This document shows positions 1 through 35,599 of a stretch of 35,599 nucleotides of DNA, in pieces. The notes beneath the pieces are model-generated. The model was not told the DNA's origin. It made no database searches and was given only the letters and a program-made list of their open reading frames with translations. Made by a program: the position numbers and the translations under genes. Positions within the stretch are counted from its first letter, which is position 1, and every line of letters begins with the position of its first letter. The stretch is from a virus: IMG/VR virus record IMGVR_UViG_3300012347_000528, positions 1 to 35,599 of that record. One strand, given 5' to 3'.

Positions 1-3
1 AAA

Positions 4-423
4 ATGGCTTTCAACTTTGAACAGAAAATTAAGGAATTCCAAAAATTGAAGCGTAATTTGCCCGCGCAAGTTGGTAACATTGCGAAGCGCCACTTTGTCG
101 AAAGTTTCAAGAACCAAGGGTTTACAGACGCAAGCCTTGACCCTTGGGCGGCTCGAAAAACCAAAGATAAAAGCGACCGAAGCAAAAGAAACGCCGACAA
201 ACCGCGCGCTATTTTGGTTAAAACAGGTCATTTGCGGGGTTCAATTCGCGTAAGGGTGGCAACATTTAATTTGATAGAAATTGGCGCTTACGGCGTTCCT
301 TATGCGAAATTTCACAACAACCCGACAGGAAAAGGCGTAAAACGTCAATTTATTGGACGGTCAAGGTCGTTAAGCAATAAGATACAGCGAAAAATTAGCC
401 AAGAAATTAATAAAATAATGTAA
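4..423 (+). CDS. Virion morphogenesis / tail-completion protein (Mu gpG-like)
   Basis: Pattern F..SF...GF.....PW...........ILVKTGHLRGSI....IGAYGVPYAKFHN matches the Mu G / Phage_tail_S-type family. It follows the MuF gene across the circular junction, as in Mu. Confidence 0.75.
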   Translation: MAFNFEQKIKEFQKLKRNLPAQVGNIAKRHFVESFKNQGFTDASLDPWAARKTKDKSDRSKRNADKPRAILVKTGHLRGSIRVRVATFNLIEIGAYGVPYAKFHNNPTGKGVKRQFIGRSRSLSNKIQRKISQEINKIM

Positions 424-424
424 T

Positions 425-931
425 ATGAACCCAAAACTTGACCTTTTCGACGCTTTGAAAGCGCGAATTCAATCCGAAATTCCTGAAATAAAGACTTTTA
501 GGCTATACAACAACCAATTCGCAAAAGAAGGCGTTGAAAAGGCTTTTCCTTTTCCAGCTTTAATGGTTGAATTTGTTGACCTGAATTATACGGCAAAAAG
601 TGAAAGCCTTCAGGAAGCCGACGTTAACGTTGTCTTTCACCTTGCTTTTGCTTCGCTAAAAACCGAAGACCGCGCTGTTTTTGAGTTGGCGCAAAAGGTT
701 AACCAAAGCTTACAGGGGTTTTTTGGCGTCGATTTATTTTCACCATTGAACCGAAAGCGTGAACAACAGGACACAGACCACGACGGCGTTATTATTTGGC
801 GCTTGGAATATACCACGCTATTAAGCGACAACACAGCAAACAGAAAAAGAAGACTTATTTTAATGACAACAGACGTCGAACTTGAAATTGACAAAGACGC
901 GGCGGCACCATTCCTGAAGCAAAGCGAATAA
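425..931 (+). CDS. Hypothetical neck / head-tail joining protein
   Basis: 168-aa ORF tightly coupled to the upstream gene (stop of 4-423, then ATG at 425). Its position is in the head-completion cluster. No motif recognised. Confidence 0.4.
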   Translation: MNPKLDLFDALKARIQSEIPEIKTFRLYNNQFAKEGVEKAFPFPALMVEFVDLNYTAKSESLQEADVNVVFHLAFASLKTEDRAVFELAQKVNQSLQGFFGVDLFSPLNRKREQQDTDHDGVIIWRLEYTTLLSDNTANRKRRLILMTTDVELEIDKDAAAPFLKQSE

Positions 932-937
932 ATGAAA

Positions 938-960
938 AAAGCCTTCCAATGGAAGGCTTT
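938..960. terminator. Hairpin terminator between convergent genes (U-run on the minus-strand side)
   Basis: aaagccttcc-aat-ggaaggcttt gives a perfect 10-bp stem. The minus-strand reading is followed by tttttt. Confidence 0.7.
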
Positions 961-1017
961 AATCATCAATAAAAAAAAACAATAAATAAAAGAAGGTATC
1001 AAAGCCCAAATATAAGC

Positions 1018-1527
1018 TTATTTTACAACTTCCAAAGCTTTTTGTTGTTTTAATTTTTTGTTTGTCAAAGCTTCAACTTCAACTTCGTTCTTTTCCTTCG
1101 CTTCAATGTCTTTGGTTCCTGTGTTTTGTTCCAAGCCAGCCTTCAGCGCTTTTTTGTTCGCGGTCGCTACTGTTGAAGTGTTTGTTTCAAGTGTGAACCC
1201 GTTCGGCTTCCAATTAACACGAAGAACAACGAACCCGCCAACAGAATAAACCTGACTTTTAAAACGCGGGTCTGTCTTTGACGTCGTGGCTGTTGACTGA
1301 ACAAAGATTTTCTTTTGAATAACGTCTTCGGGATTGTAACCGTTCCTTTTTAGTTCGCTTCGTAAGGCTTCATTTACTATTTTAAGCGCCCCGTGAACAA
1401 AGTCAATGGCTTGCTGTTCAATTGTAATAAGGTTCGCGTAACTTTTTTCAGCACGCTTGAAATTTTCTTTTGCAAATAGCGGCTTCCAGCCACAATAAGC
1501 GAAAATTGAATTAAGAATTCTTTTCAT
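1018..1527 (-). CDS. Hypothetical protein (antisense cassette gene 2)
   Basis: 169-aa ORF with an ATG start, overlapping the upstream small gene by 17 nt, with a terminator downstream. The C-terminal third is Lys/Glu-rich. No family recognised. Confidence 0.6.
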   Translation of the reverse strand: MKRILNSIFAYCGWKPLFAKENFKRAEKSYANLITIEQQAIDFVHGALKIVNEALRSELKRNGYNPEDVIQKKIFVQSTATTSKTDPRFKSQVYSVGGFVVLRVNWKPNGFTLETNTSTVATANKKALKAGLEQNTGTKDIEAKEKNEVEVEALTNKKLKQQKALEVVK

Positions 1528-1693
1528 TTTGATTTGTTTTAGCGAAGTCCTTCCAAATAGTGTCTTCAGACAAAAATAATTGTTTAGCTATTCGACGAAC
1601 TACGTCAGCAACGTTCAGGCTTTTATGTCTGTCGTTTATTTGCTGTTTTACATATTCCGCGCGGTCTTCAAGCGTTTTTTGGTTCTTCTTCAT
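1511..1693 (-). CDS. Small helix-turn-helix-like protein (antisense cassette gene 1)
   Basis: 60-aa ORF. The segment SLNVADVVRRIAKQLFLSEDTIWKDF resembles an HTH such as LuxR / sigma region-4. An AT-rich divergent region lies upstream. Confidence 0.5.
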   Translation of the reverse strand: MKKNQKTLEDRAEYVKQQINDRHKSLNVADVVRRIAKQLFLSEDTIWKDFAKTNQNEKNS

Positions 1694-1770
1694 TTGTTAT
1701 TTTACTATAAAGACAAAATAAAGAAAAAAAAACGACATAATAAAACAAATAATTAAATTAATATTGTGCT

Positions 1771-2955
1771 ATGAATTGGAAACATATAAAAAATATCGAC
1801 AAAAATAAGGGTTTCGCCGAAATGTTCATTTACGACGAAATTTCTAACGAAAAAGTAAACGGTTCTTCGTTCGCTTACGAAATGCGCTATTTAATCAATT
1901 ACGAAGGCGTTAAGACTATTAAGGTAAAAATCAATTCTGTTGGTGGTGACGTAATGCACGCGCAAACCATTATTTCTGAAATGATTGACGCCAAAGAAAA
2001 AGGCGTTACCATTGAAACCTACGGACAGGGCTTAATGGCTTCTTCGGCTGGTGTCATTTGGTTGACCGCTGAAAAAGAACACCGTTACGCAAAAGATTAC
2101 GCCCGCCTTATGGTTCACGGCGTTTCTGTTCCTGACGAAGTTCAGCTTTCTGAAGCTGACATTGCGGCGCTTGAAAACTTCAAAAAGATTTTAGTTCAAA
2201 TTTTAGCGAACCGAACAGGAAAAAAGGAAAAGTTTTTTGAAGACTTGTTTACAAATGGAAAAGACAATTGGTTTGACACAAAGCAAATGGTCAAAAACGG
2301 TATTATTGAAGAAAAAAATATTGAAGCAACCGACATAAAAGTTGACATTGCGGAAACAGAAACCACGGCTGGCGTTGTTGTCGTGTATAATAAGCTAATA
2401 ACAACGATTGAAAATAATATTAACACAAAACAAATTAAAATGAAAAAAGTTATTGCACTTTTGAAGCTTCAGGAAGGCGTTTCCGAAGAAGTTGTTGAAA
2501 CAGCGGTTGCGACCATTCAAAACAGTCTGAAAACAGCTGAAGAAACGGTTACGACCACTAAAAACGAACTTGAAAAAGTAAAAGGCGAACTTGCTACGGC
2601 GAACGCGACCCTTGCAGCACAAAACAAAGCGGCTGCGGCTGACTTCGTGAAGAACTGTATTAAAAACGGTCAAATTTCACCTGAAAAAGAAGCTGACGTT
2701 CTTGTTCAAGCTGAAGCGAACCTTGAAGGCTTCAAAAACTTAATGGCTGCAATTCCTGTGAAGGGCGCAAACATTATCGACCAAATTGGAAAAGAAGGAA
2801 CACCTTCACCAACGACGGAAACAAGAACATTCAGACAACTTGAAAAAGAAGCGCCTGAAGTTCTTAACACTATGAGAAAAACGGACTTGAAAACTTTCGT
2901 TAATCTTTATAATGCGGAATACAAAACCAACAAAACTGAAGCTGATTTTCAGTAA
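1771..2955 (+). CDS. ClpP-family (S14) prohead protease fused to a C-terminal scaffold domain
   Basis: INSVGGDV, GLMASSAG (Ser nucleophile region) and LMVHG (His) motifs in the N-terminal ~170 aa. The C-terminal half is Ala/Glu/Lys-rich and coiled-coil-like. It sits immediately upstream of the capsid gene. Confidence 0.85.
   Translation: MNWKHIKNIDKNKGFAEMFIYDEISNEKVNGSSFAYEMRYLINYEGVKTIKVKINSVGGDVMHAQTIISEMIDAKEKGVTIETYGQGLMASSAGVIWLTAEKEHRYAKDYARLMVHGVSVPDEVQLSEADIAALENFKKILVQILANRTGKKEKFFEDLFTNGKDNWFDTKQMVKNGIIEEKNIEATDIKVDIAETETTAGVVVVYNKLITTIENNINTKQIKMKKVIALLKLQEGVSEEVVETAVATIQNSLKTAEETVTTTKNELEKVKGELATANATLAAQNKAAAADFVKNCIKNGQISPEKEADVLVQAEANLEGFKNLMAAIPVKGANIIDQIGKEGTPSPTTETRTFRQLEKEAPEVLNTMRKTDLKTFVNLYNAEYKTNKTEADFQ
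2440..2955 (+). CDS. Possible nested in-frame scaffold protein (internal start in the protease gene)
   Basis: Internal ATG at 2440, preceded by the A-rich leader caaattaaaATG seen at other starts. The product begins MKKVIALLKLQEGVSEEVVETAV, typical of scaffold N-termini. Confidence 0.35.
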   Translation: MKKVIALLKLQEGVSEEVVETAVATIQNSLKTAEETVTTTKNELEKVKGELATANATLAAQNKAAAADFVKNCIKNGQISPEKEADVLVQAEANLEGFKNLMAAIPVKGANIIDQIGKEGTPSPTTETRTFRQLEKEAPEVLNTMRKTDLKTFVNLYNAEYKTNKTEADFQ

Positions 2956-2985
2956 TTAAAAACCCTTTTTAAAACATTTACAAAA

Positions 2986-4068
2986 ATGAAAACAAAACTT
3001 TCAATTAGTAGGCTTTTAATGAACTTGTCTTTGGCTTTGTTCATTGGTGCCTTATTTGCTTCGCCAGCTTTCGGCGCTGGTATTTTTGCGGTCGGAACAG
3101 GCGCGCAATTGGCTTCAAAACAGTCGCTTTTTAATGGTTCTTTGGCGTTTGCTTTACAAACTGAAGTTTGGATTGCTGACATACAAGAAAAACTTTACTA
3201 CGGTAACGAATTCTTATTTTTAGCCCAAGACCACAGCGAATTTGTTCGCAATAAAACTGTTCACATTCCGCAAGCTGGCGGTTCGCCAACTGTTGTAAAA
3301 AATAGAACAGCCGTGAACACCGACCCAATTCAAAGAACGGACACGGAACTTACTTACGACCTTGACAACTATACAACTGACCCAATTCTTGTGAAAAACA
3401 TTGAAGAACTTCAAATTTCTTACAACAAACGTCAGTCTGTTCTTGGTTCTCACATTGCTACGCTTTCGGACACAGTAGCAACGGAAACGCTTCAAAAATG
3501 GGCTGTTACAGGTTCAACAACGCACGTTTTAAGAACGACAGGGGCGGACATAGGAACCTTGCCACACGCTACGGCGACAGGAAAACGTTTGAAATTAACA
3601 AAAGAAGACATTGCGCGCGCTTCGGCTCGTATGGATTTAGACAAAGTTCCAGCAATGGAACGTTACGCTGTCCTTCCAGCTGCTATGTTTTACGACTTGT
3701 TTACAGACAGCGACCTTGTACGTTCACGCGCTACACTTGGCGAAGACTTAATTAAAAAGGGTGTTGTTGCTGAATTATTTGGCTTCAATATTATCAAAAG
3801 GGGTGAAGTTGTGACCTATACAAGCGCCGCGGCTAATAACTTGCGCGCTGCTGGTGCCGCTGCTGCTGCGTCTGACTGTGCTGGTGCAATTTGCTTCAGT
3901 AGATTTATGACTTCACAGGCTTTGGGTGAAATTATGGTTTACATTAATGAAGGCGACGCACAAAAATACGGTGACGTAATGAGTGCCGAAGTTAACCACG
4001 GGGCGCACTTCTTACGCGACAACAACGTTGGACGTGTTTCAATTGCACAGGGTTACGTTGCACCATAA
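2986..4068 (+). CDS. Major capsid protein (HK97-fold type inferred)
   Basis: 360-aa ORF directly after the protease-scaffold gene and followed by a strong intrinsic terminator. Size and position are typical. No specific family was confirmed by eye. Confidence 0.7.
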   Translation: MKTKLSISRLLMNLSLALFIGALFASPAFGAGIFAVGTGAQLASKQSLFNGSLAFALQTEVWIADIQEKLYYGNEFLFLAQDHSEFVRNKTVHIPQAGGSPTVVKNRTAVNTDPIQRTDTELTYDLDNYTTDPILVKNIEELQISYNKRQSVLGSHIATLSDTVATETLQKWAVTGSTTHVLRTTGADIGTLPHATATGKRLKLTKEDIARASARMDLDKVPAMERYAVLPAAMFYDLFTDSDLVRSRATLGEDLIKKGVVAELFGFNIIKRGEVVTYTSAAANNLRAAGAAAAASDCAGAICFSRFMTSQALGEIMVYINEGDAQKYGDVMSAEVNHGAHFLRDNNVGRVSIAQGYVAP

Positions 4069-4092
4069 GGAACCATTAAAATAATATGAAAA

Positions 4093-4120
4093 GGCGGCAA
4101 ATTAACGCCGCCTTTTTTTT
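4093..4120 (+). terminator. Rho-independent terminator after the capsid gene
   Basis: ggcggc-aaattaac-gccgcc followed by eight T. Confidence 0.8.
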
Positions 4121-4142
4121 AACCATAAAAAATATAAAAAAA

Positions 4143-5324
4143 ATGTTAAACGACATTAAATTTAACAGGGGCGAAGGCGGACTTGGACGCGCTTTGTCAG
4201 GTGAAGACCACATTTCAGGAATGCTGGCTTTTGTTCCAGCGGCTTCGCTTCCAGCGGCGTTCGTTACCAACAAAATAAAAACTATTTATTCACTTCCTGA
4301 AGCTGAAACGGCTGGCGTTGTAACGGGTTTAAACGATTACTTGGACGCTATTCACTACCAACTTGAAACAGCTTTTATGGCTAATTCAAAAGCGATTATT
4401 CACTTGGGGCTTTTTCCTGACGTGGCTGGTGCTGTTGACTTGACGAAAATTGTTGAAATTCAACGTTTTGCTGAAGGTAAAATTCGACAAATTGCGGTTT
4501 TCAATATGTTCAATGACTTTGAAGTTGGCGACGTTGTTACTATTCAGGCGGCTTGCGACATTTTAGAAGCTGAACACAAACCTTTAAGCGCTGTTTATGC
4601 TGCTGACTTCGGAACGTTCACGCTTGCGACACTTCCCGACTTACGTCTTCAGGACGCTAAAAACGTGACTGTCATTTTAGGGGCTGACGGTGCTGGAAAA
4701 GGGGCTACATTAGCCGCTGACAGCGGAATTGTGGCGCCAATTTTAGGCTTAACGCTTGGAATTCTGTCAAGTGCAAAAGTGAACGAAAATATTGGTTGGG
4801 TTGCACGTTTTAACGTTGCAAAAAATATAATCAATGAATTCGACGTTCCAGCGTTAATGACAGGCGAATTGGTTAAAAACGTGGCACCTTCAGCACTTTC
4901 TGACTTAAACGCGAAGGGTTACGTTTTCCTTTTGAAACATATCGGAACAGCTGGAACGTACTTCAATGACAGTCACACCGCCAAGGTCGTAACGTCTGAC
5001 TATGCTTATATTGAAAACAACCGAACAATTGACAAAGCTGTTCGTGGTGTTCGTTCGTTTTTGCTTCCAAGCTTAAACGCCCCGTTATATGTAAACACAG
5101 ACGGCACGCTTACTGAAGACACGATTGCAGCCTTCAGAAACGACGCTTTGCGAGCGTTGGAACAAATGGAACGCGAAGGCGAAATTTCAGCAAAGGACGT
5201 CTTAATTGACCCAGCGCAAAACGTTTTAAGTTCTTCAAAGCTTCAGATTACAATTAAAATTGTTCCTGTTGGGGTTGCCCGAAATATAGAAGTAAACATT
5301 GGCTTTGCCGTAAAAATTAAATAA
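4143..5324 (+). CDS. Tail sheath protein (putative); start corrected from 4086
   Basis: 393 aa from the ATG at 4143. The track start at 4086 would translate through the terminator hairpin. The gene lies immediately upstream of tube, chaperone and tape-measure genes. Confidence 0.6.
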   Translation: MLNDIKFNRGEGGLGRALSGEDHISGMLAFVPAASLPAAFVTNKIKTIYSLPEAETAGVVTGLNDYLDAIHYQLETAFMANSKAIIHLGLFPDVAGAVDLTKIVEIQRFAEGKIRQIAVFNMFNDFEVGDVVTIQAACDILEAEHKPLSAVYAADFGTFTLATLPDLRLQDAKNVTVILGADGAGKGATLAADSGIVAPILGLTLGILSSAKVNENIGWVARFNVAKNIINEFDVPALMTGELVKNVAPSALSDLNAKGYVFLLKHIGTAGTYFNDSHTAKVVTSDYAYIENNRTIDKAVRGVRSFLLPSLNAPLYVNTDGTLTEDTIAAFRNDALRALEQMEREGEISAKDVLIDPAQNVLSSSKLQITIKIVPVGVARNIEVNIGFAVKIK

Positions 5325-5326
5325 TT

Positions 5327-5746
5327 ATGAACAATATTCCATTAATTAACGGACGCGCTTATTCTTACGTTGAAGTTGTCGTTAAAATTGAGGGCGTTGA
5401 AATTCCTTCAGTTTCAAAAATAAGCTACACCGAAGAACAGCAAAAAGAAAACAACTACGGAACAGGTTCCCGACCTGTGTCGCGTGGAATTGGAAAAATT
5501 GAACCGAAAGCGTCAATTGAAATGTCAATGAACGACGTTGAAGCAATTCGCGACGTGGCGCCTGACGGTTCGCTTTTAAAGTTGCCGCCGTTTGACATTC
5601 AAGTTACATTTTTAAACGCTCAAAAAGTAGTTACGCACGTTGTAAAAAATTGCGAATTTACGAACGACGGCGTTGAAGCTGGAACAGACGACAAAGACAT
5701 TAAAAAAAGCTTCGATTTAATTCCGTCGCATATAGTTTACAGATAA
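5327..5746 (+). CDS. Tail tube protein (putative)
   Basis: 139 aa, located between the sheath candidate and the chaperone/tape-measure genes, with size typical of myovirus tube proteins. Confidence 0.6.
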   Translation: MNNIPLINGRAYSYVEVVVKIEGVEIPSVSKISYTEEQQKENNYGTGSRPVSRGIGKIEPKASIEMSMNDVEAIRDVAPDGSLLKLPPFDIQVTFLNAQKVVTHVVKNCEFTNDGVEAGTDDKDIKKSFDLIPSHIVYR

Positions 5747-5790
5747 CACTTTTTTTTTATATCTTAGCGAAAATTTAAAACAATAATAAA

Positions 5791-6333
5791 ATGAACGCTA
5801 AAAACACAAAAAAAGTACGTTACGAAATTGAGGTTGAAGGCGCAAAGGGTTTCCTTGCGCCTTTGTCGTTTCACGTTGCCGAAGCCGCGCTTGGCTTTAC
5901 ATTCCGCCAATTCCCAAAAATGATTTCAGCGGGTGAAATAATTGTTAATTCTTTATTTTTGCACGGTTCGCCGAAATACAAGAACGACCAAAAAAGCCCT
6001 TGGTGGTCGCGCGTTTGCCTTGAAGCTTACAAAATTCTTGACCTTATTGCTTACGAATTAAACGACGACACAATTACTGTCGAAAGTGAAGGTAAAAAAT
6101 ACAGCTGTAAACTTCACCAAAATATTGACCGCGACACGCTTGAAGACGCGCTTGGTTTGATACGTCCGAACGCTGGAAACCCTATGCCTTTGACGGCTGG
6201 AAGGTTAATTTTAAAAAATTGTTGGGTTGAAGGTGACGAAGAAATTCTTACTAACGACGAACTTTTAATTCCAGCTTGTTTGGCGGCTTATTACAGAATT
6301 GAAGAAAAAGAAGCCAGCATAAAAAAAGTTTAG
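5791..6333 (+). CDS. Tail assembly chaperone (short, unshifted form)
   Basis: 180-aa ORF directly upstream of the tape-measure gene. It ends just after an A_AAA_AAA_G slippery site. Confidence 0.65.
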   Translation: MNAKNTKKVRYEIEVEGAKGFLAPLSFHVAEAALGFTFRQFPKMISAGEIIVNSLFLHGSPKYKNDQKSPWWSRVCLEAYKILDLIAYELNDDTITVESEGKKYSCKLHQNIDRDTLEDALGLIRPNAGNPMPLTAGRLILKNCWVEGDEEILTNDELLIPACLAAYYRIEEKEASIKKV

Positions 6334-6515
6334 GTCAATATGTCATTCCTTTTGAAGACGACGACAGTCGTTTTGAATTGGTTAAGATGAACGCGCTTTT
6401 AAGGTTTTATTTTAAAGAAGACCCCGACACGTTGACCGACGAACAATTTGCAAAGCGCTGGAACCAGCTTAAATTTGCTTTAAAATTTGAAAGTTTAAGA
6501 AAAACACCATTTTAA
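5791..6515 (+). CDS. Tail assembly chaperone, -1 frameshifted long form (gpGT-like)
   Basis: A slip at AAAAAAA (6321-6327) enters the -1 frame, which is open from 6303 to the TAA at 6513-6515. This adds 62 aa and fills the otherwise non-coding gap before the tape-measure gene. Confidence 0.6.
6321..6327 (+). promoter_or_regulatory. -1 programmed ribosomal frameshift slippery heptamer A_AAA_AAA(G)
   Basis: Zero-frame codons are ATA AAA AAA GTT TAG, which fit the X_XXY_YYZ pattern. Confidence 0.6.
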
Positions 6516-6517
6516 AA

Positions 6518-8134
6518 ATGTCAGACAATACAGAAACTTACATTGTAAAACTAAAAGACCAAGGTTTTACTTCAGGAATGCAAAAAGCGGGTCAAGTCAC
6601 CGACCAAGTTCACGACAAAGTTAACGCTGTAAATTCAGCAATGTCAACAGTCGGCGGAATTGTCGCGGGAATTTCTGTCGTTGCTTTGGGTCACGAAATA
6701 GTTGACACTTTGGCGAAGTTTGAAAAGTTTGAAGCGGTTCTTACAACCACTTTGGGAAGTTCTTCAGCTGCTCAAACGGCTATGTCGCAAATTACAGAAT
6801 TTGCAGCAAAAACGCCGTTTGAGGTTGACGGCTTAACCGATAGTTTTGTTCGTTTGGCGAACCAAGGTTTTGTTCCTACTATGTCAGAAATGACAAAGCT
6901 TGGCGACCTTGCAAGTTCAAAGGGAAAAGATATGAACCAATTAAGCGAAGCTTTAATTGACGCCCAAGTTGGCGAATTTGAACGTTTGAAGGAATTTGGA
7001 ATTCGAGCGTCAAAACAGGGCGACAAAGTAAGCTTCACTTTCAAAGGTCAAACAAAGACAATGAAAATGTCTGACGAAGCTGTAAAAGATTACATTTTAA
7101 GCCTTGGCGACCTTGCGGGTGTTCAGGGTTCAATGGCTGGAATTTCAGCAACAACGGGCGGACAGCTGTCGAATTTAAGCGACACGGTTACAGCTTTATA
7201 TTTGAAGCTTGGAACCAAATTGAAACCAGCAATTTCGACAGTTATAAGCGGCTTAATGACCGCGGTCGGGTGGGTTTCTTCTTTTGCGGATTGGGTTACA
7301 GCTGGAAGCACGGGCGCCCAAGCTTTTGCGGTCGTTATGGCTGTCGTTGGTGGGGCTTTACTTACTTACGGGGCTATTACAGGCGCGCTGGCTATCAAAA
7401 CCGCTGTTCTTACGGCTTATCAATGGTTACTTAATGCAGCAATGACCGCCAACCCTATTGGAATTGTCGTCGTGGCTATTGGTGCGCTTATTGCGGGCGT
7501 CGTTATGGCTTATCAAAAATTTGATACCTTCAGGGCTATTGTAAACGGTTCTTGGGCTGTTTTAAAACAAGTCGGGTCAAATATAATGGGAATGTTTTCA
7601 AAAATTCCCGAAATGGTCATTAAAGCATTTACACAAATTCCGACAGCTATTAAGTCAATTTTCACGGGCGTTGGCGACCTTTTTAACGCTATTTTCGGCG
7701 ACGGGAAGCTTTCTGACGTTCCAAAAATATTGAAGGGAATTGGTGGCGGAATACTAAAAGCTAACCCAATTACAGGGCTTGCGGCGAACGTTGCTGAAGA
7801 AGCAACCAAGGGCGTTGGTGACGCATTTAGCGGCGCATATAACGACACTATGACCCAAGCCAAAAAAGACAAAGCGGCGGCAAAAAGTAAAAAAGCGGGC
7901 GAAAAAATCATTCCAGCTGGAATGGCACCCGCTGGAAAAGACAAAGGGCTTGGCGCTGGAATTTCTGAAGTACGTTCGACAGCCCCAAAAAACTTTTACA
8001 TTAGTATTGGGAAGCTGGTCGAAGAACTGAACATTAACACAACGAATTTAACTGAAGGAAGCGCGAAAATAAAAGAAGAAGTTACGAAGCTTTTATTGAC
8101 AGCGGTTAACGATATGCAAATAATTTCTGAATAA
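6518..8134 (+). CDS. Tail tape measure protein
   Basis: 538 aa. The TEFAAKTPFEVDGLTDSFVRLANQGF core is typical of tape-measure proteins. It also has central hydrophobic Gly/Ala-rich segments and sits after the chaperone. Confidence 0.85.
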   Translation: MSDNTETYIVKLKDQGFTSGMQKAGQVTDQVHDKVNAVNSAMSTVGGIVAGISVVALGHEIVDTLAKFEKFEAVLTTTLGSSSAAQTAMSQITEFAAKTPFEVDGLTDSFVRLANQGFVPTMSEMTKLGDLASSKGKDMNQLSEALIDAQVGEFERLKEFGIRASKQGDKVSFTFKGQTKTMKMSDEAVKDYILSLGDLAGVQGSMAGISATTGGQLSNLSDTVTALYLKLGTKLKPAISTVISGLMTAVGWVSSFADWVTAGSTGAQAFAVVMAVVGGALLTYGAITGALAIKTAVLTAYQWLLNAAMTANPIGIVVVAIGALIAGVVMAYQKFDTFRAIVNGSWAVLKQVGSNIMGMFSKIPEMVIKAFTQIPTAIKSIFTGVGDLFNAIFGDGKLSDVPKILKGIGGGILKANPITGLAANVAEEATKGVGDAFSGAYNDTMTQAKKDKAAAKSKKAGEKIIPAGMAPAGKDKGLGAGISEVRSTAPKNFYISIGKLVEELNINTTNLTEGSAKIKEEVTKLLLTAVNDMQIISE

Positions 8135-8733
8135 TGAAAAATTTTAATTTCGCAATTAACGACTTATTAATAAACGCCCAAGGTCGGGCGTTTTCTGAAG
8201 TGAAAAGTTCGCTTTTATCGACAGAAATTGAAGAAGAAGCTTTTGACAAACGTTCCCTGTTTGGAACGCCTGTTTATTCAAATTTAGAAATTCCAGCGGG
8301 CGAATACACAGACCTTGAAGGAAAAACGATAAAATATGAAGGTATTCGTATTGATACGATAATGTTTGACGTTTCACAGGAACGAAATATTATAAGAACC
8401 CAAATAAGCGGGCGCAACGGAACAGTAAAACAGTTTATTTCTGACGGTGATTTTGTAATAAATTGCACGGGAATTATAACAGGGCGTTCGGTTGAACAAA
8501 GCAAAGGTTTTCAGGTTCAGAATGTCGTTGGCGCGCCTGAAGAAGAAATTCGCAAACTAAAAGCTATTTGTTCAATTCCCAAAGAAATTGAAGTTGTTTC
8601 TGAATTTCTTGACTTCTTCGACATTACGACTGTCGTTATAAATTCCCCTTCGTATTCGCAAAAAGAAGGTTCAAGGGGCGAAATTCTTTTTCAAATGCAA
8701 ATGTATAGTGACCAACCAATTGAATTGAAGTAA
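8134..8733 (+). CDS. Tail/baseplate protein (post-tape-measure, function unassigned)
   Basis: 199-aa ORF with a TAATG stop/start overlap with the tape-measure gene. Support is positional only. Confidence 0.45.
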   Translation: MKNFNFAINDLLINAQGRAFSEVKSSLLSTEIEEEAFDKRSLFGTPVYSNLEIPAGEYTDLEGKTIKYEGIRIDTIMFDVSQERNIIRTQISGRNGTVKQFISDGDFVINCTGIITGRSVEQSKGFQVQNVVGAPEEEIRKLKAICSIPKEIEVVSEFLDFFDITTVVINSPSYSQKEGSRGEILFQMQMYSDQPIELK

Positions 8734-8734
8734 A

Positions 8735-9739
8735 ATGTTAAGACCTTGGATAAAAATTGAAATTGGCAAAGAAAAATTTTCTTATGTCGTAAGCGGTGAA
8801 ACTTCGTCGAGTTGGAAAAAGTTCACCGACACGGCGAAGCTGTCAATTCCTATAAAAGTAAAAAAAGACAATAAGACAATTTTTATAGGAAGTGAAAACC
8901 TTTTTAAAAAGGGTGACTTCGCTACGATTTCGGTCGGGTTTTTTCCAAATATAGAAAAGATTTACGAAGGCTACCTTACTAAAATAACGCCCAAAGACGT
9001 TGTTGAAATGGAATTTGAAGACCCTTCTTGGATTTTAAAACAGACGAATTTAACAGTTTCTTACAAGAACATTACGCTTGAAAACTTGCTTAACAATTGT
9101 CTTCAGGAAGCTATAAAAAAGGCTTCGCCAAACATAAAAGAAGCATTAAAAAAGATAAAAATCAAAACGGTCGGGGCTACTTTTCCAGCGTTCAGGCTGA
9201 CGAATGTCAATATAATTCAAGTTTTAGACGAATTAAAAAGCACTTATTCGCTGACTTCGTTCTTCAGGAACCAAACGCTTTTTGTTGGGCTGGCTTATAA
9301 TGCTGACGGAAAAAAACACAAATTCGAGTTCCAAAAAAATATTCTTGACGGTGACACGTTGGAATATAAAAAAGAAGACGACGTTCGCATAAAAGTAAAA
9401 GTTACTTCAATGCTTGAAAACAACAAGAAAATTGAAGTTGAAGTTGGCGACAGCGACGGCGAACAGCGTTCAATTTTCGTTTATAACGTCACCAACGAAG
9501 CGGAACTTAAAAAAATAGGTGAACGCGAAAAAGAACGTTTAAAATATGAAGGTTTTTTTGGTACCTTTGACACATTCATTGAACCAATAGTTAAGCACGG
9601 CGACGAAATTGAAATTGTTGACCCGAAGCACCCCGAAAGAAACGGAACTTATTACGCTGAAGCCGTAGTTCAAAGATTTGGAACAGGCGGTTATTTTCAA
9701 ACAATAACTTTAGGCGTTAAAATAACAGTTAAAAAGTAA
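8735..9739 (+). CDS. Baseplate hub protein (gpD / XkdQ-like, putative)
   Basis: 334 aa, between the tape-measure gene and the spike. Size and position match late-control-D-type hub proteins. Confidence 0.5.
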   Translation: MLRPWIKIEIGKEKFSYVVSGETSSSWKKFTDTAKLSIPIKVKKDNKTIFIGSENLFKKGDFATISVGFFPNIEKIYEGYLTKITPKDVVEMEFEDPSWILKQTNLTVSYKNITLENLLNNCLQEAIKKASPNIKEALKKIKIKTVGATFPAFRLTNVNIIQVLDELKSTYSLTSFFRNQTLFVGLAYNADGKKHKFEFQKNILDGDTLEYKKEDDVRIKVKVTSMLENNKKIEVEVGDSDGEQRSIFVYNVTNEAELKKIGEREKERLKYEGFFGTFDTFIEPIVKHGDEIEIVDPKHPERNGTYYAEAVVQRFGTGGYFQTITLGVKITVKK

Positions 9740-9742
9740 AAA

Positions 9743-10540
9743 ATGGCTGAAATTGCTGACATAATCAAAAAAATGACAAAGACACAGGAAGAAATTTATT
9801 CCTGTGTTTGTACTGTCACAGAAATTGACGAAGCAAAACGTTTGATTTCAGTAAAACCAAACAACGGTTCGGCTGAAGTTTTTGACGTAAGGCTTCAAAC
9901 AATCGTTTCAGGCGTTTTGGGGCTTGTTGTATTCCCTAAAAATGGAAGTGAAGTAATAATTAACTTCATTTCAAAAGAAGTCGCTTACGTGGCTTTATTT
10001 AGCGAAATAGAAAAAATTCAGCTTAATATTGGCGACCTTTCGCTTTTTGTTGACGCTTCAAATATGAATTTGGCTGTCGAAAATATCGACGTCACAGCAA
10101 CGAACACAGAATTAAGTTCCGATAATGTAAAAATAAACGCTTCAGACACAAAAATTAATTCTGACAACGTTGAAATAAACAGTCAAACGACCAAGGTCGT
10201 AACTACTAATTTTGAAGTTCAAGGCGCAAATATTAAGCTTACAGCCCCGCTGGTTGACATTATTGCTGGCGCGGTCAATATAAGCGGCGCCGTTGCAATT
10301 AACGGGGCTATTACAATAAACGGCGGCGGGAACGGTGGCGTTCCGCTTGGGGCGGCTTTGGTTACCAAAATAAACAAGCTTGAAACGACTATAAACCAAT
10401 TAAAAACGAAGTTCACAGCTTGGACGCCTGTTGCAAACGACGGGGGTTCAGCTTTAAAAGCACAGCTTTCAAGTTGGCACACAACGCCAATAGTTCCGAC
10501 CACAGCAACAGAAATTTCAAACCCACAAATAACACAGTAA
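9743..10540 (+). CDS. Baseplate central spike (gpV/VgrG-like OB domain plus beta-helix repeats)
   Basis: N-terminal OB-like segment (VKPNNGSAEVFDVRLQTIVSG...VVFPKNGSEV), then repetitive DNVKINASDTKINSDNVEINSQTTKV and a Gly-rich INGAITINGGGNGG stretch. Confidence 0.7.
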   Translation: MAEIADIIKKMTKTQEEIYSCVCTVTEIDEAKRLISVKPNNGSAEVFDVRLQTIVSGVLGLVVFPKNGSEVIINFISKEVAYVALFSEIEKIQLNIGDLSLFVDASNMNLAVENIDVTATNTELSSDNVKINASDTKINSDNVEINSQTTKVVTTNFEVQGANIKLTAPLVDIIAGAVNISGAVAINGAITINGGGNGGVPLGAALVTKINKLETTINQLKTKFTAWTPVANDGGSALKAQLSSWHTTPIVPTTATEISNPQITQ

Positions 10541-10542
10541 AA

Positions 10543-10842
10543 ATGGCTGAAATAATTACAAAAGATATTAAATTTGAAGACGACATTGTTATTGAAAACG
10601 GCGACTTCGCTGTTTTTGAAAGTGACGAAGTTCATATTGAAAATATTTTAAAAGCGAACAGGGGTTTCTTTTTTGAAACGCCGCTTATTGGCTTGGGAAT
10701 TGTAAAAGAAATAAACGGTTCAAAGTCAATACAGGAACTTAAACAGGACGTTCGTCGTCAGCTGGTTCTTGACAATTTCAGCGTTCAGGTCGTTGAAATT
10801 TCTGAAGGCAAAATTAATATTAACGCAAAAAGGCTGAAATAA
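10543..10842 (+). CDS. Baseplate protein (gpW/gp25-like position); start corrected from 10420
   Basis: The ATG at 10543 lies 3 nt after the spike stop. The product is 99 aa. The upstream part of the track ORF overlaps the spike gene. Confidence 0.5.
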   Translation: MAEIITKDIKFEDDIVIENGDFAVFESDEVHIENILKANRGFFFETPLIGLGIVKEINGSKSIQELKQDVRRQLVLDNFSVQVVEISEGKININAKRLK

Positions 10843-11135
10843 TGGCAAAAGCTGTAATTATAGAAAATCAAAGCGTTTTGGACGCTGTTGTTCAATACCT
10901 TGGAACTTTGGAAGCCGCTTTTGATTTCTGTTTTGAAAACGGGAAGGCTTTAAGTGACGATATGAATTCAAACGACGTGGTTGAAATTCCGCAAAGCATA
11001 AATAAACAAACTGAAATTTCAAACTACTTCGCCGAAAAGAAAATTGAACTTGCGACGGGCTTCCCGTTAATAGAAGAAGACGACCTTGGCGGAATTGGCG
11101 TAATGATAATTTCACAAACTTTTATAGTAACATAA
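10842..11135 (+). CDS. Small tail protein (gpX / LysM-like fold suggested)
   Basis: 97 aa with a TAATG overlap. The pattern SVLDAVVQYLGTLEAAFDFCFENGKALSDDMNSNDVVEIP resembles the LysM-like gpX layout. Confidence 0.35.
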   Translation: MAKAVIIENQSVLDAVVQYLGTLEAAFDFCFENGKALSDDMNSNDVVEIPQSINKQTEISNYFAEKKIELATGFPLIEEDDLGGIGVMIISQTFIVT

Positions 11136-11147
11136 ACACAAATTAAA

Positions 11148-13031
11148 ATGAAAAAACCGATTGACGTTTTGAAGACCTACTTTGAAACAGGCGACAAACC
11201 AACGCAACAGCAATTTTCCGACCTTATAGACAGTTTTATTCACAAAGACGAAGGTTTTGTTATTACAGGAACAGAACAGACGCCAACGGGCTTAATAATT
11301 AGTTTTTCAGACGGAACAACGACAACGCTTCCGATTTTTGTATTACAAAACCAAGAAATTGACTTTATTAACGGGCTTCAGGATTTTATTGACCAAACGA
11401 ACCAATTTATTAATAACTTGGTATTAACTGACAATAATTTTACGAACCAAAACTTACAGGATTTGACAAATTTGGTCGCTTTTTTTGACCAATTTCAATC
11501 TTATTCAGGTGAACTGTCGTTTAAAGAAGTCACTTTTCCTGAAGTTGTAATTGGCGGTTCGACAGCTGGCGAAATTATTGACGCTTTTCCTGAAGAAATT
11601 GTTATTAAAAAAGGTCAAATTTTAAAGCTTAATTATTACGAAGCGGATTTTGGCGACGGAAACCACGCAAGAAAAAGTTTTCAAGCTATTTTTGTACTTC
11701 CTTCAGGAACCTATGGAAGCGGAACAGCCAGCGAAGGAAACATTTACGCCGACGCTTATCTTGTTTGCACCGTAAAACAACCCGACACGCAAAGTGTAAT
11801 TTTAAACAGACCATTTTTAAGCTTTCAAATTGACAGACTTATTGACGGAAACGGTTCCGATTTTGACGTTCAAAACCAAGCGGCTTTTAATGACAAAGTT
11901 TTTGACTACGCAAACGCTATAAATACAGCTTCACGTTCAATAAGGGCTTTAAGAATTGTCGAAAATCAAAATATTTCTTACGAACGACATTTTCCTTTAC
12001 TTTTTGAAGGCGAAAAAATTGAAACCGATATAAGTTTTATTTTGGTGTCAGCTGGTGAAAATTACGACGAATTTAAGTTTAATTCTTTGGTTACTTTGAC
12101 AACGCCAACAAACGAAGCTTATAATAAGCTTGAAATGGGTGTTTTTGTTATAGACGAAGAACTTGTTTTTCCAGCTTTAAAATTAACACGCAATATATTT
12201 GGAAGCGACGAAATTCTTTATATAAAGTCAAAAAAAGAAGCTTTTGAAGAAACAAGCGCTTACGGGAACAACACAAAAGAAATTGAATTTAAAAGCGAAT
12301 TTTCTGTTGGTAATTTTGGCAACGACCCTGAAGGTATTTTTGTTGTTAATAATATGGTTTTGAATTTTTCAAACCCTGAAAAAATTGAATTTATAAGAAC
12401 AAAAAAACCAAATTCACAGGCGTTAACCACACGAATTGGGTTTCTTGAAGACTATTGCGCCCAAGAATTCATTCTTAATTATTACGCTTATAAAGCCGAC
12501 GGTGACGGTCTTCGTTTTTGGCTAAACGAAAAGGAAAAAATAAAAACACCTTTTTTTTATTCAAGTGACTATTCAATTCGTGTCTTTAAAAATGAAGCCC
12601 AACTTGTTGAAAAAGAAGACGGTCGTTTTTATTACAAAGACAAACTTGACCAATTCAAAGGAAAAAATAAAAGTTTAATCGTTGACGACTTTGTTAATTT
12701 AGTTAAAAATAAATTTCCAAGGGTTTACAAATGCCTTTTGATTTCAAACGACGGCGTTGAACTTAACCCTATTTTTGAGAAAAACGAACTTGGTGACATA
12801 GTTAAGTTTAATTATAACGGCTCGAATGCGATTAGTATAAGCTTAAAACAGGGTTTTCCTGAAAACAAAACAAACGTTGACGTTGGTTGTTTTAGAGAAC
12901 GTTCAGGTTCAATAGTGCCAATATTCGCGGAATGGATAAACGAAGACGAAATTATTTTACATTCCGAATACGATTTTAATTTTGATAAATTAAAAATTTG
13001 GTTAAAAATTGAAATTGAACCTGAAATTTAA
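11148..13031 (+). CDS. Large baseplate/tail-fibre-associated structural protein
   Basis: 627 aa. I recognise the N-terminal YFETGDKPTQQQFSDLIDSF motif from N-termini of phage fibre/structural proteins. It is embedded in the baseplate cluster. Confidence 0.5.
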   Translation: MKKPIDVLKTYFETGDKPTQQQFSDLIDSFIHKDEGFVITGTEQTPTGLIISFSDGTTTTLPIFVLQNQEIDFINGLQDFIDQTNQFINNLVLTDNNFTNQNLQDLTNLVAFFDQFQSYSGELSFKEVTFPEVVIGGSTAGEIIDAFPEEIVIKKGQILKLNYYEADFGDGNHARKSFQAIFVLPSGTYGSGTASEGNIYADAYLVCTVKQPDTQSVILNRPFLSFQIDRLIDGNGSDFDVQNQAAFNDKVFDYANAINTASRSIRALRIVENQNISYERHFPLLFEGEKIETDISFILVSAGENYDEFKFNSLVTLTTPTNEAYNKLEMGVFVIDEELVFPALKLTRNIFGSDEILYIKSKKEAFEETSAYGNNTKEIEFKSEFSVGNFGNDPEGIFVVNNMVLNFSNPEKIEFIRTKKPNSQALTTRIGFLEDYCAQEFILNYYAYKADGDGLRFWLNEKEKIKTPFFYSSDYSIRVFKNEAQLVEKEDGRFYYKDKLDQFKGKNKSLIVDDFVNLVKNKFPRVYKCLLISNDGVELNPIFEKNELGDIVKFNYNGSNAISISLKQGFPENKTNVDVGCFRERSGSIVPIFAEWINEDEIILHSEYDFNFDKLKIWLKIEIEPEI

Positions 13032-13043
13032 TACTTTTGTAAA

Positions 13044-13916
13044 ATGGCACGTACAATAAACGAAATACAAGAAATAATTTTACAGCGTAAGGCGTTAGCG
13101 CCTTCGCTGTCTTCTTTGGAAGTTTTAACCAATTCCGAACAGTCAACTTTGGCGAATTTAACCAGCACTTCAAAGGTTGCTATTTGGCGCCTGTGGGTTT
13201 ATATTTGCGCGGTGACCATTTGGACGCTGGAAAAAATATTTGATACCTTCAAGCTTGAAGTTGAAGAAACTATTGCTTTGAACCAAATTGGAACCCCTTC
13301 TTGGTACAGAAAAAAAATGTTGGAATTTCAGCTTGGTTTTGCCCTTACTGAAATGGCTGTTTACGATAACACGAACGCTGTTCAAGCTGACGTTATAGCC
13401 AGCAAAATAATAAAACAGGCGGCTATTGAAGAAATTGGCGGACGTCTGAAGGTCAAAGTTGCGACTGAAGACAACGACGGCGAACTTGTTCCTTTGTCTG
13501 TTGCTCAATTTGGGGCTTTTAAAAATTACGCTGAAGCTGTCAAATATGCTGGAACGCGTTTAATAATAGTTTCAAGGGTTCCAGACGACTTCAAAACAGA
13601 TTATACCATTTATTACAACCCGCTAATTTTGGACGCTTACGGCGCACGTTTAGACGGAACCGACAACGAACCAATTCAAACAGCTGTTAAAACGTTCCTT
13701 CGTAATTTAGAGTTCAACGGTGAACTTATTCTTACTAAATTAACCGATTATTTGCAAGCTGTCGAAGGTGTTGAAGAACCTGTTCTTAATTCAGCGGCAG
13801 CAAAGTTCGGCGCTTACGGTTATTCACCAATAAACGAATATTATATTGCGGACGCTGGTTATATGAAGCTTGACGTCGCAAACACAACTTTTCAATTTTT
13901 AGCACGTGAACTATAA
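13044..13916 (+). CDS. Baseplate wedge protein (gpJ-like, putative)
   Basis: 290 aa. The C-terminal layout (VKVATEDNDGELVPLS... IQTAVKTFLRNLEFNGELILTKLTDYLQAVEGVEEPVL) parallels P2 gpJ. Gene order is W-(X)-J-I-fibre. Confidence 0.5.
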   Translation: MARTINEIQEIILQRKALAPSLSSLEVLTNSEQSTLANLTSTSKVAIWRLWVYICAVTIWTLEKIFDTFKLEVEETIALNQIGTPSWYRKKMLEFQLGFALTEMAVYDNTNAVQADVIASKIIKQAAIEEIGGRLKVKVATEDNDGELVPLSVAQFGAFKNYAEAVKYAGTRLIIVSRVPDDFKTDYTIYYNPLILDAYGARLDGTDNEPIQTAVKTFLRNLEFNGELILTKLTDYLQAVEGVEEPVLNSAAAKFGAYGYSPINEYYIADAGYMKLDVANTTFQFLAREL

Positions 13917-14403
13917 TAATATTTTTAACGTTGACTTCCGAAAACTTTCGCTGCTTTTAACGCCAATATTTTGGCGAAAAGCGGCTTTTGTGGCTTACAT
14001 TTATTGCCTTGTTGAACCTGTCAAAGTTCTTCACGACGAATTTAAAATTTTTCGTAAAAAGTCAATTTATAAAATTGTGCATAACGGTCAAGTTATGCTT
14101 TTTGAAAAGGTTTTAAATGACGCTTACGACGACCCGCAAAGGCGCATTTATATTACTGACAGCATTATAAACGACCCGCTTTATATTTATTCAATTCCTG
14201 AACAAAGACCTGTTTATTTAGGAACAGGTTACTTATACGACTTCAGCGTTTTCAATGACGTTGGCGTTGACTTTTACGTTGTTTTTCCAATAGCGTTGAA
14301 ACCTGTCAGCCCGTTTGATATTCTTAACTTTGAAAATAGAATTAAAGCCTTAATAAATTACTATAAACTTGCGTCAAAGCGCTATAAAATAATTTGGATA
14401 TAA
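13906..14403 (+). CDS. Baseplate protein (gpI-like position), GTG start
   Basis: 165-aa ORF with no early ATG. The GTG at 13906 overlaps the upstream gene by 11 nt. The position matches P2 gpI. Confidence 0.4.
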   Translation: MNYNNIFNVDFRKLSLLLTPIFWRKAAFVAYIYCLVEPVKVLHDEFKIFRKKSIYKIVHNGQVMLFEKVLNDAYDDPQRRIYITDSIINDPLYIYSIPEQRPVYLGTGYLYDFSVFNDVGVDFYVVFPIALKPVSPFDILNFENRIKALINYYKLASKRYKIIWI

Positions 14404-14404
14404 T

Positions 14405-15262
14405 ATGAATACTTTAAAACTTTTTTCGGGCGGGTTTCCTATGACAATTGAAACCTTGGCTTTTTTACAGGAAGCTTATACAAAGCCGTTAAGCGCTTTG
14501 TCAAAAATGGCTGGAAACAACGCAATTCTTGACGGAATAGTTACAACAGGCGCTTCAATTTCTGAAGGCTTTTTTGTGCAAAATAAAGAAGTAATTTACT
14601 TCAAGCCTTCGGTCGTTGGCGCAACTGTTAAAATAGTCGAAAAAACGCTTCAGGTGCCTTATAATGAAGACACGAACGCTGACGGCAACCTTGACTTAAA
14701 AGACGCTTATGTTACGCGTTACGCCACTACAAACGACCCTATTGACGCCGACGAAGTTCTTGTTTCTTCTTTTCCGCTGTCTGACTTGGTGCGAATTTCA
14801 GACTTCAGAAATTTGACGCCTGTTGGTGCTGCAATGCTTTGGTTTGACCCTGTTAACATTCCCGCTGGTTGGGCTGTGTGTGATGGAAACAACGGAACGC
14901 CTGACTTACGAAATAAATTTATAAAAATGGCGGGTTCCGAAGACCTTCCAAATACGGCTTCAGGTTCAAGAACAAAAACTTTAAGCCCCGCGCATATTCC
15001 GCCGCACACGCATTCAATACCTTCACACACGCACCCTTATAATGACTTATTTTTTAGTGAAATTGGCGGCGGTGTTTCGGTGCCTGGCAACGTAGGTTCA
15101 GGCGACAGCGACAATGACAATTCAGGTTTTCAAATGGCGCGAACAACAGGAAGCGGCGGCGCTGGTAACACAGGAAACGGCGCACCAGCATTAAACGGAA
15201 ACGCTTTCAATATTGAACCAGCTTATTACGCTGCAATTTGGATACAATACAAAGGTCTTTAG
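14405..15262 (+). CDS. Tail fibre protein with phage tail-collar domain
   Basis: MLWFDPVNIPAGWAVCDGNNGTPDLRNKFIKMAG, HIPPHTHSIPSHTHPY and the C-terminal NIEPAYYAAIWIQYKG are hallmark tail-collar (MdpB-like) motifs. Confidence 0.85.
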   Translation: MNTLKLFSGGFPMTIETLAFLQEAYTKPLSALSKMAGNNAILDGIVTTGASISEGFFVQNKEVIYFKPSVVGATVKIVEKTLQVPYNEDTNADGNLDLKDAYVTRYATTNDPIDADEVLVSSFPLSDLVRISDFRNLTPVGAAMLWFDPVNIPAGWAVCDGNNGTPDLRNKFIKMAGSEDLPNTASGSRTKTLSPAHIPPHTHSIPSHTHPYNDLFFSEIGGGVSVPGNVGSGDSDNDNSGFQMARTTGSGGAGNTGNGAPALNGNAFNIEPAYYAAIWIQYKGL

Positions 15263-15263
15263 T

Positions 15264-15539
15264 ATGAAAAATTTTATTGCAAACAATTGGGAAGTCATAG
15301 CTGGCTTAATTGGTTCAGTCGTTGCTTACTTCAGCGGCTTGAAAATACAACGTCAAAGCGTGCGAACGTCTGAACTTGAAAACCTGAAGACAGTTCGAGA
15401 AATGGAAAAGACGCTTTTAAACGATATGAAGACGCAAGTTGACCAGCTTGTTGAAGTTAACAACTATCTTAAAAAAGTAGTCGCTGAACAAGAAAAAAGT
15501 ATAAATAAATATAAACAAAAATACGGTGAATTATTATGA
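15264..15539 (+). CDS. Holin candidate (single N-terminal TMD plus coiled coil); start corrected from 15213
   Basis: ATG at 15264, 2 nt after the fibre stop. It has the TMD WEVIAGLIGSVVAYFSGL and an ATGA overlap with the endolysin gene. Confidence 0.45.
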   Translation: MKNFIANNWEVIAGLIGSVVAYFSGLKIQRQSVRTSELENLKTVREMEKTLLNDMKTQVDQLVEVNNYLKKVVAEQEKSINKYKQKYGELL

Positions 15540-16126
15540 AAACAACATTTTTAATTGAAAACGGTCACGGTGGCGTTATTAACGGCGTTCCGCAAACAGC
15601 TGGAAAACGTTCGCCTGACTTCGGCGAAGGCGTACTTTACGAAGGCGTTACGAACAGGGCTATTGCAAAGAAAATAATTGAACTTTGCAAAAAAGAAAAA
15701 ATTGACGTCGTTGAATTGGTTCCTGAATTAACTGACATTTCACTTGGCGAACGCGTAAGACGCGCCAACAAATACCCTGAAGCAATTCTTATAAGCTTGC
15801 ATTCAAACGCGGCGGCTGAAGAAAAAGCGAACGGTTGGGAAGTGTTTTCGACAGTAGGGCAAAACAAGTCTGACGTTGTGGCGCAAACCATTTACGAAGA
15901 AATGAAAAAAGCTTTTCCAAAGGCTAATTTTAGAACAGAAACGGCGGACGGCGACGCTGACAAAGAAATTGACTTTTTCATTATAAAAAAATCAATTTGC
16001 CGCGCTGTTCTTGTTGAAAATTTCTTTTTCACGAACAAAGAAGACTATAAAATTCTAATGTCTGAAGAAGGTCAAACGAAAATTGCAAAGGCTATATTTG
16101 AAGCAATTAAAAAACTGAACAAATGA
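15536..16126 (+). CDS. Endolysin: N-acetylmuramoyl-L-alanine amidase (Amidase_3 type)
   Basis: Contains LIENGHGG, ISLHSNAA..ANGWEVF and AVLVENFFFTNKEDY motifs. Confidence 0.85.
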   Translation: MKTTFLIENGHGGVINGVPQTAGKRSPDFGEGVLYEGVTNRAIAKKIIELCKKEKIDVVELVPELTDISLGERVRRANKYPEAILISLHSNAAAEEKANGWEVFSTVGQNKSDVVAQTIYEEMKKAFPKANFRTETADGDADKEIDFFIIKKSICRAVLVENFFFTNKEDYKILMSEEGQTKIAKAIFEAIKKLNK

Positions 16127-16482
16127 TTTGGAATTTATTAAAACAATACAAAACGCCCTTAATAGCCGTCGCGCTGGTTTGGGCGTTTATAGCCTTCTTA
16201 CAATATTACGCAATTAGCCCCTTGAAAGCACAAACCAAGGAATTGCAAAAAGAAGTTAAGAAACGCGAAAAGGAAAACGAAGCTTTGAAAAAAGAACTTA
16301 CAAAAGACAGCATTATTTTAATTGAAAAAGAAAAAAGAATTAAAACGCTGGAAGCAAAAGAACAAGCTTACAAAAATTTAGAACCTAAAATTATATTAAA
16401 ATATGAAAAAGTTAAAACCGATTTTATTAGCCGTCCTGTTAATGAACGCCGCCGCATTTTCGCAAAACTTGCAAACGAATAA
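16123..16482 (+). CDS. i-spanin-like membrane protein (N-terminal TMD plus coiled coil)
   Basis: TMD PLIAVALVWAFIAFLQYYAI followed by a Lys/Glu-rich helix. It has an ATGA overlap with the endolysin gene. Confidence 0.5.
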   Translation: MIWNLLKQYKTPLIAVALVWAFIAFLQYYAISPLKAQTKELQKEVKKREKENEALKKELTKDSIILIEKEKRIKTLEAKEQAYKNLEPKIILKYEKVKTDFISRPVNERRRIFAKLANE

Positions 16483-16813
16483 AGACAGCGTAAAAGTAGC
16501 TGTTAAGGATTTAGACAAAGCCGTTTTCAAAATGATTGAAGGCAAAGAATGTAAAGAAAAACTTCAAGCTTCAAAAAGCGCTTTGGCGACCTGTGACGAA
16601 GTGAAAACCGAATTAAAACAGGTTAACGACGTCCTGAAGGTAGATTTAAGCTATTTAAAGCAAATAAACGCTAATTTGGAACAGAATGTTGTTGACTTAA
16701 AAAAAGTCGCTGAAAACGAAAAAAACCGCGGAATAAGGCGCGGTTTCTTTGGGTTTTTAAAAGGTGTCGGCGTTACAAGCGCCTTAATTGGTGGCTTCCT
16801 TTTATTCCGTTAA
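16403..16813 (+). CDS. Secreted/tail-anchored coiled-coil protein (spanin-like partner, no lipobox)
   Basis: N-terminal signal-like MKKLKPILLAVLLMNAAAFSQ and C-terminal TMD GVGVTSALIGGFLLF. The start is embedded 80 nt inside the preceding gene in another frame. Confidence 0.5.
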   Translation: MKKLKPILLAVLLMNAAAFSQNLQTNKDSVKVAVKDLDKAVFKMIEGKECKEKLQASKSALATCDEVKTELKQVNDVLKVDLSYLKQINANLEQNVVDLKKVAENEKNRGIRRGFFGFLKGVGVTSALIGGFLLFR

Positions 16814-16867
16814 AGTTTTATAACGAGGTCAAAAGTTTTCGCCAAAACCCTTAAATTTGGGTTAATT

Positions 16868-16917
16868 TGTTCCAAACGCTTGAATTTTTCAATTTGGGTT
16901 TTTGGAACATTTTTTTT
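16868..16917 (+). terminator. Terminator of the late operon (nested hairpin plus T8)
   Basis: TGTTCCAAA (16868-16876) pairs with TTTGGAACA (16901-16909). There is an inner ttgaa-ttt-ttcaa hairpin, followed by eight T (16910-16917). Confidence 0.5.
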
Positions 16918-16930
16918 GGGTTCAATTTCT

Positions 16931-17131
16931 TCAAGCTTTTTCTTCATAAGAATAGATTTCAAGTAAAACGTTTATTTCTTCAGTAAGTTTGAATATTTCT
17001 TTTATAAGCTTCTTTTGCTGTCCGTGTGTGTCGCAAAATGGAAAATAAAGAACGTAACTGTTGCGCTGCTGTTCAAGTTCGTACAGCGCAACAATATAGC
17101 GTTCCGTTGGCTTATTCGCTGGCTTCTTCAA
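16931..17131 (-). CDS. Hypothetical small protein (TTG start only, weak)
   Basis: 66-aa ORF with no ATG. The TTG start overlaps the ATPase gene end by 20 nt. Confidence 0.3.
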   Translation of the reverse strand: MKKPANKPTERYIVALYELEQQRNSYVLYFPFCDTHGQQKKLIKEIFKLTEEINVLLEIYSYEEKA

Positions 17132-18434
17132 TTTCTATTTTTAAGGCGCCCGCTTCGCGGTCAACAAGTTCAATGAACAATTCAATTCCTTCGGACTGTG
17201 ACCAGCTTTGAATTTTCTTGAAGTTTTCTTTGTCAACAAGTGAAGCGTCGATTTTAAGAATTTTAACTTCGTTTAAAAGCGAAGCCCCTATTTTAAGACC
17301 AGCGACAATTTGCGAAGCTGTATTTATTTGATTTTTATCAAAAGGAAGTTCGTTGAATAAGAAACATTCTTTTTCTATGTCATAAGACAAACCTTCAATA
17401 TTGATTTTTTCAGCAATTACAGCCGCCTTTTTGTCTTTTTCAGCCTGAATTTCTTCAGTAGCTTCTTCAATTGCAGCTTCAAGTTTTTCAATTTGTTCGT
17501 CAACTTCTTTGAACGATTTGGCTTCCTTAATTTTTTCGTTAATAGCTTCGGAATTTTCAAATTCTTTTTCCATTCGTTCAAGTTCAGGATTTGGAACAGG
17601 CTTGTTGTTCCAGTCTTTTAGCCATTCGTAACCGTCAGAAATTTGAGTTTTAAGACCTTTTTCGACATTTACAGTCGTTCCGATGCTGTTAACGTATTCG
17701 CCGCCGTTAAGCTTCGCCGAAGCTTCAGCAATTTGACGTTCAAGTTCTTTGGCTTGTTGTTCGCGTTCCGCTATTCCTTCGGTTACTGTGTTCCAAGTTT
17801 GCGCTTTTACGCGTTCAGCTTCCTTCAGTTCAGAAATTTCTTTTGAAAGCTTAACAACGTCAACAGGTTCTTTTTCGGCGTCTTCAGCGTTAAAAAACCC
17901 CGTTTTTGTCTGAAGTTCAGCCAGCTTCTTTTTGTCGAATTTTCGGCTTTCGGAAAGTTCTTCAATTTGCTGGTCAATTTCTGTGACGTCAAGCCCTGTA
18001 ATTTTACAGAAATATTCAACTTGTTTGGCGTCTGACATTTTGAAGAAGTCGTTAACGTCGAAGTCAATTACGCCAATTCTATTGTTCAGCCAAGTTCGAG
18101 GCGCCTTAACAAATTGGTCTTTTTCGTCTTCAGCGTTGAGGTTTTCAATTTCAAAATTAATAGGGCTTTTGCCTGTTGAATTCATTTTTACGCGTACAAC
18201 GTAACCGTCTTCAAGTTCAACTTCAATAAGACCCTTTTTGGCGCCTGTTGTGACAGGTTTTGGCGGAATGTTTTTGCCCGTAAGCGCAAGCCAAACAGCT
18301 TCAATGAACGACGTTTTTCCAGCCGCGTTTTTTCCGATTAAATAAATATCTTTTCCAAGAACTTCACCTTCGTAAGCTTTTAAGCCTTTGAAATTCTGAA
18401 TTTTAATGCGTTTAATTTTGGTTTGATTTTCCAT
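17112..18434 (-). CDS. SMC/Rad50/SbcC-like P-loop ATPase with central coiled coil
   Basis: N-terminal IKIQNFKG...LIGKNAAGKTS (Walker A), a long Glu/Lys coiled-coil centre, and a C-terminal VKILKIDASLVD Walker-B-like segment. Confidence 0.6.
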   Translation of the reverse strand: MENQTKIKRIKIQNFKGLKAYEGEVLGKDIYLIGKNAAGKTSFIEAVWLALTGKNIPPKPVTTGAKKGLIEVELEDGYVVRVKMNSTGKSPINFEIENLNAEDEKDQFVKAPRTWLNNRIGVIDFDVNDFFKMSDAKQVEYFCKITGLDVTEIDQQIEELSESRKFDKKKLAELQTKTGFFNAEDAEKEPVDVVKLSKEISELKEAERVKAQTWNTVTEGIAEREQQAKELERQIAEASAKLNGGEYVNSIGTTVNVEKGLKTQISDGYEWLKDWNNKPVPNPELERMEKEFENSEAINEKIKEAKSFKEVDEQIEKLEAAIEEATEEIQAEKDKKAAVIAEKINIEGLSYDIEKECFLFNELPFDKNQINTASQIVAGLKIGASLLNEVKILKIDASLVDKENFKKIQSWSQSEGIELFIELVDREAGALKIEIEEASE

Positions 18435-18458
18435 TTTTATTGTTTTTATAAAGTGATT

Positions 18459-18477
18459 AAAAAGCCCCCGAAGGGGC
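18459..18477 (-). terminator. Rho-independent terminator (GCCCC-UUCG-GGGGC plus U5) of the leftward early unit
   Basis: The minus strand reads gccccttcgggggcttttt. The same module recurs on the plus strand at 24508-24525. Confidence 0.75.
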
Positions 18478-18484
18478 GGTTAAA

Positions 18485-19147
18485 TTAAAAAGGAAGTTTC
18501 TTTTTTGCAAGTGCGCCCGTTGCTGGGTCAACTTCGTAACCAGCTGGAACTTGGTCACCAGCAACCCAATTTTCAGGCGTTACGACCTTGGTCGCTGTTG
18601 CTGCTGGTTGTGTGTTGGCGTTCGTTGGGTCGGCTGCTGTATTCTTTGCAATAAACGGGTTCCCGCCTTGAATTAACAATTGATTTAAGTCAATTGGCGT
18701 TTCTGTGTATGCTTCAATAATAGCGTTTGAAGGTTCGCTTGGCGGTTCGGGTGTGGTCATATATTCTGTGTCCATTCCTGAACCCTTTTTTGTAATTACG
18801 ACGTCGTAATTTTTAGGGTGACCCCAAGCGGGTTTTTCTGACAAAGCCAAAATTGACGAAATAACGTCCTGTTTGTCAAGTTCCATAACTTCAATTTTTT
18901 GGGTTTTGTAGTTCCAAACTATAAGACCCCAAGCGTGTTTTACGCTGTCTTTTTGGTCAGCGCCTTTTTGTGGTTTTGGTTCGCCCTGTTTGAATGCGTG
19001 TCGAATTGGTTTGCCGTCGCGCCATTCAAGCCACATAAGTAAAGGACTTGACAGAATTCTAAATTTGTTTTCGCCGTTTTCAAGTTTTGTAAAACCGCCG
19101 CCGCTTGTAGGTTGTTCGTAACCCGCTGGAATAAATGAATTGTTCAT
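18485..19147 (-). CDS. Putative ssDNA-binding protein (phage OB-fold SSB-like)
   Basis: The layout GENKFRILSSP...HAWGLIVWNY...WGHPKNYDVVITKKGSGMDTEY resembles phage gp32/gp2.5-type SSBs. It has a flexible Pro/Ala/Thr-rich C-terminal tail ending in LPF. Assigned by pattern memory only. Confidence 0.45.
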   Translation of the reverse strand: MNNSFIPAGYEQPTSGGGFTKLENGENKFRILSSPLLMWLEWRDGKPIRHAFKQGEPKPQKGADQKDSVKHAWGLIVWNYKTQKIEVMELDKQDVISSILALSEKPAWGHPKNYDVVITKKGSGMDTEYMTTPEPPSEPSNAIIEAYTETPIDLNQLLIQGGNPFIAKNTAADPTNANTQPAATATKVVTPENWVAGDQVPAGYEVDPATGALAKKKLPF

Positions 19148-19166
19148 TGTTTAAAGTATTAAAGAT

Positions 19167-19421
19167 TTATAAATTAGTGAAATAGTGAAAAGGGTCAACA
19201 AGAATTTCTTCAGCCTTTTCTTGGGTGAAATTTTCGACGTATTCAAGCGCCTTTTCGTAAGTCATAGGGCTTACAGTAACAGAAACGAAAGCGCTTTCTT
19301 GTTCAAAAGTAAATTCGACGCCGTTGGTTCCTGTTTCTTCGGTTCCGTTATCTGTGTTCTTAACACAAATAAGAAGCTGGTCGCCAGCTTGGTTTTCAAG
19401 TAATTTCGCAAATTTTGCCAT
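19167..19421 (-). CDS. Hypothetical acidic protein
   Basis: 84-aa ORF with an ATG start, in the leftward early operon. Confidence 0.5.
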   Translation of the reverse strand: MAKFAKLLENQAGDQLLICVKNTDNGTEETGTNGVEFTFEQESAFVSVTVSPMTYEKALEYVENFTQEKAEEILVDPFHYFTNL

Positions 19422-19433
19422 AGTAATTGTTTT

Positions 19434-19709
19434 TTAAATTTCAGGGTTTTCAGTAAGCGTGAACGCCAAGGCTTCCAGCTTTTCAGTAATGTCTTCGTCT
19501 GTCTGTCTTAACTGTAAAACGTTCGCAATTAACGACTTCTTTTTTATCGTGTCAAGTTCAGGGTGTTTGAAAATCAAAAGCGAAGTTATTCCGCTTGTTG
19601 GAAGTTTGCCTTTGGCGTCAATAACGCGTTTTTTCAATTCGTTATTAAGCGGCTTGTTCTTTTTTTCTTTTAAAGTCAGCCTTTTAGTTGGTTTTTTCTC
19701 GTTTTCCAT
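19434..19709 (-). CDS. Hypothetical basic protein
   Basis: 91-aa ORF with an ATG start and a Lys-rich N-terminus. Confidence 0.5.
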   Translation of the reverse strand: MENEKKPTKRLTLKEKKNKPLNNELKKRVIDAKGKLPTSGITSLLIFKHPELDTIKKKSLIANVLQLRQTDEDITEKLEALAFTLTENPEI

Positions 19710-19727
19710 TTTTATAATTAATTTATT

Positions 19728-19964
19728 TTATTTACGACAGAATGAAATTGTAAGCCCGCCGCGAAGTCTTATGACAACTTTTGTGTCGGGTGAACTTAAA
19801 GCCTTTTGAAAGTGTTTATAAGTCATTTCGTCGGCGTCTTTTGCTTTTTCCAAAATTAGCGGGTACCTTCCCGCACCTATTAAACTTGTTTTCTTGTCTT
19901 CGTCGAACTTATAACGAATAACAAAATTTTGATTTACTTCAGTTACAAATTGCTTCCAATTCAT
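19728..19964 (-). CDS. Hypothetical protein; start corrected to ATG (track used TTG at 19988)
   Basis: The ATG (plus-strand CAT at 19962-19964) gives MNWKQFVTEV... It is the first gene of the leftward early operon. Confidence 0.5.
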   Translation of the reverse strand: MNWKQFVTEVNQNFVIRYKFDEDKKTSLIGAGRYPLILEKAKDADEMTYKHFQKALSSPDTKVVIRLRGGLTISFCRK

Positions 19965-20052
19965 TGTTCTTGTTTTTTGATGTCGCAAAGTAAAAACAAA
20001 CTTTTCAATAAAAAAAATATATTTGCGCTTTTTTTTGCAATTTTTTTTTACT

Positions 20053-20066
20053 ACGTTTGCAAACGT
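20053..20066. promoter_or_regulatory. 14-bp perfect palindrome ACGTTTGCAAACGT overlapping a TAcgTTTG -7-like box (candidate operator/promoter)
   Basis: Located in the 99-bp divergent intergenic region, 21 nt upstream of the helicase ATG. TAcgTTTG is at 20052-20059 and a second TAtaTTTG at 20018-20025. Confidence 0.45.
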
Positions 20067-20087
20067 TAATTAATACAATAAAAAAAA

Positions 20088-21575
20088 ATGAAATTAAGAC
20101 CCTATCAAATTGAAGCAAAAGACGGCGTTCGTCAATGTTTTTCAAAAGGCAAAAAAAAGGTTGTTCTTTGTAAGCCAACAGGTTCAGGAAAAACCGTGAC
20201 ATTTGCCGATATTGCGCGCGAAAGTGTTGACAACGGTTTTACTGTTATGATTGCGGTTGACCGTTCCGAACTTTTAGAACAGGCACGCAAAAAATTGATT
20301 GACTACGGACTTAACCCCGCCGTTATTACTTCAGGAAAAACAATGCGACAAAATGCAAATTGTTACGTTGCAACCGTTCAAACATTAGTTAAGCGAAAAT
20401 TCCCGAAAATTGACCTTTTAATTATTGACGAATGTCATAAGCAAATTTTCGACAAAGTTCTTACGTCTGAAGCTTATATTGATGTTTTGACAATTGGCGC
20501 AACGGCGACACCTGTAAGAACAGGAAAAATGACCCAAATGGCTGACATTTACGACGACATAGTTGAAACGGTCACAATTAGCGAACTTATTAAACAGGAA
20601 TTTCTTGTTCCAGCAATAACTTATTCCGTAAAAGTTGACGCTTCAAAACTGTCGGTTAAGGGCGGCGAATACGATAATAAAGAAATGTTTGAAATGTTTA
20701 ACAAAAAACCGCTTTACGACGGCGTTGTTGACAAATACAGACGTTTCACACCAAACACAAAAGCAATTTGTTTCAACGTAAACGTTGACCACAGTAAAAA
20801 AGTAGCGCAAGCCTTCAATGAAGCTGGAATTACAGCCGTTCACGTTGACGGAACCACGCCAAAGCTTCAGCGTGAACAAATATTTGCAGCATTCAAAAAA
20901 GGGCTTATTCAGGTTCTTTGCAACGTCGATATTGCAACAACAGGCTTCGACGAATGGACTATTGAAACCGTAATTGTTAACCGTGTCACTTTGTCGCTGT
21001 CGTTATGGCTTCAAATGGGCGGGCGTGGTTCAAGAATAACGCCTTCAGAATTTCAGGGCAAAGTTGGCTATTTACAAAAAACGCACTTCAATTTATTAGA
21101 TATGGGCGGAAACGTTTATTCTTTGGGGTTTTGGGAACAGGAACGAACTTGGTCACTTACACACAAACGCGGCGAAAAGCTTGGAATTGCACCCGTCAAA
21201 GAATGTCCTGAAGACCGATTTGACGAACGCGGTTTTAAGGGTTGCGGCTGTATAATTCCAGCACCAGCGCCAAAGTGTAAACATTGCGGCTATATATTCC
21301 CAAAAGAAGAAAAAAAGCTTGCTGAAGGCGAATTTATACAGGTTGAAAATTACCAGCTTTTACCGCCTGAATTAATAAATAAAACTTGGGGCGATATGTC
21401 AATTGAACAGCTGGAACGCGTTCGGGAATTGAAGGGCTACAAACAAGGCTGGATTATTAGACAAATATTAATGAACGAAAAACTTCAGCTGTCAGATTAC
21501 GCCGTTTATAAGGGTTACAAGAACCCTGAAGCGTGGGTTGAACGAATGGAAAAAATGTATAACTTAAATAATTAA
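20088..21575 (+). CDS. SF2 DEAD/DEAH-box helicase with C-terminal zinc ribbon
   Basis: CKPTGSGKT (Walker A), LIIDECH (motif II), helicase-C region (VLCNVDIATTGFD, GRGSR), and CPED...CGC...CKHCG. Confidence 0.85.
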   Translation: MKLRPYQIEAKDGVRQCFSKGKKKVVLCKPTGSGKTVTFADIARESVDNGFTVMIAVDRSELLEQARKKLIDYGLNPAVITSGKTMRQNANCYVATVQTLVKRKFPKIDLLIIDECHKQIFDKVLTSEAYIDVLTIGATATPVRTGKMTQMADIYDDIVETVTISELIKQEFLVPAITYSVKVDASKLSVKGGEYDNKEMFEMFNKKPLYDGVVDKYRRFTPNTKAICFNVNVDHSKKVAQAFNEAGITAVHVDGTTPKLQREQIFAAFKKGLIQVLCNVDIATTGFDEWTIETVIVNRVTLSLSLWLQMGGRGSRITPSEFQGKVGYLQKTHFNLLDMGGNVYSLGFWEQERTWSLTHKRGEKLGIAPVKECPEDRFDERGFKGCGCIIPAPAPKCKHCGYIFPKEEKKLAEGEFIQVENYQLLPPELINKTWGDMSIEQLERVRELKGYKQGWIIRQILMNEKLQLSDYAVYKGYKNPEAWVERMEKMYNLNN

Positions 21576-21579
21576 TCAA

Positions 21580-21894
21580 ATGAAAAAAACTGAAGAAATT
21601 GAAGTAAAAGAAGCCCGCGTTTGTTCGGGAACCTGTGAAGCTTGCGAATGCGACGACACAAAAAAAATGATTACTTTTGAAGCTTCCTTTTACGCCGAAA
21701 GCGAAAAATCAATTGCGGCTTTGTATCAAAAAGGGAACCCCGAAGGCACGGCGTGGATGTCGAAGGAATGGTTTCCAAAGAAAATTTGTACTTTTAGCCC
21801 CGTAAGACCTTACGGACGCTTTGAAATTTCGGCGCCGAAATGGTACTTGGAAAAATTAAAAATAATCGACTTAATTACAGTTTATGAAAAATAA
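21580..21894 (+). CDS. Hypothetical protein with N-terminal Cys cluster
   Basis: 104 aa, containing CSGTCEACEC. Confidence 0.5.
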   Translation: MKKTEEIEVKEARVCSGTCEACECDDTKKMITFEASFYAESEKSIAALYQKGNPEGTAWMSKEWFPKKICTFSPVRPYGRFEISAPKWYLEKLKIIDLITVYEK

Positions 21895-22153
21895 AATAAC
21901 AGACGCCGACATTCAAAATATTATTGACTATTTACAGGGAACTTGTATGACTTTACAGGCAGCCTGTCAGGCTTACGGCTACGAAGAAGAAGACCTTACA
22001 ACTGAACAACTTGAAACTATTGACCAAGAAATTTTTCTTTGTACAAGTTGCGGCTGGTGGCACGAACAGGGCGAAAGTTCCGAACATAGCCCCGACGGTG
22101 AAAACTACTGTATTGAATGCGGAAACGACGAAGAAGACGAAGAAGACTATTAA
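21884..22153 (+). CDS. Hyper-acidic small zinc-ribbon protein
   Basis: 89 aa with CTSCG...CIECG, 24 Asp/Glu against 2 Lys, and a C-terminal DEEDEEDY. Confidence 0.55.
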   Translation: MKNKITDADIQNIIDYLQGTCMTLQAACQAYGYEEEDLTTEQLETIDQEIFLCTSCGWWHEQGESSEHSPDGENYCIECGNDEEDEEDY

Positions 22154-22170
22154 TTTAAAAATCAATAAGA

Positions 22171-22410
22171 ATGGAATTAACTAAAAGATTACAAGAACAA
22201 CTTTTTAAGAAAAAAGAACAAGAACCCCGTTCAGATTTTGCAATTTTATTTTCAGAAAAAGGCGTTTTTAAATTTAAAAAAGAATTGGCTTCTTCTCAAA
22301 TTTGCGGAATGTACCAAAGATATTTTCAAGGTAATAGCGAATTTTGCGGCTGTAAAGTTTTTGAAAACGAAGAAATTGAACAGGATTTTTTAATAATTAA
22401 ACAAGTTTAA
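22171..22410 (+). CDS. Hypothetical protein
   Basis: 79-aa ORF in the operon. Confidence 0.45.
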   Translation: MELTKRLQEQLFKKKEQEPRSDFAILFSEKGVFKFKKELASSQICGMYQRYFQGNSEFCGCKVFENEEIEQDFLIIKQV

Positions 22411-22411
22411 A

Positions 22412-23203
22412 ATGACAATAATTAACACCATAAGAATTGAAACAATTCTTTTTTTAGACATTGAAACAGCCCCAAATTGGCTGGAATTTAAAGACGTTCC
22501 TGAAAACGTTCGTACAGAATGGATTTACAAGTTCAAGTTCCGACCTGAAGCGCCAAGAATGCCAAGCGCGGAAACTATGGAAAACACGAACTACAACGAC
22601 CAGCTTCACAAACGCAACCTTGAAAATTTTGAAAAATACTTTTCAGACCTTTGGACGGCTGAAGCGGGGCTTCACCCTGAATTTAGTCGCGTCGTTTGTA
22701 TTTCTGTCGGGTTTATGTACCAAGGTCAATTTTATATGCGTTCTTATGCGAATATTAACGAAGGTCAACTTCTTCGAGCGTTTAAAGACGACCTTGAAGC
22801 TTTCAATAAGTCAGTCATTGACGCCCGTCTTTGCGCGCATTACGGCAAAGGTTTTGACTTCCCTTATATGGCTAAAAGAATGTTAATAAATAGGATTTCA
22901 CTTCCCAAAAACCTTGACACAGCACACTTGAAACCTTGGGAACAAATTAACCTTGACACCCAAGAAATTTGGAAGCTTGGCGGCTTCAATTCAGCTGGTT
23001 TGCCCGCTTTGTGTATGGCTTTCGGCTTGGAAACGCCAAAAGACGACCTTGACGGTTCCAAAGTCGCGGCGGCTTTTCACGCTGGCGAATTAAAGCGAAT
23101 TTGTATTTATTGCGAAAAAGACGTTTTTGCTTTACTTAACGTTTTTAAAGCTATGCGTTTAGAAGAACCGCTTGAAGACAGTCAAATTGTAATTCGCGAA
23201 TAA
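22412..23203 (+). CDS. 3'-5' exonuclease, RNase H-fold (PolB-exonuclease-domain-like)
   Basis: Contains FLDIETAP (ExoI), HYGKGFDFPYMAKR (ExoII) and IYCEKDV (ExoIII). Confidence 0.8.
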   Translation: MTIINTIRIETILFLDIETAPNWLEFKDVPENVRTEWIYKFKFRPEAPRMPSAETMENTNYNDQLHKRNLENFEKYFSDLWTAEAGLHPEFSRVVCISVGFMYQGQFYMRSYANINEGQLLRAFKDDLEAFNKSVIDARLCAHYGKGFDFPYMAKRMLINRISLPKNLDTAHLKPWEQINLDTQEIWKLGGFNSAGLPALCMAFGLETPKDDLDGSKVAAAFHAGELKRICIYCEKDVFALLNVFKAMRLEEPLEDSQIVIRE

Positions 23204-23397
23204 TGGCAAAGTTAAACGAAATGACACAGCAAAAAGACGGGGCGCTTATTGTAAAATTACAACCTGAAGCCGACGAATGGCTTCAGGTTCGCGTTACTAT
23301 TGGCGGAAAAGAAATAAAAGGAATTACTTCGGTTAAATTTGAACAGAATTCAGCCGAAAAGGTAAAAGCACACTTAAACAAAGTTTTAAAGAAATGA
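23203..23397 (+). CDS. Hypothetical protein
   Basis: 64-aa ORF with a TAATG overlap. Confidence 0.45.
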   Translation: MAKLNEMTQQKDGALIVKLQPEADEWLQVRVTIGGKEIKGITSVKFEQNSAEKVKAHLNKVLKK

Positions 23398-23762
23398 ATT
23401 CAATATATAACGACGCGCTGGAAGCACAGGGAAGTCACGGGAAGCCTATTTTCTTAATTAATGCAACTTTGTCAAAGTCGCAAACTTTCGGCGTTTCTAA
23501 ACGCGTAAAAAAGGAATTCTTTTGCGCAAAGAAAATCGTTGCAGCTGGAACCATTGAACAAATGAAAGAAGACCCGCACGTTTTATTGTCCTGTTTGGTT
23601 CAAATTCTTGGAAAACAACAAGCTTTTAAAGCTGACAGGTCAAAATATAAGATTGAAGACGAAATTGTTCAGGTGCTAAATGAAAAGGGCGTAAACGAAC
23701 CGTTCGTTAAAAATGAAGGGGTTTTTGTCATATCTTTTCACGGTTATTCACTACACAAATGA
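23394..23762 (+). CDS. Hypothetical protein
   Basis: 122-aa ORF with an ATGA overlap. Confidence 0.5.
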   Translation: MNSIYNDALEAQGSHGKPIFLINATLSKSQTFGVSKRVKKEFFCAKKIVAAGTIEQMKEDPHVLLSCLVQILGKQQAFKADRSKYKIEDEIVQVLNEKGVNEPFVKNEGVFVISFHGYSLHK

Positions 23763-24151
23763 AATTAAGCCAAGCGAAAAAAGAAAAAGGTCAATACTGT
23801 TGCGCTTATTCCTGTAACAACAAACCCGTCGAAAAACTCGGCGGGCTTTGTCATAAACACTACCAAAGGAAAAGAAGAAAAACCGACCCTGTTGGTGTTC
23901 GCTTCAGTCAATTCAAAGTTAATGCTTTAAAAAGAAATAAAGACTTTTCAATTACGCTGGAACAATTTCGCATTTTTTGCCAAGAAACGGGCTACTGTAT
24001 CGTAAAAGGAAGGCGCGGAAAAAACGCCACAGTTGACAGAATTGACAACAAAAAAGGCTATCATATTGACAATATTCAACTTTTAACACTTCGCGAAAAC
24101 GTGCGTAAATACTACGAAGAAGACCGTTTTGAAGACGACTGTCCTTTTTAA
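23759..24151 (+). CDS. HNH-like (His-Me finger) endonuclease-family protein
   Basis: N-terminal CCAYSC...LCHKHYQRKRR zinc motif and C-terminal VDRIDNKKGYHIDNIQLLTLRENVRK, an HNH-like core with Arg where the catalytic His is usual. Confidence 0.5.
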   Translation: MKLSQAKKEKGQYCCAYSCNNKPVEKLGGLCHKHYQRKRRKTDPVGVRFSQFKVNALKRNKDFSITLEQFRIFCQETGYCIVKGRRGKNATVDRIDNKKGYHIDNIQLLTLRENVRKYYEEDRFEDDCPF

Positions 24152-24174
24152 TTTAAAAAAAACTTGCAAAAAAA

Positions 24175-24205
24175 TTTGCAGGGTTCGCCGAAATGATTAC
24201 ATTTG
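24175..24205 (+). promoter_or_regulatory. Bacteroidota-type sigma-A promoter: TTTG (-33) N19 TAcaTTTG (-7)
   Basis: TTTG at 24175-24178, a 19-nt spacer, and TAcaTTTG at 24198-24205, about 32 nt upstream of the ATG at 24237. Confidence 0.65.
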
Positions 24206-24236
24206 CCCTATCAATAACAATAAAAAAAAACAAATT

Positions 24237-24497
24237 ATGAGTTTATTAAGCACAGATTACAAACTTACAGTAGTTCAAAAAGGTAAAAAATTTCTTTACA
24301 CAGTCACAGACAAAGAAGGGAAGGTTCTTGGAACCCGAAGTTCAACAAACCCAAACTTTGTGGCTGTAATGATTTGTAAAGACCCAAAAACAGGCGAAAT
24401 TTACAGCCCGAACTTTTTCTTCAGTCGTTTTGAATTGGTCGGAAAAGGTGACAGTCGTCACTACAAAGACCAGCATATTGCAACCGCTACGCTTTAA
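24237..24497 (+). CDS. Hypothetical 86-aa protein; start corrected from 24129
   Basis: ATG downstream of the canonical promoter. The track's upstream extension would read through the promoter. A terminator follows. Confidence 0.55.
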   Translation: MSLLSTDYKLTVVQKGKKFLYTVTDKEGKVLGTRSSTNPNFVAVMICKDPKTGEIYSPNFFFSRFELVGKGDSRHYKDQHIATATL

Positions 24498-24507
24498 TTA
24501 ATTAACC

Positions 24508-24525
24508 GCCCCTTCGGGGGCTTTT
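24508..24525 (+). terminator. Rho-independent terminator (GCCCC-UUCG-GGGGC plus U4)
   Basis: Reads gccccttcgggggctttt. It is part of a 24-nt exact inverted copy of 18460-18483. Confidence 0.75.
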
Positions 24526-24536
24526 ATACCTTCAAG

Positions 24537-24857
24537 ATGAAAAATAAATTAAAAGAATACACTTACGACGAAATTGAAACCATTCTTAAAGAATGTCGTC
24601 TTCAAATTGCTAAAATTGCGGAACTAACGAACCCGACTGAAGTTTTGGTTCTTATGCCAAATTATTTCAGGTCAATTTTAGATTACTATTTTCGTGAAAC
24701 TTGTAAAACGGCACTTTGCGAAATATGTTTTGGAACAGGTTCGACGTTTTACGGGGTTAAAAACTTTTACCCTTCACCAAGTAACCAAATAATAATTTCT
24801 TGTTTAGATAATGCTTTAAATAAGGAAAGTTTGGAAGTAAAGATTGATTTAAAATAA
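24537..24857 (+). CDS. Hypothetical protein
   Basis: 106-aa ORF with an ATG start. Its stop lies inside the left arm of a long hairpin. Confidence 0.5.
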   Translation: MKNKLKEYTYDEIETILKECRLQIAKIAELTNPTEVLVLMPNYFRSILDYYFRETCKTALCEICFGTGSTFYGVKNFYPSPSNQIIISCLDNALNKESLEVKIDLK

Positions 24858-24910
24858 GGCGGAAAGGCGAAGTTCGATTTCATTCCTCTTTTGAACGCCC
24901 GCCTTATTTT
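24851..24910 (+). terminator. Long imperfect hairpin (12-bp outer stem plus inner GC / GTTC-GAAC helices) with a U-rich tail
   Basis: AAAATAAGGCGG (24851-24862) pairs with CCGCCTTATTTT (24899-24910). The inner pairings are g67c68/g97c98 and gttc (24872-75)/gaac (24893-96). Confidence 0.5.
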
Positions 24911-25047
24911 GGGTTTCCTTCATTACAGAATAACGAAGGTAATGTTCAAATTATTTAGTAAACCCGCCACGATAAAAAAGCCTTTTCAGCAATTTGGAAA
25001 CGCAACGGGTCAAAGATACAAATATTAATAATTATAAAACAAATAAA

Positions 25048-25944
25048 ATGGCAAAAAAAATCAGAACACAGGACGAATTTACAAGAAATTGGATAATTCA
25101 AAATTCAATTCAAATAGTTAAGCGCTATAAAGCGGGGGTTTTAACCATTCGCGGGCTTCATTATCAACTTGTTGGAATTGGAATGACAAACACAATGCAG
25201 CACTATAAGCGTGTCGTTGAAGCTATGATTCAGGCGCGTTGGGCTGGTCAAATTGATTTTGAAGCATTCAGCGACCACGACAGGGAAGTTTTGGGCTTCA
25301 CAGCTTCAGAAGAAACAATTCTTGAAGACCAAATTGACACAGGAAAACGACAGGTTCGGGCGTGGGTTCAAAACTATTCAAAAAACCGCTGGGAAAACCA
25401 GCCAATTGTTCCCGAAGTTTGGATTGAAAAAAAGGCGCTTCAAGGGGTTTTTAAAGACCCGTGTTCAGAATACGACGTTGCACTTGCACCGTGCAAAGGT
25501 TACCCTTCTTTGACATTCCTGAACGAAGCGCGCCAAAGGTTCCAGCGTGTAAAAGAAGACGGCAAAATTCCTGTAATTTTGTATTTTGGTGACTATGACC
25601 CAAGCGGCGAAGACATTCCGCGAAGTATTGAAGAAAACTTTACGCGTTTTGGCTGTCCTGTTGAGGTTAAAAGAATTGCATTAATGGAAGAACAGGTTCT
25701 TGCGTGGAAGTTGCCACCAGCACCCGCAAAAGTGGGCGACAGTCGAACAGCGAATTGGGGCGGGCTTGGTCAAGTTGAACTTGACGCCGTGGAACCTGAA
25801 AAGCTTCAGCGTCTTTGCAAAAAGGCTATTGTCGAATTTCTTGACCCCGATTTATACGAAGACCTTCTTACGCAACAGGCTGAAGAAAAAAGCCAATACG
25901 TTAAAGAATTAAAAGACTATGTTACAAACTTAAATTTTGACTAA
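25048..25944 (+). CDS. Spo11 / Topo VI subunit-A-like protein (5Y-CAP plus toprim; 'Mini-A'-like); start corrected from TTG at 24994
   Basis: LTIRGLHY (R35-x3-Y39) resembles the Spo11/TopoVI-A catalytic TxRxhxY motif. VWIEKKALQGVF (toprim Glu), CKGYPS and LYFGDYDPSGEDI (DxD) match the Topo VI-A toprim domain. Confidence 0.7.
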   Translation: MAKKIRTQDEFTRNWIIQNSIQIVKRYKAGVLTIRGLHYQLVGIGMTNTMQHYKRVVEAMIQARWAGQIDFEAFSDHDREVLGFTASEETILEDQIDTGKRQVRAWVQNYSKNRWENQPIVPEVWIEKKALQGVFKDPCSEYDVALAPCKGYPSLTFLNEARQRFQRVKEDGKIPVILYFGDYDPSGEDIPRSIEENFTRFGCPVEVKRIALMEEQVLAWKLPPAPAKVGDSRTANWGGLGQVELDAVEPEKLQRLCKKAIVEFLDPDLYEDLLTQQAEEKSQYVKELKDYVTNLNFD

Positions 25945-26378
25945 TGGCAAACGCAAACCCAAATATTAATTACAAAGTAAGGTTCAAACACGGTGAAGGT
26001 TCCCGCGTTTCAAATATTATCTTAAAAGCTTTGAAGTCGAATAAAACCGACTTCAAGCTTGAAAAGATAAAAACGCCGACGCATTTAAGAAGTAACGAAG
26101 ACCACGTTCAGGAAACAATTATTTCTTTTTTAGACAAAGAAAAACCAGCAAAATTGGAATTCGTTCGCAACGAAATAATTGCTTTAATTCCTGAATTTTT
26201 TCCTGTGAATTATTTCTTTAAATTTACGGACGCTTTTTCAGCTTTGCCGTTCAACTACAAACTTGAATTTTGCCTTATAGTTCACGAAACAGGGCAACGC
26301 GTTTGTTGCTACACTCGAATAAAAGAACAGAAAAAGCAAAGCGAACCAATAACAGCTTACAAAATAGAAGTTGACTAA
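25944..26378 (+). CDS. Hypothetical protein (translationally coupled to the Mini-A-like gene)
   Basis: 144-aa ORF with a TAATG overlap. Confidence 0.5.
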   Translation: MANANPNINYKVRFKHGEGSRVSNIILKALKSNKTDFKLEKIKTPTHLRSNEDHVQETIISFLDKEKPAKLEFVRNEIIALIPEFFPVNYFFKFTDAFSALPFNYKLEFCLIVHETGQRVCCYTRIKEQKKQSEPITAYKIEVD

Positions 26379-27281
26379 ATGAACCAAATTGAATTTCAAT
26401 ACTATCCAGCAAAAGTGAACATTCCCGAACCTTTGGGAATGGTCACTTTATTTGAATTCCTAAAAGCGAACCAAAACCCAAGCGAAAAGACAAAAGACGT
26501 ATTTCGTCGAATTGCTGAAGCTGAAGCAAACGGAAACCTGAAGGAAAAAGCGAAGCTTAAACAGGAAAATCTTTACTATTTTACGCCTTGCGTCGTGTCA
26601 AACGGTCAAGGTCGTAAATATAGCGACATTGTAAAATTTACAGGGCTTATGGTTCTTGACTTTGACCACATAGCGCACGCGGTCGCTTTTAAGTATTACA
26701 TTTTTGACCTGTTCAAGTGTGTCGTTGCTGGCTGGCTTTCACCTTCAAAAAAGGGCGTTAAGTTCTTGGTCAAAATTCCTGTCGTAAGTTCGACAGACGA
26801 ATTCAAGGCGTATTTTTACGGGCTTGCTATTGAAATGGAAAAGTACAAAGGTTTTGACGGTTCAGGTCAAAATTGCATTTTGCCGCTTTTTCTGTCTTAC
26901 GACGAAGACCTTCTTTTTAGAGAAAACCCCGACACTTGGACGCGAAAAGGTAAAAAAATAAATGAATTTCAAGCTTCAGACATTGTGCCTGTAAAAGTCG
27001 AAGCTGGTTCCAGCGAAAAACTTCAGGTTCAAAGAATTATTTTGTCGCTGGTTGAAAAAATTATTGACAACGGTCACCCGCAAATAAGGGCGGCGGCGGT
27101 TACCTTGGGCGGTTACGTTGCAACGGGTTACATAGATTTTCACGAAGCCGAAAGTTTTATTTTTAATTTAATTCAAAATAATTCATACCTTCGCAAAGGT
27201 GTCGAAGGCTATCAAAAAACCGCAAAGACAGCAATTCAAACAGGAATGAAGTCACAGTTATTTTTAAAAGACAATAAATAA
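26379..27281 (+). CDS. AEP-superfamily primase-like protein (BT4734 / VirE N-terminal domain family)
   Basis: KAKLKQENLYYFTPCVVSNGQGRKYSDIVKFTGLMVLDFDHI matches the BT4734-like motif layout. It is immediately upstream of the VirE-type NTPase. Confidence 0.65.
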   Translation: MNQIEFQYYPAKVNIPEPLGMVTLFEFLKANQNPSEKTKDVFRRIAEAEANGNLKEKAKLKQENLYYFTPCVVSNGQGRKYSDIVKFTGLMVLDFDHIAHAVAFKYYIFDLFKCVVAGWLSPSKKGVKFLVKIPVVSSTDEFKAYFYGLAIEMEKYKGFDGSGQNCILPLFLSYDEDLLFRENPDTWTRKGKKINEFQASDIVPVKVEAGSSEKLQVQRIILSLVEKIIDNGHPQIRAAAVTLGGYVATGYIDFHEAESFIFNLIQNNSYLRKGVEGYQKTAKTAIQTGMKSQLFLKDNK

Positions 27282-27283
27282 AG

Positions 27284-28798
27284 ATGAAGGAAAATAAAGA
27301 GATTACAGCGAACGACTTCTTAAAAGAAGGGTTTGTTCAGGAAAAGAAATATGTTCCTTTTGACGAAGCGCCTGAAGTTCAACAGGCACGTTCACAACAA
27401 GAAAAAGACGCTTGGCGCGAAGTTTATTCTTTTGCGCATTTGATTAACCGCGAAGGGCGTAATTACACAGACACGGACATTAAAAACCTGTGTGAACGTT
27501 TTCTTTTATCTTTGGAAAAAGTTCGTAAGGTATTTGCGCGCGTGTTTTCAGAAAACGCCGACGCTTTCGGAATTTCGGAAAAGCCTGAAATTTACAAAGT
27601 AGAATATTTTCTTCGTAAGAATTGGGAATTTGTTCGCAATGAAGTAACACAGCGTTCGGAATGTCGCAAAGCTGGAACCGACGACGATTTTGAAAAATTG
27701 AACGTCGATACATTATACAGAAAACTTCAGCACGTGAATTTTAAGTTTTCAATGGAAAAATTAAAGTCGCTTTTGAAGTCAGATTTTATGACGCTTTACA
27801 ACCCGTTTTTAAACTACTTTGAAAACCTTCCCGCTTGGAACTATGAAGAAGACCATATTGGCGCGCTGGCGGGCTACATTAAAGCCACGAACCAAGAATT
27901 TCACGTTACACAGTTCCGCAAAATGCTGGTTCGCTGTGTCGGGTGTGCGCTTTACGGAATTGAAAACCGTTTTGTTTACGTTTTGATTGGCGAAAAACAA
28001 GAAAAAGGAAAAAGCACGTTTATACGGTTCTTGAACCCATTTGGCTCGAAATATTATACTGAAGCCCCAATTCGCGACAACAAAGACACCTATTTTAGTT
28101 TTTCCGAAAATTTCATTTACAACCTTGAAGAACTCGCTTCGCTGTCAAATATTGAAGTCAATCATTTGAAGTCAATTATTTCAATGGCTATGATTAAAGA
28201 ACGTAAGGCGTTCGCCGTCGATGCTGAAGAACAGCCGCGTCGCGCCAATTTCTTCGGGTCAACCAATAAAGACGAATTTCTTACAGACAGCGAAAACACG
28301 CGCTGGCTGTGTATCAATGTCGAAGACATAAATTGGAACTACAAAACCGAAGTAAACATTCATAAGGTTTGGGCGCAAGCCTTCGCACTTTTTCACGACA
28401 AAGAATTTAACCAAAATTTGACCAGCGACGAAATGCAGCAGCGCGACGCAATGAACAAAGCTTTTGAAATTACAGACATTGAAAAAGACCTTATTAAGCA
28501 ATGCTTCGCGCTGGCTACTGAAGAAGACCCTGAAGCGTCGTTTTATTCGCTTCCTGACATATTAAGCACGTTACAGGAAAAGTTTCTTGGAAAAACATTG
28601 AACGCCAAATTTATTGGAAAATCAATGACACAGCTTGGATTTATAAAAGGAAACAAACGCATAAACGGACACAAAACCCGTGGTTACTTTGTGAAGTTAA
28701 GAACAACTTCAAACTATATAAATGAAAACCAAGGCGGCGACGCACCAAAGAAAACCAACGAACAAGGCGAACAGGGCGAAATTAAGTTTAAATTCTAA
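27284..28798 (+). CDS. VirE-family P-loop NTPase (D5/SF3-like replicative helicase)
   Basis: Walker A VLIGEKQEKGKST and Walker B-like FIYNLEELAS, with size and layout typical of virulence-associated protein E. Confidence 0.75.
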   Translation: MKENKEITANDFLKEGFVQEKKYVPFDEAPEVQQARSQQEKDAWREVYSFAHLINREGRNYTDTDIKNLCERFLLSLEKVRKVFARVFSENADAFGISEKPEIYKVEYFLRKNWEFVRNEVTQRSECRKAGTDDDFEKLNVDTLYRKLQHVNFKFSMEKLKSLLKSDFMTLYNPFLNYFENLPAWNYEEDHIGALAGYIKATNQEFHVTQFRKMLVRCVGCALYGIENRFVYVLIGEKQEKGKSTFIRFLNPFGSKYYTEAPIRDNKDTYFSFSENFIYNLEELASLSNIEVNHLKSIISMAMIKERKAFAVDAEEQPRRANFFGSTNKDEFLTDSENTRWLCINVEDINWNYKTEVNIHKVWAQAFALFHDKEFNQNLTSDEMQQRDAMNKAFEITDIEKDLIKQCFALATEEDPEASFYSLPDILSTLQEKFLGKTLNAKFIGKSMTQLGFIKGNKRINGHKTRGYFVKLRTTSNYINENQGGDAPKKTNEQGEQGEIKFKF

Positions 28799-29081
28799 AA
28801 GTGGAACAATGGAACAATAAACTTGTTCCACTTTAAAGCGTTGATTTTCAGCGACTTTTGAACAAGTGGAACAATGGAACATCAAAGTTCCTATTCAGTT
28901 GAAAAAACACCAGCAAAACGGCAAAACTGAAAAAAGGTAAAGAATAGCGAATTCAATGTTCCAATGTTCCAATAGTATAATAATAATATTTTAAAATTTA
29001 ATAATTACTAATAAAATAAGGGGTTCAGCGCTTTTTTTAAAGTGGAACATTAACGGAACATTAAACTTTTTAATGTTCCAT
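28798..29081. repeat. Iteron field: 10 exact GGAACA/TGTTCC cores in direct and inverted arrays (candidate origin of replication)
   Basis: Plus-orientation cores are at 28803, 28811, 28868, 28876, 29044 and 29055; minus-orientation cores are at 28824, 28957, 28965 and 29074. An 18-nt exact direct repeat aagtggaacaatggaaca sits at 28799-28816 and 28864-28881. An 11-bp inverted repeat sits at 28798-28808 / 28824-28834. GGAACATTAA occurs three times in 29044-29079. Confidence 0.7.
28971..29020. promoter_or_regulatory. AT-rich core (47 of 50 bases A/T), candidate DNA-unwinding element
   Basis: aatagtataataataatattttaaaatttaataattactaataaaataag is flanked on both sides by iteron clusters. Confidence 0.55.
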
Positions 29082-29100
29082 AAAATCAAAATCAAAAACA

Positions 29101-29760
29101 ATGGAAACAAAAGAACAACAAAAAGAAACTGAAGGGCGAATTCAGGCGGAATGCTTTCAATGGTTTAATAACACCTTCCCAAAGTTGCGCGGTTTAATGT
29201 ATCACGTTCCTAATGGCGGCAAAATGAGTGGTTCAGCTGGGAACAGGCTTAAAGCTATGGGTGTGGTTGCTGGGGTTCCTGACTTGGAATTTCATTTTTG
29301 GAAACGAACATTTTTCTTGGAATGCAAAACACCAACAGGAACAGTTTCCAAAGACCAAGTAAAAGTTCACACAATACTTGACGAACACGGTTTTCGTGTT
29401 TTTGTCTTCAGGTCACTTGAAGAATTTCAAACAATCGTTTGGGCTATTATTGAAGACAAATCGACACAGTTTGCCCGTGGAATGAAGAAAGCTGAATTTG
29501 ATTACAGAAACAACGTTTTTAGCTATCTTTACAACCTGAACGAAGGTGAAGTTCAAGTTTTGGCTGAATTGGTCGCAAAAGAAAACCTTGACAAATTTAA
29601 GGGGCTTCTTTTTGAATTTATGGCTGAAGGTTACGACAAACTTGAAGGCTTTGAGCTTTTGTTTACGCCTGACTATTTGAGTTTTTACAAAAAAAGTTTA
29701 ACACAGGAAACCGAAGTTCATTATAACGGTTCCGCAACGACTGAAATTCCAAATGAATAA
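29101..29760 (+). CDS. VRR-NUC domain nuclease (PD-(D/E)xK)
   Basis: GVVAGVPDLEFHF...FFLECKTPTGTVSKDQVKVHTILDEHGFRVFV matches the VRR-NUC core. The C-terminal ~100 aa are unassigned. Confidence 0.8.
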   Translation: METKEQQKETEGRIQAECFQWFNNTFPKLRGLMYHVPNGGKMSGSAGNRLKAMGVVAGVPDLEFHFWKRTFFLECKTPTGTVSKDQVKVHTILDEHGFRVFVFRSLEEFQTIVWAIIEDKSTQFARGMKKAEFDYRNNVFSYLYNLNEGEVQVLAELVAKENLDKFKGLLFEFMAEGYDKLEGFELLFTPDYLSFYKKSLTQETEVHYNGSATTEIPNE

Positions 29761-30250
29761 GAAGGAAAAAGACGAAAAGAACCTTCCAGCTGTTCCAAAG
29801 AAAACGGCTGTTGAAAAGCAAAGGGAATTCATTCAGGCTGTATTTGACAGGAACCCTGTCGGTCGCCCTCGAATGTATTCCCGAAAAGAAGAACTTGAAG
29901 AACAAATTAAGGAATATTTTGTTAATTGTTACGAAGACCGTATTAAATTGACAATCACAGGTTTAGTTTTGTATTGTGGTTTTTCAGACAGAAAAAGCTT
30001 TTATTCTTACGAACAAAATCCTGAATTTAGTCACACTATCAAGAAGGCGCGCGCCCTTATTGAAATGAATTACGAACTTATGCTTCAGGAAGCGTTTCCG
30101 CAAGGTGCCGTTTTCGCGCTTAAAAACTTGGGCTGGTCGGCTGAAGAAAAAACGGAAACGACCGTTAAAACTAAAACTGAATTTTATATTGGTGGCGACG
30201 ACGACGACGACGAAGAACCAACTTTTACAGAATATGAAGACACAGAATAA
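29753..30250 (+). CDS. Terminase small subunit (Terminase_2-like)
   Basis: Contains GRPRMYS...LTITGLVLYCGFSDRKSFYSY...IKKARALIEMNYE...GAVFALKNLGW and an acidic tail. Confidence 0.8.
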   Translation: MNKKEKDEKNLPAVPKKTAVEKQREFIQAVFDRNPVGRPRMYSRKEELEEQIKEYFVNCYEDRIKLTITGLVLYCGFSDRKSFYSYEQNPEFSHTIKKARALIEMNYELMLQEAFPQGAVFALKNLGWSAEEKTETTVKTKTEFYIGGDDDDDEEPTFTEYEDTE

Positions 30251-31793
30251 AGACACACAGCGCGTCAAATTGCGCTTTAATTGGAAGCTATTCAACCCGA
30301 ACTTTCACCACTTGGAACGCGAATTTGCGAACACCGCAAGGCGTTTCCTGTGGTTTTACGGGGGTTCGTCTTCAGCGAAGTCTTACAGTATTGCGCAAGC
30401 GGTCGTTATTATTGCGGCGCTTGTTGAAGGAAGCGACACGCTTGTTTTCCGTAAAGTGTCGGCAACGCTCGAAGAAACTATTTTCAAAGACTTCGTTACG
30501 GTCATTAATACACTGAAATTGAACGCTTTTTTTAGGGTCAATTACAGACGTATAACTTGCATTAACGGGGCGACAATCATATTCAAAGGGCTTGACAATT
30601 CCGAAAAAATAAAAGGAATTTCAGGCTTCAAAAGGGTCGTAATGGACGAAATTTCAGAAATGGAACTTGCGGACTTTAAGCAAATTCGTAAGCGTTTGCG
30701 TGGTCGCCTTGGTCAACAGATAATTTGCGCGTTCAACCCTATTGACGAAGAACATTGGATTAAAAAAGAAGTATTTGACAAACAGGGCAAAGTTCAGCTT
30801 TCAAATTCGCTGGTTGACAGGAACGGAATTCTGAAGCTTGACATTGACCCGCTTTATACTGAAGTCGCTGAAAAGTGGGAAGGAAACCCTTTGACTGTTG
30901 GCGGAATTGCGAAGCCTTCAAACTTCGTCGTTGTGCGTTCAACGTACTTAAATAATTATTGGGTCGTTGGGTCGCCCTGTAAGACCTTCGGCTTTTACGA
31001 TACACAGACAATCATTGACTTTGAACACGACAAAGCCAACGATTACGATTTTTATTGCATTTACGGGCTTGGTTTTTGGGGCAAATTAGACAAAGGCGGC
31101 GAAATGTATAAAAGCTTTGACACGAAGCGCCACGTTACGCCTTCGGTTCCTTATGACCCTGAAAAACCCCTTCACCTTACATTTGACGAAAACGTTAACC
31201 CGTTTATGACCCTTGACATTTTTCAAGCTGAAGACCTGAAGGCGTGGCAAATTGACGAAATTTGCCTTGAAGACCCAAGAAACACACTAAAACACACAAT
31301 ACAGGAATTCGCCCAAAGGTACCCGCCGAACGGGCTGACGGTGTTTATATATGGTGACGCGACCAGCAAAAAGGCTGACGTTAAGCTTGAAAAGGGCGTT
31401 AACTTTTTCACGCTTATAGAAAACCAGCTTAAAGATGCGGGTTACACAGTTATTCGCCGCGTTCCAAGTAAAAACCCGAACGTTGACCTTCGTTGTAATT
31501 GGTTCAATGAAGTTCTTAACGGGCTTGACGGAATTGAAGTCAGCTTTGGTGACAATTGCACCCGTACAATTGGCGACTACAAATATTTAAAACAGGCTTC
31601 AGACGGCGGAAAACATAAGGAAAAGCAAAAGAACCCCGTTACAGGTGTGGTTTATGAAAAGTACGGACACAACACGGACGCCAACGACTACTTTTTTACT
31701 TATTACTTCGCCAACAGCTTCGCCAAGTTCGGAACTTCACGGGGCGCGCAAAAAGCTATTATAAGAAACCGAACGAAAAAAAATACATACTAA
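30234..31793 (+). CDS. Terminase large subunit (PBSX-type); start corrected from 30105
   Basis: The ATG at 30234 overlaps the TerS end by 17 nt. Contains Walker A FYGGSSSAKSYS, Walker B RVVMDEISE, and nuclease-domain motifs FIYGDATSKKAD and GHNTDANDYF. Confidence 0.9.
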   Translation: MKTQNKDTQRVKLRFNWKLFNPNFHHLEREFANTARRFLWFYGGSSSAKSYSIAQAVVIIAALVEGSDTLVFRKVSATLEETIFKDFVTVINTLKLNAFFRVNYRRITCINGATIIFKGLDNSEKIKGISGFKRVVMDEISEMELADFKQIRKRLRGRLGQQIICAFNPIDEEHWIKKEVFDKQGKVQLSNSLVDRNGILKLDIDPLYTEVAEKWEGNPLTVGGIAKPSNFVVVRSTYLNNYWVVGSPCKTFGFYDTQTIIDFEHDKANDYDFYCIYGLGFWGKLDKGGEMYKSFDTKRHVTPSVPYDPEKPLHLTFDENVNPFMTLDIFQAEDLKAWQIDEICLEDPRNTLKHTIQEFAQRYPPNGLTVFIYGDATSKKADVKLEKGVNFFTLIENQLKDAGYTVIRRVPSKNPNVDLRCNWFNEVLNGLDGIEVSFGDNCTRTIGDYKYLKQASDGGKHKEKQKNPVTGVVYEKYGHNTDANDYFFTYYFANSFAKFGTSRGAQKAIIRNRTKKNTY

Positions 31794-31826
31794 ATTATTT
31801 TTGTATATTTGGAAAAAATTATTATT

Positions 31827-32399
31827 ATGTTTCTAATTAAAAAAGATTACTTCATTTTGATTGACGAAGAAGACCTTGACGTTGTAAGTTATTCCAGCGA
31901 CAATGGCACCACGTCTGAAGCTATTATTGCGGAAACGGAACAGAATGTTATTCAAGAAATTTCTTCTTATTTGGCTGGACGTTACGACGTTTCAAAGATT
32001 TTTGTCAATATTGAAGAACACGTTACAGGTGCGACTTATGCAGCTGGCGAATTTCTTTACGACGAAGCTTCAGACGCCTTTTATACAGCACTTGAAGCGA
32101 CCAGCGCCAACGACTTACTGACTGACGAAGCGAAGTTTAAAAAAGGCGACACACGCCCCGCTTTAATTAAGCGCCACGTCGTAAACATTGCGCTTTACGA
32201 ACTACATTCAAGAATTAACCCGCGCAACATTCCTGAATTTAGAATTCAGCGACGCGACGACAGTATTGAATGGCTGAAGCTGGTTCAAAACCCACGGAAC
32301 AACGTTGACGCTGATTTTTTGCCAAAGAAGGACTTCGGCGAAAAGCGCGGGAACGATATAAGTTGGAATTCAAACCCTAAACTAAAACACAGCTATTAA
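31827..32399 (+). CDS. DUF1320 (Mu gp36)-like head-completion protein; ATG start preferred over TTG at 31809
   Basis: The N-terminus LIKKDYFILIDEEDLDVV...SEAIIAETEQNVIQEISSYLAGRY resembles the DUF1320 layout. Confidence 0.45.
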   Translation: MFLIKKDYFILIDEEDLDVVSYSSDNGTTSEAIIAETEQNVIQEISSYLAGRYDVSKIFVNIEEHVTGATYAAGEFLYDEASDAFYTALEATSANDLLTDEAKFKKGDTRPALIKRHVVNIALYELHSRINPRNIPEFRIQRRDDSIEWLKLVQNPRNNVDADFLPKKDFGEKRGNDISWNSNPKLKHSY

Positions 32400-32400
32400 A

Positions 32401-33723
32401 ATGAGAATTGGAAACCTTGAAATAAGCAAAAACGGCGTTGTAAACGTCAAAACTGAAGCAAAAGTTCGCGCTTTGAACGAACTTACAGCCGCACAACAGC
32501 AAAAACGTAAGTCAAGTAAAATCCGTGAAAAGATAATGAAGACGGCGTTAATTCGTTCGCGTGCTGGTATTCAGGAATGGAAAAACGCCACTTTGTCGGC
32601 TGAAAGCGTAATTTCACCAAATAACACGGAATTAATTCGCGTTTATAAGGACATTGAAATTGACCTTCACCTTTTCGCACTTATGCAAACCGTAAGGCTT
32701 AAAGTAATTGCAAATAATTTCTTTATTTACGACGCTAACGGCGAAGCAAACGAAGAACTTACTGAACTTTTCAAAAGAAAATGGTTCCGTAAGGCGACAA
32801 AGAATATAGTTGACAGCGAATTTTACGGCTTCAGCTTAATTCAGCTTTTAGATATTGAAAACGGAATATTTTCAGACAGCGAACTTGTTCCGCGTGAATA
32901 TGTGGTTCAGCAAAAGCGCGGCGTTAAAACAATGCTGGCAAATTACAAAGACCTTATTCCTTTTGACGCGCCTGAATTCCTGAATTGGCTTATTCCTGTG
33001 GGCGAAGTTGACAACCTTGGTCTTTTGCACAAAGCCGCGCCAATAGTTATCAAAAAAAAGGAAGTTGTTTCCGCTTGGTCTGAAGCTGCTGAAATTTTCG
33101 GAATGCCTTTGCGCCTTGGTAAAACAAACATAAACGACCCCGACAAACGCGCCAATATGGAAGATATGCTTGAAAATATGGGTCAAGCGGCTTGGGGTGT
33201 TTTTGATAGTGAAGACGAAATTACGTTTGTTGAAACCAGCAAAACAGACTTCTTCAAAATATACCAAGAATTTATTAACACGGCGAACGCTGAATTGTCA
33301 AAAGGGTTCCTTTTACAGACAGGAACGACCGACGAAAAGGCTTACGCTGGAAGCGCTGGCGTTCACGAAAGTATTTTAAAGACGTTAATTGAAGCTTATA
33401 TTGTTCTTGTTGAAGAAGTGACAAACGAAGCTATAATTCCCGCCTGTGTTCGCCTTGGGTTGCTTCCTGTTGGGTCAAAATACAAGTCAGACAACGAACA
33501 GAAACTTTCACTTGAAGAAATGGTTAAGATTTTAGATATTTTATTGAAGTCTTCAACGAAGGAAGTTCCAAACGATTGGATTGAAGCGAATTTTGGCGTT
33601 CCTGTCGAAGACAAAGTTCAGGAAGTGGCAAAAGCCGCGCTTGACCCGAACGTTGACCCTGTTACAGTAATGAAAAAAGTAAAAAATCTATATTCAGGCG
33701 CCTTGAAAACGTGCGAACACTAA
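32401..33723 (+). CDS. Portal protein (Mu gp29 / DUF935-like)
   Basis: 440 aa, between the large terminase and MuF genes, which is the canonical Mu-like order. Confidence 0.75.
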   Translation: MRIGNLEISKNGVVNVKTEAKVRALNELTAAQQQKRKSSKIREKIMKTALIRSRAGIQEWKNATLSAESVISPNNTELIRVYKDIEIDLHLFALMQTVRLKVIANNFFIYDANGEANEELTELFKRKWFRKATKNIVDSEFYGFSLIQLLDIENGIFSDSELVPREYVVQQKRGVKTMLANYKDLIPFDAPEFLNWLIPVGEVDNLGLLHKAAPIVIKKKEVVSAWSEAAEIFGMPLRLGKTNINDPDKRANMEDMLENMGQAAWGVFDSEDEITFVETSKTDFFKIYQEFINTANAELSKGFLLQTGTTDEKAYAGSAGVHESILKTLIEAYIVLVEEVTNEAIIPACVRLGLLPVGSKYKSDNEQKLSLEEMVKILDILLKSSTKEVPNDWIEANFGVPVEDKVQEVAKAALDPNVDPVTVMKKVKNLYSGALKTCEH

Positions 33724-33733
33724 AACCCTTGAA

Positions 33734-35380
33734 ATGTCAAACTTTTTGAACTATTCAGACCAGCAAATTGAAGCGCTTATTAACGACGTTTACAGCGGCG
33801 TTGTGACGCGCGACAATTTGCCTGTCGATTTATACGAAGACATTAAAAGGCGCTTGAATAAGGGCGTTTTTGAAGGCTTTGGCGGGTCTTATGAAAACTT
33901 TTCTGAAGACACTACTGAAGGGCTTATTATGTCGGGCTTTGAAAAGAATATTGCTGTCTTTTCGGGCGCAAAAACATTCCAACAGGTCAACGATATGAGT
34001 AATTTTTTATTCGCTGGAAGTGAAAAGCTTCCATTTAGCGAATTTAAAAAGCACGCCAACGAAATATTCGACACCTATAACGACAATTGGCTTAAAACGG
34101 AATACAACACGGCTATAAGTCAGGCGTCTTCAGGGCGTCAATGGAACGATATTAAAAACCAAGCGGACATTTTTCCGTTAATCAAATTTATAACTGTTGG
34201 CGACGGTCGCGTTCGTGACAGTCACAAAGGTTTTGACAATATCGTTAAGCCTATCGGTGACCCGTTTTGGAAAAAGTATTTTCCGCCTTTGGATTGGAAT
34301 TGCCGCTGTACTACTGAACAACTTGAAGAAGGCGACGAACCAATTACAGACATAAAAGGGCGCAACCTTCCTGAAGTTCCGAAGCTGTTCCAAATGAACG
34401 CTGGTGAAGACAAAATTATTTTCGACGAAAGCGTTCACCCTTATTTTAAGGTTGACCAGCGTTATAAAGTGGCGCTTAAAAACAACTTCGACCTTCCTTT
34501 TGTTCCTGAAGTGAAACCAAAAGGCGTGAAGCCTGTTAAAAAGCCAAAGGTTCCCGTTATTCCTGAACCAGCTGTTCAAGGGTTTGTTCCAGCGAAGTCG
34601 ATAAAAGACGCCGAAGCTTACGCACTTGAAAAGCTTGGCGTGAAATTTGCTGAATACAAAGGAATTCCTTTGGAAGTCGTTAACGATATGAATAAAAGCT
34701 TATTTGAAACGCTTGAAAAGTTTCCAGCTTTAAAAATGAACGGAATTGGTTCGGCGCAAAACATAAACGTCAAAATTAAGGCGTACATAAAAGAACAGGT
34801 TATTCAGTCACAGCAATACAAAGAACTTGTTGCGAATTATGGCGAACGCTACGGCGAACGACTTATTAAAAATTATACGAATATGATTAAACCCGTAAAA
34901 AGCGGAACTTTGGCTTATTCAACTAATTACACAAACAGGAAGGCGCTTGGTGCGGTCGGTGTTGACCTTGACCTTGCACAATTTAACGGCGTTTATATAA
35001 ACAAAACCGCTGGAATGACAAAAGACAGCCTTGACGAAATAGTTAAAAGGAATGTCGAAAACGGTTGGTTCGCCAAAGGCGGCGAAGACTTCGGTTACAT
35101 TATGACGCACGAATTCGGTCACGAAATAGACAAACTTCTTGGCTTGAAAGTGAACCCTGAATTCGACGCAATATTTAAAAGGGAACACGCCAACGGGCTT
35201 GACGCCGTTGCTGAACGTTTAAGTCGTTACGGTGCCACAGCTGGAAAAATACCTTCACACAGGCGCGACGAAATGATTGCTGAAGCTTGGGCGGAATACC
35301 TTCACAGCAAAAACCCGCGCGAATTGTCGCGTCAAATTGGCGAATTAATAGAAAAAGAATATAAAAAATATTACAAATGA
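33734..35380 (+). CDS. MuF/SPP1 gp7-family head morphogenesis protein fused to a C-terminal HEXXH (lethal-factor-like) metallopeptidase domain
   Basis: MuF core FITVGDGRVRDSHKGFDN...PPLDWNCRCT, a Pro/Lys linker (aa ~255-285), then THEFGHEID (H459-H463, nt 35108-35122) and RYGATAG...DEMIAEAWAEYLHS. Confidence 0.85.
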   Translation: MSNFLNYSDQQIEALINDVYSGVVTRDNLPVDLYEDIKRRLNKGVFEGFGGSYENFSEDTTEGLIMSGFEKNIAVFSGAKTFQQVNDMSNFLFAGSEKLPFSEFKKHANEIFDTYNDNWLKTEYNTAISQASSGRQWNDIKNQADIFPLIKFITVGDGRVRDSHKGFDNIVKPIGDPFWKKYFPPLDWNCRCTTEQLEEGDEPITDIKGRNLPEVPKLFQMNAGEDKIIFDESVHPYFKVDQRYKVALKNNFDLPFVPEVKPKGVKPVKKPKVPVIPEPAVQGFVPAKSIKDAEAYALEKLGVKFAEYKGIPLEVVNDMNKSLFETLEKFPALKMNGIGSAQNINVKIKAYIKEQVIQSQQYKELVANYGERYGERLIKNYTNMIKPVKSGTLAYSTNYTNRKALGAVGVDLDLAQFNGVYINKTAGMTKDSLDEIVKRNVENGWFAKGGEDFGYIMTHEFGHEIDKLLGLKVNPEFDAIFKREHANGLDAVAERLSRYGATAGKIPSHRRDEMIAEAWAEYLHSKNPRELSRQIGELIEKEYKKYYK

Positions 35381-35544
35381 TTTACGACCAGCCCGTTTGT
35401 ATCAAATGCAAACATTACGACCAAGAAACAGCCACTTGCACGGCTTTTAAAGACGAAATTCCCGACCTTATATATTATGAAGGGAACAAACACGAAAAAC
35501 CCCTTGAAGGTCAAGGAAACGACGTAATTTTTGAACCAGCTTAA
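35377..35544 (+). CDS. Small Cys-containing protein (55 aa), not in the ORF track
   Basis: Its ATG overlaps the MuF stop (ATGA). The product is MIYDQPVCIKCKHYDQETATCTAFKDEIPDLIYYEGNKHEKPLEGQGNDVIFEPA. It ends 3 nt before the next gene's ATG across the junction. Confidence 0.55.
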   Translation: MIYDQPVCIKCKHYDQETATCTAFKDEIPDLIYYEGNKHEKPLEGQGNDVIFEPA

Positions 35545-35599
35545 AAAATGGCTTTCAACTTTGAACAGAAAATTAAGGAATTCCAAAAATTGAAGCGTA
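35545..35599. repeat. 55-bp exact direct repeat of bases 1-55 (contig end overlap)
   Basis: 35545-35599 reads aaaatggctttcaactttgaacagaaaattaaggaattccaaaaattgaagcgta, identical to 1-55. It duplicates the start of the CDS at 4-423. Confidence 0.95.

Follow-up and report, generated by a model that had tools for sequence, protein, structure and literature searches.

Organization of the Mini-A locus

The window, by which we mean the whole 35,599-nucleotide stretch of viral DNA analysed here, is a 35.6-kb relative of the Flavobacterium phages lotta8 and pippi8 and carries terminase, Mu-like portal and tail genes. Within it, a plus-strand gene (25048..25944) that starts with an ATG at position 25048 and ends with a stop codon at 25942–25944 encodes a 298-aa stand-alone homologue of the type IIB topoisomerase A subunit, referred to as Mini-A. 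An alternative, longer ORF begins with a TTG at 24994. The ATG at 25048 is the likelier start, because the N-termini of homologues align at this codon and because the nucleotide sequence shared with a relative lacking Mini-A is non-coding as far as position 25045. On the same strand, a terminator-like stem-loop with a U-run (24848..24912; RNA fold −21.8 kcal/mol, z = −2.3) lies 3′ of the upstream 106-aa gene and opens the ∼190 nt leader of the slot in which Mini-A is located. No RNA genes were detected within the window by Rfam or tRNA scan.

The stop codon of Mini-A overlaps, in the sequence TAATG, with the start of a 144-aa ORF (25944..26378, plus strand), as noted in the preliminary description of this DNA. 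Downstream, Pfam and PHROG matches identified genes for a VirE-N/BT4734-like primase-type protein (26379–27281) and a VapE-like helicase (27284–28798), both on the plus strand, next to an iteron-like field (28790..29110) of TGGAACA/TGTTCCA repeats in both orientations (families D1–D7 and inverted I1–I14), with about 10 of these repeats in the spacer 28798–29100. This field is probably the origin for the primase-helicase pair. Thus, the window annotation bore out the earlier placement of Mini-A just upstream of the primase/helicase genes and the iteron field; genes for an exonuclease, an HNH protein, a helicase, a primase and a VRR-NUC protein surround it. Likewise, the absence of a GHKL B subunit agreed with the Pfam matches of the 45 window ORFs, as no GHKL/HATPase was present among the best 25 of the 41 matched families, the remainder having E > 3e-4.

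Similarity to Mini-A, Topo VI-A and Spo11

All motifs listed in the preliminary description, i.e. LTIRGLHY (R35, Y39), VWIEKKAL (E127), CKGYPS (residues 149–154) and GDYDPSG (D182, D184), were found at the positions given there. On the plus strand, the gene specifies an N-terminal winged-helix domain regarded as a 5Y-CAP remnant (residues ∼1–112, 25048..25383), with the codons of R35 at 25150–25152 and of the putative catalytic Y39 at 25162–25164; a toprim domain (residues ∼118–235, 25399..25752) containing E127 (25426–25428), D182 (25591–25593), D184 (25597–25599), G187 and K228; and a box of the T2BI type (motif definition: PMC7671362), QVELDAV (residues 242–248, 25771..25791), in which E244 is encoded at 25777–25779. 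An AF2 model of the 298-aa protein had a pLDDT of 87.

BLASTP aligned residues 32–264 of the window protein with gp49 of Pseudomonas phage NP1 at 39% identity (E = 4e-47), and Fig. 2 of the paper that serves as reference for the family (Takahashi et al., 2020; PMC7671362) labels the NP1 protein a Mini-A. The protein also matched PHROG 6247 ‘DNA topoisomerase’ (E = 1.2e-63) and homologues with 60–64% identity in cultured Alistipes, Bacteroides, Parabacteroides and Elizabethkingia phages; of five such cultured-phage homologues, three are annotated as ‘DNA topoisomerase’ and two as ‘hypothetical protein’. The features that define a Mini-A were present throughout, namely the size (298 aa), an Arg before the catalytic Tyr (RxxY/FY; R35-G-L-H-Y39), a toprim Glu followed by DxDxxG (E127, D182-Y-D184-P-S-G187), a C-terminal box of the xWELDAL type (QVELDAV, aligned with SWELDAL of NP1) and a viral element encoding no GHKL B subunit. 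Judged by its sequence, the 298-aa product is a genuine Mini-A, i.e. a member of the virus-borne stand-alone branch of the Top6A/Spo11 superfamily, and the initial assignment is supported by NP1 gp49, by PHROG 6247 and by the profile and model matches to Topo VI-A described below. It adds one more member to a described family and does not define a system of a novel type; at E ≤ 1e-3, this family counts 8,766 representative clusters when sequences are clustered at 50% identity.

Pfam and NCBIfam scans of the window protein gave no match, phmmer with the single sequence and a close-clade profile yielded noise only against PDB, and Foldseek against BFVD produced no informative fold, the sole return being a 152-aa fragment of 60% identity which may be the split gp28 of phage PDS1. 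A family profile of 91 diverse relatives (30–58% identical to the window protein) had 1d3y_A as its best PDB match in HMMER (E = 0.0099), the alignment setting TlRqlYY against TLREAYY. Using a profile of 71 full-length Top6A sequences, the ORFs of which were taken from genome loci, the toprim half was aligned by hhalign with a probability of 93% (E = 3.5e-7); a homologue search with the 81-aa M. jannaschii Top6A fragment returned short fragments only. In a global hhalign alignment, R35/Y39, E127 and D182/D184 fell collinearly on M. jannaschii R99/Y103, E197 and D249/D251. The best PDB match of the full-length AF2 model in Foldseek was the M. mazei Top6A 9o8p_A (probability 1.0, E = 4.9e-3, TM 0.32). 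Hence, hhalign, HMMER against PDB and Foldseek all upheld the Topo VI-A type of the toprim half. The proposed CAP-like half fared less uniformly, since its R/Y motif was in register with Top6A but the similarity of the domain alone was marginal (P = 0.019, with 7 of 150 column shuffles scoring equally well against the Top6A profile). Foldseek of the isolated N-domain model retrieved generic winged-helix folds only, all at E > 1. By these profile tests, the CAP half is only marginally homologous to Top6A. The outcome of the suggested Pfam check was divided as well: no TP6A_N or toprim match was obtained for the window protein at E ≤ 1, in contrast to the toprim match by hhalign, while among the 91 relatives TOP6A-Spo11_Toprim was matched by eight (best 1.3e-5) and TP6A_N by four (best 0.027).

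Alignment of the same 91 relatives revealed that R35, Y39, E127, K128, D182, D184, G187, K228, E244 and A247 are invariant (91/91), and the motifs are therefore not a matter of chance. The residue before the catalytic Tyr is Y or F in 85 of these proteins and His, as in the window, in the other six. In the C-terminal box, the first position (V in 46, W in 37 and Y in seven) is followed by E-L-D-A-[LIV], L245 and D246 each being conserved in >96%. The residues R35, Y39, E127, D182, D184 and E244 match those which in Top6A constitute the catalytic tyrosine (Y106), the R102–E342 clasp and the acidic cluster E202/D254/D256 (PMC13040014). As all six of these cleavage and restraint residues are invariant in the aligned relatives, Mini-A is almost certainly an active enzyme. 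E244 would be the equivalent of the Top6A glutamate to which the clasp function is ascribed (PMC13040014); an anchored global hhalign alignment placed E244/A247 on E340/S343 with low confidence, and the C-terminal (T2BI) profile aligned alone was not significant. The earlier expectation that Tyr39 should lie beside the toprim site of its own chain in a monomer model is misplaced, because in the Top6A dimer the tyrosine of one protomer cooperates with the toprim domain of the other (PMC13040014).

Pfam matches of the relatives were more frequent to DUF2399 and JetD_C (20 + 6, i.e. 26/91) than to the Top6A toprim (8/91), and PADLOC reported a JetD match (E = 5.7e-4) over a 42-residue toprim stretch. 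Together with the statistically marginal CAP homology, these matches would suit a JetD/MksG-like toprim nuclease acting by hydrolysis, or a DNA binder without catalytic activity, in which the winged helix would position the DNA and Tyr39 would be structural. MksG and JetD, however, lack a tyrosine at the corresponding site of CAP (PMC10123090), whereas all 91 relatives carry R35 and Y39, in register with R99/Y103 of Top6A, the putative clasp glutamate E244 is invariant as well, and the best PDB matches are to Top6A and not to JetD. We consider a hydrolytic or non-catalytic protein quite improbable. Neither in the window nor among the neighbours of Mini-A loci were JetA, JetB or JetC genes detected, and a protein of the OLD/Gabija GajA type was ruled out, as the 298-aa product has no N-terminal ABC ATPase domain.

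The Mini-A slot in related phages

Within this Flavobacterium-phage lineage, Mini-A is absent from L172 and lotta8-1, whose VapE proteins are 91% and 81% identical to that of the window, and is present in L168–L170 (VapE 71–78%) and L008 (70%). In L172, a predicted lipoprotein gene replaces Mini-A gene-for-gene behind the same leader, which is 78% conserved up to position 25045, and the same replacement was found in the gp17–gp18 slot of lotta8-1, with which the iteron-containing block aligns at 79%. The primase-helicase pair is conserved in relatives both with and without Mini-A. In L008, Mini-A is placed in a different slot, and PDS1, a cultured phage, has it in split or frameshifted form (gp28/gp29). 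Because the closer relatives carry a lipoprotein gene in the slot and keep the primase, the helicase and the iterons, Mini-A is dispensable in this lineage and the slot is an accessory one, a finding which is new here. Mobility resembling that of homing endonucleases was considered and is unsupported by the gene-for-gene swap, the conserved leader and the divergence of Mini-A in step with the backbone genes.

This distribution bears on the proposal that Mini-A nicks the iteron field (28798–29100) and thereby starts rolling-circle or break-primed replication. Such an initiator role has been suggested by Medvedeva et al. for the Mini-A of Asgard skuldviruses, in which it is the only replication gene, and the ∼2.9 kb between Mini-A and the downstream iteron-like field would be compatible with it. 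Against it, the phage has its own primase-helicase pair adjoining the iterons, the relatives with 81–91% identical VapE keep the iteron block without Mini-A, and the gene is found in another slot in L008 and split or frameshifted in PDS1. The gene-for-gene swap with retention of origin and primase-helicase thus argues against an essential initiator role; we regard an initiator as very improbable, and the link to origin firing put forward in the preliminary description as unlikely.

The 144-aa ORF following Mini-A had been proposed for a co-folding test with it. The ORF had no family match, and among 5.8 billion proteins its own family, confined to this phage lineage, forms no more than 10 clusters. 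Phages lotta8-1, L172, L173 and L174 carry it although they lack Mini-A, whereas ∼80 other Mini-A loci lack it; with the L171 version it shares only 52% identity, while the other compared genes are 95–100% identical. The 144-aa ORF is hence a lineage-specific, hypervariable backbone gene, and its candidacy as a ‘Mini-B’ was rejected on the grounds of its few clusters, its retention in Mini-A-less relatives and its lack at most Mini-A loci. An ABC/SMC-type ATPase gene (17112–18434) was likewise rejected as a partner, being also present in the Mini-A-less lotta8-1. The neighbours of Mini-A differ widely across 86 loci, and none of their 117 families is GHKL. In NP1, genes for a ligase, Sak4 and a Cas4 exonuclease are located beside Mini-A, and in a large group of gut phages it lies between an exonuclease and SSB in 40/40 loci.

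Several of these observations would fit a moron-like weapon that cuts host, plasmid or rival-phage DNA, or disturbs host defence systems using related toprim nucleases: the swap slot with the lipoprotein gene at the identical place in L172 and lotta8-1, the hypervariable next gene in phages otherwise 95–100% identical, the terminator-like hairpin upstream, the patchy presence across close relatives, and the kinship of the Mini-A toprim with the toprim domains of JetD and MksG, two nucleases that act in defence. The fixed position within the replication module of the gut phages speaks against it, as does the absence of a match to any known defence or anti-defence family beyond the 42-residue toprim stretch; moreover, an enzyme that becomes linked to DNA through its tyrosine would act stoichiometrically and hence be a poor bulk nuclease. 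Overall, a weapon appears unlikely.

A comparable standing is given to a true topoisomerase, i.e. a dimer which, on its own or together with a partner from host or phage, would relax or decatenate phage DNA by reversible cleavage and serve as a dispensable helper similar to the ‘DNA-delay’ topoisomerase genes of T4. Where host enzymes cover the same function, a phage topoisomerase is expected to be dispensable, as in the case of T4 genes 39/52/60, and the dispensability of Mini-A would agree with this. Retention of all cleavage-religation residues together with the R–E clasp fits controlled, reversible cutting, and databases label the family as DNA topoisomerase. Strand capture, however, would lack an ATPase or second gate, given that no GHKL protein was found in the genome or among the neighbours and that the one phage ABC-type ATPase is shared with Mini-A-less lotta8-1; furthermore, the part of the CAP domain that binds the B subunit is missing from the Mini-A N-terminus (PMC7671362). 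We therefore hold a true topoisomerase to be unlikely too.

Proposed mechanism and comparison with known systems

In the reading we prefer, with a probability of roughly 0.6, Mini-A would be an ATP-independent homodimer that assists replication or recombination by making Mg2+- and tyrosine-mediated, protein-linked DNA breaks. If it works like Top6A and SPO11, two copies would associate via their toprim domains and so create a channel for DNA, in which Tyr39 of one protomer may attack a phosphate at the Mg2+ site (E127, D182, D184) of the other, giving a 5′-phosphotyrosyl protein–DNA link. The R35–E244 ‘clasp’ would restrain the tyrosine for as long as the DNA is not in a suitably bent or supercoiled state. 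In the absence of an ATPase gate, nicking or double-strand breakage would be ATP-independent and possibly reversible, and ATP-driven strand passage would not be expected. In the phage, Mini-A would then serve as an auxiliary, dispensable early-region function and not as the replication initiator. Archaeal Top6A alone is not known to cleave without its B subunit and ATP, so that B-independent activity of Mini-A is an assumption. It is made feasible by mouse SPO11, which alone makes covalent double-strand breaks in vitro (PMC11922746).

As to what the breaks would be used for, we tentatively favour the feeding of recombination-dependent replication or concatemer formation, a choice for which the gene neighbourhood is the sole basis; topological relief and attack on host or rival DNA rank next, each being rather unlikely. 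A more far-reaching reading, which we regard as doubtful, is that of a self-sufficient minimal type IIB module, i.e. a B-free and ATP-free homodimer making Spo11-like breaks, gated only by the R35–E244 clasp and DNA shape and traded among phages as a dispensable cassette. If true, phages would trade Mini-A as a means of initiating recombination-dependent replication or of harming the DNA of rivals, and Mini-A would represent both a living model of the Spo11/Topo VI-A ancestor and a novel type of accessory nuclease in phages.

No biochemical or genetic work on any Mini-A was found in the literature searched, which sets it apart from every other branch of the Top6A/Spo11 superfamily; the family bears on the origin of Spo11-type break-makers. 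Relatives with and without Mini-A occur naturally inside one phage lineage with origin and primase-helicase retained, and cultured Bacteroides, Alistipes, Parabacteroides and Elizabethkingia phages with 60–64% identical homologues, such as Elizabethkingia phage TCUEAP2, Bacteroides phage BKO1-3 and Alistipes phage AS73P1, render the gene accessible to deletion.

Among known systems, JetD and MksG share with Mini-A a Top6A-like toprim preceded by a CAP-like arm; they are dimeric DNA cutters and, together with DUF2399 proteins, give weak direct profile matches to the Mini-A family. They cut hydrolytically within an SMC complex, whereas Mini-A keeps the invariant R-x3-Y. Topo VIII resembles Mini-A in being restricted to mobile elements, in missing the N-terminal part of CAP and in possessing a V-E-L-x-A type box (RVELNAM, compared with QVELDAV in the window protein). 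In contrast to the phage-borne window protein, it is a far longer, plasmid-borne B–A fusion with a GHKL ATPase and a transducer; membership in Topo VIII was ruled out by the lack of GHKL, the different box and the phage element.

With Topo VI-A (1D3Y, 9O8P), Mini-A has in common the toprim core, the DxD, the Glu, LPxxPxK and the R-x3-Y on the winged-helix domain, all collinear, as well as the putative clasp Glu. The window protein is <20% identical to Top6A, below the Pfam thresholds of TP6A_N and TOP6A-Spo11_Toprim, and lacks the ∼20-residue helical insert ahead of the T2BI box. Its N-terminus is ∼70 residues shorter, the global profile alignment beginning at about residue 63–73 of the 369-aa Methanocaldococcus Top6A, so that the B-subunit-binding part is not included; this N-terminal CAP portion is known to be missing from Mini-As (PMC7671362).

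The closest correspondence is with the published Mini-As, which, like the window protein, are ∼300 aa long, consist of a truncated 5Y-CAP and a toprim domain, and display T-x-R-x-x-aromatic-Y, E, DxDxxG and an [VW]ELDA[LIV] box with no B subunit. Compared with them, the window protein falls within a sub-clade of high conservation, with identities of at least 61% over the best 120 matches. Members of this sub-clade from cultured phages infect Bacteroidota, and a few metagenomic bins are labelled Deltaproteobacteria or Acidobacteriota. The window protein further departs from the family in the His that takes the place of Tyr/Phe ahead of the catalytic Tyr, and from the published WELDAL consensus in the V variant of its box, VELDAV.

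The Mini-A gene and its family

The gene encoding the Mini-A protein occupies 25048-25944 on the plus strand (298 codons from an ATG start). A mechanical ORF list gave a longer version of this frame starting with TTG at 24994; the ATG at 25048 is the likely start, since the N-termini of homologues align at this codon and a relative without the gene carries homologous non-coding DNA up to position 25045. Before the leader of this slot, and after a 106-aa gene, stands a terminator-like stem-loop with a U-run (24848-24912, −21.8 kcal/mol, z = −2.3), which was overlooked by a simple terminator scan due to its long loop. The motifs listed in the preliminary description, LTIRGLHY (R35, Y39), VWIEKKAL (E127), CKGYPS and GDYDPSG (D182, D184), match the product exactly. 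Its account of the gene's surroundings was equally accurate: the last base of the Mini-A stop codon (TAA, 25942-25944) is the first base of the ATG of a 144-aa ORF (TAATG), and the primase/helicase genes and iteron field, namely a BT4734-like/VirE-N protein, a VapE-like helicase and a repeat-bearing spacer, all lie downstream.

The protein gave no match with Pfam or NCBIfam; PHROG 6247 (‘DNA topoisomerase’) covered it end to end (E = 1.2e-63). A collection of 5.8 billion proteins contained 1896 relatives, the best 120 of which were each at least 61% identical, and a representative library of 50% identity clusters yielded 8766 Mini-A clusters at E ≤ 1e-3. Genes of 60-64% identity were found in cultured Alistipes, Bacteroides, Parabacteroides and Elizabethkingia phages, three of these five being annotated as ‘DNA topoisomerase’ and two as ‘hypothetical protein’, and homologues of ∼35% identity in Pseudomonas, Salmonella, Xylella, Roseobacter and other phages. 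With gp49 of Pseudomonas phage NP1, used as the reference Mini-A by Takahashi et al. (2020; PMC7671362), the protein shared 39% identity (E = 4e-47), the alignment pairing LTIRQLYY with LTIRGLHY, GDHDPSG with GDYDPSG and SWELDAL with QVELDAV. It also displays every trait published for Mini-A (PMC7671362): it measures ∼300 aa, is virus-encoded, lacks a B subunit, and combines a truncated 5Y-CAP with the R-x-x-aromatic-Y motif, E plus DxDxxG and a ‘T2BI’ box of the WELDAL type. Two variations occur: a His in place of Tyr/Phe precedes the catalytic Tyr, and Val replaces Trp in the T2BI box, Val being the commoner residue in a 91-sequence sample (46 Val, 37 Trp). This homology, the PHROG match and the full set of traits bear out the earlier proposal of a stand-alone Mini-A-type protein. 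The protein is thus a member of Mini-A, and a sister rather than a member of Top6A/Spo11 because it fails the Pfam models and no B partner was detected. Topo VIII, JetD/MksG and OLD/GajA were rejected as its identity. Within the family, the sub-clade that has Bacteroidota phages as its cultured members is unusually conserved, with 90 or more of 298 columns invariant over 41 sequences from otherwise dissimilar phages; residues invariant specifically in this sub-clade include H38, NRWENQ (113-118), C139 and C149.

With a profile built from 91 diverse relatives sharing 30-58% identity with the window protein, the top-scoring PDB entry was Top6A of Methanocaldococcus jannaschii (1d3y_A), matched over the DxD region (E = 0.0099), and a sub-threshold N-terminal piece placed klTlRqlYY on STLREAYY, which contains R99/Y103 of 1d3y_A. 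When the profile was compared by hhalign with 71 full-length Top6A ORFs extracted from genome loci, the toprim half matched with 93% probability (E = 3.5e-7). A collinear global alignment set R35/Y39 on R99/Y103, E127 on E197 and D182/D184 on D249/D251, and matched K228 to the lysine of HPLK; in an anchored alignment E244/A247 fell on E340/S343 with low confidence. The best PDB match of the AF2 model (pLDDT 87) was Methanosarcina mazei Top6A (9o8p_A) with probability 1.0, yet with E = 4.9e-3 and a TM score of 0.32. The CAP half alone was marginal against the Top6A profile (P = 0.019; 7 of 150 column shuffles equalled its score), and the N-domain model alone gave generic winged-helix matches only (linker histone, Fur/Zur, ArgR) with non-significant E-values. 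Of the two Topo VI-A halves claimed in the preliminary description, the toprim half is therefore homologous to Top6A; homology of the CAP half is marginal and is argued from its fold class, the collinear alignment, an invariant R-x3-Y that falls exactly in register and published analysis.

Distribution of Mini-A among related phages

The 35.6 kb window, with terminase, Mu-type portal, tail and amidase genes, is ∼80% identical at the nucleotide level over 20000-32000 to Flavobacterium phages vB_FspM_lotta8-1, lotta8-2 and pippi8-1 (Pippivirus, Winoviridae; 34.6-34.8 kb). A tRNA scan and Rfam found no tRNA genes or Rfam families in it. Relatives were ordered by identity of their VapE helicase to that of the window (27284-28798). 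Mini-A is present in locus L171 (98%), absent from L172 (91%) and lotta8-1 (81%), present in L168 (78%), L170 (72%), L169 (71%) and L008 (70%), in the last one gene further upstream, and absent from L174 (67%). In the phages that carry it, its divergence parallels that of the backbone genes (72-81% versus 70-78% for VapE). In L008 (8004-9420) the 73%-identical Mini-A is placed before the 106-aa gene, and the next gene encodes a 164-aa protein that carries a signal peptide at its N-terminus; a homologue of the 144-aa ORF is absent.

Homology between the window and L172 extends through the upstream leader to 25045, where L172 carries, gene-for-gene in place of Mini-A, a 132-aa predicted lipoprotein (3101-3499; MKNLKITALAFAFLILLNSC...). 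By eye, gp18 of lotta8-1 (5933-6352 of its locus) resembles this lipoprotein, with the same signal peptide and common motifs; the signal peptides in this slot end in LLNSC or LFTSC. The site behind the common leader is thus a moron-like swap slot. Cultured Parabacteroides phage PDS1 has a Mini-A gene broken, by a split or a frameshift, at the junction of the CAP and toprim halves (2501-3387 of its locus): one ORF, gp28, annotated as ‘DNA topoisomerase’, covers the CAP half and a second, gp29, annotated as ‘DNA primase’, covers the toprim half, with a 4-nt overlap. A frameshift, an error in sequencing or a true split of the gene in a viable phage could each account for this.

Between the VapE helicase and a VRR-NUC gene, a ∼300-nt spacer holds an iteron-like field (28790-29110) of ∼10 TGGAACA/TGTTCCA units, direct and inverted, within a block that aligns at 79% with lotta8-1. 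This field probably serves the primase-helicase pair as its origin. The pair and the iteron-bearing block are kept in phages without Mini-A. Patchy presence, the lipoprotein swap, retention of the iteron-bearing block and the PDS1 split together make Mini-A a dispensable accessory gene in this Flavobacterium-phage lineage and speak against its firing the origin, the replication-initiation role that was among those suggested earlier; an essential initiator is very improbable.

Neighbouring genes and candidate partners

As first described, the genome encodes no detectable GHKL B subunit: none occurred among the Pfam matches of the 45 window ORFs (best 25 of 41 families), nor in 117 representative neighbours located up to three genes away in 86 Mini-A loci. 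Neighbours were mixed, comprising exonucleases, SSB, Sak4-type AAA_24, Mu Gam, HNH and GIY-YIG endonucleases, methylases, radical SAM enzymes, ADDT and many of no assigned family, and beyond one over-sampled gut-phage group they had no family in common. The replication and recombination neighbourhoods favour break-making to supply recombination-dependent replication or the formation of concatemers, our top-ranked role, tentatively given a probability of about 0.3; topological relief is rather unlikely. DNA-modification genes (Tet/JBP, NUDIX and the amino-acid:DNA transferase ADDT) lie near Mini-A in another phage locus (L004, 2352-5435), and radical SAM, C5-methylase and dGTP diphosphohydrolase-type genes in other neighbourhoods; NP1 belongs to Queuovirinae.

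The 144-aa ORF (25944-26378) directly follows Mini-A in the window and L168-L171. It was rejected as a partner since its family comprises no more than 10 clusters among the 5.8 billion proteins, all so far in this ∼35-kb phage lineage, since lotta8-1 (gp19), L172, L173 and L174 have it but not Mini-A, and since it is missing from L008 and the other Mini-A loci. Between the window and L171 (3501-3929) it is 52% identical, other genes compared being 95-100% identical, suggesting a hypervariable or allele-swapped gene. Such a neighbour, and the use of the slot by lipoprotein morons, would suit an attack by Mini-A on the DNA of the host or of rivals, or some other part in host interaction, which we nevertheless regard as about as unlikely as topological relief.

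An ABC/SMC-type ATPase (17112-18434) was likewise rejected as partner, being present in lotta8-1, which is without Mini-A. This ATPase (AAA_23/AAA_15; weak, SbcC-like PHROG match) and an adjoining 220-aa protein, which together span 17112-19147 on the minus strand, are both kept in lotta8-1 (gp02, gp03), have no link to Mini-A and may represent a pair that is OLD-like, SbcC-like or related to defence.

Catalytic residues and comparison with Top6A and Spo11

The literature searched contained no experiments on Mini-A, and reviews published up to late 2024 describe its role as unexplored; with membership in Mini-A, the finding is thus the correct recognition of a known but uncharacterized family. 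Added here are the evidence for dispensability and a swap slot, the exclusion of the 144-aa ORF as partner, and the placement of the newly reported Top6A clasp on invariant Mini-A residues.

Sixteen residues are invariant in the 91-sequence alignment: R35, Y39, Y53, R64, D76, Q118, E127, K128, G151, S154, D182, D184, G187, K228, E244 and A247. According to a 2026 cryo-EM study of Top6, the catalytic tyrosine of M. mazei Top6A is Y106, which acts with the toprim domain of the dimer partner, the acidic residues are E202/D254/D256, and an R102-E342 ‘electrostatic clasp’ restrains the tyrosine, its loss in E342Q leading to hyper-cleavage (PMC13040014). The Mini-A counterparts, Y39, E127/D182/D184 and R35-E244, are all among the invariant residues. 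By analogy with Top6A/SPO11, Mini-A would form a homodimer via its toprim domains, Tyr39 attacking in trans with Mg2+ held by E127/D182/D184 to leave a 5′-phosphotyrosyl link; the R35-E244 clasp would gate this reaction, and the outcome would be nicking or double-strand breakage without ATP, perhaps reversible. As mouse SPO11 is reported to produce covalent double-strand breaks in vitro with no partner (PMC11922746), a B-independent activity of Mini-A is plausible.

Some Pfam matches within the Mini-A family point to MksG/JetD-type toprim nucleases, and a hydrolytic or non-catalytic protein is an improbable reading. MksG and JetD have no CAP tyrosine (PMC10123090). Since the equivalents of both the catalytic and the clasp residues are invariant, Mini-A would group in mechanism with Top6A/Spo11.

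What the first reader, a model, noticed from the sequence alone, without database searches (positions are those of the whole stretch)
34586..35380. MuF head protein fused to an anthrax-lethal-factor-like zinc metallopeptidase domain
After the MuF core (aa ~100-200) and a Pro/Lys-rich linker (KPKGVKPVKKPKVPVIPEP), the last ~260 aa contain HEFGH (nt 35108-35122). About 54 residues later comes RYGATAG...DEMIAEAWAEYLHS. From memory, this parallels the lethal-factor / ATLF gluzincin signature HEFGHAV ... YGRTNEAEFFAEAFRLMHS, whose third zinc ligand is the Glu in FAEAF.

MuF proteins are incorporated into capsids and are known carriers of C-terminal polymorphic toxin or effector domains. A capsid-packaged, possibly ejected, protease could target host proteins such as defence factors, or act in head maturation alongside the ClpP-type protease.
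Basis: partly seen in the sequence, partly recalled or inferred. Interest (0 to 1): 0.66.

Follow-up and report, generated by a model that had tools for sequence, protein, structure and literature searches.

The report
Phage head protein carrying lethal-factor-like protease
A phage head protein (MuF) ends in a zinc protease domain distantly related to anthrax lethal factor; this fusion type is already known, and what is new here is that the protease domain and a tiny zinc-binding gene next to it were swapped together between closely related virulent phages.

Summary
ORF 33734-35380 (548 aa) lies directly after a Mu-type portal gene. It has a MuF core (Pfam E=3e-11), a Pro/Lys linker and a 264-aa C-terminal domain containing HEFGHEID.

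The lethal-factor reading holds at family level. The domain belongs to a family of at least 1334 50%-identity cluster representatives, almost always at the C-terminus of MuF proteins. H459, E460, H463, Y499, E513, E517, E521 and R529 are invariant in 153/153 representatives. The family profile hits anthrax lethal factor (E=2e-5) and Pro-Pro endopeptidases. Some members pass Pfam's ATLF threshold, but the window protein alone does not. The closest solved folds are all M34 peptidases, though the matches are weak.

MuF-metallopeptidase fusions are already described, and phage homologs are already named "Lethal factor". This is therefore a new member of a known kind.

Two further results:
- **Cassette swap:** against the virulent Flavobacterium phage pippi8-1 (whole genome collinear, ~76-80% nt identity), homology stops at the linker and resumes at the next gene. 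The peptidase domain and a 55-aa Cys3-His ORF were therefore exchanged as one unit.
- **Small-ORF family:** this ORF family (612 members, unannotated) followed this peptidase domain in every context examined.

Function is inferred: probably a capsid-delivered protease with a dedicated small partner.

The parts
33734..35380 (+). Gene for the 548-aa MuF-peptidase fusion protein (stop codon included).
   Evidence: ORF list. Identical protein P0009 is already in public metagenome data. The gene starts 11 nt after the Mu-type portal gene ends.
34037..34315 (+). MuF (Phage_Mu_F, PF04233) core, aa 102-194, including the NCRC motif at aa 189-192.
   Evidence: Pfam E=3.1e-11, 44.4 bits against a 29.6 cutoff. 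TIGR01641 phageSPP1_gp7 scores 37.4 bits. aa 1-254 are 80% identical to pippi8-1 gp028.
34514..34570 (+). Pro/Lys-rich linker KPKGVKPVKKPKVPVIPEP (aa 261-279). It is the left recombination boundary of the cassette.
   Evidence: Coordinates. Nucleotide homology to pippi8-1 ends at 34543, inside this linker. Family linkers are Pro-enriched (7.7% against 2.9%) but have no conserved Pro-Pro site.
34586..35377 (+). C-terminal 264-aa lethal-factor/M34-like zinc metallopeptidase domain (aa 285-548).
   Evidence: AF2 model pLDDT 95.9, pTM 0.92. Family profile against LF E=2e-5. At least 1334 family representatives. Top PDB folds are all PPEP-1/2/3. BFVD hits include phage proteins named 'Lethal factor' and 'Minor capsid protein' at E=1e-5 to 6e-4.
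35108..35131 (+). HEFGHEID: two zinc-ligand His (H459, H463), catalytic Glu (E460) and Asp three residues after the motif (D466).
   Evidence: H, E and H are 153/153 invariant and D466 is 150/153. The motif aligns to LF HEFGHAVD and PPEP-1 HETAHAID.
35228..35230 (+). Tyr499, the counterpart of LF Tyr728 and PPEP-1 Tyr178 (transition-state Tyr by established knowledge).
   Evidence: 153/153 invariant. It aligns to the LF 'SYG' Tyr. Tyr-to-Glu spacing is 7 in 48/152 members, as in LF, and 14 in the window's clade because of a loop insertion.
35270..35296 (+). Glu helix EMIAEAWAE: E513 (predicted third zinc ligand, equivalent to LF E735), E517 (equivalent to LF E739) and E521.
   Evidence: All three Glu are 153/153 invariant. 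Alignment to LF 'EFFAEAF'. The model places them in helix 223-240 of the domain.
35377..35544 (+). 55-aa Cys3-His small ORF whose start overlaps the MuF stop (ATGA). It is the cassette partner of the peptidase domain.
   Evidence: C8, C11, C21 and H39 are invariant. 612 homologs, all small and unannotated. It follows the peptidase domain in 27 loci and in 5/5 independently sampled contexts. No Pfam, PDB, PADLOC or fold match.
34544..35546 (+). About 1 kb cassette (linker end, peptidase domain and small ORF) with no nucleotide homology to the otherwise collinear pippi8-1 genome.
   Evidence: blastn shows 76-81% identity up to 34543 and again from window position 2 (equivalent to 35546 across the 55-nt terminal overlap).
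32401..33723 (+). Mu-type portal protein gene immediately upstream. This is the canonical neighbour of muf genes.
   Evidence: Pfam Portal_Mu PF06074, E=1.1e-65.
1771..2955 (+). ClpP-family prohead protease gene next to the capsid genes. It is a separate head-maturation protease.
   Evidence: Pfam CLP_protease, E=1.2e-16. It is orthologous to pippi8-1 gp034 'protease'.

Best explanation
The gene encodes a MuF-family minor head protein whose last 264 residues form a catalytically intact zinc endopeptidase. This domain is a distant relative of the anthrax lethal factor / Pro-Pro endopeptidase group (MEROPS M34, Pfam ATLF).

Predicted chemistry: H459, H463 and E513 hold the zinc. E460 activates the water. 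Y499 and D466 complete the site.

Proposed mechanism:
1. The MuF half docks the protein at the portal inside the procapsid, so a few copies are packaged.
2. At infection the protein leaves the capsid with the DNA.
3. The peptidase cuts one or more host proteins early in infection, probably as an anti-defence or takeover effector.
4. The 55-aa Cys3-His protein encoded by the overlapping downstream gene is its dedicated partner. It is most simply an inhibitor or chaperone that keeps the enzyme harmless in the producing cell.

Shown here: domain identity, active-site conservation, architecture, the cassette exchange and the linkage to the small ORF. Inferred, not shown: packaging, ejection, effector role and partner function. 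My confidence in the identity as an LF/M34-like metallopeptidase domain on a MuF protein is about 0.85-0.9. The figure given below is for the whole mechanism.
For: Identity:
- The family profile hits LF at E=2.1e-5 and PPEPs at 0.007.
- Family members pass the Pfam ATLF gathering score.
- The top 19 PDB folds are all M34 PPEPs.
- Phage proteins named 'Lethal factor' or 'Minor capsid protein' match at E=1e-5 to 6e-4.
- HExxHxxD, Tyr and ExxAE are invariant in 153/153.
- His-to-Glu spacing of 45 and Tyr-to-Glu spacing of 7, identical to LF, occur in large parts of the family.

Delivery module:
- MuF Pfam hit with the portal gene directly upstream.
- The domain is always at the extreme C-terminus of MuF proteins of both the PF04233 and PF06152 branches.
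- The MuF-family protein 80alpha gp44 is described as an ejection (pilot) protein (PMC12323379).
- MuF fusions are proposed to be delivered effectors (PMC5576092, PMC5512222).

Effector rather than mere processing enzyme:
- In the window protein there is no other effector domain for the peptidase to release.
- A separate ClpP prohead protease exists.
- The domain is shuffled among unrelated MuF N-termini.
- It is one of only three blocks of 1 kb or more replaced against pippi8-1. Another of these is the tail-fibre-like gene. This pattern is typical of arms-race loci.

Partner:
- The small ORF is co-replaced with the domain.
- It overlaps the stop codon.
- It follows this domain in 27 loci and in 5/5 sampled contexts, with different portal and MuF types.
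- Other clades of the domain carry other small ORFs: 139/149 loci have one. This mirrors the 89% reported for MuF toxins against 25% for short MuF genes (PMC5576092).
Against: - The window protein alone has no significant hit to any peptidase family.
- Homology to LF is limited to the ~70-residue catalytic core.
- Foldseek statistics against the PDB are weak: E>=0.4, TM 0.4-0.5.
- No virion proteomics exist. The 'structural protein' label on pippi8-1 gp028 rests on similarity only.
- No member of this family has a known substrate.
- Some relatives place an ADP-ribosyltransferase between MuF and the peptidase. That fits the alternative view that the peptidase is a processing enzyme.
- The small ORF has no recognisable fold or family. 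Its adjacency could reflect co-inheritance in a variable region rather than physical partnership.
Confidence: 0.5

Rival explanations
1. Self-processing peptidase. The domain's substrate is its own polypeptide or other packaged proteins. It would cut at or near the linker to free itself, or an intervening effector domain, from the portal-bound MuF anchor. This could happen inside the capsid or after ejection, and the domain would have no host target of its own.
For: Iyer et al. propose autoproteolytic processing as the main role of zincin MPTases in phage polyvalent proteins. They describe a phage-type clade with an Asp three residues after HEXXH, as here (PMC5512222). Relatives have MuF-ART-peptidase and MuF-peptidase-M12 architectures, in which release of domains would make sense. 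The linker is flexible and Pro-rich.
Against: Most family members, including the window protein, carry only MuF plus the peptidase, so nothing else needs releasing. No conserved cleavage motif exists in the linker: Pro-Pro occurs in only 24/124. A pure housekeeping cleavage would not predict cassette replacement together with a small partner gene.
Confidence: 0.25
2. Head-assembly or maturation protease. The domain would act in the procapsid on scaffold, portal or capsid proteins, in parallel with or instead of the ClpP-type protease.
For: The gene sits in the head module between the portal and morphogenesis genes. PHROG 324, which covers the domain, is labelled 'head morphogenesis'. A mycobacteriophage protein named 'Capsid maturation protease' is a weak structural match, E=0.017.
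Against: A dedicated ClpP-family prohead protease lies next to the capsid genes and is conserved in pippi8-1. The close relative pippi8-1 has replaced this domain with a sequence-unrelated one, while its capsid, portal and protease genes stay 75-80% identical. An essential maturation enzyme matched to conserved substrates would not be expected to be swapped this way. The labels cited in favour are annotations by similarity, not experiments.
Confidence: 0.1
3. Interbacterial polymorphic toxin with an immunity protein, in the sense of Jamet et al. The peptidase would be toxic to bacteria, and the small ORF would be an immunity protein that protects lysogens or kin cells.
For: The architecture matches the MuF-toxin definition: MuF N-terminus, variable C-terminal enzymatic domain and a small downstream ORF (PMC5576092). 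20% of MuF toxins carry metallopeptidases. Relatives occur in prophage-like regions of many bacterial genomes.
Against: The window phage is collinear with a genus of virulent myoviruses (PMC7077304). No integrase was found among the ORFs scanned. There would therefore be no lysogen to protect. This does not exclude inhibition of the enzyme in the producing cell, which is part of the best explanation.
Confidence: 0.12
4. Degenerate or non-catalytic domain whose HEXXH is a relic or a chance occurrence.
For: No single-sequence hit to a peptidase family.
Against: Every catalytic and zinc-binding position is invariant across 153 representatives at 25-50% overall identity. The predicted fold is very confident.
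Confidence: 0.02

Closest known systems
Anthrax lethal factor catalytic domain and Pro-Pro endopeptidases PPEP-1/2/3 (MEROPS M34; Pfam ATLF PF07737)
   Same: The active-site signature HExxHxxD ... (S/T)Y ... ExxAE is shared. In many family members the His-to-Glu (45) and Tyr-to-Glu (7) spacings are identical to LF. The family profile is significant against LF. M34 enzymes are the top structural neighbours.
   Different: Similarity is confined to the ~70-residue catalytic core. The N-terminal ~150 residues of the domain (helical insert and sheet) are family-specific, and the fold match is weak (TM 0.4-0.5). The window's clade has a 7-residue insertion between the Tyr and the Glu. The domain is not secreted: it has no signal peptide or PA-binding domain and is tethered to a phage head protein. 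The substrate is unknown.
MuF polymorphic toxins (Jamet et al. 2017, PMC5576092)
   Same: MuF N-terminus next to the portal gene. Variable C-terminal enzymatic domain (20% of their set are metallopeptidases). Small ORF immediately downstream. Recombination of the C-terminal module.
   Different: [quoted passage not shown] The window belongs to a virulent-type Flavobacterium myovirus lineage. The small partner here is a specific Cys3-His family that has not been described.
Zincin-like MPTase domains of phage and plasmid polyvalent proteins (Iyer et al. 2017, PMC5512222; Pfam MPTase-PolyVal)
   Same: A virion-associated zincin domain with Asp three residues after HEXXH. It was linked by HHpred to lethal factor (N4 vRNAP region against 4dv8). 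It is fused to MuF, ART and other effector domains in relatives.
   Different: No Pfam MPTase-PolyVal hit. The window protein is a minimal two-domain version, not a giant polyvalent protein. The authors favour autoprocessing, whereas here there is no cargo domain to release.
Flavobacterium phage vB_FspM_pippi8-1 gp028 (Pippivirus, Winoviridae)
   Same: Orthologous gene in a collinear genome. aa 1-254 are 80% identical and the length is similar (537 aa). It also carries an HEXXH (HEIGH) in its C-terminal half and a small overlapping downstream ORF.
   Different: The C-terminal ~270 aa and the small ORF (acidic, 70 aa, no Cys motif) are unrelated by BLAST. Relationship of the two C-domains is inconclusive: 16.6 bits against a shuffle maximum of 10.6, and hhalign probability 27%.

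Membership tests
MEROPS M34 / Pfam ATLF (anthrax lethal factor-like gluzincins) | HExxH zinc-binding and catalytic motif in a helix | tested here: met
   HEFGH at aa 459-463. Invariant in 153/153. It lies in predicted helix 170-185 of the domain.
MEROPS M34 / Pfam ATLF (anthrax lethal factor-like gluzincins) | Third zinc ligand is a Glu about 45 residues after the second His, in an ExxAE helix (LF E735) | tested here: met
   E513 aligns to the LF Glu of 'AEFFAE'. Invariant in 153/153. Spacing is 45 in 58/152 members and 50 in the window. Zinc binding itself was not tested.
MEROPS M34 / Pfam ATLF (anthrax lethal factor-like gluzincins) | Conserved Tyr 7 residues before the Glu ligand (LF Y728, PPEP-1 Y178) | tested here: met
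   Y499 is invariant and aligned to the LF Tyr. Spacing is 7 in 48/152 members. It is 14 in the window because of a loop insertion.
MEROPS M34 / Pfam ATLF (anthrax lethal factor-like gluzincins) | Significant match of the protein itself to the curated family model | tested here: not met
   The window protein has no ATLF hit even at E<=1. Only transitive support exists: the family profile against LF at E=2e-5, and relatives P0131 and its domain at 29.3 and 30.6 bits against a gathering score of 27.4, covering model positions 108-176/193 only.
MEROPS M34 / Pfam ATLF (anthrax lethal factor-like gluzincins) | Whole-domain fold similarity to solved M34 structures | tested here: inconclusive
   The top 19 Foldseek PDB hits are all PPEP-1/2/3, but E=0.4-1.5 and TM=0.42-0.49, with no hit below 1e-3. 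LF itself is not listed.
MEROPS M34 / Pfam ATLF (anthrax lethal factor-like gluzincins) | Zinc-dependent endopeptidase activity | not testable with these tools
   Needs purified protein, metal analysis and cleavage assays.
MuF / SPP1 gp7 minor head protein family (PF04233) | Match to the Phage_Mu_F model above the curated cutoff | tested here: met
   44.4 bits against 29.6, aa 102-194.
MuF / SPP1 gp7 minor head protein family (PF04233) | Gene immediately downstream of the portal gene in the packaging and head module | tested here: met
   Portal_Mu gene at 32401-33723, with the muf gene starting at 33734. TerL and a Mu gp36-like gene lie upstream.
MuF / SPP1 gp7 minor head protein family (PF04233) | Incorporation into the capsid at the portal, and ejection | not testable with these tools
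   No proteomics exist for this phage. The pippi8-1 'structural protein' label is by similarity only.
MuF polymorphic toxins (Jamet et al. 2017) | C-terminal module varies among otherwise closely related MuF proteins and is shared with unrelated N-termini | tested here: met
   pippi8-1 has 80% identity in the N-terminus and an unrelated C-terminus. Relatives with 42-49% identical peptidase domains have MuF N-termini undetectable by BLAST. The domain is found on both PF04233 and PF06152 MuF types.
MuF polymorphic toxins (Jamet et al. 2017) | Small ORF (<150 aa) immediately downstream (candidate immunity gene) | tested here: met
   55-aa ORF overlapping the stop codon. 139/149 related loci have one, median 57 aa.
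MuF polymorphic toxins (Jamet et al. 2017) | Encoded by temperate phages or prophages | tested here: not met
   The window is collinear with virulent Pippivirus phages (PMC7077304). No integrase was found among the 20 ORFs scanned. More distant relatives do lie in bacterial genomes.
MuF polymorphic toxins (Jamet et al. 2017) | Toxicity of the C-terminal domain and neutralisation by the downstream protein | not testable with these tools
   Needs expression experiments.
Polyvalent-protein zincin MPTase (Pfam MPTase-PolyVal; Iyer et al. 2017) | Match to the curated model | tested here: not met
   No such hit for the window domain or for 33 family members at E<=0.1.
Polyvalent-protein zincin MPTase (Pfam MPTase-PolyVal; Iyer et al. 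2017) | Phage-type clade feature: Asp three residues after HEXXH | tested here: met
   D466 in 150/153. The feature is described in PMC5512222. It is also present in LF and PPEP-1, so it does not discriminate.

The most novel reading that the evidence does not exclude
The peptidase domain and the 55-aa Cys3-His protein form an exchangeable two-gene 'effector plus cognate inhibitor' cassette carried in the head module of virulent phages. The small zinc protein would bind and silence the lethal-factor-like protease in the producing cell and would be left behind at packaging. An active protease would then be injected into the next host, where it cleaves a defence or housekeeping protein. Different phages of one genus would carry different protease/partner pairs as a result of an arms race. 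If so, the 612-member small-protein family would be a new class of protease inhibitor or immunity protein. MuF 'toxins' would also be infection-stage effectors of lytic phages, not a feature of lysogeny.
Probability: 0.25. Interest if true: 0.65.

Novelty: new member of a known kind. Interest (0 to 1): 0.42.

Why it matters
Proteins packed in phage heads and injected with the DNA are a poorly charted class of early effectors. This family, MuF plus a lethal-factor-like protease, is very large (at least 1334 clusters at 50% identity). It spans phages and prophages of many phyla and has an invariant active site, yet no member has a known substrate.

The window offers a tractable entry point. It has cultured relatives (Pippivirus phages on Flavobacterium sp. 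LMO8) that carry an alternative cassette, so swap and point-mutant experiments are feasible. The candidate partner protein is clearly defined.

The window also shows that such fusions are not restricted to temperate phages, as earlier surveys concluded.

If the finding is only what it most conservatively appears to be, it is a correct and useful annotation rather than a discovery.

Tried and rejected
1. Single-sequence searches of the domain found nothing significant. Pfam gave only a sub-threshold Zn_peptidase match (E=0.02). NCBIfam gave E>=0.04. PDB sequences gave E>=0.06. PADLOC gave nothing meaningful.
2. tblastn of the domain against 50,697 phage genomes found no match even at E<=1. Close relatives exist only in metagenomes.
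3. The 8-sequence profile (A2) against the PDB gave only an IrrE-like hit at E=2.2. The more diverse 33-sequence profile was needed to reach LF.
4. I considered that the Pro-rich linker might be a PPEP-style Pro-Pro self-cleavage site. I rejected this because Pro-Pro occurs in only 24/124 linkers, there is none in the window, and no motif is conserved.
5. I tested whether the pippi8-1 C-terminal domain belongs to the same family. The result is inconclusive: 16.6 bits against a shuffle maximum of 10.6, only the HEXXH helix aligned, hhalign probability 27-46%, only 6 homologs, and no PDB hit.
6. The small ORF has no Pfam, PDB-sequence, PADLOC or Foldseek match.
It was redone with database homologs.
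8. Model coordinates are not exposed, so zinc-site geometry and docking of the small protein could not be examined.
9. Literature searches found no experimental study of a MuF-linked LF-like protease.
10. The supplements of Jamet et al. held no text naming the metallopeptidase families.
Full report
**What is there**

The window is a complete, circularly assembled phage genome. Its first and last 55 nt are identical, giving 35,544 bp at 39% GC. ORF 33734-35380 on the + strand encodes 548 aa. It starts 11 nt after a Mu-type portal gene (Portal_Mu, E=1e-65). It carries a Phage_Mu_F core at aa 102-194 (44.4 bits against a 29.6 cutoff) and a Pro/Lys linker at aa 261-279. HEFGH sits exactly at nt 35108-35122, followed by RYGATAG and DEMIAEAWAEYLHS. 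A ClpP-family protease gene lies at 1771-2955.

**Is the C-terminal domain a lethal-factor-like peptidase?**

On its own the domain hits no curated family. Pfam gives only a sub-threshold Zn_peptidase match around the HEXXH. NCBIfam, PDB sequences and PADLOC give nothing. PHROG 324 ('head morphogenesis') does cover it (E=9e-16).

An exhaustive profile search found 1334 cluster representatives at E<=1e-3, of which 686 are at E<=1e-10. Nearly all are 500-650 aa with the domain at the extreme C-terminus. Across 153 representatives at 25-50% identity, H459, E460, H463, Y499, E513, E517, E521 and R529 are invariant, and D466 is present in 150/153.

A 33-sequence profile hits anthrax lethal factor at E=2.1e-5 (catalytic fragment 2l0r) and at 2.2e-4 (4dv8, 4pkq, 1yqy). 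It then hits the M34 Pro-Pro endopeptidases at E=0.007-0.02, and PPEP-3, deposited as an 'ATLF-like domain' protein. The alignment pairs:
- HEFGHEID with LF HEFGHAVD;
- Y499 with the LF Tyr of 'SYG';
- E513 with the Glu of 'AEFFAE'.

Counting from H686 in the aligned string, those LF residues are Y728 and E735, the known catalytic Tyr and third zinc ligand.

Five of 33 family members hit Pfam ATLF directly, and two pass its gathering score. These matches cover only model positions 108-176 of 193. In 58/152 members the His-to-Glu spacing is 45, and in 48/152 the Tyr-to-Glu spacing is 7, exactly as in LF. The window's clade has a 7-residue loop insertion.

The AlphaFold model is very confident (pLDDT 95.9, pTM 0.92). 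It shows strands, then the HEXXH helix, then a Glu helix, as in zincins. Its 19 best PDB neighbours are all PPEP-1/2/3, but weakly (E=0.4-1.5, TM 0.4-0.5). In the viral structure library it matches phage 'Minor capsid protein' and proteins already named 'Lethal factor' at E=1e-5 to 6e-4.

I conclude that the domain is a distant relative of the LF/M34 group with the same active-site design. It is not a demonstrable member by the curated model, and its N-terminal ~150 residues are family-specific.

**How new is this?**

Jamet et al. defined MuF polymorphic toxins and reported that 20% of 191 carried metallopeptidase domains. They found that 89% were followed by a small ORF, against 25% for short MuF genes (PMC5576092).

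Iyer et al. found zincin peptidases to be the commonest domain of phage and plasmid polyvalent proteins. They described a phage-type clade with Asp three residues after HEXXH, and linked an N4-type virion peptidase to lethal factor by HHpred (PMC5512222).

Relatives of the window domain show those polyvalent architectures: MuF-ADP-ribosyltransferase-peptidase (P0053, P0145) and MuF-peptidase-M12 peptidase (P0033). The domain sits on both MuF branches, PF04233 and PF06152. The fusion is therefore a new member of a known kind. No paper in the library reports an experiment on such a protease.

**What the context adds**

The window is collinear with the virulent Flavobacterium myovirus pippi8-1 (Pippivirus) along its whole length. 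82% of bases align at 72-82% identity (lifestyle from PMC7077304). No integrase was found among 20 ORFs scanned.

Homology runs through the portal gene and the first ~270 codons of muf. It stops at 34543, inside the linker, and resumes exactly at the start of the next gene. The ~1 kb in between holds the peptidase domain and a 55-aa ORF whose ATG overlaps the muf stop codon. In pippi8-1 this stretch is replaced by an unrelated ~270-aa C-terminal half plus an unrelated acidic 70-aa ORF.

Only two other blocks of 1 kb or more are replaced between the genomes. One of them is the tail-fibre-like gene. Conversely, relatives whose peptidase domain is 42-49% identical to the window's often have MuF N-termini with no detectable similarity. 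The domain therefore recombines at the linker as a module, together with the small gene.

The pippi8-1 replacement also contains an invariant HExxH and a Tyr-x6-Glu. Its relationship to the window's family could not be established.

**The small ORF**

It is a real gene. C8, C11, C21 and H39 are invariant, which suggests a Cys3-His zinc site. It has 612 database homologs, all 55-100 aa and unannotated. Its model is confident (pLDDT 88), and it resembles no known family or fold.

It follows the peptidase domain in 27 of the fetched loci. It does so in all five contexts sampled independently from the small-ORF side. These include a divergent HEFTH/HEFAH branch of the domain and head modules with either Mu-type or SPP1-type portals. 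Other clades of the domain are followed by other small-ORF families, the largest in 50 loci. Overall 139/149 loci have such an ORF.

**Mechanism**

The following are shown: identity of both domains, invariance of the catalytic set, C-terminal position on MuF, modular exchange and linkage to the small gene.

The following are inferred:
- MuF docks the protein at the portal, so it is packaged. MuF proteins are head components, and 80alpha gp44 is described as an ejection/pilot protein (PMC12323379).
- The protein then leaves with the DNA.
- The peptidase cleaves host protein(s) early in infection.

I favour an effector role over pure self-processing for three reasons. The window protein has no other cargo domain to release. 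A separate ClpP prohead protease exists. The locus behaves like an arms-race locus.

The self-processing model of Iyer et al. remains a serious rival, especially given the MuF-ART-peptidase relatives. A search for a conserved Pro-Pro self-cleavage site in the linker was negative.

The small zinc protein is most economically a cognate inhibitor or chaperone. That is a hypothesis only.

**Verdict**

The thing itself is a known kind of fusion. The modest new points are:
- its presence in a virulent-type phage, where earlier surveys found none;
- the demonstrable two-gene cassette swap between congeneric phages;
- a large, undescribed Cys3-His small-protein family tied to the domain.

Noticed in passing
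window 35377-35544 (+): 55-aa ORF overlapping the muf stop codon (ATGA) with invariant C8, C11, C21 and H39. It belongs to an unannotated family of 612 small proteins and always followed the LF-like peptidase domain in the contexts examined. It has no known fold or family.
   Followed up: yes
window 34544-35546 against L169 (pippi8-1) 16804-17817: The only head-module segment without nucleotide homology to the collinear pippi8-1 genome. The MuF C-terminal domain and the small ORF were replaced together, with the left boundary inside the Pro/Lys linker and the right boundary at the start of the next gene.
   Followed up: yes
L001 4811-5823 (pippi8-1 gp028 C-terminal half and gp029): The alternative cassette also has an invariant HExxH (HEIGH) and Tyr-x6-Glu. 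Its few homologs (P0278-P0282, 435-439 aa) have no recorded Pfam domain, and their N-termini do not resemble the window's MuF. Its small ORF is acidic and has no Cys motif. Relationship to the window's domain is inconclusive.
   Followed up: partly
window 1-55 and 35545-35599: Exact 55-nt terminal direct repeat. The window is a circularly assembled complete genome of 35,544 bp. The gene for the Phage_tail_S-like morphogenesis protein (4-423) appears partly twice because of this.
   Followed up: yes
window 17112-18434 (-) and 18485-19147 (-): Among the few sizeable minus-strand genes in the genome is an AAA_23/AAA_15 ATPase. It resembles the defence ATPases AriA (E=4e-9), GajA and AbiLi in PADLOC. 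Next to it is a 219-aa protein with no hits. Both are conserved in pippi8-1 (gp002, gp003), so they are core genes rather than an island.
   Followed up: partly
window 11717-13024 (within ORF 11148-13031) and 24837-26168: These are the two other blocks of 1 kb or more with no homology to pippi8-1. One is the C-terminal two-thirds of a 627-aa structural ORF, likely a tail fibre or receptor-binding protein. The other is a block of early genes (ORFs 24994-25944 and 25944-26378, no Pfam hits).
   Followed up: no
proteins P0053, P0145, P0033, P0011, P0072 (relatives): Relatives of the domain occur in larger architectures: MuF-ADP-ribosyltransferase-peptidase, and MuF-peptidase-reprolysin-like M12 peptidase. 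Some MuF genes are interrupted by intein/LAGLIDADG elements.
   Followed up: partly
loci L022-L081 and L083-L161 (e.g. L022 3555-3725, L029): A second, unrelated small-ORF family ('..KELGYT....GI.IPYE.EL..LP', about 50 aa) follows the peptidase gene in 50 loci of a different clade of the domain. This suggests clade-specific partners.
   Followed up: partly
L082 (Chitinophagaceae MAG) and L083-L161: The domain family occurs in prophage-like regions of Bacillota, Bacteroidota, Spirochaetota, Pseudomonadota, Fusobacteriota and others, and in two bins labelled archaeal. The best genome hit to the window (46% identity) is in a Chitinophagaceae MAG.
   Followed up: no
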